A stretch of 35,868 nt of DNA, from assembly GCA_023653145.1 (NCBI GenBank), contig JAMNXM010000003.1, positions 1 through 35,868 on the forward strand. Direction: 5' to 3'. The number at the start of each line of letters is the position of its first letter. Positions within the stretch are counted from its first letter, which is position 1. Below, piece after piece: positions 1 through 35,868 of this stretch. Made by a program: the position numbers and the translations under genes. The notes beneath the pieces were generated by a model. That model was not told the DNA's origin, did no database searches, and worked only from the letters and a program-made list of their open reading frames with translations. Origin of the DNA: Minisyncoccota bacterium (GTDB lineage Bacteria; Patescibacteriota; Minisyncoccia; Phycocordibacterales; Phycocordibacteraceae).

Positions 1-2046
1 GGATCAGAGGAAGGAAAGATGCATGAATGGGAGACATTTCCATACGATTGGCGTAAAGCCGTAAGCGACCCAATACTCCTTGCTGGGCTCGCCGCAAAGT
101 TGCATCAACTCGCAGCTGACTCAAACACTGAAAAGGTGAGTATTGTTGCACACTCGAATGGTGGGCTCTTAGCGAAAGCACTTATGGTGTACCTTGGAAA
201 CACCGAGGCCGTTGCACTAGTCGACAAAATAGTTTTGGTCGGGTCTCCACAGATTGGGACTCCAAAAGCTGTTGGAGCACTTCTGCATGGATACGAGCAG
301 GGGATTCCTTCGTTTTTCCCTGTACTCCTGAGTAACGAAGAAGCACGCGCGCTAGCGCAAAACATGTACGGTGCGTACGGGCTCATCCCATCGGCGGCTT
401 ACTTTAGCACTGTGACAGAGCCAATGATTACTTTTGAGGGCACTAACTCCCCGTTCATAACTCAAATGATTAGTGCGTATGAGTCAGTAGTAGGGAACAC
501 AGTCGAATACCGTGAATTTCTAACCGGTGCTGAGGGGCGGGCCGATCCAAGCGCAGTCGATCTGATTCATCCCGAAGTACTACGAACAGTACAGTTTGAT
601 GTGGCGCAGACACTTCACGCAAGTATCGATGCGTGGGTACCTCCAGCAGGTATAGAAGTCTATCAAATCGCTGGTTGGGGTGAAGAGACGGTTAAAGGAT
701 TCGATTACAAAGGTAGGGAAGTGTGTCTTGAAGGGGTGTGCTATGAGCAGATACGTACGCTCCCACAAATGACCATGGATGGTGATGGGACAGTTGTTAC
801 GCCAAGTGCTTTGTACATGAGTACTGAATCAAACAATGTGCACCGATACTGGTTCGATTTAGATGCATACAACTCAGAGAATTCGTTATCTACTACATTC
901 GGTTTGGTTCCATACTCTCACGCTTCAATTTATGCTGCCAGTAATTTAAAAAATTTTATTTTAAAGTTACTCAAAGACGTGGCTGAACCTACTGATAGTT
1001 ACGTTTCCAAATATCGTCCCGACAGTACACAGGCAAGATTAAGGTATTTCCTGCACTCCCCCTTGAACCTTTCGGCGACCGATTCGACTGGAAGAAGAAT
1101 CTCAAATGATCTTAGTGAGATACCTGGAGCACGATTCGAAAAATTTGGAGAAGTGCAATATGTATCTCTTCCGGCAACTTCTGCGCCGACTATAAACCTT
1201 GATGCATATGCTGGTGGGTCATTCATCCTTGATGTTCAGGAAGTTTTAGGAAACTCTATAGTCAATCAAGTCTCATTTGTCGGTATTCCTACAACTGAGA
1301 ATACGGAGGTTAGTATTTCATTTCCTGACGGGACTATTGAAAACGCAACCCCGCTAGAGATAGATAAAAATGGAGACGGCACTGCTGACTTCTCCATCTC
1401 AACTACAGATACAGAGGTAGGACTTAAGAAGATACCAATTGTAATCTCTGCTGACTCAAAAAGTATGATTGTTGGTTCCAAAATACCGAAACTCACACAT
1501 ACAACTTCTGGTTTTGTTGCTGGCGAGACACTAGAGACAAGTGATATCAGTGGTTCCCCAGAATGTACGACAACAGCAACTTCATCAAGCCCTGTAGGCG
1601 TCTACACAATTACCTGCACTGTAGGCACACTGCAATCCGACTATTACACGTTCGATACGTTTGTCGCTGGGACTCTTACTATCAACTATACGTTCAAAGG
1701 TTTCTTGAAACCGATTAACAATTCTGTTCTGAATCCGAGTATCTTTAAAGCAGGTACTGTGGTTCCGGTTAAGTTTGAGTTGCTAAACGCAGAAGGTGAG
1801 TCCATACAGGCAACAAACCCACCTGAGTGGGTTGAACCTGTGCAGGGAGAGCCGCTCGCCGCAAAGAGGAATGAGAAGAAGAGGAGTAAAAAGCCGACTC
1901 GAGGCGGGTTGTATGAGTGGAGACCAAAGCAACAGAATTACCAGTACAATTGGGATACCAAAGGTTATGAACCCGGGTACTGGTACGAAGTATCTGTAAA
2001 GTTAGACGATGGTACTATTAAAACAATAATGATCGGATTAAAATAA
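1..2046 (+). CDS. Large alpha/beta-hydrolase (LCAT/PGAP1-like lipase) with C-terminal MBG-like and PxKF-like domains; 5'-truncated by the window edge
   Basis: Frame is open from base 1. Lipase nucleophile elbow AHSNGG, GSPQIGTPKA, GDGTV and H-x-x-I motifs; DKNGDG Ca-loop; MBG-like 'ISADSKSMIVG..PKLT..SGFVAGET'; 'FKGFLKPIN..FKAGTVVPVKF' tail. Confidence 0.7.
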   Translation, partial: GSEEGKMHEWETFPYDWRKAVSDPILLAGLAAKLHQLAADSNTEKVSIVAHSNGGLLAKALMVYLGNTEAVALVDKIVLVGSPQIGTPKAVGALLHGYEQGIPSFFPVLLSNEEARALAQNMYGAYGLIPSAAYFSTVTEPMITFEGTNSPFITQMISAYESVVGNTVEYREFLTGAEGRADPSAVDLIHPEVLRTVQFDVAQTLHASIDAWVPPAGIEVYQIAGWGEETVKGFDYKGREVCLEGVCYEQIRTLPQMTMDGDGTVVTPSALYMSTESNNVHRYWFDLDAYNSENSLSTTFGLVPYSHASIYAASNLKNFILKLLKDVAEPTDSYVSKYRPDSTQARLRYFLHSPLNLSATDSTGRRISNDLSEIPGARFEKFGEVQYVSLPATSAPTINLDAYAGGSFILDVQEVLGNSIVNQVSFVGIPTTENTEVSISFPDGTIENATPLEIDKNGDGTADFSISTTDTEVGLKKIPIVISADSKSMIVGSKIPKLTHTTSGFVAGETLETSDISGSPECTTTATSSSPVGVYTITCTVGTLQSDYYTFDTFVAGTLTINYTFKGFLKPINNSVLNPSIFKAGTVVPVKFELLNAEGESIQATNPPEWVEPVQGEPLAAKRNEKKRSKKPTRGGLYEWRPKQQNYQYNWDTKGYEPGYWYEVSVKLDDGTIKTIMIGLK

Positions 2047-2051
2047 TCCAG

Positions 2052-2450
2052 ATGAATAAGAATTACCTAGCCAAGATATCTTTTGCAGGGTCTATAGTTT
2101 TTCTTGCAATTCTTTGGTTTCACGAATTCGGATACTGCAGAGCTTCGGAGTGGTGTATTGGGACAACTCAGGATATTTTGGTTGCTTCCCCTGGGTACCT
2201 TTCTATATTCGTTGCTACGCTAACTATTGTTGGTGCTTCTTATTTATTAAGGACTGGGATCTCAAGAAATCTGGTATTTTTTACACTAGTCTGGGTCATG
2301 GCCTCAATAGTGATCAGTTTTATGTTAGGTAATGGAGGTGGTAATTGGGTTACCTCTTCCCCTAGACCTGAAGGAATATTCTTCTTTCTCACAATAATCT
2401 ATGCCGTGATTGGTTTAGTATGGCAGATGAGGAGGTTCTTACGGCATTAG
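2052..2450 (+). CDS. Hypothetical 4-TM membrane protein
   Basis: 132-aa ORF starting 5 nt after the hydrolase stop; four hydrophobic stretches. Confidence 0.65.
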   Translation: MNKNYLAKISFAGSIVFLAILWFHEFGYCRASEWCIGTTQDILVASPGYLSIFVATLTIVGASYLLRTGISRNLVFFTLVWVMASIVISFMLGNGGGNWVTSSPRPEGIFFFLTIIYAVIGLVWQMRRFLRH

Positions 2451-2714
2451 ATCTCCATTGATTGATACTTTGAAGAGGCCCGGCAATGCTTCATTGACGG
2501 AATAGGTAATAGGCAAGCCATTTATTCTGTTTTTCGGGCTTGGGGTCCAGAAAAACCCTTATTCTATATAGAGCATGAGTTAGGGGTAGACGAAATACGT
2601 ATAATTTAAGCCATATTGCTTACTCGTAGCGATATGCACGATGCCCCACAATCAGTGAGGGGACGTCGCAGGTATGGCTGAGGTTTTGTTGTATTTTTTC
2701 TATAAAATTGCATA

Positions 2715-2909
2715 ATGCAGCCCATGTATCGTGAGCAGTACCAAGGTATGGGACCGGCTAATAGTGAAAGCCTAAGCACGTTCTTTAGAAAAGAAAGCAC
2801 GTGCGTACACTGTGATTCCGGATGCACCTGTACAAAATGCTCTAACTGCATGTGTGTTCAAGAGCACTGTGGTACTTGTACGAATGGGTGCCACGGAGCA
2901 TCGATTTGA
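2715..2909 (+). CDS. Small Cys/His-rich protein (metallothionein-like)
   Basis: 10 Cys + 3 His in the C-terminal ~32 aa; TAAAAT (2703-2708) lies 6 nt before the ATG, the window's typical leaderless spacing. Confidence 0.55.
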   Translation: MQPMYREQYQGMGPANSESLSTFFRKESTCVHCDSGCTCTKCSNCMCVQEHCGTCTNGCHGASI

Positions 2910-3003
2910 TTAAATAAGCAATATATAAGCCATATTTTGGTTAAAACCGAGATAGGTGTGGGTAGTACGGTACGCCCATAGGGAGGGGTGGTACCCTATA
3001 TAT

Positions 3004-3144
3004 ATGAAGAAGAAGGCAAAGCAGGGGTTTGACTGGCACTGCCAAGGGATACCGCACACGTTCCACTGGTTTGCACTCGTCGTATTTGCCCTCGGTATGA
3101 GCACCATAGTGCTTGCCGCTATCAGCGAGGTTACAGGTATTTAG
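3004..3144 (+). CDS. Small single-TM protein (46 aa)
   Basis: MKKKAKQGFDWHC...FALVVFALGMSTIVLAAI; TGgTACCCT (2989-2997) lies 6 nt before ATG 3004. Confidence 0.5.
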   Translation: MKKKAKQGFDWHCQGIPHTFHWFALVVFALGMSTIVLAAISEVTGI

Positions 3145-3173
3145 TTGACTCTCAGGGGGTGGGATGATACGAT
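3145..3173 (+). promoter_or_regulatory. Sigma70 promoter for the rpsN-secY operon
   Basis: TTGACT-17 nt-TACGAT with extended -10 TG. Confidence 0.65.
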
Positions 3174-3243
3174 AGCACAAGCGTTATAGGACGCGTTTTT
3201 GTTTACTTAATAGTGCAAAAAGGCCTTCCCTAGGCGCGAAAGT

Positions 3244-3513
3244 ATGGCTAAAAAGTCACAACTCGCCCGAAACAACAAAAGAATCAAGCTGGTCGCACAG
3301 TTTGCGGCTAAGCGCGCAGCACTTAAAAAAGCAGGGGACTTTGAGGCGCTCCAAAAGCTCCCAAAGAACTCGTCACCTGTCCGCATTAAAAACCGTTGCT
3401 CTATTACTGGTCGCTCAAAGTCGTACATGCGCCAGTTTGGTATCTCTCGCCAGCAGTTCAGAGAGATGGCACGTCGCGGAGAGCTCCCGGGGGTTACTAA
3501 AGCATCTTGGTAA
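3244..3513 (+). CDS. rpsN: 30S ribosomal protein S14 (89-aa zinc-free type)
   Basis: MAKKS...RCSITGR...[11 protein letters not shown]; only one Cys. Confidence 0.97.
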
Positions 3514-3515
3514 GT

Positions 3516-3911
3516 ATGGTTACTGACACTATCGGCGACTTCATCAACCGTTTGACTACTGCAACAGCAGTACGTAAGGCGACGGTGACTATGCCGTTTT
3601 CAAAGCTCAAGCACCAGATCGCGCTCGTATTGAAGCGCGAGGGGTACCTTGGAGAAATTAGCGAGTCAAAGGGTGAGGTTGGTAAGACCCTCACAGTCGA
3701 GTTGATCTACGATCCAGACGGCGAGCCTCGCATCCACGGTGCCAAGCGCCTTTCGAAGCCTGGACGCCGCCTCTACGCACCTGTCCACACTATCCACCCA
3801 ATCAAAAACGGTAAGGGATGCCTGGTGCTCACCACGCCGCGCGGCATTATGACTGACAAGGACGCACGCCGCGACCGTGTCGGAGGGGAAACAATGTTCA
3901 CTATTTGGTAA
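3516..3911 (+). CDS. rpsH: 30S ribosomal protein S8
   Basis: TDTIGDFINR, SKPGRRLY, LTTPRGIMTD..AR...VGGE. Confidence 0.97.
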   Translation: MVTDTIGDFINRLTTATAVRKATVTMPFSKLKHQIALVLKREGYLGEISESKGEVGKTLTVELIYDPDGEPRIHGAKRLSKPGRRLYAPVHTIHPIKNGKGCLVLTTPRGIMTDKDARRDRVGGETMFTIW

Positions 3912-3916
3912 CCTAT

Positions 3917-4453
3917 ATGTCACGCCTCGCTAAAAACACTATCCCATTCCCGAGCGGCACCACCGTGTCGTTTACTGACGGCACACTCACCGTTAAGGGT
4001 CCATTGGGCACACTCACGAAGCCGGTTAATCCAGTGGTTTCTATCACGGTCTCTCCTGACGGCGTCAACGTGGCACCAGTTGGTACCACCAAACTCGCAC
4101 GCGCACTCACTGGTACGTTTGCATCTCACATCCGCAACATGATGAAGGGAGTAACCGAGAAGTACGCAAAGAAACTTGAGCTCCAGGGTATTGGCTACCG
4201 CGTTGAACTCCAGGGTAAGAACCTCAAGTTCCAAGTCGGTTTCTCTCACCCAGTGCTGATGGCAGTCCCAGCAGGTGTCGACGCATTGGTAGAAAAGAAC
4301 TTCATCACGATTTCTGGTATCGACAAAGAAGCGGTTGGACAGTTTGCCGCAAACGTCCGCGCGATCAAGAAGCCTGAGCCATACAAGGGCAAGGGTATCC
4401 GTTACGAGGGTGAGTACGTCCGCCAGAAGCAGGGTAAGAAGGCAGCTGCATAA
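3917..4453 (+). CDS. rplF: 50S ribosomal protein L6
   Basis: MSRLAK, VKGPLGTL, GIGYR, KPEPYKGKGIRY. Confidence 0.97.
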   Translation: MSRLAKNTIPFPSGTTVSFTDGTLTVKGPLGTLTKPVNPVVSITVSPDGVNVAPVGTTKLARALTGTFASHIRNMMKGVTEKYAKKLELQGIGYRVELQGKNLKFQVGFSHPVLMAVPAGVDALVEKNFITISGIDKEAVGQFAANVRAIKKPEPYKGKGIRYEGEYVRQKQGKKAAA

Positions 4454-4462
4454 TGAACTCGT

Positions 4463-4819
4463 ATGTCTAAACTCACTCCAAAATCAAAGACAGCACAGCG
4501 CGAGCGCCGACACCGCCGCGTCCGCGGAACGGTCAGTGGCACTGCAGAGCGCCCACGTCTTGCCGTTTTTCGTTCTAACAAGTACGTGTACGCACAACTT
4601 ATTGATGACGATAAGGGAGTAACGATCGTTGCTGCATCAACCATTGGCGGTCGCAATATGTCGCAGATGGAGCAGGCAAAGACGGTAGGTACTCAGATTG
4701 CAAAGGCAGCGGCAGAGAAGCGGATTACTAAGGTCGTGTTTGATCGTGGCGGGTTTCAGTACGGTGGGCGCATTGCAGCGCTTGCTGATGCGGCTCGTGC
4801 GGCAGGACTTCAATTTTAA
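4463..4819 (+). CDS. rplR: 50S ribosomal protein L18
   Basis: [37 protein letters not shown]. Confidence 0.97.
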
Positions 4820-4824
4820 CTAGT

Positions 4825-5415
4825 ATGACTGACGAAACACCAGCAGCTCCGCTCACTGAAAACGCACCAGTCGAAAGCACGTTAGTGCAGGCGCCACAGC
4901 CAGAGCGCCGTGACCGTGGTGGCCGTGGCCGCAATGATAAGAACCGCCGTGGTCCACAGCGTGGACGCCGCGACGAGAAGCCTCGTTCAGAGTTTGACCA
5001 AAAGATCATCCAGCTCCGCCGCGTTGCGCGTGTGGTCGCAGGAGGTCGCCGTTTCTCATTCTCTGCAGTAGTGGTCGCCGGAGATCGTAAGGGACGCGTC
5101 GGTATCGGTATCGGCAAGGGTGCAGACACTGCGCTCGCCGTCGACAAGGCGTTCCGTGCCGCAAAGCGCACCATGTTCCGCATCCGCACTACCGAGTCTA
5201 TGTCTATCCCGCACGACGTGATGGCAAAGAACTCATCAGGTATCGTCGAGATCCGTCCAGCACCTGACCGCGGTATTGTTGCAGGTTCATCGGTAAAGAC
5301 CTTGCTCGAACTTGCTGGTGTAAAGGACGTCACCGCAAAGATCCACTCTGGTTCAAAGAATAAGTTGAACATCGCACGCGCCGCATACGACGCACTTCGT
5401 AAACTCAAAAAATAA
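4825..5415 (+). CDS. rpsE: 30S ribosomal protein S5
   Basis: RRVARVVAGGRRFSFSAVVVAGDRKGRVGIG; Arg-rich N-terminal extension. Confidence 0.97.
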   Translation: MTDETPAAPLTENAPVESTLVQAPQPERRDRGGRGRNDKNRRGPQRGRRDEKPRSEFDQKIIQLRRVARVVAGGRRFSFSAVVVAGDRKGRVGIGIGKGADTALAVDKAFRAAKRTMFRIRTTESMSIPHDVMAKNSSGIVEIRPAPDRGIVAGSSVKTLLELAGVKDVTAKIHSGSKNKLNIARAAYDALRKLKK

Positions 5416-5419
5416 GACT

Positions 5420-5854
5420 ATGGACCTCTCATCACTTTCTCGCCCAGTTGGACTTACCAAAGCACGCCGTGTCGGCCGTGGTGGTAAGCGCGGCAAGACG
5501 TCAGGTCGCGGCGGCAAGGGACAGACTGCACGCGCTGGTAACAAGCGCCGTCCTGAGTGGCGCGACATCATTAAGCGCATGCCAAAGCGTCGCGGGTTTG
5601 GTAAGAACCGCTCACGCACCGTGCGCCCTATGACTCCGATTGCAACGATTACGCTTGACGCACTCGAGAAGCACTACGCATCAGGAGAGACCGTCACGGT
5701 GAAGTCCTTGATTGAGAAAGGTTTGGTCCGCCGTGTCTCTGGTGGCGTACCACCAATGAAGATCCTTGCACGCGGCACACTCACCAAGAAACTTATTATT
5801 CCAAAGGGTATCGCACTCTCAAAAGAAGCACAGGCAAAGATCACGGGCGCATAA
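5420..5854 (+). CDS. rplO: 50S ribosomal protein L15
   Basis: RRVGRGGKRGKTSGRGGKGQTARAG. Confidence 0.96.
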   Translation: MDLSSLSRPVGLTKARRVGRGGKRGKTSGRGGKGQTARAGNKRRPEWRDIIKRMPKRRGFGKNRSRTVRPMTPIATITLDALEKHYASGETVTVKSLIEKGLVRRVSGGVPPMKILARGTLTKKLIIPKGIALSKEAQAKITGA

Positions 5855-5857
5855 GCC

Positions 5858-7129
5858 ATGAGCACCTTTTTTGCAAAACTGAAACTCATCCTCACTGACG
5901 CATCTATCTTGCGGAAGTTGGGCTACATGGTTGCAGGACTCATCCTGTTCCGCCTTATGGCGACGATCCCGCTTCCGGGCATCGACCATGCGCGTCTTGA
6001 GGCATTCTTTTCGGACTCGGCACTCCTTGGGTTTTTGAACGTCTTTTCTGGTGGCGGACTGTCGAATCTTTCAATCATGATGCTTGGTGTCGCGCCGTAC
6101 ATCACTGCGTCTATCATCATGCAGCTTGGCACCGTGCTCTCACCTAAACTCAAGGCGCTCTATTCAGAGGAAGGGGAGCTTGGGCGTAAACAGTTTGCAC
6201 AGTACTCGCGCCTTCTCTCAGTACCACTTGCGGTCATGCAGGGTGTTGGGTTGTTGTTCTTTTTCCAAGCGCAGGGTATCGTACTCGACCTCGGGTGGTA
6301 CCTCTTTGCGGTGAACGTCGCGGTTGCCGTTGCAGGCTCGATGCTCCTCATGTGGATTGGCGAGCTTATAACCGAGTACGGTATTGGGAACGGTCTGTCA
6401 CTCATCATCTTTGCCGGTATCGTCGCCAGTCTCCCATCTACTATTGCGCAACTCGCATTTACGTTCGATCCATCACAGATTCCGCTCTACGTGACGTTTG
6501 TTGCTGCGGCACTCGCGATTACCTTTGGTGTCGTGTATGTGTCAGAGTCTGAGCGTCCTATCCCGGTGACCTACGCAAAGCGTGTGATGGGCAACCAAGT
6601 AACAGGTGGCGTACAGTCGTACGTGCCGCTCCGCCTCAATCAGGCAGGCGTGATGCCTATTATCTTTGCGCTTTCTATCCTTACCTTGCCGCAAATTGGT
6701 GTAACCTACCTCTCCACGTCGGGGAGTGGTGCTGTTTCTGAGATTGCGAACCTCCTTCTCACGTTCCCTGGTTCGGAAGTGGTGTACGCCGTAGTGTATT
6801 TCTTCTTTGTTATCCTCTTCACGTACTTCTTTACCGCAATTACGTTTGACCCAACGCAGATGGCAAACAACTTGCAGAAGAACGGCGCATTTGTCCCAGG
6901 TGTACGCCCAGGCCAGACGACGGCAGAGTACATTGGTCGCGTCATCACACGCATCACGCTCGTCGGTGCACTTTTCCTCGGCGTGATCGCAGTCTTGCCG
7001 CTCATCATCCAGAACCTCACTGGTGTTGCCGCACTTGCTATTGGTGGTACGGCGCTCCTCATTATTGTGTCTGTGGTCCTCGACGTCGTCCGTAAGATCG
7101 ACGCGCAACTGAGTTTGCGAGAGTATTAA
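5858..7129 (+). CDS. secY: Preprotein translocase subunit SecY
   Basis: LGVAPYITASIIMQL, GIGNGLSLIIFAGIV, AGVMPIIFA, GVRPG, GGTALLIIVSV. Confidence 0.98.
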   Translation: MSTFFAKLKLILTDASILRKLGYMVAGLILFRLMATIPLPGIDHARLEAFFSDSALLGFLNVFSGGGLSNLSIMMLGVAPYITASIIMQLGTVLSPKLKALYSEEGELGRKQFAQYSRLLSVPLAVMQGVGLLFFFQAQGIVLDLGWYLFAVNVAVAVAGSMLLMWIGELITEYGIGNGLSLIIFAGIVASLPSTIAQLAFTFDPSQIPLYVTFVAAALAITFGVVYVSESERPIPVTYAKRVMGNQVTGGVQSYVPLRLNQAGVMPIIFALSILTLPQIGVTYLSTSGSGAVSEIANLLLTFPGSEVVYAVVYFFFVILFTYFFTAITFDPTQMANNLQKNGAFVPGVRPGQTTAEYIGRVITRITLVGALFLGVIAVLPLIIQNLTGVAALAIGGTALLIIVSVVLDVVRKIDAQLSLREY

Positions 7130-7134
7130 CCAAC

Positions 7135-7154
7135 CGCCCTTCGGGGCGTTTTTT
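7135..7154 (+). terminator. Intrinsic terminator after secY
   Basis: CGCCC-TTCG-GGGCG followed by T6. Confidence 0.75.
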
Positions 7155-7168
7155 GTTACACTGCATCT

Positions 7169-7708
7169 ATGAAGATCACTATTTTTGGTAACCCAGGCAC
7201 CGGTAAGTCTACTGTCGGGAAACTGCTCGCATCAAAATTGGGGTACGCGTTCATGTCGTCCGGCAATATGTTTCGTGATATGGCAAAAGAGCTTGGTATG
7301 ACCGTGTATGAGCTGGATACTCTTTCACAGACTGACCCACAGTACGATATCAAACTCGATCAGATGGTAGCTGAATACGGCAGAACAAATGATAACTTCG
7401 TTTTCGAAAGCCGACTTGCGTGGCACTTTATTCCTGACTCAATCAAGATAGAACTTTACACAAATGATGTCGTTGCGGCAGAGCGTGTTGCGCAGCGCGA
7501 CCAGATTTCGACCGAAGATGCGCGTGCGAATAATGAACTAAGGATTGCTACCTATGTTGCACGATACCCAAAAACATACCCAGACGTACACTATCCGCCG
7601 TTGAAAGAGGATTTTCACTTGAGCATCGATGTGACCGAGCCGCTCCCAGAGGCAATTGTTGAGCGTATTCTTACTTTTCTCAAAAAAGAGGGCTACGTGT
7701 TAGAGTAG
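7169..7708 (+). CDS. cmk: Cytidylate kinase, archaeal-type (short) family
   Basis: MKITIFGNPGTGKST P-loop, SSGNMFRDMAKELGM, FESRLA, ERVAQRD. Confidence 0.75.
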   Translation: MKITIFGNPGTGKSTVGKLLASKLGYAFMSSGNMFRDMAKELGMTVYELDTLSQTDPQYDIKLDQMVAEYGRTNDNFVFESRLAWHFIPDSIKIELYTNDVVAAERVAQRDQISTEDARANNELRIATYVARYPKTYPDVHYPPLKEDFHLSIDVTEPLPEAIVERILTFLKKEGYVLE

Positions 7709-7714
7709 AGGGGC

Positions 7715-8272
7715 ATGACACGAACCATCTTTTTCCTCGGGAAGCCCGGGAGTGGCAAGGAAACGCAGGCACGACTCTTGGCAGAGAAGACCGGGTTTAC
7801 GGTCCTCTCGACGGGAGAAAAATTCAGAGAGCTCCGTGAGCGTCGTGACGCCTTAGGTGACCACATTAGGAGTGAGTACGATGCGGGACGCCTTATGCCC
7901 GACTGGTTTGCAGATTTTTTGTTTCAGGAGTCTGTGCTCAACCTGTCTGCAGGTGCAGGGATTATTTTTGAAGGCTCGGGACGTACGGTAGAGCAGGTGA
8001 CGATTATCGATAAGGTGCTCAACTGGCTCGGTCGCGAGTACGTATTTGTTAACCTTGATATTTCAGATGACGAAGCGGTACGCCGTATGCTCAGCCGCGG
8101 GCGTCTCGACTCAAACTCTGAGGACAAGGTACGTGTCCGCCTTGCACAGTATCAAGAGCATTCGGTACCAGTACTCGAGCACCTTACGGCACAGAGTAAA
8201 CTTCTTGTCATTCCTGGCGAGCGTTCTGTCGAGGATATACACGCTGACATCTGCACCCGCCTCGGCGTCTAA
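7715..8272 (+). CDS. adk: Adenylate kinase (short, no zinc LID)
   Basis: GKPGSGKETQA, LSTGEKFR, G.LMPD, RGR.D..E....RL..Y; lies upstream of map. Confidence 0.88.
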   Translation: MTRTIFFLGKPGSGKETQARLLAEKTGFTVLSTGEKFRELRERRDALGDHIRSEYDAGRLMPDWFADFLFQESVLNLSAGAGIIFEGSGRTVEQVTIIDKVLNWLGREYVFVNLDISDDEAVRRMLSRGRLDSNSEDKVRVRLAQYQEHSVPVLEHLTAQSKLLVIPGERSVEDIHADICTRLGV

Positions 8273-8273
8273 C

Positions 8274-9047
8274 ATGGTAGGGACGATCAATACACCTGAC
8301 GAGATAGCACTACTCCGCGAAGGAGGGAAACGGCTGGCACACGCAGTCGCGGAGACTGCAAAAAAAGTTGCGGTAGGGGTAAAGACGCATGAGCTCAATG
8401 ACTATTTTGAACAACTCGTACGTGCCGGAGGCGATGAGCCAGCATTTTTAAACTATCAGCCCCGCGGCGCTAAACGCCCGTTCCCCGCATCTATCTGCAT
8501 CTCGGTGAACGAGGAGGTGGTACACGGCATCCCGACTGAAAACACACGCGTCATAAAGGATGGCGACATAGTAAAACTTGATGGTGGGGTTCGCCACCGA
8601 GGTCTCATTACAGACCATGCAGTATCTGTTATCGCAGGCAACGCACAGCCTGAAGACGAGGCGCTCGTGCGCGGCACCAGGCAGGCACTTATGGCCGGGA
8701 TACAAGCAGCCCGTGGCGGAAATCGCACTGGTGACATATCGGCTGCTGTTGAGGCAGTGGGGGTGGAACTGGGCTTCGGCATCGTCTTTGAACTCGGTGG
8801 TCATGGGGTAGGGCACCATGTACACGAAGAGCCCTACATACCCAATGTTGGTGACGCTGGTACCGGGGACCTACTGGTACCAGGTATGGTGCTTGCCATT
8901 GAGCCGATGTTTACCTTAGGGACCCCAAAGGTGCGGGTTAAGTTTGATGGCTACACCTATGTCACCAAAGACGGGACTCGTGCTGCGCACTGGGAGCATA
9001 CTGTTTTGATTACCGACAAGGCGCCAGAGATTTTGACTGCGCTATAA
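8274..9047 (+). CDS. map: Methionine aminopeptidase type I
   Basis: ICISVNEEVVHGIP, GDIVKLD, GHGVG..VHEEP, LAIEPM, AAHWEHT; ATG 1 nt after the adk stop. Confidence 0.96.
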   Translation: MVGTINTPDEIALLREGGKRLAHAVAETAKKVAVGVKTHELNDYFEQLVRAGGDEPAFLNYQPRGAKRPFPASICISVNEEVVHGIPTENTRVIKDGDIVKLDGGVRHRGLITDHAVSVIAGNAQPEDEALVRGTRQALMAGIQAARGGNRTGDISAAVEAVGVELGFGIVFELGGHGVGHHVHEEPYIPNVGDAGTGDLLVPGMVLAIEPMFTLGTPKVRVKFDGYTYVTKDGTRAAHWEHTVLITDKAPEILTAL

Positions 9048-9054
9048 TTGTTGG

Positions 9055-11907
9055 ATGGTTACGCCTGGCGTCCCAAACTTTGACGCAAACACAACCAAGA
9101 ATCTGTCGCCAGAGCAAAACATGGCGAAGCAGAAGGAGAATAGTCGCACCGGCGGCTATGGTGGTGGACGAAAGCGCGACTTTAACTTTGACGACGCACC
9201 ACTTGCTCCTATTCCTGAAAAGCCTGAGCCGTATCAGTACGTGCCTGAGTCGTATGGCTCGGCGCTCGACCAAACACCTGACGCAAACGACAAGGATATG
9301 GAGGAGCTCCTGGGCATCCTCAACACTAAGGGGCTTGATGCCGTTTTTAAAGAGCTTGATAGGATTGCAAACCCGCACCTCGAAGACGACTTCCATAAGC
9401 TGTTGGTGCAACTCAAGAGGCAAGGGCAGAAGATTAATGGACTTGATCCAAAGAGCCCGCTCGCTAAAGCGCTCGACTTTGTAGTGATTCAGATTTCTGT
9501 CCCTGAACCAAGTAGTTCACTTAGTGAGGTGTGTGAGCAGATGATTAGCGTCTATCAGGCGATCCTTCCGTTCGTCGGGTTGCCGTCTGAAGCCATCTTC
9601 TTTAAGGATTGGCGCTACCGCAAAGCGATCCAGAAAGAGCACATCACTATGGAGATTGCCGTGTCATCGACTGATGAGGCCGCATGCTTTTACCTTGCGG
9701 CGCCGCGCTCTCGCATGGACCTTATTGAGAAGCAGATTTTTGCAACGTTCCCTGGCGCACAGATATCTGAAGCACCAGACGACTACAACATTTTCAACCA
9801 GTTTGGTGCGTCTGCAATTGCATATACAACGCTCTATCGCCCTGCGCCGCTTTCAATTAAAACGTATGACGCGTTTACGAGCGACCCCATCAACCAACTC
9901 CTCACGTCGATGGCACGCATTTCAAAAGAAGGGGAGGGTGTTGCGTTCCAAATCAGCGTGGCTCCCGCGGGTGAGTACTACATGAAGCGCTTCATGAAGC
10001 TCCTTGACGACATGCGGCATCCTAAAATGCCGCCATCAGATATATTCCGCAAACATCGCTACCTCTTCCGCAACTCGTGGATTAGGCGTCACGCACCAAA
10101 CTTTATAGGGACGATTATGGATTTCTTTTCGTCTGAGGAAAAGAAGAGTCAAGATCGTGATGTCGACAACATGCAGGTCAGTAGTATTGAGAAGAAGATG
10201 AAGCACATCATTATGGGCACCAACATTCGTATCGCGACATCCGCGCGCACCGACGCACGTGCCCAAGCACTCCTCAAAGACTTCGAGCTCGTGTTAAACC
10301 AGTACGACGACCCACAAGGCAACCGCTTTAAACTACGCTTTCCAGCGTCGCGTGCTGAGGAACGTGACTTGTTCCGCCAGTTTATCTTCCGTCTCTTTGA
10401 CCGCGGCCCTATAGAGGGTGTATGGAAGATGTTGTACCTTGAGTTTTTCGAAAAAATACACTCGCCGCTCATGTACTACAGCCGTGCAATGCCGATGAGT
10501 CTTGCTGAAATTGCAACGATGTTCCACCTTGCGATTGCGGGTGGCACACTGAGTCGTGAGGCCGACACCGCAGGAGGGAAGTACGCTATGGCGTACCCTG
10601 GACTTCCGTCAGAGGGCATACTCCTTGGTCGCAACAAGCACGCCGGCGTGACTACGGACGTTCGTATGCAAATGCAAGACCGCATGCGCCACCTCTATAC
10701 CATCGGCCAGACCGGTACCGGTAAGACGAACTTCTTAAAGAACTTGATTATTCAAGACATTGAGCGCGGAGACGGCGTCTGCTTTATAGACCCGCACGGC
10801 GTCGACGTGTTGGAGATCCTGAGCCGCATCCCCAAGGAGCGCCAGAACGACGTGATTTACTTTGACCCTGCATACACGGACCGCCCAATGGGGCTCAACA
10901 TGCTCGAGTACGATCCACGGTTCCCCGAGCAAAAGACGTTCGTGGTTGATGAGTTGTTCAAAATCTTCCAGAAGCTCTACGGCCAGGTGCCCGAGGCGTT
11001 CGGTCCTATCTTTGAGCAGTACTTTCGCAACGCAACGCTCTTGGTTCTTGAAGACCCGGAAACGGGCTCCACGCTCCTTGATATTTCACGCGTACTGTCA
11101 GACGAGGACTTCCGCCACCTCAAGATCTCGCGCTGTAGAAACCCAGTGGTTGCACACTTCTGGGAGGATATTGCCGAGCGTGTCTCGGGGGAGGGGTCCC
11201 TCAAAAACATTGTTCCGTATATTACGTCAAAGTTCGACATCTTTATTGCAAACGAAATCATGCGCCCTATTGTGGGCCAGCAGCGCTCCGCGTTCAACTT
11301 CAAAGACATTATGGACAACAAGAAGATCTTTTTGGTCAACTTGTCTAAGGGACGTCTGGGTGACGTAAACGCAAACCTCATCGGCCTCGTGCTTGTGGGT
11401 AAGATCTTGATGGAGGCCTTGGCGCGCGACGTCAGTCAGAATCCGCCTGCGTTTTACCTCTATCTCGACGAGTTCCAAAACATTACAACTGACTCGATCT
11501 CTATTATTCTCTCTGAAGCGCGCAAGTTCCGCCTCTCAATGACGATGGCACACCAGTTTATCGGCCAACTCTACCCAAAGATCCGCGACGCGGTGTTCGG
11601 GAACGTGGGCTCTATGGCAGTGTTCCGCGTTGGTCCTGACGACGTTGAATTTTTGGCGCGCCAACTTCAACCAATCTTTGAAGCTAAAGATTTGTTGAGG
11701 ACGAAAAACTTCCAAGCGGCAATGCGTCTCCTCAACAACAACTCGCCATTTCCACCGTTTACGCTTGAGACCCTACCGTTCACACCAGGGGATACCGGAA
11801 CAGCAGACGCAATGAAGCAATTGTCGTACCAGCGTTTCGGCCGTCCACGCGAGGCAGTTGAGGCAGAAATCCGCGAGAAGTACGCGATATTCAAAAAGGA
11901 AAAGTAG
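9055..11907 (+). CDS. VirD4/TraD/HerA-like P-loop ATPase (type IV coupling-protein-like) with long N-terminal domain
   Basis: RHLYTIGQTGTGKT Walker A, FIDPHG, LYLDEFQN Walker B, SEARKFRLS...AHQFIGQL..IRDAVFGN. Confidence 0.85.
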   Translation: MVTPGVPNFDANTTKNLSPEQNMAKQKENSRTGGYGGGRKRDFNFDDAPLAPIPEKPEPYQYVPESYGSALDQTPDANDKDMEELLGILNTKGLDAVFKELDRIANPHLEDDFHKLLVQLKRQGQKINGLDPKSPLAKALDFVVIQISVPEPSSSLSEVCEQMISVYQAILPFVGLPSEAIFFKDWRYRKAIQKEHITMEIAVSSTDEAACFYLAAPRSRMDLIEKQIFATFPGAQISEAPDDYNIFNQFGASAIAYTTLYRPAPLSIKTYDAFTSDPINQLLTSMARISKEGEGVAFQISVAPAGEYYMKRFMKLLDDMRHPKMPPSDIFRKHRYLFRNSWIRRHAPNFIGTIMDFFSSEEKKSQDRDVDNMQVSSIEKKMKHIIMGTNIRIATSARTDARAQALLKDFELVLNQYDDPQGNRFKLRFPASRAEERDLFRQFIFRLFDRGPIEGVWKMLYLEFFEKIHSPLMYYSRAMPMSLAEIATMFHLAIAGGTLSREADTAGGKYAMAYPGLPSEGILLGRNKHAGVTTDVRMQMQDRMRHLYTIGQTGTGKTNFLKNLIIQDIERGDGVCFIDPHGVDVLEILSRIPKERQNDVIYFDPAYTDRPMGLNMLEYDPRFPEQKTFVVDELFKIFQKLYGQVPEAFGPIFEQYFRNATLLVLEDPETGSTLLDISRVLSDEDFRHLKISRCRNPVVAHFWEDIAERVSGEGSLKNIVPYITSKFDIFIANEIMRPIVGQQRSAFNFKDIMDNKKIFLVNLSKGRLGDVNANLIGLVLVGKILMEALARDVSQNPPAFYLYLDEFQNITTDSISIILSEARKFRLSMTMAHQFIGQLYPKIRDAVFGNVGSMAVFRVGPDDVEFLARQLQPIFEAKDLLRTKNFQAAMRLLNNNSPFPPFTLETLPFTPGDTGTADAMKQLSYQRFGRPREAVEAEIREKYAIFKKEK

Positions 11908-11944
11908 AGTCGCACGAGCAGGTGCGCTGTGGTATAGTGCGCGC

Positions 11945-12544
11945 ATGAAGTTCCAAGATCAACGCTCACTTATTCTTTTTAAGCCCGACACCATTCAACG
12001 TGGGTTGGTCGGCGAGGTTATGCGCCGCATCGAGCGCACGGGGCTCAAGATTGTTGCGCTTAAAATGCTGATCGCATCGCGTGACCAGGTTGTAGCGCAC
12101 TATCACAAAGACGAGGCATGGTTTATAAAGAAGGGCACCAAGATTGTTGAAGACCGCAAAGCCAACAACTTGCCCATTGAAATGGAGGCAGTTGAGTACG
12201 GACGCAACATTATCGAGCAGAACGTCCAGTTCATGACCTCGGGGCCTATCGTTGCGATCATTGTGCAGGGCAACGAAGCACCAGCAGTCATCAAGAAGAT
12301 TACTGGAGGCACAGAGCCTGCAACGTCAGACGTTGGGACTATACGCGGTGACTTTACGATAGACTCGTACGAGCATGCAGGAGTTTCGGGTCGCGCGGTC
12401 CGCAACCTGCTCCACTGCTCAGAGAGCGTCGAGGAAGCAGAGCGCGAGATTACCGTCTGGTTTACCCCACAAGAGATCGTCTCGTACCGCTTGGTAGGGG
12501 AGCAGATACTTTACGACGTGAACCTCGACGGCATCTTGGAGTAA
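11945..12544 (+). CDS. ndk: Nucleoside diphosphate kinase
   Basis: LILFKPDTIQRGLVGE, FMTSGP, GTIRGDF, RNLLHCSES; TGgTATAGT lies 6 nt before ATG 11945. Confidence 0.95.
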   Translation: MKFQDQRSLILFKPDTIQRGLVGEVMRRIERTGLKIVALKMLIASRDQVVAHYHKDEAWFIKKGTKIVEDRKANNLPIEMEAVEYGRNIIEQNVQFMTSGPIVAIIVQGNEAPAVIKKITGGTEPATSDVGTIRGDFTIDSYEHAGVSGRAVRNLLHCSESVEEAEREITVWFTPQEIVSYRLVGEQILYDVNLDGILE

Positions 12545-12553
12545 CCCTACTCT

Positions 12554-12562
12554 TGGTATACT
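12554..12562 (+). promoter_or_regulatory. Extended -10 promoter of 6S RNA
   Basis: TGgTATACT about 5-6 nt upstream of the closing stem. Confidence 0.6.
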
Positions 12563-12567
12563 GGGGT

Positions 12568-12712
12568 GGGGCTCGTGCGGGCGATTATCCGCTTAAAAAA
12601 GCTTCGGGAGTCTTAGATCACCTACCACAACTGATGTCCTTCGGGATTCAAATGGGGTTAGGTTGCGGGCACCCACCTGAGCGAAAGCTCGGGTAATCGC
12701 CCCAGGGCCCCA
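12568..12712 (+). ncRNA. ssrS: 6S RNA
   Basis: Ends pair (GGGGCTC/GGGCCCC; GGGCGATTATCCG/CGGGTAATCGCCC), A-rich central bubble, UUCG apical loop, and the GGGCACCCACCTG + GAAA hairpin seen in Firmicute-type 6S RNAs; has its own promoter and downstream hairpin. Confidence 0.8.
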
Positions 12713-12719
12713 CGCAAGC

Positions 12720-12757
12720 CCCCGTCCTTCGTCGAGAGACTTCTTAGGACGGGGTTT
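12720..12757 (+). terminator. Hairpin downstream of 6S RNA
   Basis: CCCCGTCCT...AGGACGGGG followed by TTT. Confidence 0.5.
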
Positions 12758-12764
12758 CGCATAT

Positions 12765-13175
12765 ATGCGTCTGACATTGCTCATTTTTTCTCTTGTCATT
12801 GCCAGCGTCATGGCGGTGGTGCAGTATATCGCTCTTGTTGAGTATTGGTACTGGCAGTATTGGTGGCTCGATATTGCAATGCACGCCGCTGGCGGTGCGC
12901 TCCTTATGTGTATCGGCCTTGCGCTTGGCCTGAGGCGTGCACTGGCACTCATCGTGTTTGTAGGGGGCATCAGTCTTGCATGGGAGGTGTACGAGTTTGC
13001 ACTTGGTATTTCAGTACACGAGGAGGCGTTTCTCTCCGACACGACACTCGACCTGGTCATGGATACACTCGGAGCACTGGTGGTGTACGGTATGATGAGG
13101 CAATGGCTCAGATCTCAATTACCTTTGCCCGCGGTGCACGGCGTGTCACCGGGTCAAACTTCCTCGTCACCGTAG
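12765..13175 (+). CDS. Hypothetical membrane protein (D..MH..GG / WE..EF / DT..DL motifs)
   Basis: Hydrophobic 136-aa ORF with WWLDIAMHAAGG, LAWEVYEF and DTTLDLVMD; overlaps the next gene by 73 nt. Confidence 0.7.
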   Translation: MRLTLLIFSLVIASVMAVVQYIALVEYWYWQYWWLDIAMHAAGGALLMCIGLALGLRRALALIVFVGGISLAWEVYEFALGISVHEEAFLSDTTLDLVMDTLGALVVYGMMRQWLRSQLPLPAVHGVSPGQTSSSP

Positions 13176-14464
13176 TTGATGGCGCACGGACGACGCGGAT
13201 ACTCATTGATTGTGGACTGACGCAGGGAGAGCAGTTTTGTGACCCAACGAACGGCGAGACCTTTACCTACGACCCAACGGAGATAGGCGCAGTATTTTTT
13301 ACCCACGCACACGCAGACCACATTGGGCTCTTCCCCAAGTTGGTCAAAGAGGGGTTCAAGGGTCGCGCGTATGCAACTGCACCCACCAGAGACTTAATGC
13401 CAGTCATGCTTGAAGACTCAGTCTCTTTGATGAGATCTGAAGCAACACGCTGCGGTACTGATGTGCCGTACGTTATGGACGATGTGGTGCACGCATTAAA
13501 GATGCTTACCGACATTCCGTACGGAGAAACAGTGACGGTGGGTGACGCACGCGTGACGCTCTTAAATGCCGGGCACATCTTGGGTTCCGCACTTGTTCAG
13601 ATAGATGCAGGAGGGAAGCGTGTCGTGTTTACCGGGGACTTGGGGCGCGTACCGTCTATCTTAGCCCCAGACCGCGACGTACCTGAAGGCGTTGACGTGC
13701 TCGTAACCGAGTCGGTCTATGGGAACCGCACGCACGCCTCAGTGTCTGACTCAGAGCAAGAACTTGCCGCCGCAGTACAGCGCTCGTACCAAGAGCAGGG
13801 GACACTCCTTATACCGGCGTTTTCGCTCGAGCGTACACAAATAATCTTGGCCGCTCTTGACCGCATGATGACTGAGGGCACGCTACCGAAAGTGCCGGTC
13901 TACATGGACTCACCGCTTGCAGCGAAGGTCACCGACATATACCGCGCGTACCCAGCGTTTTTGCGCCCTGAGGTGCGCGAGCGGCTGGAGCGCGGCGATG
14001 ACCCGTTCAGCTTTCCGACGTTGCGGGTGACGGTCAATACCGAGTCGTCGCACCTTATTGATGTGGCTCCGAGCCCAAAGATAGTGATTGCAGGCGCCGG
14101 TATGAGCCACGGCGGACGTATCCGCCACCACGAGCAAAAGTACTTACCGCTCAAGAACACGACACTCCTCCTCGTGGGGTATCAGGTTGCAGGTTCGCTC
14201 GGCCGTAGGCTGAAGGATGGGCGAAAAGAGGTTGCTATTGATGGAGTCAAAGTAAAGGTGCGCGCACGGGTTGCCGCAATTGGTGGCTTTTCTGCTCATG
14301 CAGACCGCGACGATATTGTAGGCTTTGTCGAGGCGGTGAAGCCCAGGCGCGTGTTTGTGGTCCTAGGCGAGACCGAGGCGGCTACCTTCTTGGCACAGCG
14401 CATTTCAGGCTTCCTAGGCCTCCCGACAGACGTCCCACAGGAAGGGGAGACCTACGAACTCTAG
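13103..14464 (+). CDS. MBL-fold beta-CASP ribonuclease (CPSF/YSH1-like)
   Basis: VTGSNFL, IDCGL.QG, THAHADHIG, NAGHILGS, FTGDLG, ESVYGNR, PAFSLERTQ, FSAHAD; TATGAT lies 6 nt before ATG 13103. Confidence 0.93.
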   Translation: MAQISITFARGARRVTGSNFLVTVVDGARTTRILIDCGLTQGEQFCDPTNGETFTYDPTEIGAVFFTHAHADHIGLFPKLVKEGFKGRAYATAPTRDLMPVMLEDSVSLMRSEATRCGTDVPYVMDDVVHALKMLTDIPYGETVTVGDARVTLLNAGHILGSALVQIDAGGKRVVFTGDLGRVPSILAPDRDVPEGVDVLVTESVYGNRTHASVSDSEQELAAAVQRSYQEQGTLLIPAFSLERTQIILAALDRMMTEGTLPKVPVYMDSPLAAKVTDIYRAYPAFLRPEVRERLERGDDPFSFPTLRVTVNTESSHLIDVAPSPKIVIAGAGMSHGGRIRHHEQKYLPLKNTTLLLVGYQVAGSLGRRLKDGRKEVAIDGVKVKVRARVAAIGGFSAHADRDDIVGFVEAVKPRRVFVVLGETEAATFLAQRISGFLGLPTDVPQEGETYEL

Positions 14465-14467
14465 TAC

Positions 14468-14496
14468 TTGACTAATGTGTTTAGAGGGTGTATAAT
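14468..14496 (+). promoter_or_regulatory. Near-consensus sigma70 promoter
   Basis: TTGACT-17 nt-TATAAT. Confidence 0.75.
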
Positions 14497-14504
14497 ATTA
14501 ACAT

Positions 14505-14639
14505 ATGGAGAACTTTGGGAATGGAATTGAGATGGCAGGAGATATTACTACGCCAATGACTTATTTTGCCACCCTTATTTTTGCAGCAATTCTAATTGGT
14601 AGATGGCCCACAATACGTTCGACATTCTCATCCCGATAG
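14505..14639 (+). CDS. Small membrane peptide (44 aa), not in the ORF track
   Basis: MENFGNGIEMAGDITTPMTYFATLIFAAILIGRWPTIRSTFSSR*, between a consensus promoter and a terminator. Confidence 0.55.
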   Translation: MENFGNGIEMAGDITTPMTYFATLIFAAILIGRWPTIRSTFSSR

Positions 14640-14650
14640 TAAGTTCAAAT

Positions 14651-14685
14651 AAAAACCGCTCCGACTATAGTCGGAGCGGTTTTTT
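14651..14685. terminator. Bidirectional intrinsic terminator (perfect 34-bp palindrome)
   Basis: AAAAACCGCTCCGACTA|TAGTCGGAGCGGTTTTT between convergent genes. Confidence 0.85.
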
Positions 14686-14695
14686 GTATTGAGAG

Positions 14696-15043
14696 TTACG
14701 CTACTTTTGCCAACAGGCGCTTGAATGACTCTGGGTGGGTCATCGCCATCTCAGAGAGCACCTTGCGGTCGAGCATGATGTTCTTCTTCTTCAAGGCATC
14801 AATGAATGTCGAGTAGTTCTTAAAGCCGTTCTCGCGGAGAGCGGCGTTCACACGCACGATGTGGAGTCCGCGCATAGTGCGCTTCTTAGCGCGGCGGTCG
14901 CGGAATGCGTGCTGGCCAGCGTGCTTGATTGCCTCAAGCGCCTGCTTCTTCTTCGTAGAGCGGCCGTGGCGGTAGCCCTTCGTCTGCTTCAGGATATTCT
15001 TACGGCGCTTCAACTGTTTTGGACCTCCTTTGGTGCGTGCCAT
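14696..15043 (-). CDS. rplT: 50S ribosomal protein L20
   Basis: MARTKGG...KGYRHGRS, AFRDRRAKKR, LDRKVLSEMA. Confidence 0.97.
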   Translation of the reverse strand: MARTKGGPKQLKRRKNILKQTKGYRHGRSTKKKQALEAIKHAGQHAFRDRRAKKRTMRGLHIVRVNAALRENGFKNYSTFIDALKKKNIMLDRKVLSEMAMTHPESFKRLLAKVA

Positions 15044-15072
15044 ATGTAACTACTATGTATTAAGTACTAAAA

Positions 15073-15258
15073 CTATGCGCCAGGGAAGTAGCGTGCGCGG
15101 TCTGCGCTCGTCATCTCGATAGAGGTCGAGCGGCCCTTGCGTGCCTTGGTCTTCGAACTCTCCTTAGCATTAAAGTGGTTCTGCCCAGCCTTGCGTCCGA
15201 CGAGTTTACCCTTCTTGGTAATGCGGAGGCGCTTTTGGAATGACTTGTTGGTTTTCAT
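15073..15258 (-). CDS. rpmI: 50S ribosomal protein L35
   Basis: MKTNKSFQKRLRITKKGK...GQNHFNAK; lies between infC and rplT. Confidence 0.93.
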   Translation of the reverse strand: MKTNKSFQKRLRITKKGKLVGRKAGQNHFNAKESSKTKARKGRSTSIEMTSADRARYFPGA

Positions 15259-15779
15259 GATTTTTTAGTGCTTTTTTCGAGTGTCGTTGCTATGCCTCGG
15301 GGACCTCGCTGGGGCGCTTCTGCCACTTTGTACTCTTCAGGGATGAGCTTTACAAAGCGGTCGAGGCGCTCCTGCAAAAACTTTGGGTCCATGTACTTGT
15401 ACCGGCCCCTCAGCTGCAGTTCGACTTTGACTCGGTGCCCCTCGCGGAGCCACTCAGCAGCGTTACGAGCCTTGCGGGTTAAGTCGTGCTCGCCCTCGGT
15501 CACTGTCACCTGGATAGACTTGGTTTCAGTGGTGTGGGACTTGGCTCGTACCTCGCGCTCCTTCTTCTGCTGCTCGTATTGAAATTTACCATAATCCATT
15601 ATTTTGGCAACCGGTGGGGTTGCGGCAGGTGAGACCTCGATAAGGTCGAGGCCGAGGGCTTTGGCCTGCGCGAGCGCCTCTTTAGTCTCGAGGACCCCGA
15701 GGTTTTGACCGTCTGCACCAATGACCCGAAGTTCTGGTGCGCGGATTTGAGCGTTGATGTTAATGCGGGGGGTAGCCAC
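15255..15779 (-). CDS. infC: Translation initiation factor IF-3
   Basis: INAQIRAPELRVIG, LDLIEVSP.A.PPVAKIMDYGKF.YE; GTG start (exact start uncertain). Confidence 0.95.
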   Translation of the reverse strand: MATPRININAQIRAPELRVIGADGQNLGVLETKEALAQAKALGLDLIEVSPAATPPVAKIMDYGKFQYEQQKKEREVRAKSHTTETKSIQVTVTEGEHDLTRKARNAAEWLREGHRVKVELQLRGRYKYMDPKFLQERLDRFVKLIPEEYKVAEAPQRGPRGIATTLEKSTKKS

Positions 15780-15833
15780 TGGTGTTCGTTACCTCGCTAC
15801 TTTAGCATGCCGTCTACACGAGTGCTACAGCAT

Positions 15834-15862
15834 AAAAAACAAAATCCCGACAGGGTCGGGAT
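15834..15862 (-). terminator. Terminator after the tmRNA locus
   Basis: ATCCCGAC-CCT-GTCGGGAT followed by TTTGTTTTTT on the minus strand. Confidence 0.75.
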
Positions 15863-15866
15863 GTAT

Positions 15867-16070
15867 TGGTGGAGGTGGAGGGTATTGCCCGCGACTCGTG
15901 GGCTCACCTTCGTTCGCCCACGGTCTGGGCACCGCCTCGCGACTCGTCGATACGACGAGTAACGCTCCGGCGCTCATTACCCTCACGCATGCAAAGTAGT
16001 TTGCATGCTCACCCTACAAATAAAAAGACTGCCTTACGGCAGTTTTTATTTGTGGAGGTGGAGGGTAATG
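15867..16070 (-). mobile_element. T-loop-inserted structured element plus duplicated tmRNA 3' end (copy at 15867-15887 carries CCA)
   Basis: Repeat of the T-arm/acceptor strand, internal antisense copy (15972-15984), and core motifs CGGAGC, GAGGCGGTGCC and terminal TCGCGGG shared with two tRNA-linked copies. Confidence 0.7.
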
Positions 16071-16435
16071 AGCCCTCGTCCAAAGAAGGTCTTGTGAGCA
16101 TTGCTACGCTGTCTAGTGTGTTTCGAGGTTTAAGTACTACAGTAAGAATCACACAAGATAATGCAGTACCGATCTCGTGATCTTATCTACTACGTGAGCA
16201 GGGCAGTAGACCAGCCGTATGGTTATTACACTCGTCTGACCCTATGCGGCGTCAGGGGACGAGCGCCGTCCGCTCAATGGCAGACGGGTCGGTACTTACG
16301 CAACTGCGAATGCAGGAGTGAAGTACGGACTTGCAACAGGTTTCACACTGTTGGTGCTCGAGATTTTAGGTGTTCTTGAGCAATCACCACAGCGCACACA
16401 AACAAGGAATTTCTTTGTCGAATCTGGTCACCCCC
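16053..16435 (-). ncRNA. ssrA: tmRNA
   Basis: 5' GGGGGTGA..GATTCGAC; acceptor stem with G3.U70; pk1; tag ORF 16346-16296 (A)VKPVASPYFTPAFAVA* (resume codon inferred); directly downstream of smpB. Confidence 0.93.
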
Positions 16436-16514
16436 GTAGGGGACACATGCAGGAGCATGCAGCCCCAACGCGAATGACCAGGTACCCTGAGCGCGCCAGA
16501 GGCGTGCCGAAGGG

Positions 16515-16964
16515 TTATTGATTTTTCAAAGAGCGATCGATGTCCCGCTTGGCATCTCGGTCCTTCAGTGTAGCCCGTTTGTCATGCTTTTTCTTCTTCC
16601 GTGCCAGAGCAAACGAGAGCTTGATGAACCTCTTTTTATTATACACCATTATAGGCACTAATGTCAAGTCTCCCTGGGATTCTGCCCCCTCGAGCGCCTT
16701 CAACTCCTTTTTGCCGAGCAATAGTTTCCGCGTGCGCTCGGGGTCGTACGACTTTGGCGTGTTTCCAACTTGGTAGGGAGTGATAGATGCACCGACGAGG
16801 TATGCCTCGCCAGCGCGCACAACGACGCGCGCCCCGATGAGGGTCGCCATGCCTGCGCGCAGTGCTTTTGCCTCAAACCCGAAAAGCGAAATACCCGCCT
16901 CGTATGTCTCAAGAAACTCGTATTCGAGGTGTGCTTTTTTATTTTCGACGTGTGTTCGTTCCAT
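16515..16964 (-). CDS. smpB: SsrA-binding protein SmpB
   Basis: ENKKAHLEYEFLETYEAGI.L.G.E.KALR, YDPERTRKLLL, KKKHDKRATLK.RD. Confidence 0.96.
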   Translation of the reverse strand: MERTHVENKKAHLEYEFLETYEAGISLFGFEAKALRAGMATLIGARVVVRAGEAYLVGASITPYQVGNTPKSYDPERTRKLLLGKKELKALEGAESQGDLTLVPIMVYNKKRFIKLSFALARKKKKHDKRATLKDRDAKRDIDRSLKNQ

Positions 16965-17802
16965 GCGATTTTCCAAACAGTGTCTGGAGCTCCTGACTGT
17001 TTGTTACATCAGCGTACCCCAGATTAAAGGCCTCGGTAATAGCCTCGGGTGTGCCAGCAATAGTACCGACACGGAGTGGTCGTGAGGGGCTCAAGCAGTA
17101 GGCGCGCGCCGACACACCAGTGGGGCAGAGTCCTGGTGGAAGTGCCAAGTCTTTGAGCATGGCAAGCCTGAGCCCTCGTGGCGAGCGGAGCGCTTCGGCA
17201 GTTAAGAACATCTTTGACAGCGTGTCTCGACGCACCGACTCGCAGTTGATGGTTATGAGTGCCGTCACTCCGGTGCTCGCAATTTTTGATGCAAGCGTCT
17301 GTATATTTGCAGACATGCCGCCGTCTATGTAGCGCTTGAGGCCGAGACGCACCTTTTTCCCATACACGACGGGCAACGCTTTGGCGGCGCGGAGTGTCTC
17401 GTAGTAGTCGAAGAACGATGTGTTTGAAATAAACTCAGTAGCACCTGTGTCGGCGTTCGTGACGGTGATGTAGTACTGTGTTTGCGCGGCGCTTAGCTTT
17501 TTAGTGTTGAGCGGTACCTGCTTCTTGCAGATCTCGTCAATCAAGTAGTCGATGTTGACCCGACCTCTACGCGATACAAACTTTTCGTCATTGAGGTGGT
17601 GCAACCAAATAGTGCGTAGTTCCTCATACTGCTCGGCGAGGTAGTAAAACGCGTTACCTGCAGAGCCAGACTCGGCACCGAGCGCATAGGGTCGCGTCAA
17701 CCCGTATACCTCTTTGAGTGCGCTGAGGGCTCCCGCAGAGTAGGCACAGCGCTTACCGCCACCGGTTAAGACCAGACCAATTTTTTCATCGGACTTCGTC
17801 AT
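16939..17802 (-). CDS. Patatin-like phospholipase family protein
   Basis: GLVLTGGGKR oxyanion motif, S-G-S-A-G nucleophile region, YIDGG. Confidence 0.8.
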   Translation of the reverse strand: MTKSDEKIGLVLTGGGKRCAYSAGALSALKEVYGLTRPYALGAESGSAGNAFYYLAEQYEELRTIWLHHLNDEKFVSRRGRVNIDYLIDEICKKQVPLNTKKLSAAQTQYYITVTNADTGATEFISNTSFFDYYETLRAAKALPVVYGKKVRLGLKRYIDGGMSANIQTLASKIASTGVTALITINCESVRRDTLSKMFLTAEALRSPRGLRLAMLKDLALPPGLCPTGVSARAYCLSPSRPLRVGTIAGTPEAITEAFNLGYADVTNSQELQTLFGKSHGTNTRRK

Positions 17803-18197
17803 AGGAGTTTAAAGTTGTATCGCGAGTTGAGAAAGAATGACAAAAACCCAAAGAGCGTACCGACACCAATACGCGCAGGGTAGAGCCCTACCTGTGCATA
17901 CTCCACGAGTCCTGACACGAGTAACGTAATGAGTGCTGCGTTGGTACACATAATGGCGAGGAAGAATGCGTATCCTTTGCCAATAGCACGTGTCGAGTCG
18001 TGGTACACAAAGAGGCGCAGAAGTGTGTAGTGCGTTGACGTCGCAATAATAAACGCGCCCGGGACCGCAATGTAGTAGGGGAGAGCAAGGAACGTCGCCG
18101 CACCGTAGAGGAGTAGGAGGTCAAACGCAAATGCGCTGATGCCAAACACCGAGTATTGCAGGAACTTGATGCGGTGACGGTAGGTGTAGGCGAGCAT
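17799..18197 (-). CDS. GtrA-family membrane protein
   Basis: KFLQYSVFG....DL..L, LLRLFVY, FFLNSRYNF; 4 TM. Confidence 0.8.
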   Translation of the reverse strand: MLAYTYRHRIKFLQYSVFGISAFAFDLLLLYGAATFLALPYYIAVPGAFIIATSTHYTLLRLFVYHDSTRAIGKGYAFFLAIMCTNAALITLLVSGLVEYAQVGLYPARIGVGTLFGFLSFFLNSRYNFKLL

Positions 18198-18252
18198 GGT
18201 AGGTAGACTGTATCTTATTTCGTGATTATCCGCACACCATATATACTATCGT

Positions 18253-20217
18253 ATGTATGGCGACCAACGCTCGCCCCAAAAAACTACTCGAATGAAAAAA
18301 CAAGACGATCCAAAGCAAAAGAAAGGCTGGATGCAAAACGGCATGCCACAGATGCCGCGCGACCAGTGGAGTTCTTTGACGACCACACTCGCCTTAGTGG
18401 TGCTTATTGCGCTTGCCTACTCATACTTCTGGAAGGACGACAAAGCGCCCGAGACGTTGTCCCTCTCAGCCCTTGTTACTGACATCCGCGAGGGTGAGGT
18501 ACAGCGCATCGACATAGCGGGCGACGAACTCACTGTCGTATACGCAGACGAGGTAACTAAGAATGGGAAGAAAGAGCCGGGCGCAGCGCTGACTGAGACG
18601 CTCTCAAGTTACGGCCTCACCGGACCAGAACTCGAGAAGGTGCAAATAGAGGTTAAAAACCAGTCCGGGTTCCGATATTGGTTCTTCTCGCTCGCGCCAC
18701 TCATTTTGCCGCTCATCCTTATCGTTGTGTTTATCTGGTTCTTGTCGAAGCAGATGCGCGCCGGTGGTGTGCAAGCCTTTACCTTTGGGCAGTCCAAGGC
18801 ACGTATGATAGACCCCAAGGACACTGCAACTCGTGTGACGTTCTCTGACGTTGCGGGCGCCAAAGAGGCAAAAGAAGAGTTGACTGAAATTGTCGACTTT
18901 TTGAAGAACCCAAAGAAATTCTTAGACATTGGTGCACGTATTCCTAAAGGCGTACTCCTCATGGGAGCACCAGGCACCGGGAAGACCTTGCTCGGGCGCG
19001 CGGTTGCGGGTGAGGCAGGTGTGCCGTTTTTCTCGATCTCGGGGTCCGAGTTCGTCGAGATGTTTGTCGGCGTTGGTGCAAGCCGCGTGCGCGACCTGTT
19101 TGATATGGCAAAGCGCGCCGCACCTGCAATAATCTTTGTCGACGAAATAGACGCCGTAGGACGTGTGCGCGGTACTGGTGTGGGCGGAGGGAACGACGAG
19201 CGAGAGCAAACACTCAACCAGATCCTCGTCGAGATGGATGGCTTTGAGCCGAACGAAAAGGTGATCGTTATGGCAGCGACTAACCGCCCGGACGTGTTGG
19301 ACCCAGCACTCCTGCGCCCTGGCCGCTTTGATCGCCGCGTGACTATCGACCTTCCTGACCGCGATGACCGCGAGCAGATACTCAAGGTTCATGCACGCAA
19401 GAAGCCTTTGGCCGAAGACGTGGTCTTGCGCGTTATTGCAGAGCGCACCCCTGGCTTTTCTGGTGCAGAACTCTACTCATTGATGAACGAAGCAGCCATA
19501 CTTGCTGCGCGTGAGAATCGCAAGAAGGTTGGACAGTTTGACCTTATCCGTTCGATAGAAAAAGTGATGCTCGGTCCGGAGCGCAAGTCTCATGTGTTGA
19601 ACAAGAAAGAGAAAGAAATCACTGCGTACCACGAAGCAGGGCACGCCTTGGTGTCGTCGATCCTTCCGTTTGCTGACCCAGTACACAAGATTTCGATCAT
19701 CAGCCGAGGCCGCGCCGCAGGGTACACGCTCAAGTTGCCGTTTGAGGACAGCAAAATGCAGTCAAAGAACGAGTTCCTCGACGACATTGCCGTGTCGCTC
19801 GGCGGCTACGTTGCAGAGAAGGAAGTGTTCGGTGACCTCACGACCGGTCCATCGAACGACTTGCAGGTGTTGACCGCGCTCGCGCGCGACATGGTGACGC
19901 GCTTTGGTATGTCTGACGTCATGGGCCCTATGGCGCTTGAGGGCGAGGGTGGACGCACACTCTTTGGTCGCGGCGTGTCTGACAAAGAGTATTCTGAAAC
20001 CGTCTCCGCGCAGATAGATGCAGAGGTGAAGCGCATCATCGATGAGGCATACACCAAGGCGCATCGCATTATTACCGATAAGCGCTCAGTCCTTGATGCT
20101 ATTGCACAGAAACTGATTGAAGTAGAGACTATTGAACGCGAGGACTTTGAGAAGGTCTTGATCGCAAACGGCGTTACCCCTAAGGCTAAGAAAGATATCG
20201 AACACGCAGTGGTATAG
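18253..20217 (+). CDS. ftsH: ATP-dependent zinc metalloprotease FtsH (start may be 18292)
   Basis: Two TMs, [37 protein letters not shown]. Confidence 0.97.
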
Positions 20218-20286
20218 GGGGCGGGCAACCATCTATGCGAGCCGTTCGGCACGATGTATAGTTGAACAGTCGAACGTTCGACGTCC

Positions 20287-20360
20287 GCGCCTGTAGCTCA
20301 GTTGGTTAGAGCACGGAGCTTATACCTCCGCGGTCCTTGGTTCGAGTCCAAGCAGGCGCA
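20287..20360 (+). tRNA. tRNA-Ile(UAU)
   Basis: Cloverleaf GCGCCTG/CAGGCGC, anticodon arm CGGAG-CT TAT AC-CTCCG, T-loop TTCGAGT, A73; CCA not encoded. Confidence 0.9.
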
Positions 20361-20541
20361 CACAGTACACACACATCCCGCCTGCGCGGGATTTTGTGAC
20401 TGTGTGCGAGCCGGAGCCATGTTTTACGTCTCGTAAAACCGCGAGGCGGGGCCTGCGTGCACACGTGAACGTAGGTGAGCGTGTGACATGTGGGCCACTA
20501 GAACTAATCCCGAATCGCGGGCGAGTCCAACCAGGCGCACA
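20343..20541 (+). mobile_element. T-loop-inserted structured element plus duplicated tRNA-Ile 3' end (20522-20541)
   Basis: CGAGTCCAA(G/C)CAGGCGCACA repeat; core CCGGAGC, GAGGCGGGGCC, GAACGTAGGTGAGC and terminal TCGCGGG. Confidence 0.7.
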
Positions 20542-20547
20542 CTTTTA

Positions 20548-21126
20548 CTACGTAACCGTTGGCAACTCGCGCGGAATGTCGAGGTACACCTCACCACGGC
20601 GCAGTGTCTTGCGCTCCACCACCTCGCGCCCCTCGGCGTCCGTGTAGGTGACTTCAACCACGTCTTCACTTACACGTTCTTTGGCATCCGCTAGGTCTGT
20701 GCCAGTTGCAGTGCGCTCGGTCTGTATCTCAGTTGCGAGTGCTCGCAGTTCTTCTTCTCGACCCCAGAGGAGTGCTTGCGCATTCGCAACCGCTACGTCT
20801 GGGCTGTAGCCTCGGGCAGCAATCTGCCATAAGTCGTGCGACGTACCGTCGCATCCCATCGCCTCAGCGGCTGCCGCCATAGTAGGGTGGAAGTCGCCAG
20901 TCAAAGTGTATCCGCCGTAGCCTGGACCCGGGACGTCGGACGCCTCTATGAGATCCATGCCTAAGAGTAGAGCAGCGAGCGCGTGGCATGCCTCGTGATA
21001 GGCCGTACTGCCTATGGCGTGCTCTACCACGGCGCCCTCGACACGCGCTACCGACACACTCATGCCCCCGACAGTACGTACCGCCTCAGCCTCATTGAGC
21101 CCTAGGTGTACCCGCTCAAAGCCCAT
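20548..21126 (-). CDS. Stand-alone HExxH metalloprotease-like protein (peptidase M41-like)
   Basis: STAYHEACHALAA, GYGGYT, G...DL motifs. Confidence 0.6.
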   Translation of the reverse strand: MGFERVHLGLNEAEAVRTVGGMSVSVARVEGAVVEHAIGSTAYHEACHALAALLLGMDLIEASDVPGPGYGGYTLTGDFHPTMAAAAEAMGCDGTSHDLWQIAARGYSPDVAVANAQALLWGREEELRALATEIQTERTATGTDLADAKERVSEDVVEVTYTDAEGREVVERKTLRRGEVYLDIPRELPTVT

Positions 21127-21175
21127 TAGAAAACTTACTGATGGAATACCACTCTGGTTCCTATATGCGGCGTTA

Positions 21176-21204
21176 TTGACAAATTATTTATAATATGCTA
21201 TTAT
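21176..21204 (+). promoter_or_regulatory. Sigma70 promoter (leaderless)
   Basis: TTGACA-17 nt-TATTAT with extended TG, 6 nt before ATG 21211. Confidence 0.75.
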
Positions 21205-21210
21205 ACAAAT

Positions 21211-21474
21211 ATGATTACAGCAGACAAAATATTAAATGTGTCTGAGGGTTTGTTTATTCTTTCAGCTAGTTCTATGTGTCTCGGTTTGATGGGCTGCTTC
21301 TTGCTTGATGAGATTGGTTACGATGTGATTGAGGGTGAGCTTGGGAGTCCAGAGTACTCTAATGAGCGTCTCGCTCTTATTGGCACAATGAGTCTCGCAG
21401 GTCTTATCGGTATGGTAGTTGGTGGCAAAATGCTTGCTGCTAACGTGTTCAACAGCAACCAAACTGCCCACTAG
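21211..21474 (+). CDS. Hypothetical 2-TM protein
   Basis: 87 aa with two hydrophobic segments and its own promoter. Confidence 0.6.
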   Translation: MITADKILNVSEGLFILSASSMCLGLMGCFLLDEIGYDVIEGELGSPEYSNERLALIGTMSLAGLIGMVVGGKMLAANVFNSNQTAH

Positions 21475-21485
21475 TTTAATTACTG

Positions 21486-23621
21486 TTACTCAAAATGCAG
21501 GTCCTTCAATTTCAGAAGGGCCTGTTTTTTTAGTCCGGGATGCGCAGTGAGCCCTGGGTCTTTCTGCGCTAGGGCAAACGCTTCGCTGCGCGCCGCTTCA
21601 ACAAGTTTGACGTTCGCGAGCGCCTCCATGCCAATGTCTGAAAGTCCCGACTGCTGCCTGCCGTACAACTCGCCTGCGCCGCGGATCGCGAGGTCTGCCT
21701 CGGCAAGTTCGAACCCATTTTTTGCTTTGAGTATTGCCTTGAGGCGTGCGTTGTCTTGAGACGCAGCCTTGTCTACCATCAAGAAGCAGTACGGCTGGTG
21801 TGACGAGCGCATTACGCGGCCGCGCAACTGATGGAGTTGCGCCAACCCAAAGCGCTCTGCACCCTCGATCAAAATACTCGTTGCGTTCGGGACATTAACG
21901 CCCACCTCAACAACACTGGTTGCAACGAGTATGTGTGTTTCGTTCTGCTCAAAGCGTCGCATGGTTGCCTCTTTCTCTGCAGGTGACATCTTGCTGTGGA
22001 GTTTGTCTATGACCAGGCTAGGGAAGACCTTTTGGAGATTTTTAATTTCGGTCGCCACCGAGCGTGTTTGGAGTGCGAGTTGCTTGGTTGGGTCAGGCTC
22101 GTCGATACGTGGACAGATAACGTACGCTTGGCGCCCTTCAGCAATGAGGCGACGGATAGTGTCGTACGCGCGTACTCGCTCTTTGGGCCCCGCAATTTCA
22201 GTCTTTATTTCTTTGCGTCCTGCTGGCAACTCGTCGAGTACGGTCAGGTCGAGGTCACCGTAGAGCGTAAGTGCAAGTGTGCGCGGTATGGGCGTTGCAG
22301 TCATCGACAAGAGATGCGGCGTCGTCCCGTCTTTGAGCGTGAGTGCCTGACGTTGGAAGGTTCCGAACCGATGTTGCTCGTCAATGATCACGTACGCGAG
22401 GTGCTTAAACTGCACTGCCTTTTGTATCAGCGCATGTGTGCCGATGAGTATTGGCACTTCGCCGTTTGCAACCCACTTCAAGAGTTGAGTGCGCGATATG
22501 TCGGTAGCGCCGTCTGGATTCACTTTGGACGGGTACTTGTAGCACCCACTTGAGGTGATGAGTCCGACCTGCACGGGGTAGTTCTTAAAGTATGACGTAA
22601 ATGTCGCAAAGTGCTGCTTGGCAAGTATCTCAGTTGGGCACATGTAGGCAACTTGGAGATTGCCAAAGGTTTTGCCTGGTATGGGCCGCGAGGTAACGAC
22701 AGCGTACGCGGTCGCTGCAGCGACCGCGGTCTTGCCGCTCCCGACGTCGCCCTCTAAGAGACGTGCCATCGGGTACGGCTCCAGAAAGTTTGCCAAGATA
22801 TCCGCAATCGCTTTTTTCTGCCCGGCCGTTGGGGTAAAGGGGAAGGTCGAGACAAAGTCGGCAACGCGCCGCTCGTCAGCGTCGACAGGGAGCGCGTGTC
22901 GCGTCTTGTTGGTCTCACGCTCCAGGGCGCGTGCCAGTTGTATCAAAAATACTTCTTCAAACGCAAAGCGCTTGCGCGCCGCAGACGCATCCTTCTCACT
23001 CTTTGGTTGGTGTGCCCAGATCCATGCAGTTTTGATGTCCGGGAGGTGGTAGCGCTCGCGTATAGACTCGGGTAGTGGGTCATCAACGTTTTGTATGAGC
23101 GTCGGGTGCGCCTCAACAATGCGTTTGACTGCATGATAAAACCACAACGACGTGATGCCAGCGGACTCGGGGTAGACGGGCATGAGCCCAACGGAACTGT
23201 CGAGTATCGGGAGTCCTGCCGCCTTTTCAACCACTGGGTTTGCAATGTACTTCTTACCACTTCCTATCGAGAGTGTGCCGTGGAGGCGCACCAACTCGTT
23301 CAGGGGTACCATCTTGGCAAGATACGGCTGATGAAACCACATCACGCGCACGGACCCGGTGCCGTCATCAAACACACCTTCCGCCATAGGGACCTTGGTC
23401 TTCCACGAGCGCTTCATCTCGAGTTTCGTAAACTGGCCGTACAGGACCACGTCGCCCTTGGTATGGAGTTGCGCTACTTGCCGAACATCAGCGCCCGACT
23501 CGTAGCGGTGGGGGACGTGATAGAGGAGGTCGCGGATGGTCCTGAGTTTCAGCCGCTCGAGCGCTGCGCGCTGTACCTGGGTGAGGCGCACTAATTCGGC
23601 AATAGGTGAGTCGAGTTCCAC
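21486..23621 (-). CDS. recG: ATP-dependent DNA helicase RecG
   Basis: RLLEGDVGSGKT, IIDEQHRFG, MTATPIPRTL, AERFGLAQLHQLRGRV, GFELAEADL.IRG.GE. Confidence 0.97.
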   Translation of the reverse strand: MELDSPIAELVRLTQVQRAALERLKLRTIRDLLYHVPHRYESGADVRQVAQLHTKGDVVLYGQFTKLEMKRSWKTKVPMAEGVFDDGTGSVRVMWFHQPYLAKMVPLNELVRLHGTLSIGSGKKYIANPVVEKAAGLPILDSSVGLMPVYPESAGITSLWFYHAVKRIVEAHPTLIQNVDDPLPESIRERYHLPDIKTAWIWAHQPKSEKDASAARKRFAFEEVFLIQLARALERETNKTRHALPVDADERRVADFVSTFPFTPTAGQKKAIADILANFLEPYPMARLLEGDVGSGKTAVAAATAYAVVTSRPIPGKTFGNLQVAYMCPTEILAKQHFATFTSYFKNYPVQVGLITSSGCYKYPSKVNPDGATDISRTQLLKWVANGEVPILIGTHALIQKAVQFKHLAYVIIDEQHRFGTFQRQALTLKDGTTPHLLSMTATPIPRTLALTLYGDLDLTVLDELPAGRKEIKTEIAGPKERVRAYDTIRRLIAEGRQAYVICPRIDEPDPTKQLALQTRSVATEIKNLQKVFPSLVIDKLHSKMSPAEKEATMRRFEQNETHILVATSVVEVGVNVPNATSILIEGAERFGLAQLHQLRGRVMRSSHQPYCFLMVDKAASQDNARLKAILKAKNGFELAEADLAIRGAGELYGRQQSGLSDIGMEALANVKLVEAARSEAFALAQKDPGLTAHPGLKKQALLKLKDLHFE

Positions 23622-23679
23622 CCGATCAGTATAGCCGAGGCACCTGGCGCGCTCTACCGTAACCGCGTAGAATGAAGGT

Positions 23680-24387
23680 ATGGTAGCGAGTCCAGAATCT
23701 GGTCAGGAGCAGCCCAAAAGAGAAACTGAAATAGAGGTTCGTACTGTGTGTGCTGATAAAGCACAGTATGAGTCGATCATTACTACAGTAAAAAAAACGT
23801 CTGAGGTCATCAGACCCACATGCACCATTGTTGACGAGCGGTATGAGATTCCGGCATTACCTGACACGACGGTACGTATTCGTGGGTACTGCACTAACGG
23901 TGTCTGTAAGTACGAGTGGACGATAAAAACTAAAAATAAAGGTATTGTTGCAGATGATGCAGCGCCCGCAAAGGTGCGGAGTGAAGATGTGTCTGAGCAG
24001 TTTGATACTAAGGAGCAGGCGCTCCAAGCACTCAGTGCTCGGATTAAAGAACTCACACAGCAAGAACTGTCTGCCGAAGAGATTCTTGCGAAGAAAAGTT
24101 TTTCATGTACCCGCGAACGCACCGTGTATCGCGTGAACAACGAGGAGTGCGGCGGCTTGGTAGTATCTGCTGACGTTTTTACCAGCTGGGACGGTGTTGA
24201 GTATGACCCACCGCTCTATAGTTTGGAGTTTGAGGTCACTGTCCCAGAAGATGCAACCGATGAGCAAATCGCGAAAGCACGACAACGCGTCAACGAGTGT
24301 GCGGAGAAGTTAGGTGCTGAGGGCGTCACCGATAAGTCAGTGGTTAAAATCTTACGTTCAGAAACAGCGCGCCGAACGGGTGCGTGA
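23680..24387 (+). CDS. CYTH (triphosphate tunnel) domain protein
   Basis: EIEVR (ExExK-like), VRIR, WTIK, R.RTVYR, LEFEV. Confidence 0.65.
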   Translation: MVASPESGQEQPKRETEIEVRTVCADKAQYESIITTVKKTSEVIRPTCTIVDERYEIPALPDTTVRIRGYCTNGVCKYEWTIKTKNKGIVADDAAPAKVRSEDVSEQFDTKEQALQALSARIKELTQQELSAEEILAKKSFSCTRERTVYRVNNEECGGLVVSADVFTSWDGVEYDPPLYSLEFEVTVPEDATDEQIAKARQRVNECAEKLGAEGVTDKSVVKILRSETARRTGA

Positions 24388-24419
24388 TACGATAATTCTA
24401 TAGCACTAATAAAAAAATT

Positions 24420-24782
24420 ATGACCACAGCCGACGTCGCTCAAAAAGTTGTTGAGTACAACCGCGCTAATAAGATCAAAGAAGTATATGCAGAGTTCTAC
24501 TCACCTGACGTGGTGAGTGTCGAGGCGATGCCAGGACCTTTGCAAGAGGTGCGAGGCATGGACGGCATCCAAAAGAAAATGGAGTGGTGGGAGGCAAATA
24601 ACGAGATTCATGGCGTCGAGGTGTCTGAGCCACTCGTGTCAGACAGTCACTTTGCTGTTGTGTACACGATGGATGTCACCAACAAGGAGATGAATATGCG
24701 AACTAAAAGTGCGGAACTTGCAGTGTACGAAGTAAAGGACGGCAAGGTCGTCCGCGAGCAGTTCTTCTACTCGATGGGGTAG
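24420..24782 (+). CDS. SnoaL-like/NTF2 family protein
   Basis: FYSPDVVSVE, SEPLVSDSHFAV, ELAVYEVKDGKVVREQFFY. Confidence 0.85.
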   Translation: MTTADVAQKVVEYNRANKIKEVYAEFYSPDVVSVEAMPGPLQEVRGMDGIQKKMEWWEANNEIHGVEVSEPLVSDSHFAVVYTMDVTNKEMNMRTKSAELAVYEVKDGKVVREQFFYSMG

Positions 24783-24800
24783 GGTACGATATTCAAAACT

Positions 24801-24826
24801 AAAAAACCGGGTTCTGCCGGTTTTTT
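24801..24826. terminator. Bidirectional terminator
   Basis: AAAAAACCGG-GTTCTG-CCGGTTTTTT between the convergent SnoaL gene and tRNA. Confidence 0.8.
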
Positions 24827-24834
24827 GTTTGCTG

Positions 24835-24919
24835 CGGAGGGAGCGAGATTCGAACTCGCGGGCCGGTGAAGGCCGGCGGTTTAGTAAACCGCTGATTTAA
24901 ACCACTCATCCATCCCTCC
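24835..24919 (-). tRNA. tRNA-Ser(ACU)
   Basis: GGAGGGA/TCCCTCC, G73, long variable arm, anticodon arm GCGGT-TT ACT AA-ACCGC, T-loop TTCGAAT. Confidence 0.88.
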
Positions 24920-24981
24920 TCTATACGGGAGTGTACCGTATTTCATAGGTATTTACAGTATGTGCTATGGTTACTGCGTTA

Positions 24982-25066
24982 GGAGACGTGTCAGAGTGGT
25001 CGAATGTGCCCCCTTGCTAAGGGGGTAGGGCGCAAGCCCTCGTGGGTTCGAATCCCACCGTCTCCG
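24982..25066 (+). tRNA. tRNA-Ser(GCU)
   Basis: GGAGACG/CGTCTCC, G73, anticodon arm CCCCC-TT GCT AA-GGGGG, long variable arm. Confidence 0.93.
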
Positions 25067-25332
25067 CTACGACAAAAAAGAATAGCGACCAGCTATTCTT
25101 TTTTTGTTGTCGTGCGTGTAGGGATGGGATTCGAACGACGGAGCGAGCGCAGGCGAGTGAGTCGGTGCCCAGAGCAGTGTCAGCAGGCACTGACTCGCGG
25201 GCGAATCCCACCGTCTCCGCTGCAAAAAATAAGCCAGCATGTGCTGGTTTTATTTTTTGCCACGGTGGGATGAGAAGGGCGCGAGTGCGCGCAGCATCCA
25301 GGCTCCGAGTCGGAGCGAGGAGGAATCCCACC
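25049..25332 (+). mobile_element. Two tandem T-loop-inserted elements with duplicated tRNA-Ser 3' ends (25202-25221, 25323-25332)
   Basis: 20-nt exact repeat CGAATCCCACCGTCTCCGCT; antisense copies at 25125-25136 and 25262-25271; unit 1 ends TCGCGGG. Confidence 0.7.
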
Positions 25333-25389
25333 ACCTTTGTAATCAACGCGTCGTAGGTACGGCTTCCTAAAGTAACATACACTGTATAT

Positions 25390-25788
25390 ATGGAAGGATA
25401 TCTGCAGTACGCCGCATGGCTCAAACCTTCGTGGGCACCTCCCGCCTGGCTCTTTGGACCTGTGTGGTCGGTCTTGTACGCACTTATTGCGGTTTCGTTT
25501 GGATATGTGTTTTACCGTTACTTCATGGGGACTATACCTGCCGTAGTTGCACTCCCATTTGCACTCAACCTTATCTTTAACATCGCGTTTACTCCCATCC
25601 AGTTTGGGCTTGGGAGCCTGTGGCTTTCGTCAGTCGACATCTTGCTGGTATTCGCGACCTTGGCGTGGGCACTCTACGTTATCTATCCATACGCGCCCTG
25701 GGTGACATACATCAATCTTCCGTACCTCCTCTGGGTCGCGTTTGCTACTGTGCTCCAACTTACTATCTTTGCACTCAACTCGTTCTAA
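25390..25788 (+). CDS. tspO: TspO/MBR tryptophan-rich sensory protein
   Basis: YAAWLKPSWAPPAWLFGPVWSVLY, LPYLLWVAFATVL. Confidence 0.9.
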   Translation: MEGYLQYAAWLKPSWAPPAWLFGPVWSVLYALIAVSFGYVFYRYFMGTIPAVVALPFALNLIFNIAFTPIQFGLGSLWLSSVDILLVFATLAWALYVIYPYAPWVTYINLPYLLWVAFATVLQLTIFALNSF

Positions 25789-25799
25789 GTTCTACCACT

Positions 25800-26222
25800 A
25801 TGGCACTGAAGACTCTTCCGACTAAAACCTCAGCACGGACATTGATTACTGCGCTCCCAGACCAAAAGCGCGCCGACGCACTCCTGCTCCTCAAGATTTT
25901 TACTGACGCAACAGGTATGAAGCCGGTAGTGTGGGGGACAAGCATCATTGGGTTTGGAAAGTACCACTATGAGTCACAGCGCTCCGCACAGAAAGGGGAC
26001 TGGCCGCTGGTCGCATTTGCATCACGCGCGACAGGCTTCACCATCTACATCATGCCGGGGTTCGGTGAGTACAAAGCACTACTCGCAAAACTTGGTCCGC
26101 ACAAAATCAGTGGCGGTTCATGTCTCTACATTAAACGCCTTGCTGGTGTGCACGTCCCAACACTCACGACGCTGATCAAGAGGTCAACAAAAGAGATGCA
26201 AAAGAAGTACGGTGCAGCATAG
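25800..26222 (+). CDS. DUF1801 (YdhG-like) protein
   Basis: PVVWGTSIIGFGKYHY, WPLVAFA.R, LGPHK..GSCLYIKRL. Confidence 0.85.
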   Translation: MALKTLPTKTSARTLITALPDQKRADALLLLKIFTDATGMKPVVWGTSIIGFGKYHYESQRSAQKGDWPLVAFASRATGFTIYIMPGFGEYKALLAKLGPHKISGGSCLYIKRLAGVHVPTLTTLIKRSTKEMQKKYGAA

Positions 26223-26241
26223 TCCTTGGTATGATAGAAGT

Positions 26242-27798
26242 ATGAAGAAGCTCTGGAAACACATTGTTGAACAGCAGGCACTCCTACTCATCCTAGTGGT
26301 TGCAGTTGCTGTTGGCGGATACTGGTACCTCTCGCGCGACATCAATGGTGCAGAAGAACTCTTGTCAGTCACCCCCGCTCCGTTCCTCCAAGAAGTGTCA
26401 CTCTCCGGCAAAGTTGAGGCGCAAAAAGATGTTGACCTCGGGTTTGCGGCAGGTGGCCGCGTTCAGTACGTGACGGTCAAAGTGGGCGACGTCGTCCAAG
26501 CGGGCCAGACGCTCGCAGAGGTAGAAAACGGTGACATCGTTGCGCTCGTCGAGCAGCGCCGTGCCGTACTCCGTGTTGCCGAGGCAGAACTTGCCGCACT
26601 CAAAGTTGGGACTCGCCCCGAGCAGGTTGCAGTGTCTGAGGCAGACGTTGTTGCAAAGCGCGTTCAACTTGAGCAGTCAGTGTCCGCGCTTGTGAACGCA
26701 ATTAAAGACGCATACACCGAGGCAGACGACGCGGTACGCACGCAGACTGACCAGTTCTTCTCAAACCCTACGAGCAACAGTCCGCAACTCACGTTTACCG
26801 TTGCAAGTTCTCAGACCGAAGCGTCTGTAGAGAATGGTCGCCGCGACATGGAAGGCATGCTTGCTGCGTGGGCAGGGGACGTTGCGGGACTCTCGACATC
26901 AGGCGATGTGGACGCTGCGCTCCTTAAGGCAAAGACCAACCTTGCGACAGTTGCATCATTTTTGTTCAAGACTAACCTTGCGATTACGCAGGGAGGGGCA
27001 ACGGGAGCGGTAACTCAGGCGGACCTTAACTCGTTTGCGGCGGGCGTCAGTGTTGCACGCTCTGCAATAAACAATGCCATAACAGTGCTCACGAGTGCAG
27101 AAACCGCGCGCGCAAACGCAACCACCGCACTCGTGTCCGCTCAGTCGTCACTTGCACTCGCACGCGCAGGCGCAACGCAAGAAGACATAACCGCGCAAGA
27201 GGCACGTGTCGCGTCTGCGCGCGCTGCAGTATCGGACGCAACCGCACAACTTCAAAAAACACGCATTACTGCACCATTTACCGGCACCGTCACGACGGTT
27301 GATGCTAAAGCGGGTGAGGTCGCATCGGCCAACACCCCGGTCCTATCGCTCATCAGTGCATCAGACGTGTTGATTGAGAGTTATGTCCCGGAGATTAACT
27401 TTGCGATTCTTGCGCTTGGTGACAAGGCGCGTGTAACCTTGGACGCATACAGTGAAGAGACGGTCTTTGCGGCAACACTCACCGCCATCGACCCAGCCGA
27501 GACGGTGCGAGACGGGGTTTCGACATACCGCGTACTCCTGTCGTTTGATCAGAAAGATCCACGTATCCGCGCAGGTATGACTGCAAACGTGATTATTGTG
27601 ACTGACGAGCGCCCGGGCATTATTGCAATTCCACAGCGCATCGTCCGATCCAAAGATGGCGTAAAGGTAGTAACCGTAAAAGTTGGTGACACATATGTTG
27701 ACCGTCAGGTAGTAACTGGAGTAGTATCATCGTCTGGGTCTGTTGAGGTAGTGTCAGGACTCCAGGCAGGGGACACTGTGGTTGTGGTACCAAAGTAA
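26242..27798 (+). CDS. Efflux periplasmic adaptor (HlyD/MacA-like membrane fusion protein) with long coiled coil
   Basis: N-terminal TM, VKVGDVVQAGQ.LA lipoyl half-motif, ITAPFTGTV, RAGMTANV, VVSGLQAGD. Confidence 0.9.
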   Translation: MKKLWKHIVEQQALLLILVVAVAVGGYWYLSRDINGAEELLSVTPAPFLQEVSLSGKVEAQKDVDLGFAAGGRVQYVTVKVGDVVQAGQTLAEVENGDIVALVEQRRAVLRVAEAELAALKVGTRPEQVAVSEADVVAKRVQLEQSVSALVNAIKDAYTEADDAVRTQTDQFFSNPTSNSPQLTFTVASSQTEASVENGRRDMEGMLAAWAGDVAGLSTSGDVDAALLKAKTNLATVASFLFKTNLAITQGGATGAVTQADLNSFAAGVSVARSAINNAITVLTSAETARANATTALVSAQSSLALARAGATQEDITAQEARVASARAAVSDATAQLQKTRITAPFTGTVTTVDAKAGEVASANTPVLSLISASDVLIESYVPEINFAILALGDKARVTLDAYSEETVFAATLTAIDPAETVRDGVSTYRVLLSFDQKDPRIRAGMTANVIIVTDERPGIIAIPQRIVRSKDGVKVVTVKVGDTYVDRQVVTGVVSSSGSVEVVSGLQAGDTVVVVPK

Positions 27799-27799
27799 T

Positions 27800-29050
27800 A
27801 TGCTGCCGCTCTCAGTGCGGATTGGGTTTTTCCTCGCGGTGCGGCAGATCCGCCACGCATCGCTGTGGACGACGAGCCTGATCATCGGGGTGATGGTGCT
27901 CACATTCCTCAACCTGGTGGTGGTGTCAGGCATTTTGGTCGGACTCATACAGGGGTCGATTGACCAGTTCCGTGCACAGTCAACAGGGGACTTGATCATT
28001 TCAAACCTGACTGACAAGTCGTTTATCGAAAACAGTCCTAACCTCCTCACACTCCTCGACACTATCCCAGAAATAGACTCGTACTCAGCGCGCTACATCG
28101 AGACGGGCTCTGTCGAGGCAAACTATCAAACCAAGCGCGCCAAGGACAAGCCAAACATTGCAGGCACTGCTGTGACAGGCATCGACCCTGCGCGCGAAGA
28201 CTCGGTCACGGGTATTAGTCAGTTCGTTATCAAGGGAAGTTACCTCGGGCCAAACGACTTTGACCAAGTACTCATTGGCTCGTACCTCCTCAAAGAGTAT
28301 TTCCCCGTCGAGAGTCCAGGACTCCAAGTACTCGACAACGTCGACGTCGGGAGTAAGGTGCGCATCCAAGTGGGAGGGGTCTTGCGCGAGTTTACCGTCA
28401 AAGGAATTTTGAAAACTAAAGTTGATGAGGTAAGTCGCAACGCGTTTTTAGTCGACTCGCAGTTTCGGAGCATGATTGGCCGCACGGACGGGAACGTCGA
28501 CCAAATAGCCGTGCGACTAAAGCCCGATGCCGACCCCGCAGCGGTCCGCGACACACTGATCCGCGCAGGTGCAGACACCTACGCGCGCGTGCAGACTTTT
28601 GAGGACGCACAGCCTAAGTTTCTTAAAGACATCGTCGCGACGTTTAACCTGCTTGGTGCCGCGTTCTCATCTATCGGGCTCGTGGTCGCGTCTATCACTA
28701 TCTTCATCGTCATCTTTATTAACGCGATTACGCGCCGCAAGTTTATCGGCATTCTCAAAGGTATCGGCATCCACGGACGCGTGATCGAAATCTCGTACGT
28801 GTTCCAGTCTATCTTTTACGCAGTCATTGGCTCGGGGATTGGGCTCGCCATGGTGTATGGACTCCTCGTCCCGTACTTCGCGCGTAACCCTATCGACTTT
28901 CCATTCTCTGACGGTATCCTCGTGGCGCCGATCGACGAGACTGTCGCGCGCATCGCGCTCCTCGTGGTGTCTACCGTGATAGCAGGGTACATACCGGCGT
29001 GGATGATTATTCGCAAAAATACGCTCGACTCTATCCTCGGTCGTAAATAG
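27800..29050 (+). CDS. ABC transporter permease (FtsX/MacB/LolE family)
   Basis: TM, periplasmic domain, then 3 TM; RRKFIGILKGIG; AGYIPA. Confidence 0.9.
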   Translation: MLPLSVRIGFFLAVRQIRHASLWTTSLIIGVMVLTFLNLVVVSGILVGLIQGSIDQFRAQSTGDLIISNLTDKSFIENSPNLLTLLDTIPEIDSYSARYIETGSVEANYQTKRAKDKPNIAGTAVTGIDPAREDSVTGISQFVIKGSYLGPNDFDQVLIGSYLLKEYFPVESPGLQVLDNVDVGSKVRIQVGGVLREFTVKGILKTKVDEVSRNAFLVDSQFRSMIGRTDGNVDQIAVRLKPDADPAAVRDTLIRAGADTYARVQTFEDAQPKFLKDIVATFNLLGAAFSSIGLVVASITIFIVIFINAITRRKFIGILKGIGIHGRVIEISYVFQSIFYAVIGSGIGLAMVYGLLVPYFARNPIDFPFSDGILVAPIDETVARIALLVVSTVIAGYIPAWMIIRKNTLDSILGRK

Positions 29051-29051
29051 T

Positions 29052-29738
29052 ATGATTGTCACCAAAAACCTCATCCGCACATTTGTCACCGGTGACATCG
29101 TCACGCAGGTGTTAAAGGGTATCGACTTTGAGTCGAAGGACGGAGACTTTATCGCCATCATGGGACGCTCCGGCGCGGGGAAGTCGACGTTTATGTACCA
29201 GCTCTCACTCCTCGACTCGCCGACCGATGGCACGATAACCATAGACGGCGTCGATACGCACACGATGCCAGAGTCTAAGCGCGTCGAGTTTCGCCTTACG
29301 TACTTCGGGTACGTGTTCCAGGACTACGCGCTCCTGCCAGAGTTGACCGCGCTCGAGAACGTCGCACTTCCACTTTTAATGCAGGGGAAGAAGCGTGCGA
29401 AGGCGTATAAAGAGGCGACCACTGCGCTCGAGCGGATGGGGCTCGGCCACCGGCCTAACAACCTACCGTCACAACTCTCCGGCGGCGAGCAGCAGCGCGT
29501 GTCTATCGCACGCGCCGTCGCCCACAAGCCGAAGGTCCTCTTCGCCGACGAGCCGACCGCCAACCTCGACAACGAGTCGTCCGAGGCCGTGATGCAGATC
29601 TTTAAAGAGCTGAACGAAGAGGGGCAGACTATTATTATGGTCACCCACGAGGAGGTCTACGCCCGCCGTGCGAAGCGCCTCATCGTCATCGACGACGGCC
29701 GTATCAAGAGCGAAGAGAAGTTGCACCACAAACACTAG
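29052..29738 (+). CDS. ABC transporter ATP-binding protein (LolD/MacB family)
   Basis: GRSGAGKST, LSGGEQQRVSIARA, FADEPTANLD, MVTHE. Confidence 0.95.
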   Translation: MIVTKNLIRTFVTGDIVTQVLKGIDFESKDGDFIAIMGRSGAGKSTFMYQLSLLDSPTDGTITIDGVDTHTMPESKRVEFRLTYFGYVFQDYALLPELTALENVALPLLMQGKKRAKAYKEATTALERMGLGHRPNNLPSQLSGGEQQRVSIARAVAHKPKVLFADEPTANLDNESSEAVMQIFKELNEEGQTIIMVTHEEVYARRAKRLIVIDDGRIKSEEKLHHKH

Positions 29739-29785
29739 GGAAGAGGTACACTGTCCGTAGTTACTACTTATTTATACAAAAACCT

Positions 29786-30154
29786 ATGGCGTACGTAGAC
29801 GGATTTATATTGCTCGTGCCAAAGAAGAACAGAAAGGAGTATAAAAAGATGGCAGAGGAAGGGAAGCGTACGTGGTTGAAGCACGGCGCCATAGACTACC
29901 AAGAGTGCCGTATGGACGACGACACCAGGGCCAAGTACGGAACACTGAGTTTTGCCAAGATGGTAAAGGCTAAGGCAGGGGAGGAGGTGTGGCTTTCGTA
30001 CATCGTGTACAAGTCAAAGGGTGACCGCGCTCGCATCAACAAGCTCGTGATGAAGGAGATGGAGACTATGTACAGCGAGAAAGATATGAAGAACATGCCC
30101 TTCAAGATGAATCGGATGTCCGTCGCTGGCTTTGCCGTCGAGGTGGGAAAGTAA
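29786..30154 (+). CDS. DUF1428 (YbaA-like) protein
   Basis: MAYVDGF...VPKK, W..HGA..Y.EC, MPF.M.RM...GF. Confidence 0.85.
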   Translation: MAYVDGFILLVPKKNRKEYKKMAEEGKRTWLKHGAIDYQECRMDDDTRAKYGTLSFAKMVKAKAGEEVWLSYIVYKSKGDRARINKLVMKEMETMYSEKDMKNMPFKMNRMSVAGFAVEVGK

Positions 30155-30155
30155 C

Positions 30156-30854
30156 ATGAAAGGCAAGGTCGTCGTTATCACGGGTTCTAGTACAGGTTTA
30201 GGCAAGGCGCTGGCACTCGCGTTTGTACAGCGTGGTGCTGTGGTAGTTGTGAATGGCCGCGATAAAGAAACACTTGAGAGAGTGGCTGCTGAGGTGGGCG
30301 CAACCGCGTTTGTTGCTGATATCACCAAGGCTGACGACGTTGCCGCACTCGCTGATTTTGCAGTTACACAATTCGGGCACATAGATATCTGGGTCAACAA
30401 CGCAGGCGTGTGGATGGCGCACGCCCCAGCGACAGAACTAAACATTGAGCGTGTACGCGCGATGTTTGATACAAACGTCTTCGGCCTCATGCTTGGCTGT
30501 AAGGTTGCACTGACGCAGATGCGCACACAGGGGTTTGGCACCATACTCAATATCTGTTCAACCTCGGGCCTTGTTGGTCGCCCTACGTCGTCGGCGTACT
30601 CGTCGTCCAAGTGGGCAGTGCGCGGCTTTAGCGACTCTATCCGTGGAGAGTGCGAGGGGACCAATATAAAGGTAGTCACTGCCTACCCGGGCGGCATCAA
30701 GACGAATCTCTTTGATGAAGAGCGACCCCCAGAATACGCTGACTTTATGACCCCAGAGTCTGTGGCTGAGAAGATAGTCCGTAACTTAGAACTTGAAAGT
30801 CCCGAGACAGAGCAAATCATAAAGCGCCCCGCCCAGCCCGACGGACCAAAATAG
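30156..30854 (+). CDS. Short-chain dehydrogenase/reductase
   Basis: TGSSTGLG, VNNAG, YSSSK. Confidence 0.92.
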   Translation: MKGKVVVITGSSTGLGKALALAFVQRGAVVVVNGRDKETLERVAAEVGATAFVADITKADDVAALADFAVTQFGHIDIWVNNAGVWMAHAPATELNIERVRAMFDTNVFGLMLGCKVALTQMRTQGFGTILNICSTSGLVGRPTSSAYSSSKWAVRGFSDSIRGECEGTNIKVVTAYPGGIKTNLFDEERPPEYADFMTPESVAEKIVRNLELESPETEQIIKRPAQPDGPK

Positions 30855-30956
30855 ATGGTCACCCACGAGGAGGTCTACGCCCGCCGTGCGAAGCGCCTTA
30901 TCGTCATCGATGATGGTCGTATCAAGAGCGAAGAGAAGCTCCACCATAAGCACTAG
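30855..30956 (+). repeat. Duplicated 3' end (34 codons) of the ABC ATPase gene (copy of 29637-29738)
   Basis: 94/102 nt identical; all 8 differences are synonymous. Confidence 0.95.
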
Positions 30957-31002
30957 TACACAATTGCTATAGCTAAGACATCGAGGGCGCCGGATAGGAG
31001 AG
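30953..31002 (-). repeat. Degenerate copy of the comF 3' end
   Basis: Encodes LLSGALDVLAIAIVY*, versus comF LLSSGALDVLAIAIAH*. Confidence 0.85.
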
Positions 31003-31140
31003 TGTGCGTCCCTAGGTTGATACTTGAATGCTGTCGCGGGCTTTGCAGTTGACATGGTAAAGAGGTCTCCGTAAGAAGAACTGTAAACTAGCGCCATTTC
31101 GCCGAAGCCGGGACCTGTCTGATGAAATTAGTTACAACTT

Positions 31141-32979
31141 CTATTTTCTTTGCTTACTTAGCGCCTCCTCAGCATAAGAAAAGATTTTTTCAAATTGGTC
31201 TTTTGTAGCTTTTGTAATCAATACCGATTCTTTCTTAAAAGACAAAATGCTAAGGGAATGATTAAGAGCACTCTTAAGCGCTGGTGCATCCTTTCTCGCC
31301 TGTACATGTGCATTCGTTCCTAAGGCAGCATCTATAATTCGATCAACTTCAGCTTCATTGAAGACGCCCTCCGTTTCAAAAGGTTTCTGTAGTACATCCT
31401 GAAGAGTAAAAATTCTCTCCTTAATGAAATCTCCGAATTCCTCAATGTAGGCACTTTTTGCCTTTTCACCACCCTCATCGCCATCAAGCATTACCACAAA
31501 CGGGGCACCCCAAGATAAGTAAATGCGAATAATTTCCCACAACTGGTCTTTTCCTGCCCCTGGATAGAATCGGAAATCATATTTCTTACGAAGACCAATA
31601 ACATTATTTATGTATTCAAATGTAAACCAATCATTTTTACCCTCCGTGATAACAATGTTTGGTACTGGTTCAACAGCACTTGGTGCGTACTCGAGTAAAT
31701 CTAGAATAGGTTGGCAGTAGGACATTTTTGTAACTCCGTAACCCTCTCCAACAAAGGTGAAATATCTAAGTGCATTTATTCTTGCACTATCTTCAAATGT
31801 CATATCGCCCTCCAAGTTTTTCTCCGACTGGTTCTCATTCATAACTACGTATGTGCCTGGCAACCACTCCATACGGATTAAATGGTGACTGTGAGTTGAG
31901 TAGGCGACCATTGACTTGTCACTCAGGTCTGCAATAGCATCCAATATTTTGGTCTGCGCTTTTGAATGCAGGTTTGACGCAGGCTCGTCAAGCAAAAATA
32001 GAATATTCCTAGATCGATTCTTTCTAAACTCTGTGAATAATAGAAATGAAAAGAACCATTTGCATCCCTTACTACGCTCATTAATTGAAAACTGCTGATT
32101 AGCATCAGTAATAACCCGGAATGATACCTCAAGGTACGCTCCCTTTTGCTCAGGAATAAGTCGAATCTCTTTGAAGTTTAATTTTTTACCACCGTCTATA
32201 AACAGATCTTTCCATGCATCAGTAATTGTTTCATTTAACTTCCCCTCCATTTTTAAAACTCTCCCTGCTGCAGTATCGTGATCAGGTGTCCACAAATCTG
32301 CAACCCATTCCTGGAAGGAAGTTGATTTCGGTTGCACTGAAACGAGAATGTCATCCAACACAGACTGCCAAGATTTATTGAGTTCAGTATCTACTTCGAC
32401 CTGACGGTCATTTGGCGTTGATGTGTTGGTATAAAAAAGTACTTTTTCTGGAATATCAAAAATAAAGTCTTCATAAAAAAGGATTTCTGGCAGTAAATTC
32501 TCACGAATATGCTTGATTAACTCAACCCATGAATTTTTGTCGGTAGAAGAAAGGCTTTTAGTTTTTCCTTTCACACGAGAACTGAAGGACACAGTTTTAG
32601 TAGTATCAACGTACTGATGGTCTTTGAAGTTAAAGTTAATGGTATAGGTGAACTCCTCACCAATTTCGAGTGTAGTCTTTTTTCCGATCTCCTTCCATTT
32701 TTTCAGAATGGAATTCTTGTCAGTCTCGTCTAATAGAGCTGATGCCGTCAATTCCACACTTCCAGTGAAGTCTGTACCTTTAGGTCTAAGCATTTTATAC
32801 TCGTCAGCATTCGGTGTCTGGCCTCGAGCTACGCGGTAAAAAAGCTCTAGCGACTTCAAAATTGTAGTTTTACCGCTTTCATTTAAGCCGACGAGGGTCA
32901 GGATACGGTTTTTCTGCAAGTCTAAGTCAACTTTCTCAATGCCCCTATAGTTTTCAAGATGGAAGCTCTTGTATTGCAT
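31141..32979 (-). CDS. ABC-type ATPase + TOPRIM nuclease (OLD-like), candidate defence protein
   Basis: LENYRGI, GLNESGKTT, RSKG.KWF signature, LLDEPASNLH, STHSHH; TOPRIM ITEGKND and LDGD; AT-rich. Confidence 0.8.
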   Translation of the reverse strand: MQYKSFHLENYRGIEKVDLDLQKNRILTLVGLNESGKTTILKSLELFYRVARGQTPNADEYKMLRPKGTDFTGSVELTASALLDETDKNSILKKWKEIGKKTTLEIGEEFTYTINFNFKDHQYVDTTKTVSFSSRVKGKTKSLSSTDKNSWVELIKHIRENLLPEILFYEDFIFDIPEKVLFYTNTSTPNDRQVEVDTELNKSWQSVLDDILVSVQPKSTSFQEWVADLWTPDHDTAAGRVLKMEGKLNETITDAWKDLFIDGGKKLNFKEIRLIPEQKGAYLEVSFRVITDANQQFSINERSKGCKWFFSFLLFTEFRKNRSRNILFLLDEPASNLHSKAQTKILDAIADLSDKSMVAYSTHSHHLIRMEWLPGTYVVMNENQSEKNLEGDMTFEDSARINALRYFTFVGEGYGVTKMSYCQPILDLLEYAPSAVEPVPNIVITEGKNDWFTFEYINNVIGLRKKYDFRFYPGAGKDQLWEIIRIYLSWGAPFVVMLDGDEGGEKAKSAYIEEFGDFIKERIFTLQDVLQKPFETEGVFNEAEVDRIIDAALGTNAHVQARKDAPALKSALNHSLSILSFKKESVLITKATKDQFEKIFSYAEEALSKQRK

Positions 32980-33157
32980 GTAGATTATTTATTCTTTTTT
33001 CATTATACGCCGCCCTTCCTCAAAAGCCACAGGAGACTAAAAGGTCAAGTTTCGTTAGCAGAAAACAACATATATCCTACTAGAAGGAAATAACGTATAT
33101 GTAGACAGTCAACGTCCCATAATTTGCAAATCAGGCAATGAAGAGTACTCTGATTTT

Positions 33158-33475
33158 GTGAATACGGAAGATGAGGAGTTTGAGAAAGATGTGAAGGGAC
33201 TGTGGGATCAGTGGTTATTTGTTGTGGTTGCGACTTGTTTAGCCGTATTTATTGGTATAGCTGTAAATGCAGCTTATGAAATTTTAAGAGATTGTTTCTC
33301 AGCTTGGTATATACTTGTCCTCGGCATTATTTTTAGTTTGATATTAATAGACCTCTTTACCTATCTTCTAACAACTCTTTACCACACGCGTGAGCATCCT
33401 GAGGAGACATATTCAGGATTTCTAAAGAGGTATTGGAAGATGCGAGTTAGAAGCCTGCAGTTCTGGAGAAAATAG
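33158..33475 (+). CDS. Hypothetical 2-TM protein
   Basis: 105 aa, two hydrophobic helices, GTG start 6 nt after TACTCT. Confidence 0.6.
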   Translation: MNTEDEEFEKDVKGLWDQWLFVVVATCLAVFIGIAVNAAYEILRDCFSAWYILVLGIIFSLILIDLFTYLLTTLYHTREHPEETYSGFLKRYWKMRVRSLQFWRK

Positions 33476-33486
33476 GAGTTGCTTGT

Positions 33487-33551
33487 TTAATGCGCTATTG
33501 CTATAGCGAGGACGTCGAGGGCGCCGGAGGAGAGGAGCGCACGGCGGGCGT
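33487..33551 (-). repeat. Duplicated comF 3' end (copy of 34678-34742)
   Basis: Encodes ARRALLSSGALDVLAIAIAH*, identical in protein with synonymous nucleotide changes. Confidence 0.93.
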
Positions 33552-33642
33552 GGGGGCAAGATGTACACGACTAACTATTCTCTTATTCACGCGAATAGGA
33601 GAATAGTGCGGTTTAGGAATACATAAAGGTGGTTGCCTCCTA

Positions 33643-33677
33643 GATAGGTTCCTCACTCGCTCCACAGGTTCACAACG
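33643..33677. repeat. Cassette-boundary repeat, degenerate copy 1
   Basis: GATAGGTTCCTCACTCGCTCCACAGGTTCACAACG aligns to 34220-34257. Confidence 0.6.
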
Positions 33678-33697
33678 AGTTTTGGTATAGTGTTGAT

Positions 33698-34225
33698 ATG
33701 AAGATAATCGACCTGACATTGCCATTGTATTCTGGCATGCCAGTTTTCCCTGGTGATCCTGAAGTGTCTATTGAGCTCGTAGCAACACTAGAGAAGGACG
33801 GGTGGAATATGCGCCGCATGCAAGTAAACACGCACGATGCAACGCACATGAATGTTCCGATTCATATGGTTGCGGGAGGTAAAAATTTAGATGACTACTC
33901 GCTCGAAACATTCTGTGGTCCAGCAAAAATCTACATGCCTGATGCTCCGATGGAGCCCTCATTTGGATACATATTTAGAGACAGAAACATTGATACGGCA
34001 ATCGCAGAAGAAATAAAGAAAGTAAAACCCAGATTTGTTGGCATCTCAAGCGAATACGAATGGGATATAGAGATTGAGAAAGATCTCTTGGTTACTGGGA
34101 TCATCCAGTATGAGCATCTTGCAAATACTGCCGAGTTGCCCGAGAATTTCTTCTTTTATGGTATGCCTCTAAAGATCAAGGAAGGGGACGGAAGTCCAGT
34201 CAGAGCATTTGCTGTGGTTGATTAA
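33698..34225 (+). CDS. Cyclase / kynurenine formamidase family protein
   Basis: IIDLT.PL..GMPVFPGDP, THDATHMNVPIH, PLKIKEGDGSPVRA. Confidence 0.88.
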   Translation: MKIIDLTLPLYSGMPVFPGDPEVSIELVATLEKDGWNMRRMQVNTHDATHMNVPIHMVAGGKNLDDYSLETFCGPAKIYMPDAPMEPSFGYIFRDRNIDTAIAEEIKKVKPRFVGISSEYEWDIEIEKDLLVTGIIQYEHLANTAELPENFFFYGMPLKIKEGDGSPVRAFAVVD

Positions 34226-34257
34226 GGTTCCAACATCGTCCCATAGGGTCCACAACG
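34220..34257. repeat. Cassette-boundary repeat copy 2
   Basis: GATTAAGGTTCCAACATCGTCCCATAGGGTCCACAACG; 27/31 identical to 34643-34673. Confidence 0.8.
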
Positions 34258-34282
34258 GTATTTCTCAGTTATACTCTAGGCT

Positions 34283-34648
34283 ATGAAGATCTATATTTCT
34301 CATCCGAATAGTATTGATTTTAAAACTATTTTGTACGAGCCCTTGAAAGCATCAGAACTTTCACAAAAGCATGAATTCTTTCTGCCTCATGACGAGGGTC
34401 GTGATGAGAACACAAAGGAAGTGATCCGTACGAGCGGATTACTTATTGCAGAAGTTTCTGAACCATCAACAGGTTCTGGAATTGAAATGGGATGGGCAAG
34501 TGCTTTTGAGGTACCAGTATGGTGCGTCTATCAGAAGGACATGAAGCCTTCAGGGTCTGCAAAATATATTGCTTCAAAAATGTTTGCCTATACCGACAGC
34601 AAAGACCTTACTTCGATTCTGAATAAAGAGTTAGAAACTGTAGATTAG
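34283..34648 (+). CDS. Nucleoside 2-deoxyribosyltransferase-like protein
   Basis: MKIYISH, FFLPH, LIAEVSEPSTGSGIEMGWA. Confidence 0.75.
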   Translation: MKIYISHPNSIDFKTILYEPLKASELSQKHEFFLPHDEGRDENTKEVIRTSGLLIAEVSEPSTGSGIEMGWASAFEVPVWCVYQKDMKPSGSAKYIASKMFAYTDSKDLTSILNKELETVD

Positions 34649-34673
34649 GATTCCAACCTCGTCCCATAAGGTC
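34643..34673. repeat. Cassette-boundary repeat copy 3
   Basis: GATTAGGATTCCAACCTCGTCCCATAAGGTC, ending 4 nt from the comF stop. Confidence 0.8.
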
Positions 34674-34677
34674 GGGA

Positions 34678-35322
34678 CTAGTGCGCAATCGCAATAGCGA
34701 GGACGTCGAGGGCGCCGGAGGAGAGGAGAGCCCGGCGGGCGTCGGAGAGGGTGGCACCGGATTCGGTGACGTCGTCTATGAGGATGACGAAGCGGCCGCG
34801 CGCACGCGAGTGCGCGCGGAATGCGCCTTGCATGTTCGCTTTTCTTTGCGATCGTGCAATGTGTACTTGTGATGTGCGGTCCTCGCGCGTAAGGAGTGTG
34901 TCGTCGTACGTTACGTCGGGCATGCGATCTGCGATAGCGCGGGCGAAGAGTGCTGCCTGGTTATACCCACGCTCGCGGAGTCGCGCGGCCGAGGAGGGGA
35001 TAGGCGCGAGGACCACGTTCTCCCAACCAGAGAGGGCGCGCGCTTCTGCCACGAGTTCTGTGAGGTAGTCCGCAGCGAAGGGCGCGACTTTATCTCCGAC
35101 CGAGCGCTCGCCGTAATACTTCACTGCCTGCACGAGGGAGCGGACACGCTCATCGTGATAGGGGAGCAGTGCATGGATCCACGGATGGCCCGGGAGCACC
35201 GTCGGTGTGGCAAGGTCTGCAATGTCCTCGTCAGAAAGTATCCGTGCTCGGGTTGCACGCGGATGGCGCGGCAAAAGTGTGTCAAAGACTGCGACGACAC
35301 ATAAAGTCAACGCACGCCACAT
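34678..35322 (-). CDS. comF: ComF family phosphoribosyltransferase-like competence protein
   Basis: VKY.G, PIP....RLRERGYNQA, R..N..GAF, ILIDDV.ESGATL. Confidence 0.9.
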   Translation of the reverse strand: MWRALTLCVVAVFDTLLPRHPRATRARILSDEDIADLATPTVLPGHPWIHALLPYHDERVRSLVQAVKYYGERSVGDKVAPFAADYLTELVAEARALSGWENVVLAPIPSSAARLRERGYNQAALFARAIADRMPDVTYDDTLLTREDRTSQVHIARSQRKANMQGAFRAHSRARGRFVILIDDVTESGATLSDARRALLSSGALDVLAIAIAH

Positions 35323-35344
35323 GCTATACTCTCCCCATAGTACT

Positions 35345-35868
35345 ATGGAGTTTTCATTGGGAAAGGTCGGTGAGTACCTGTCTCGGTTCAGCGGCGCGCT
35401 TGGTCAAAAGGAAAGCGAGTCAGTGGTGGGCGTTGACATAGGGACCTCAAGCATCAAACTCGTACAACTGCGCGAGCGGCACGGCTCTGCGATTTTGGAA
35501 ACCTACGGCGAGATAGCACTCGGCCCCTACGCGCAGGCGCAAGTTGGGCAGTCGACCTCGCCGCCAGCAGAAAAGATACAAGAGGCCTGCACCGACCTTA
35601 TCCGTGAGGCAAACGTGACCGCTCGCACCGGCGGTTTTTCAGTACCGCTCTCATCCTCACTCATCACACTCCTTACGCTCCCTACTAAAAACGCTGACGA
35701 CTTAAAGTCGATGGTGCCTATTGAGGCGCGCAAGTACATCCCGGTCCCCGTGTCCGAGGTGGCGCTCGACTGGTTCGTGATCCCTGAGGAAGAGGTCAAG
35801 TTTCTTGGCGCACCCAAGGACACACGTCCACAAAATGCGACCGACATTTTAATGGTCGCAATTCACAA
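35345..35868 (+). CDS. pilM: Type IV pilus assembly protein PilM (3'-truncated by the window edge; not in the ORF track)
   Basis: VVGVDIGTSSIKLVQL..ILETYGEIAL, EARKYIPVPVSEVALDW; open to the window end. Confidence 0.9.
   Translation, partial: MEFSLGKVGEYLSRFSGALGQKESESVVGVDIGTSSIKLVQLRERHGSAILETYGEIALGPYAQAQVGQSTSPPAEKIQEACTDLIREANVTARTGGFSVPLSSSLITLLTLPTKNADDLKSMVPIEARKYIPVPVSEVALDWFVIPEEEVKFLGAPKDTRPQNATDILMVAIH

Follow-up and report, generated by a model that had tools for sequence, protein, structure and literature searches.

Three units linked to a tmRNA gene, a tRNA-Ile gene and a tRNA-Ser gene of a Minisyncoccota genome are members of a family of non-coding repeats that lies 3' of t(m)RNA genes and is not catalogued in Rfam. 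They occur in the window, by which we mean the whole stretch of DNA that was analysed (35,868 nucleotides). Each unit follows the same order: a copy of the host 3' half that starts in the T-loop (S1), a trailer that is often a terminator, a segment antisense to the T-loop and T-stem and sometimes also to the acceptor strand (the guide), a core of two arms, and a second 3' half (S2). The last G residues of the core are base-paired. The original prediction had described inserts of 183, 179 and 153 nt that start at C56, end with TCGCGGG and are followed by a second 3'-half copy, all of which we recovered, together with a hairpin-loop motif common to the tmRNA and Ile copies. That the second copy begins exactly at C56 holds for these three units; across the family its start varies between nt 56 and nt 59.

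Table 1. Features of the window. Coordinates of the tmRNA, Ile and Ser inserts and of their parts were read by hand from the sequence; R1 is a covariance model of the family.
Feature	Coordinates	Strand	Remarks
tmRNA gene ssrA, unusual T-loop	16050-16435	-	Rfam RF00023, 66.9 bits; no ARAGORN call
smpB (SmpB)	16515-16976		adjoins ssrA
tmRNA-linked unit, 183 nt	15888-16070	-	R1 78.8 bits; core pattern match; fold z = -5.8
tmRNA unit, 3' half S1	16051-16070	-	first part in order
tmRNA unit, terminator hairpin	16016-16050	-	after S1
tmRNA unit, small hairpin hp0	15987-16008	-	after terminator
tmRNA unit, antisense guide	15972-15986	-	after hp0
tmRNA unit, core arm P1/hp1	15928-15969	-	after guide
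tmRNA unit, arm P2/hp2	15888-15927	-	final part; last letters GGG
tmRNA second 3'-half copy S2	15867-15887	-	CCA end
Original tmRNA terminator	15834-15862	-	beyond S2
tRNA-Ile(UAU) gene	20287-20361	+	ARAGORN and Rfam
tRNA-Ile-linked unit, composite, 179 nt	20343-20521	+	core pattern; R1 26 bits, E 8e-6
Ile unit, S1	20343-20362	+	
Ile unit, terminator	20375-20395	+	
Ile unit, guide to tRNA 3' end and trailer	20396-20409	+	
Ile unit, core	20412-20453	+	GGGGCC subtype
Ile unit, hp2	20454-20488	+	
Ile unit, tail	up to 20521	+	TCGCGGG at end
tRNA-Ile second 3'-half copy S2	20522-20541	+	one T-stem mismatch
tRNA-Ser(GCU) gene	24982-25067	+	ARAGORN and Rfam
tRNA-Ser-linked unit E1, 153 nt	25049-25201	+	R1 69.1 bits
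Ser unit E1, S1	25049-25068	+	
Ser unit E1, terminator	25070-25112	+	
Ser unit E1, guide	25121-25136	+	
Ser unit E1, core P1/hp1	25139-25169	+	
Ser unit E1, P2/hp2	25170-25201	+	GGG at end
tRNA-Ser second 3'-half copy S2	25202-25221	+	20/20 identity with S1
Terminator after Ser S2	25222-25260	+	
Unit E2 behind tRNA-Ser, shorter and older	25262-25335	+	fold z = -4.1
E2, guide	25262-25277	+	with GAUGAGAA
E2, small core	25278-25322	+	
E2, third, partial Ser 3'-half copy	25323-25335	+	

The family extends beyond the window. A scan with a covariance model, proposed together with the original prediction, gave 13 matches of R1 (E<0.01) in this 633-kb genome, each of them immediately 3' of a t(m)RNA gene on the same strand. 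They occupy 12 of its 36 t(m)RNA genes, so that the core shared by unrelated RNA genes is real and its family larger than was claimed. R1 matches are found in 109 of 150 genomes of the same order of ultra-small bacteria, with up to 19 in a single genome. The strict motif CGGAGC-hairpin-GAGKCGGKGCC occurs five times in this genome, each time directly 3' of a same-strand t(m)RNA gene; among 401 genomes scanned it is present in 44, versus two matches for the reversed-motif control. At strict-motif sites of other genomes a same-strand tRNA called by ARAGORN stands upstream in 25 cases out of 34 (Met, Arg, Ile, Lys, Trp, Pro, Gln, Leu, Ser and Ala). Tandem arrays of units were observed elsewhere (L123, L136, L156 and L158).

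The core is a conserved RNA-like fold. Pairing holds in 90% of the cells of the fold alignment, compared with 35-45% in slid controls; double changes occur in 19 of 26 pairs, and none of 500 shuffles reached the observed score. The covariation proposed from two copies, CGCC/GGCG to CGAC/GUCG, was confirmed on 28 rows, 23 with C-G and five with A-U. That the fold belongs to the tRNA-sense strand follows from its tandem G-A pairs and from G-U pairs, which account for 8 of 28 at one pair. Sequences folded one at a time, Ser unit E1 among them, yield the same three-way junction, at z values of -2.6 to -5.8. When the tmRNA, Ser E1 and E2 units are folded to minimum free energy, the antisense T-arm segment pairs with the 3'-end copy and closes the fold. 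Passive template switching does not account for such strong conservation throughout an order, which implies that the RNA or a protein partner is under selection and counts against the copying mechanism proposed below.

In architecture the units match the RtT repeats of the E. coli tyrT operon (Rfam RF00391), though the RF00391 model misses them. RtT RNA has been known since the era of tyrT sequencing. Both kinds of repeat lie directly 3' of a tRNA, on the same strand and in tandem, and in both a unit includes the tRNA 3' end in copy along with a segment antisense to the T-arm. GC-rich hairpins and tandem G-A pairs are likewise common to the two, as is a helix in which the antisense segment pairs with the 3'-end copy to close the structure; the GA-for-UC variant of RtT recurs in E2 and in several units elsewhere. 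The copy number of RtT ranges from 1 to 10 across E. coli genomes and varies between strains. The core topology is different, as the units have two arms on a three-way junction. RtT is confined to one tRNA-Tyr locus, whereas the units have guides specific to individual tRNAs and stand behind one in three t(m)RNA genes here; we saw no counterpart of tpr, the small ORF of the RtT locus, in the units.

A match of the core to an already described family had been named as evidence against the original prediction. The architecture is indeed that of RtT, but its model does not detect the units: RF00391 has no match in the window at its gathering score of 45 bits, its best score being a sub-threshold 18.3 bits for E2 at 25249-25342. 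It leaves the tmRNA unit unmatched at E up to 10 and, although it detects the E. coli control, has no match at E<=0.01 in any of 150 genomes of the order. Conversely, R1 does not detect RtT (<=6.6 bits). As RtT is known at one locus only, tandem duplication fits it better than mobility.

By analogy with RtT, a unit probably gives rise to a small stable RNA that is excised from the tRNA transcript. The unit transcript would form a three-way junction closed by the helix of guide and 3' half, resembling a T-stem/acceptor stack. The units may be host-serving RNAs of the RtT type, distributed by vertical descent, tandem duplication and loss, whose antisense segment serves processing or regulation by pairing with the pre-tRNA or the 3'-half copy and does not target DNA. 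The strong covariation across the whole order argues for this, as does the Rfam consensus of RtT, where the antisense segment pairs with the downstream 3'-end copy as in the folds of the units. Several units lie only 12-28 nt from the tRNA with no terminator between them, and co-transcription is therefore likely. RtT itself is reported to be released from the tyrT transcript and tied to stress responses (10.1101/2024.07.17.603846; PMC3318445). We nevertheless consider a host-serving role unlikely: occupancy is patchy, with 41 of 150 genomes devoid of a match, and both the distribution and the guides described below speak against it.

Insertion/deletion polymorphism was observed at the predicted sites. 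Contigs of related strains (runs X2 and X3) join position 25048 to 25202 and skip exactly the 153 nt of the Ser unit; 22 nt at the joint fit either side. The congeneric genome G077 has an ortholog of E2 behind tRNA-Ser(GCU) and lacks both E1 and the Ile unit, the latter along with the ORF at 20548-21126. Congeneric genomes carry units behind different tRNA genes, and there are differences between strains as well. The empty sites that the original prediction expected in sister strains thus exist; they could be secondary deletions between the 20-22-nt repeats instead of sites that were never occupied.

The guides are largely specific to their own genes. That of the tmRNA unit contains a 13-nt perfect complement to its own tmRNA, odd loop included as had been noticed, and ranks this gene first of 36. 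The Ile guide, with a complementary run of 10 nt, likewise ranks its own tRNA first of 36; its antisense part had been called target-specific, which stands, and truncated, which does not, as the 10 nt are complementary to the tRNA 3' end and trailer. Overall, the host t(m)RNA is the best fit of 36 in 7 of 12 units of this genome (one tied with two other tRNAs), and in the other five it is not ranked first. The guide crosses the 55/56 junction, and its changes track odd T-loops twice, namely C54 in tmRNA and G55 in the tRNA-Met of contig C27. In 19 of 21 units the functional gene offers the guide a longer maximal complement than the downstream copy does, and for 13 of these 19 the excess goes beyond the 3 nt expected from nt 53-55. 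A host-serving RNA fits poorly with a guide whose loop-complementary part matches the intact T-loop and not the downstream copy.

Two guides look borrowed from another tRNA, which also disfavours a host-serving RNA. In genome G173, units at Val(UAC) and Leu(GAG) have a common trailer and a near-identical guide, of which only 10 nt match Leu, and both 3'-half copies are local at each locus. In this genome the guide of the Cys unit fits Val(CAC) over 12 nt versus 10 nt for its own tRNA, and in G077 a unit with such a guide is located at Val(CAC). From these sequences, the guide appears to travel between loci while the 3' half stays local. The near-identical cores of G173 are mosaic, one hp1 being joined with two types of hp2; gene conversion could yield them in place of recent spread.

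We therefore propose, with about even confidence, that the unit is non-autonomous and reaches new t(m)RNA genes through nucleic-acid pairing, by which guide and core are copied, the 3' half being duplicated from the target. The source would be an occupied t(m)RNA locus, and the destination a different t(m)RNA gene whose T-arm is similar. The guide would pair with the intact T-loop and the return would proceed via 3'-half homology, the work being done by host replication or repair enzymes through template switching or target-primed copying. Because copying would take place by pairing at the target, the 3' half would be duplicated from the target itself. Units may later expand to tandem arrays, or be lost by recombination between 3'-half repeats. 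Neither an ssDNA or RNA intermediate nor a de novo event came to light, the available runs all being DNA contigs.

Alternatively, the element may be actively transposed: a dedicated recombinase, HUH nuclease, reverse transcriptase or other enzyme would find the T-loop by the guide, as RNA or as folded ssDNA, and join the paired 3'-terminal G of the unit at nt 55/56. The guide would then be a bridge or guide RNA, or part of a folded attachment site. It spans the junction and co-varies with nt 54/55, and the terminal GGG is held within helix P2, beside it. Insertion is precise, at least for the Ser unit, and a second core family lies at the same T-loop location in other genomes (L121, L125, L126, L128 and L141). 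Every genome checked also has an Xer-like tyrosine recombinase. In this genome it is the only match to PF00589, in a 343-aa frame on C17, consistent with the predicted lack of an integrase; G077, G173, G159 and G063 have one such gene each (~307 aa), and only G188 has a second. Nothing that ties the Xer-like enzyme to the unit sites, nor an ssDNA form, was observed.

The enzyme searches make active transposition a rather unlikely reading. This MAG, 90.7% complete and thus possibly missing a trans-acting gene, has no match to the IS110 DEDD recombinase domain (PF01548) or to the reverse transcriptase RVT_1 (PF00078), the latter leading us to reject a retroelement; the TnpB zinc ribbon (PF07282) is found in none of five genomes. 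A RAYT-like Y1 gene of 218 aa is present here and in 228 of 401 genomes overall, with little relation to the presence of the element. By hand tally, ~69 of the 109 genomes positive for the model have it and 18 of the 41 negative ones, a weak association; G173, with at least 7 near-identical units, lacks it. The units contain no ORF, as predicted, and the expected longer copies with a nuclease, recombinase or reverse transcriptase ORF did not appear among ~45 units read.

Several known systems resemble the units in part. The bridge RNA of IS110 is non-coding, ~150-200 nt long and carries a programmable complement to the insertion target; the units share its size range and a target-complementary sequence. 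Unlike it, they are antisense to a single strand, in one interrupted run and without a pair of loops reading target and donor, their target is duplicated over at least 20 nt, and the genome has no DEDD recombinase. REP/REPIN sequences with RAYT, and derivatives of IS200/IS605, are short, hairpin-rich, non-autonomous repeats; the units are alike in these respects and in the Y1 gene of the genome. They differ from them in a duplicated target (20-22 nt or longer), strict linkage to t(m)RNA genes and no meaningful co-occurrence with Y1. Membership in IS200/IS605, PATE or REP-RAYT was rejected on the target duplication, the missing TnpB and a Y1 gene that does not track the repeats. The CTX phage attP and the integron attC are attachment sites made of a folded single strand. 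As a single strand, the units would resemble them, with the duplex of 3' half and antisense mimicking the target and the crossover bases unpaired.

Direct repeats of tRNA 3' halves, running from the T-loop and accompanied by a terminator, are the classic signature of integration into tRNA genes. Such repeats of 20-22 nt flank our inserts, which could accordingly be attL/attR scars of phages or islands integrated in T-loops by tyrosine integrases, with the interior deleted. Like the units, these elements and prophages start in the T-loop, restore the 3' end of the gene, bring a terminator along and leave the old 3' end as a direct repeat. In contrast to them, the units measure 150-180 nt, lack an integrase or cargo, and combine an RNA-like conserved fold with an antisense copy of the target. 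Scars are highly improbable in view of the uniform small size, the covarying single-strand fold, 13 copies in 0.63 Mb, the tRNA-specific guide, and the single Xer-like gene per genome checked, with no other integrase outside G188.

Even less credible is a minimal intron-like RNA spliced from the T-loop, as the original prediction had also envisaged. The boundary after U55, the final G of the unit and a guide placed like an internal guide sequence spanning both 'exons' would suit it. However, the upstream copy is complete, scores like any normal tRNA or tmRNA and in most cases is followed by a terminator of its own; the downstream copy in other genomes often shows changes or an interruption within its T-loop part, and the guide base facing U55 is A, not G. 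No intron family emerged from Rfam scans. A group I intron was specifically rejected, since the gene is not interrupted and the core has only ~95 nt.

A bolder form of guide-directed spread, quite unlikely in our estimate, is a self-targeting insertion system, independent of proteins or served by host enzymes only: a programmable mobile RNA or ssDNA seeking tRNA genes. The guide would pair across the intact T-loop, the 3'-terminal G held by P2 would be joined at nt 55/56, and repair synthesis would then duplicate the 3' half. If true, self-targeting insertion would also explain RtT.

A structured, unannotated element thus stands behind about a third of the t(m)RNA genes of this genome and behind tRNA genes in most genomes of the order, a large one within the candidate phyla radiation. 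Its fold is among the most abundant conserved non-coding RNA folds in these tiny genomes, and has no Rfam family. The units would shift the ends of tRNA transcripts; they break assemblies at tRNA loci and can mislead the annotation of tRNA and tmRNA. Their many tRNA-specific guides lead to the testable idea that RtT-type units recognise the T-arm by base pairing. If guide-directed copying is real, non-coding DNA would have a new means of spreading and of selecting its target.

The three units in the window lie among ordinary chromosomal genes (infC, smpB, ftsH, recG and others). Each insert starts at C56 of the T-loop and ends with TCGCGGG, directly before a second copy of the host gene's 3' half, as the original prediction had placed them; reading the sequence by hand gave the same insert coordinates. 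Sub-part coordinates were likewise read by hand, and some comparisons were made by eye on the printed sequence. At all three loci, it is the upstream 3'-half copy that completes a normal gene. This argues against a minimal intron-like RNA, which had also been considered. A tmRNA whose T-loop holds a group I intron has been described; the intron reading is disfavoured here.

Positions of genes, units and neighbouring features (window coordinates unless another contig or locus is named)
Feature	Position	Strand	Remark
tmRNA gene	16050-16435	-	Rfam; missed by ARAGORN
tRNA-Ile(UAU)	20287-20361	+	ARAGORN and Rfam
tRNA-Ser(GCU)	24982-25067	+	ARAGORN and Rfam
Unit at tmRNA	15888-16070		
Unit at tRNA-Ile	20343-20521		
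Unit at tRNA-Ser (E1)	25049-25201		
Older, shorter unit (E2)	25262-25335		
Class-II tRNA	24834-24919	-	anticodon ACU ('Ser') by ARAGORN; back to back with tRNA-Ser(GCU)
192-aa ORF	20548-21126	-	no Pfam match; missing, along with the Ile unit, from the congeneric genome G077
235-aa ORF	23680-24387	+	no Pfam match
Region with inverted tRNA-Ile	20217-20561		inverted between the same flanking genes in three related strains (contigs, runs X2-X4); unit region unaligned
Window end	30000-35868		G+C falls from ~0.54 to 0.41-0.47; may be foreign DNA
~4.5 kb after the truncated tmRNA unit of G077	L181 (G077:C5), ~2023-6585 in window orientation		missing from the window
RAYT-like Y1 (HUH) gene, 218 aa	G000:C19:4743-5381 (L164, 1294-1950, +)		flanked by rpsS and rplB, which lie on the other strand

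These units belong to a structured, guide-bearing, ORF-less family linked to t(m)RNA genes. The host genome (G000; 633 kb in 48 contigs, 90.7% complete, the window being contig C16) and the genomes compared with it are MAGs. It contains five sites of the strict core motif, CGGAGC-hairpin-GAGKCGGKGCC, each just 3' of a t(m)RNA gene on the same strand. A covariance model (R1), built from an alignment of 28 units (A3) and counted at E<0.01, gives 13 hits in this genome. All 13 are located 3' of t(m)RNA genes, the concentration anticipated in the original prediction, and they occupy 12 of 36 such genes: tmRNA, Cys, Ser-GCU, Gly-GCC, Lys-UUU, Val-GAC, Glu-CUC, Arg-CCG, Ala-UGC (twice), Glu-UUC, Ile-UAU and Met. 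The 14th hit (E 0.15) has no tRNA nearby.

Within the order, the strict motif occurs in 44 of 401 genomes, against 2 matches of a reversed-pattern control, and R1 has hits in 109 of 150 genomes, with a maximum of 19 per genome. ARAGORN calls a same-strand tRNA upstream at 25 of the 34 strict-motif sites that were read outside G000; the remaining nine comprise units in second place in an array, sites at contig edges, sites at which ARAGORN misses the host gene, and a single chance match within a coding sequence (L148). Outside the order, the motif is found in 3 of ~295 genomes of the phylum and is unit-like in only one. A loose-pattern scan of a public DNA collection returned at least 120 stretches, most of them matching by chance in genomes rich in GC; among the matches listed, only L019 and L081 are true units, one of them from a Candidatus Saccharibacteria MAG. 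Exact-word searches of the accessible literature on Saccharibacteria and Patescibacteria turned up no account of a comparable family. A second unit family occupies the same T-loop place in other genomes of the order (L121, L125, L126, L128 and L141): it shares the guide layout and has a different core, in which a long hairpin is followed by GUACUG and a second, short hairpin. In another genome of the order (L146), a tRNA sharing the anticodon ACU with the window's class-II tRNA comes after the Ser(GCU) unit; Ser tRNAs with A34 are unusual in bacteria.

In the tRNA sense, a unit begins with the 3' half from nucleotide 56 (S1) and a trailer, often an intrinsic-terminator hairpin. In many units a stretch antisense to the acceptor 3' strand comes next. 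A small hairpin, hp0, precedes the guide, which is complementary to G53, the T-loop and the 3' strand of the T-stem. The core then consists of two arms joined by a GUG linker: P1, in which a helix of 4 bp is followed by a bulged G, tandem G-A pairs and a variable hairpin (hp1), and P2, with CCY paired to a terminal RGG, a GAC/GUC helix and a hairpin (hp2). The second 3' half (S2) comes last. On A3, 90% of the cells are paired, against 35-45% when the partners are slid; 19 of the 26 pairs show changes on both sides, and none of 500 shuffles reaches the observed score (RNAalifold was also run). Given its G-U and tandem G-A pairs, the fold belongs to the tRNA-sense strand. Folded one at a time, the tmRNA and Ser units adopt this same arrangement, a three-way junction that pairing of the guide with S2 closes (z = -5.8 and -2.6, respectively).

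The guide crosses the 55/56 boundary and usually ends in GAAC. It ends in GAGC opposite C54 of tmRNA, whose T-loop is atypical in having C at this position, and in GCAC opposite G55 of tRNA-Met. In 7 of 12 units of G000, the longest complementary run among 36 t(m)RNAs is with the unit's own host; own-host runs reach 16 nt for Met, 13 nt for tmRNA, Glu-CUC and Lys, 12 nt for Ser and 10 nt for Ile. The Lys guide is tied with two other tRNAs, and for the Val guide the host ranks second. Among 21 units from other genomes, 19 have a longer run with the functional gene than with S2, and in 13 of those 19 the excess is greater than the 3 nt for which nucleotides 53-55 account. The better fit to the functional gene arises because S2 usually has the conserved end of the unit itself in place of its T-loop part, its T-stem and acceptor parts being preserved. 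Some units, the Ile copy of the window among them, carry a guide against the tRNA 3' end plus trailer instead.

Whole units are gained or lost, and they form tandem arrays. Strains were compared on Logan contigs of sequencing runs, disregarding uncovered stretches; joints between different tRNA genes (e.g. 20314 to 25040) were set aside as cross-matches. The empty sites foreseen in related strains do exist: in contigs of two freshwater runs, at ~92-93% identity to the window, position 25048 runs straight on to 25202, so that exactly 153 nt are skipped, with 22 nt fitting either side of the joint. A third run contains at least 25049-25179 of the Ser unit. These empty sites may be secondary deletions. 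In G077, tRNA-Ser(GCU) is followed directly by a homolog of the window's second terminator and then by a degenerate E2-like unit, so that E1 lies between the gene and the older unit. In the same genome, the next gene comes immediately after tRNA-Ile, and the tmRNA locus keeps only the first part of its unit, behind which lie 4.5 kb of other DNA. Arrays of whole units are present at L123, L136, L156 and L158. Many loci (e.g. L153-L156, L159 and L160) end in a partial second unit, made of the 3' half and trailer, hp0 or guide and never reaching far into the core; we tentatively attribute these to template switching at conserved motifs.

A dedicated enzyme acting in trans is a serious rival to copying by host functions, and candidate genes were sought. 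G000 has no match to the IS110 DEDD domain or to RVT_1, and the TnpB zinc ribbon is absent from five genomes; all three were rejected as mobilising genes, the first two for G000 and TnpB for those five genomes. G000 encodes one tyrosine recombinase. Four of the five genomes checked have a single Xer-like gene, the fifth (G188) having a second tyrosine recombinase, and an extra integrase was rejected on this ground. The reading of the units as integrase scars is disfavoured. The RAYT-like Y1 protein, which has multi-copy relatives across many genomes of the order, occurs in 228 of 401 genomes and is missing from G173, which carries units; its presence hardly tracks them in a cross-tally made by hand, which is approximate and takes the 21 negatives that are not listed to be the other genomes up to G149. 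Lacking co-occurrence, it was rejected as the mobiliser.

The closest known relative in layout is RtT (RF00391). Rfam scans at the E-value level of the tmRNA and Ser loci gave noise apart from one RtT match, on E2, which at 18.3 bits stays below the gathering score of 45. Four RtT units lie at the tyrT/tyrV locus of E. coli K-12; each comprises a copy of the 3' end of tRNA-Tyr, a trailer, a segment antisense to the T-arm, and G-A hairpins. The antisense segment has a GA-for-UC variant in common with E2, and the closing helix is formed with the next 3'-end copy. By model, the window's family is not a member of RtT: RF00391 has no match in 150 genomes of the order, and R1 does not detect RtT. 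Among 4738 E. coli genomes, RtT copy number ranges from 1 to 10. One of the tyrT repeat units, rttR, is described as being freed during transcript processing and as responding to stress (10.1101/2024.07.17.603846; PMC3318445). A host function of the unit RNA is a serious rival to the reading of these units as mobile sequences.

Two cases suggest which parts travel. The Val(UAC) and Leu(GAG) units of G173 have their trailer and guide in common, the match of the guide to Leu being only 10 nt, while both 3'-half copies are local at each locus. The guide of the Cys unit of G000 fits Val(CAC) better than Cys, and in G077 a unit is found at Val(CAC). These cases suggest that copying involves guide and core, with the 3' half duplicated from the target. 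We infer that guide plus core would spread to tRNA genes whose T-arms are similar, through copying that is driven by pairing and carried out by host enzymes, and that the unit would be transcribed with its tRNA and processed into a small RNA, as for RtT.

Follow-up and report, generated by a model that had tools for sequence, protein, structure and literature searches.

Between the stops of two convergent genes, an ABC-transporter ATPase gene and comF, lies an island of three gene packets parted by orphaned copies of the two genes' own 3' ends, and the two innermost orphans appear to preserve the joint at which the genes once met. The packets were probably added in three events, each combining homology on one side with an illegitimate join on the other (an HFIR-like process, after homology-facilitated illegitimate recombination), from the DNA of sister lineages. 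The window, that is, the whole contig of 35.9 kb (35,868 nt) that was analysed, belongs to a Patescibacteria genome of 633 kb with a completeness of 91% and a GC content of 0.52. The genes that flank the island, and the live and orphaned tails, are as follows.

26212-27798, + strand: HlyD-like membrane-fusion gene (Pfam HlyD_D23/HlyD_3)
27782-29050, + strand: MacB/FtsX-type permease gene (Pfam MacB_PCD/FtsX)
29052-29738, + strand: live ABC-transporter ATPase gene, 228 aa, MacB/LolD-like (Pfam ABC_tran, 1.5e-33)
29637-29738, + strand: live ATPase tail, 33 codons and the stop, the copy in use
30855-30956, + strand: orphan ATPase tail, encoding the same 33 residues
30953-30956, no strand: CTAG common to both orphan stops
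30953-31002, - strand: comF tail3, an orphan, older and more diverged than the other copies
33487-33551, - strand: orphan comF tail2
34678-34742, - strand: live comF tail
34678-35322, - strand: live comF, 214 aa, ComF/GntX-family phosphoribosyltransferase-like (Pfam Pribosyltran)
35207-35866, + strand: pilM-like gene, running off the contig; a conserved right flank, divergent from comF

The left flank is a conserved operon of the HlyD-like, MacB/FtsX-type permease and ABC-ATPase genes (26212-29738), and its FtsX-ATPase pair is kept in 77 of 80 related loci. Against NCBIfam the live ATPase is LolD/FtsE/MacB-like, with scores under the equivalog cut-offs, and the live comF product matches the ComF/GntX models at 3e-17 to 9e-18, likewise under their cut-offs. 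On the right, comF homologues occur in 59 of the 61 genomes searched, and pilM adjoins comF in all 29 of the relatives' loci examined; the adjacency of comF and pilM, which the original prediction had read as a sign of natural transformation, counts as no evidence for it. Both live genes end, as had been predicted, in a histidine codon and a stop (...AAA CAC TAG in the ATPase gene and ...GCG CAC TAG in comF), and the distance between the two live stops is 4939 nt (29738 to 34678). After a one-base correction of earlier coordinates, the comF stop lies at 34678-34680 and that of tail2 at 33487-33489.

Three comF ends and two ATPase ends stand in series across this region. The live and orphan ATPase tails are 92% identical over 102 nt (E = 2.8e-35 when the whole 633-kb genome is searched against itself by BLAST); they agree at every one of their opening 44 nt, and their 8 differences are spread across 7 codons. 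The orphan ATPase tail opens with an ATG right behind the stop of a short-chain dehydrogenase gene and in frame with that gene. Tail2 encodes ARRALLSSGALDVLAIAIAH followed by a stop, the same peptide as the live comF tail, to which it is about 90% identical over 67 nt (E = 2.3e-17 in the genome self-BLAST), including a 35-nt identical block. Its last 63 nt hold 7 differences from live comF, all of them synonymous, a change of the stop from TAG to TAA among them. Tail3 matches the live comF tail at 40 of 48 aligned bases with one 3-nt gap, which has a binomial P of about 3e-14 at that fixed register. Its peptide, LLSGALDVLAIAIVY and a stop against LLSSGALDVLAIAIAH and a stop in the live gene, carries the changes A>V and H>Y and lacks one codon, and 6 of its 8 substitutions are silent by manual count. 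By blastn-short alone tail3 is a weak match, with a 14-nt core and E = 0.11, and ranks third in the genome behind the live tail and tail2. Measured from the stop, the homology extends for about 65-68 nt in tail2 and about 50 nt in tail3, where the sequence is decayed and a gapped alignment could lengthen it.

The stops of the two innermost orphans overlap exactly where the original prediction had placed them, on the CTAG at 30953-30956: the orphan ATPase stop reads TAG at 30954-30956, and that of tail3 reads CTA on the plus strand at 30953-30955. To judge from its sequence, this 148-nt stretch appears to be what remains of the ancestral joint between two convergent genes with stops overlapping on CTAG. 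Such a joint exists in living relatives. comF loci were fetched from 30 species representatives of the same genus, with plain ORFs as gene calls, and the ATPase gene and comF are convergent neighbours in two of them, G015 and G007, which rank first and third in comF identity (58% and 52%, respectively). In G007, comF (1143-1781) and the ATPase gene on the opposite strand (1778-2530) have the 4 nt CTAG in common; in G015 they lie end to end with zero spacer, and in both loci the HlyD-FtsX-ATPase operon converges on comF. The ancestral state that had been proposed, convergent genes with overlapping stops and relatives that still show them, is thus borne out by the overlap in G007 and the spacer-free abutment in G015. 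In a more distant relative (L118) the same slot is occupied by two small ORFs. A scan of metagenome contigs with comF gave no locus closer than 56% identity (8 loci) and no strain-level variants.

Convergent genes with overlapping stops are nothing unusual here: when ORFs were called crudely across the genome, an overlap or a spacer of at most 3 nt turned up in 25 of 81 convergent pairs, and in 8 of these the overlap was 4 nt. Tight stop-to-stop joints at comF, present in 16 of 28 relatives, were considered as a special feature and dropped because the background is already 25/81.

The way in which the tails differ bears on where they came from. All 8 differences between the ATPase tails are synonymous, as are all 7 between live comF and tail2, and the simulated probability of an unchanged peptide under random substitutions is 2.5e-5 for the ATPase pair and 1.75e-4 for comF tail2. 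Silent-only differences imply that both members of a pair evolved as parts of functional genes, in lineages apart from each other, and that one of the two was imported. Live and orphan tails hence appear to be alleles from sister lineages rather than duplicates that decayed in place. Since comF evolves fast, its nearest species representative being only 58% identical, the identical peptides point to very close donor lineages. Tail3 is also skewed to silent change, yet its two amino acid changes and its lost codon mark it as older. The tails might instead be target-site or tandem duplications made in place upon insertion and diverging later, as the direct repeats that flank each module would suggest, but this is very improbable: not one of the 15 differences in the two young pairs alters the peptide, at the probabilities just given, and a duplication spanning the overlapped joint would have put the orphans at the outer ends of the island, not together in its middle.

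The original prediction had also pointed to the rest of the genome as a place for further gene-tail duplicates. The genome self-BLAST returned none besides those of the island; apart from these, the short repeats consist of tRNAs, a partial tRNA-Ala copy, 5'-leader/promoter repeats and paralogues. Similarly, the relatives' loci, when scanned for self-repeats, showed hairpins, promoters and repeats between paralogues, with no gene-tail duplicate among the 12 pairs inspected.

Between the live stops, the orphan tails part the island into three packets of 1.1-2.5 kb with two genes apiece. A single insertion on the left had been foreseen, with two or more on the right, and each is found with its orphaned tail. 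The packets and their contents are listed here.

29739-30854, + strand: module 1, two genes, GC about 0.50-0.55
29786-30154, + strand: DUF1428 gene of module 1 (Pfam DUF1428, 9.6e-26)
30132-30854, + strand: short-chain dehydrogenase gene of module 1 (Pfam adh_short, 8.6e-52)
31003-33486, no strand: module 2, an ATPase gene and an ORF, GC about 0.38-0.42
31141-32979, - strand: AAA_15 ATPase gene of module 2, 612 aa (Pfam AAA_15, 4.3e-24)
33158-33475, + strand: 105-aa ORF of module 2 without a family match
33552-34677, + strand: module 3, two genes and a hairpin, GC about 0.40-0.47
33572-33607: 36-nt hairpin of module 3
33698-34225, + strand: cyclase/arylformamidase-like gene of module 3 (Pfam Cyclase, 1.2e-10)
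34283-34648, + strand: nucleoside-deoxyribosyltransferase-like gene of module 3 (Nuc_deoxyrib_tr, 4.2e-5, below cut-off)

Taken as a whole, module 2 has a GC content of about 0.39, against 0.52 for the genome. Its AAA_15 protein is AriA-, OLD- and GajA-like, matching the PADLOC models AriA (1.2e-25) and Old (3.9e-15), and is likened to the ATPases of the PARIS, OLD and Gabija defence systems; the 105-aa ORF beside it stops 11 nt from the stop of tail2. In module 3, a motif of about 35 nt (repeat family D3) stands in three copies at gene borders. These copies resemble the 3' end of tRNA-Ala, a resemblance that hints that the module 3 cassettes may once have belonged to an island that was linked to a tRNA gene and possibly driven by an integrase. 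Behind the tRNA-Ala of the genome itself lie a one-gene insert and a partial tRNA copy. The hairpin of module 3 was considered as a DNA-uptake sequence and rejected, being single-copy in the genome.

No recombinase, transposase, phage, excisionase or mobilisation family was matched by the six cargo ORFs in Pfam, PADLOC or NCBIfam, and an Rfam search of the island gave no match. Nor do the cargo proteins adjoin comF in the 29 relatives' loci or in 20 longer stretches, and near the ATPase operon none was found in 80 loci, save two distant short-chain dehydrogenase matches. When the whole island was searched as DNA against 401 genomes of the order, none of the modules was recovered; the search returned conserved pieces of the ATPase gene, weak DUF1428 matches at 66-67%, a short hairpin and a 66-nt match, 79% identical, inside the AAA_15 gene.

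The description of the locus as integrase-free stands for the island itself and, in the genome at large, for tyrosine integrases. The sole PF00589 match in the genome, on contig C17, is a Xer-type protein that scores above the XerA cut-off and below those of XerC and XerD, and that reaches 136 bits against the integron-integrase model, whose cut-off is 265. The description does not stand for recombinases of every kind, as a large serine recombinase (Resolvase, Recombinase and zinc ribbon) is encoded at the start of contig C24. The 91%-complete genome yielded no integron integrase, and because it is incomplete an integrase could lie in the missing part. To our knowledge, integrases and conjugative elements are scarce in Patescibacteria.

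These data also bear on the main alternative, a reading of the modules as decayed or trans-mobilised site-specific elements (CIME-like), accreted in tandem by tyrosine integrases that targeted the 3' ends of comF and the ATPase gene, with each attP mimicking a gene end and the integrases later lost or encoded elsewhere. The repeats do start sharply, with 44-nt and 35-nt identical blocks followed by diverged ends, as attL/attR would. The comF tail was used twice, module 3 carries motifs like the tRNA-Ala 3' end, and the genomic tRNA-Ala has its insert and partial copy. There is room for missing genes in the 9% of the genome that is unassembled, and tandem accretion of CIMEs is well documented in the passages cited here from PMC7563491. 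Nevertheless, this origin is unlikely. The island has no integrase and the only tyrosine recombinase of the genome is of Xer type; modules of 1.1-2.5 kb and two genes match no excisionase or mobilisation gene; and two adjacent, differing targets would require two specificities. Moreover, the tail2 peptide is the host's own fast-evolving comF end, which suits a gene from a sister lineage better than a mimic, the boundaries of tail2 and tail3 appear unequal, and module 1 occurs elsewhere without a flanking repeat (see below).

The same slot was followed in public metagenomes, namely a groundwater run that matches best and is the possible source sample (X1), and an aquatic (X2), a drinking-water (X3) and a freshwater (X4) metagenome. 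The comparison was made at contig level only, with a likeness threshold of 85%; X2-X4 give no cover of module 2 and most of module 3, and this gap was not counted as absence. In X3, a single 5722-nt contig spans the slot from the ATPase end (to 29743, about 90%) to comF (from 34691, about 96%) and holds a different insert of 2286 letters. In X4, the ATPase gene, module 1 and the orphan tail are contiguous, the contig bridging module 1 into the orphan ATPase tail, and are followed by 2155 letters unlike the window. Module 1 lies behind the ATPase gene at about 91% identity in both X2 and X4. In X2, module 1 has no orphan tail, and the contig runs unbroken through the repeat block; beyond the second base after the dehydrogenase stop, the place of the orphan tail is taken by 37 other letters and a hairpin. 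One side of this joint measures only 40 nt and consists of a repeated hairpin, and the joint was read as other DNA behind module 1, not as a deletion. There is thus at least one lineage in which module 1 lies natively behind the ATPase gene, with no scar. A second X2 contig matches the window through the tail2 block and 55 nt into module 3, beyond which it diverges.

On the parts that they share, X2-X4 differ from the window by about 3-10%, a divergence that matches the 8-10% between the tails. The differing contents of X2-X4 indicate that the slot is a real variable hotspot rather than a misassembly, and the contig sequences point to its varying among lineages 3-10% apart; the accretion hotspot of the original prediction gains support from these different contents in close relatives from other samples. 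Misassembly, which the prediction had named as its possible undoing, would mean that contigs of several strains were chained through short identical blocks. The X1 contigs (Logan) do break exactly in such blocks (29651-29666/30869-30884 and 33508-33532/34699-34723), where the path of a k=31 graph is ambiguous. An artefact is nonetheless scarcely credible: every junction outside these blocks is bridged in X1 at an even depth of 8.6-11.2, alternative paths would require 1.2-kb circles at chromosomal depth, and the blocks, at 35-44 nt, are shorter than an ordinary read. In addition, the junction of module 1 with the orphan tail recurs in the unrelated sample X4 and that of tail2 with module 3 in X2.

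Because these junctions are common to X4 and X2, the scars concerned either pre-date the lineages or moved between them. It follows that the scars might have been made in sister lineages, the composite island, or parts of it, then arriving by double-crossover homologous recombination in the ATPase and comF flanks; the fossil would in that case record events elsewhere in the species complex. The shared junctions, at about 90% identity, favour this view, and homologous cassette exchange between conserved flanks is what defines the minimal mobile elements of Neisseria in the text cited from PMC3082526. Such an arrival merely relocates the problem, as every orphan tail still needs one illegitimate join. 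We regard it as rather improbable, and it is compatible with the explanation that we prefer, not opposed to it.

The preferred explanation, one-sided homologous insertion from sister-lineage DNA, starts from the ancestral joint. With no intergenic space between the genes, DNA could be added only through events that rebuilt a gene end. Incoming DNA, diverged by about 5-10%, would have carried a working ATPase or comF 3' end with cargo behind it. This donor DNA would have paired homologously with the resident gene, and its far end would have been joined illegitimately inside the last 50-102 nt of that gene, such that the tail of the donor took over as the live one and that of the resident was left downstream as an orphan. 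The joins probably lie inside the tail as a result of selection, because a join past the stop would cut the neighbouring gene. On the comF side, module 2 would have come first, orphaning tail3, which later decayed, and then module 3, orphaning tail2; on the ATPase side, module 1 was presumably inserted in the same manner. The oldest orphan would then be the innermost one. Against this explanation count the identical blocks of 44 nt and 35 nt, which an att core or later gene conversion would also give; the motifs of module 3 that resemble the tRNA-Ala 3' end; the large serine recombinase on C24 and the 9% of the genome that is missing; and the lack of gene-tail duplicates in the other relatives' loci scanned.

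A homologous anchor is indeed found beside the cargo, both in the allelic tails with their silent differences and in X2, where the ATPase gene and module 1 are contiguous. The junction at 30854/30855 is the sole one that can be compared with a donor-like state, and there the window and X2 coincide to 30856, so that 2 nt are shared. Two shared nucleotides are at the low end for HFIR. The layout of the locus, the former joint, the allelic tails, the changing contents of the slot and an island without integrase are seen in the sequences themselves; the pathway we infer to have been either HFIR or break repair that used DNA taken up by the cell as its template. Insertion apparently proceeded without a dedicated insertion enzyme. 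The likely route of entry would be natural transformation. ComEC, DprA, RecA and ComF are encoded in the genome, the ComEC match having one in-frame TGA, and comEC-dependent natural transformation is reported for a cultivated Saccharibacterium in the part of PMC10633639 drawn on here.

The locus can be placed beside several known systems. HFIR during natural transformation has been described for Acinetobacter, Streptococcus pneumoniae and Pseudomonas stutzeri (studies cited in PMC5361080). The likeness lies in a homology anchor on one side, an illegitimate far join, no dedicated recombinase and, here, a set of competence genes. Known HFIR was observed, whereas here the process is read from scars, and HFIR deletes recipient DNA, whereas a join inside the anchor gene duplicates the gene's end. 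The passages cited from PMC5361080 also propose HFIR for orphan arrays at T6SS and Rhs loci and cite Jackson et al. 2009 on C-terminal displacement. As those passages describe displacement at Rhs, CDI and T6SS loci, a new 3' end arrives with cargo, the old end is kept downstream and the oldest orphan lies furthest away; orphaned 3' ends in series are likewise found here. In contrast, the ends in those systems are differing toxin domains with immunity genes (same passages), and here they encode the same peptide, belong to an ATPase gene and comF, carry unrelated cargo and accreted from both sides of an overlapped joint. Toxin and immunity ends are absent from the series. The locus therefore falls outside the toxin-displacement family, its displaced ends being non-polymorphic and its cargo not toxin or immunity genes.

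With the minimal mobile elements of Neisseria, as characterised in the cited text of PMC3082526, the locus shares conserved flanks, whole-gene cassettes that vary among strains, a transformable host and no mobility genes of its own. The slot is empty in G007 and G015, and it holds two ORFs in L118, the 2286-letter insert in X3 and variants in X2 and X4. Two-flank homologous exchange is scarless, however, and here orphan tails record illegitimate joins. Elements that integrate into 3' ends, and the CIMEs derived from them that lack integrases, resemble the island in their 3'-end direct repeats, tandem units and units without integrases, going by the sections of PMC7563491 cited. Flanking repeats with an identical core are present in the island; neither an integrase within it nor an integrase-bearing tandem partner or relative was found, its repeat boundaries appear unequal, and its tails are alleles of the host lineage. 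The locus is no integron either, as no integron integrase with attI/attC sites accompanies it. Among the titles and abstract openings of the papers listed on HFIR and genomic islands or on transformation in Patescibacteria, no description of such scars in Patescibacteria appeared, which leaves their absence from the literature unproven.

In summary, the locus is a layered record, with the ancestral joint in mid-island, outward build-up on both sides, and intermediate or alternative states in related populations. The kind of scar is known in principle, and the value of the case lies in its clarity, not in a new mechanism; its two-sided stratigraphy, with a preserved ancestral joint and intermediate states in other samples, opens the mechanism to direct testing. 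It offers a concrete model, in which homology holds one end of the incoming DNA and the other end is joined sloppily, and a signature to search for: an orphan tail that differs from the live tail by silent changes only, with no integrase nearby.

Patescibacteria have tiny, tightly packed genomes, and little is understood of the way in which accessory genes, candidate defence genes among them, reach these bacteria. We can speculate, while regarding it as doubtful, that the 3' ends of host genes act as portable, RecA-dependent attachment sites with a single homology arm, giving rise to recombinase-free cassette arrays. If so, a packet bearing the last 50-100 nt of a conserved gene would enter a competent sister lineage, packets would be lost again through recombination between tail repeats, and repeated rounds would produce ordered, integron-like arrays. 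As many convergent genes of Patescibacteria overlap at their stops, such portable tails might then be a main route of gene gain in these bacteria.

Module 3 of the island (33552-34677), whose cyclase-like and NDT-like genes adjoin the live comF end, contains two kinds of short repeated or foldable sequence:

33572-33607: near-perfect hairpin of 36 nt with 14-bp arms
33640-33680, 34217-34262 and 34640-34677: three copies of a ~35-nt motif, lying before, between and after both module 3 genes

The last motif copy is truncated 4-5 nt short of the comF stop. In its 3' part, the middle copy has 13 consecutive identities to the 3' terminus of the tRNA-Ala(TGC) encoded by this genome and three bases flanking it, a match hinting that the module 3 cassettes derive from a tRNA-linked island. 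The tRNA-Ala(TGC) gene itself stands in the following arrangement, listed with a second tRNA gene located in the window:

Contig C26 of the own genome, 21590-22508 (locus L156): tRNA-Ala(TGC), followed by a 239-aa ORF and then a partial tRNA-Ala copy
Window 20287-20361: tRNA-Ile with anticodon TAT, called by ARAGORN and confirmed as a tRNA by Rfam

On C26, the ORF contains tandem repeats and has no Pfam match, and the partial tRNA copy behind it, 91% identical over 56 nt, is degenerate. A tRNA gene here bears the end-duplicating signature seen in the gene tails of the island. As for the tRNA-Ile(TAT), it is an uncommon bacterial means of reading AUA.

The hairpin occurs only once in the own genome, and a DNA search with the island found that many genomes of the order match it at 84-94% identity, often in several copies. 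All matches in the 20 fetched loci are intergenic, and in about half of these loci the hairpin comes directly behind a stop codon, in many cases where two genes converge. In an aquatic metagenome run (X2), it is also present after module 1, at a joint with a 40-nt side only. A simple terminator would not be expected to show such sequence conservation, and the hairpin may mark cassette borders. In the window, module 1 is followed by the orphan ATPase tail, which reads as a predicted mini-ORF of 33 codons whose opening ATG is in frame and immediately 3' of the dehydrogenase stop TAG, giving the two a stop-start arrangement (30852-30956).

Genes with a possible bearing on DNA uptake or integration are found elsewhere in the own genome. 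A ComEC match (PF03772; contig C19, 20125-20856, locus L153) has one in-frame TGA within it, which could reflect a frameshift, two genes or recoding. The other is a recombinase:

Contig C24, 1-1233 (locus L072): large serine recombinase of at least 411 aa (Resolvase, Recombinase and zinc ribbon), extending past the contig start

This gene may belong to a prophage or an integrative element.

The gene downstream of comF was compared across relatives' loci (L004, L009, L012, L013 and L027-L051), and it is highly variable within the genus, the 28 neighbours falling into 18 similarity clusters. In 16 of the 28 loci, the comF stop is overlapped by a convergent ORF or followed by one at a distance of no more than 3 nt, the own-genome background of equally tight convergent pairs being 25 of 81 by a crude ORF call. 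Genome G014 ranks second among the relatives in comF identity (57%; L004, 2112-2729); there, the comF stop overlaps a convergent NT5C-type 5'-nucleotidase gene by 4 nt, and the contig runs out shortly beyond. On the ATPase side, the closest relative by identity of the upstream FtsX permease (77%; L073, 11896-12582) has a 23-nt overlap between the ATPase gene and a different convergent ORF, of 228 aa. The comF and ATPase gene ends are places where partner genes switch from species to species.
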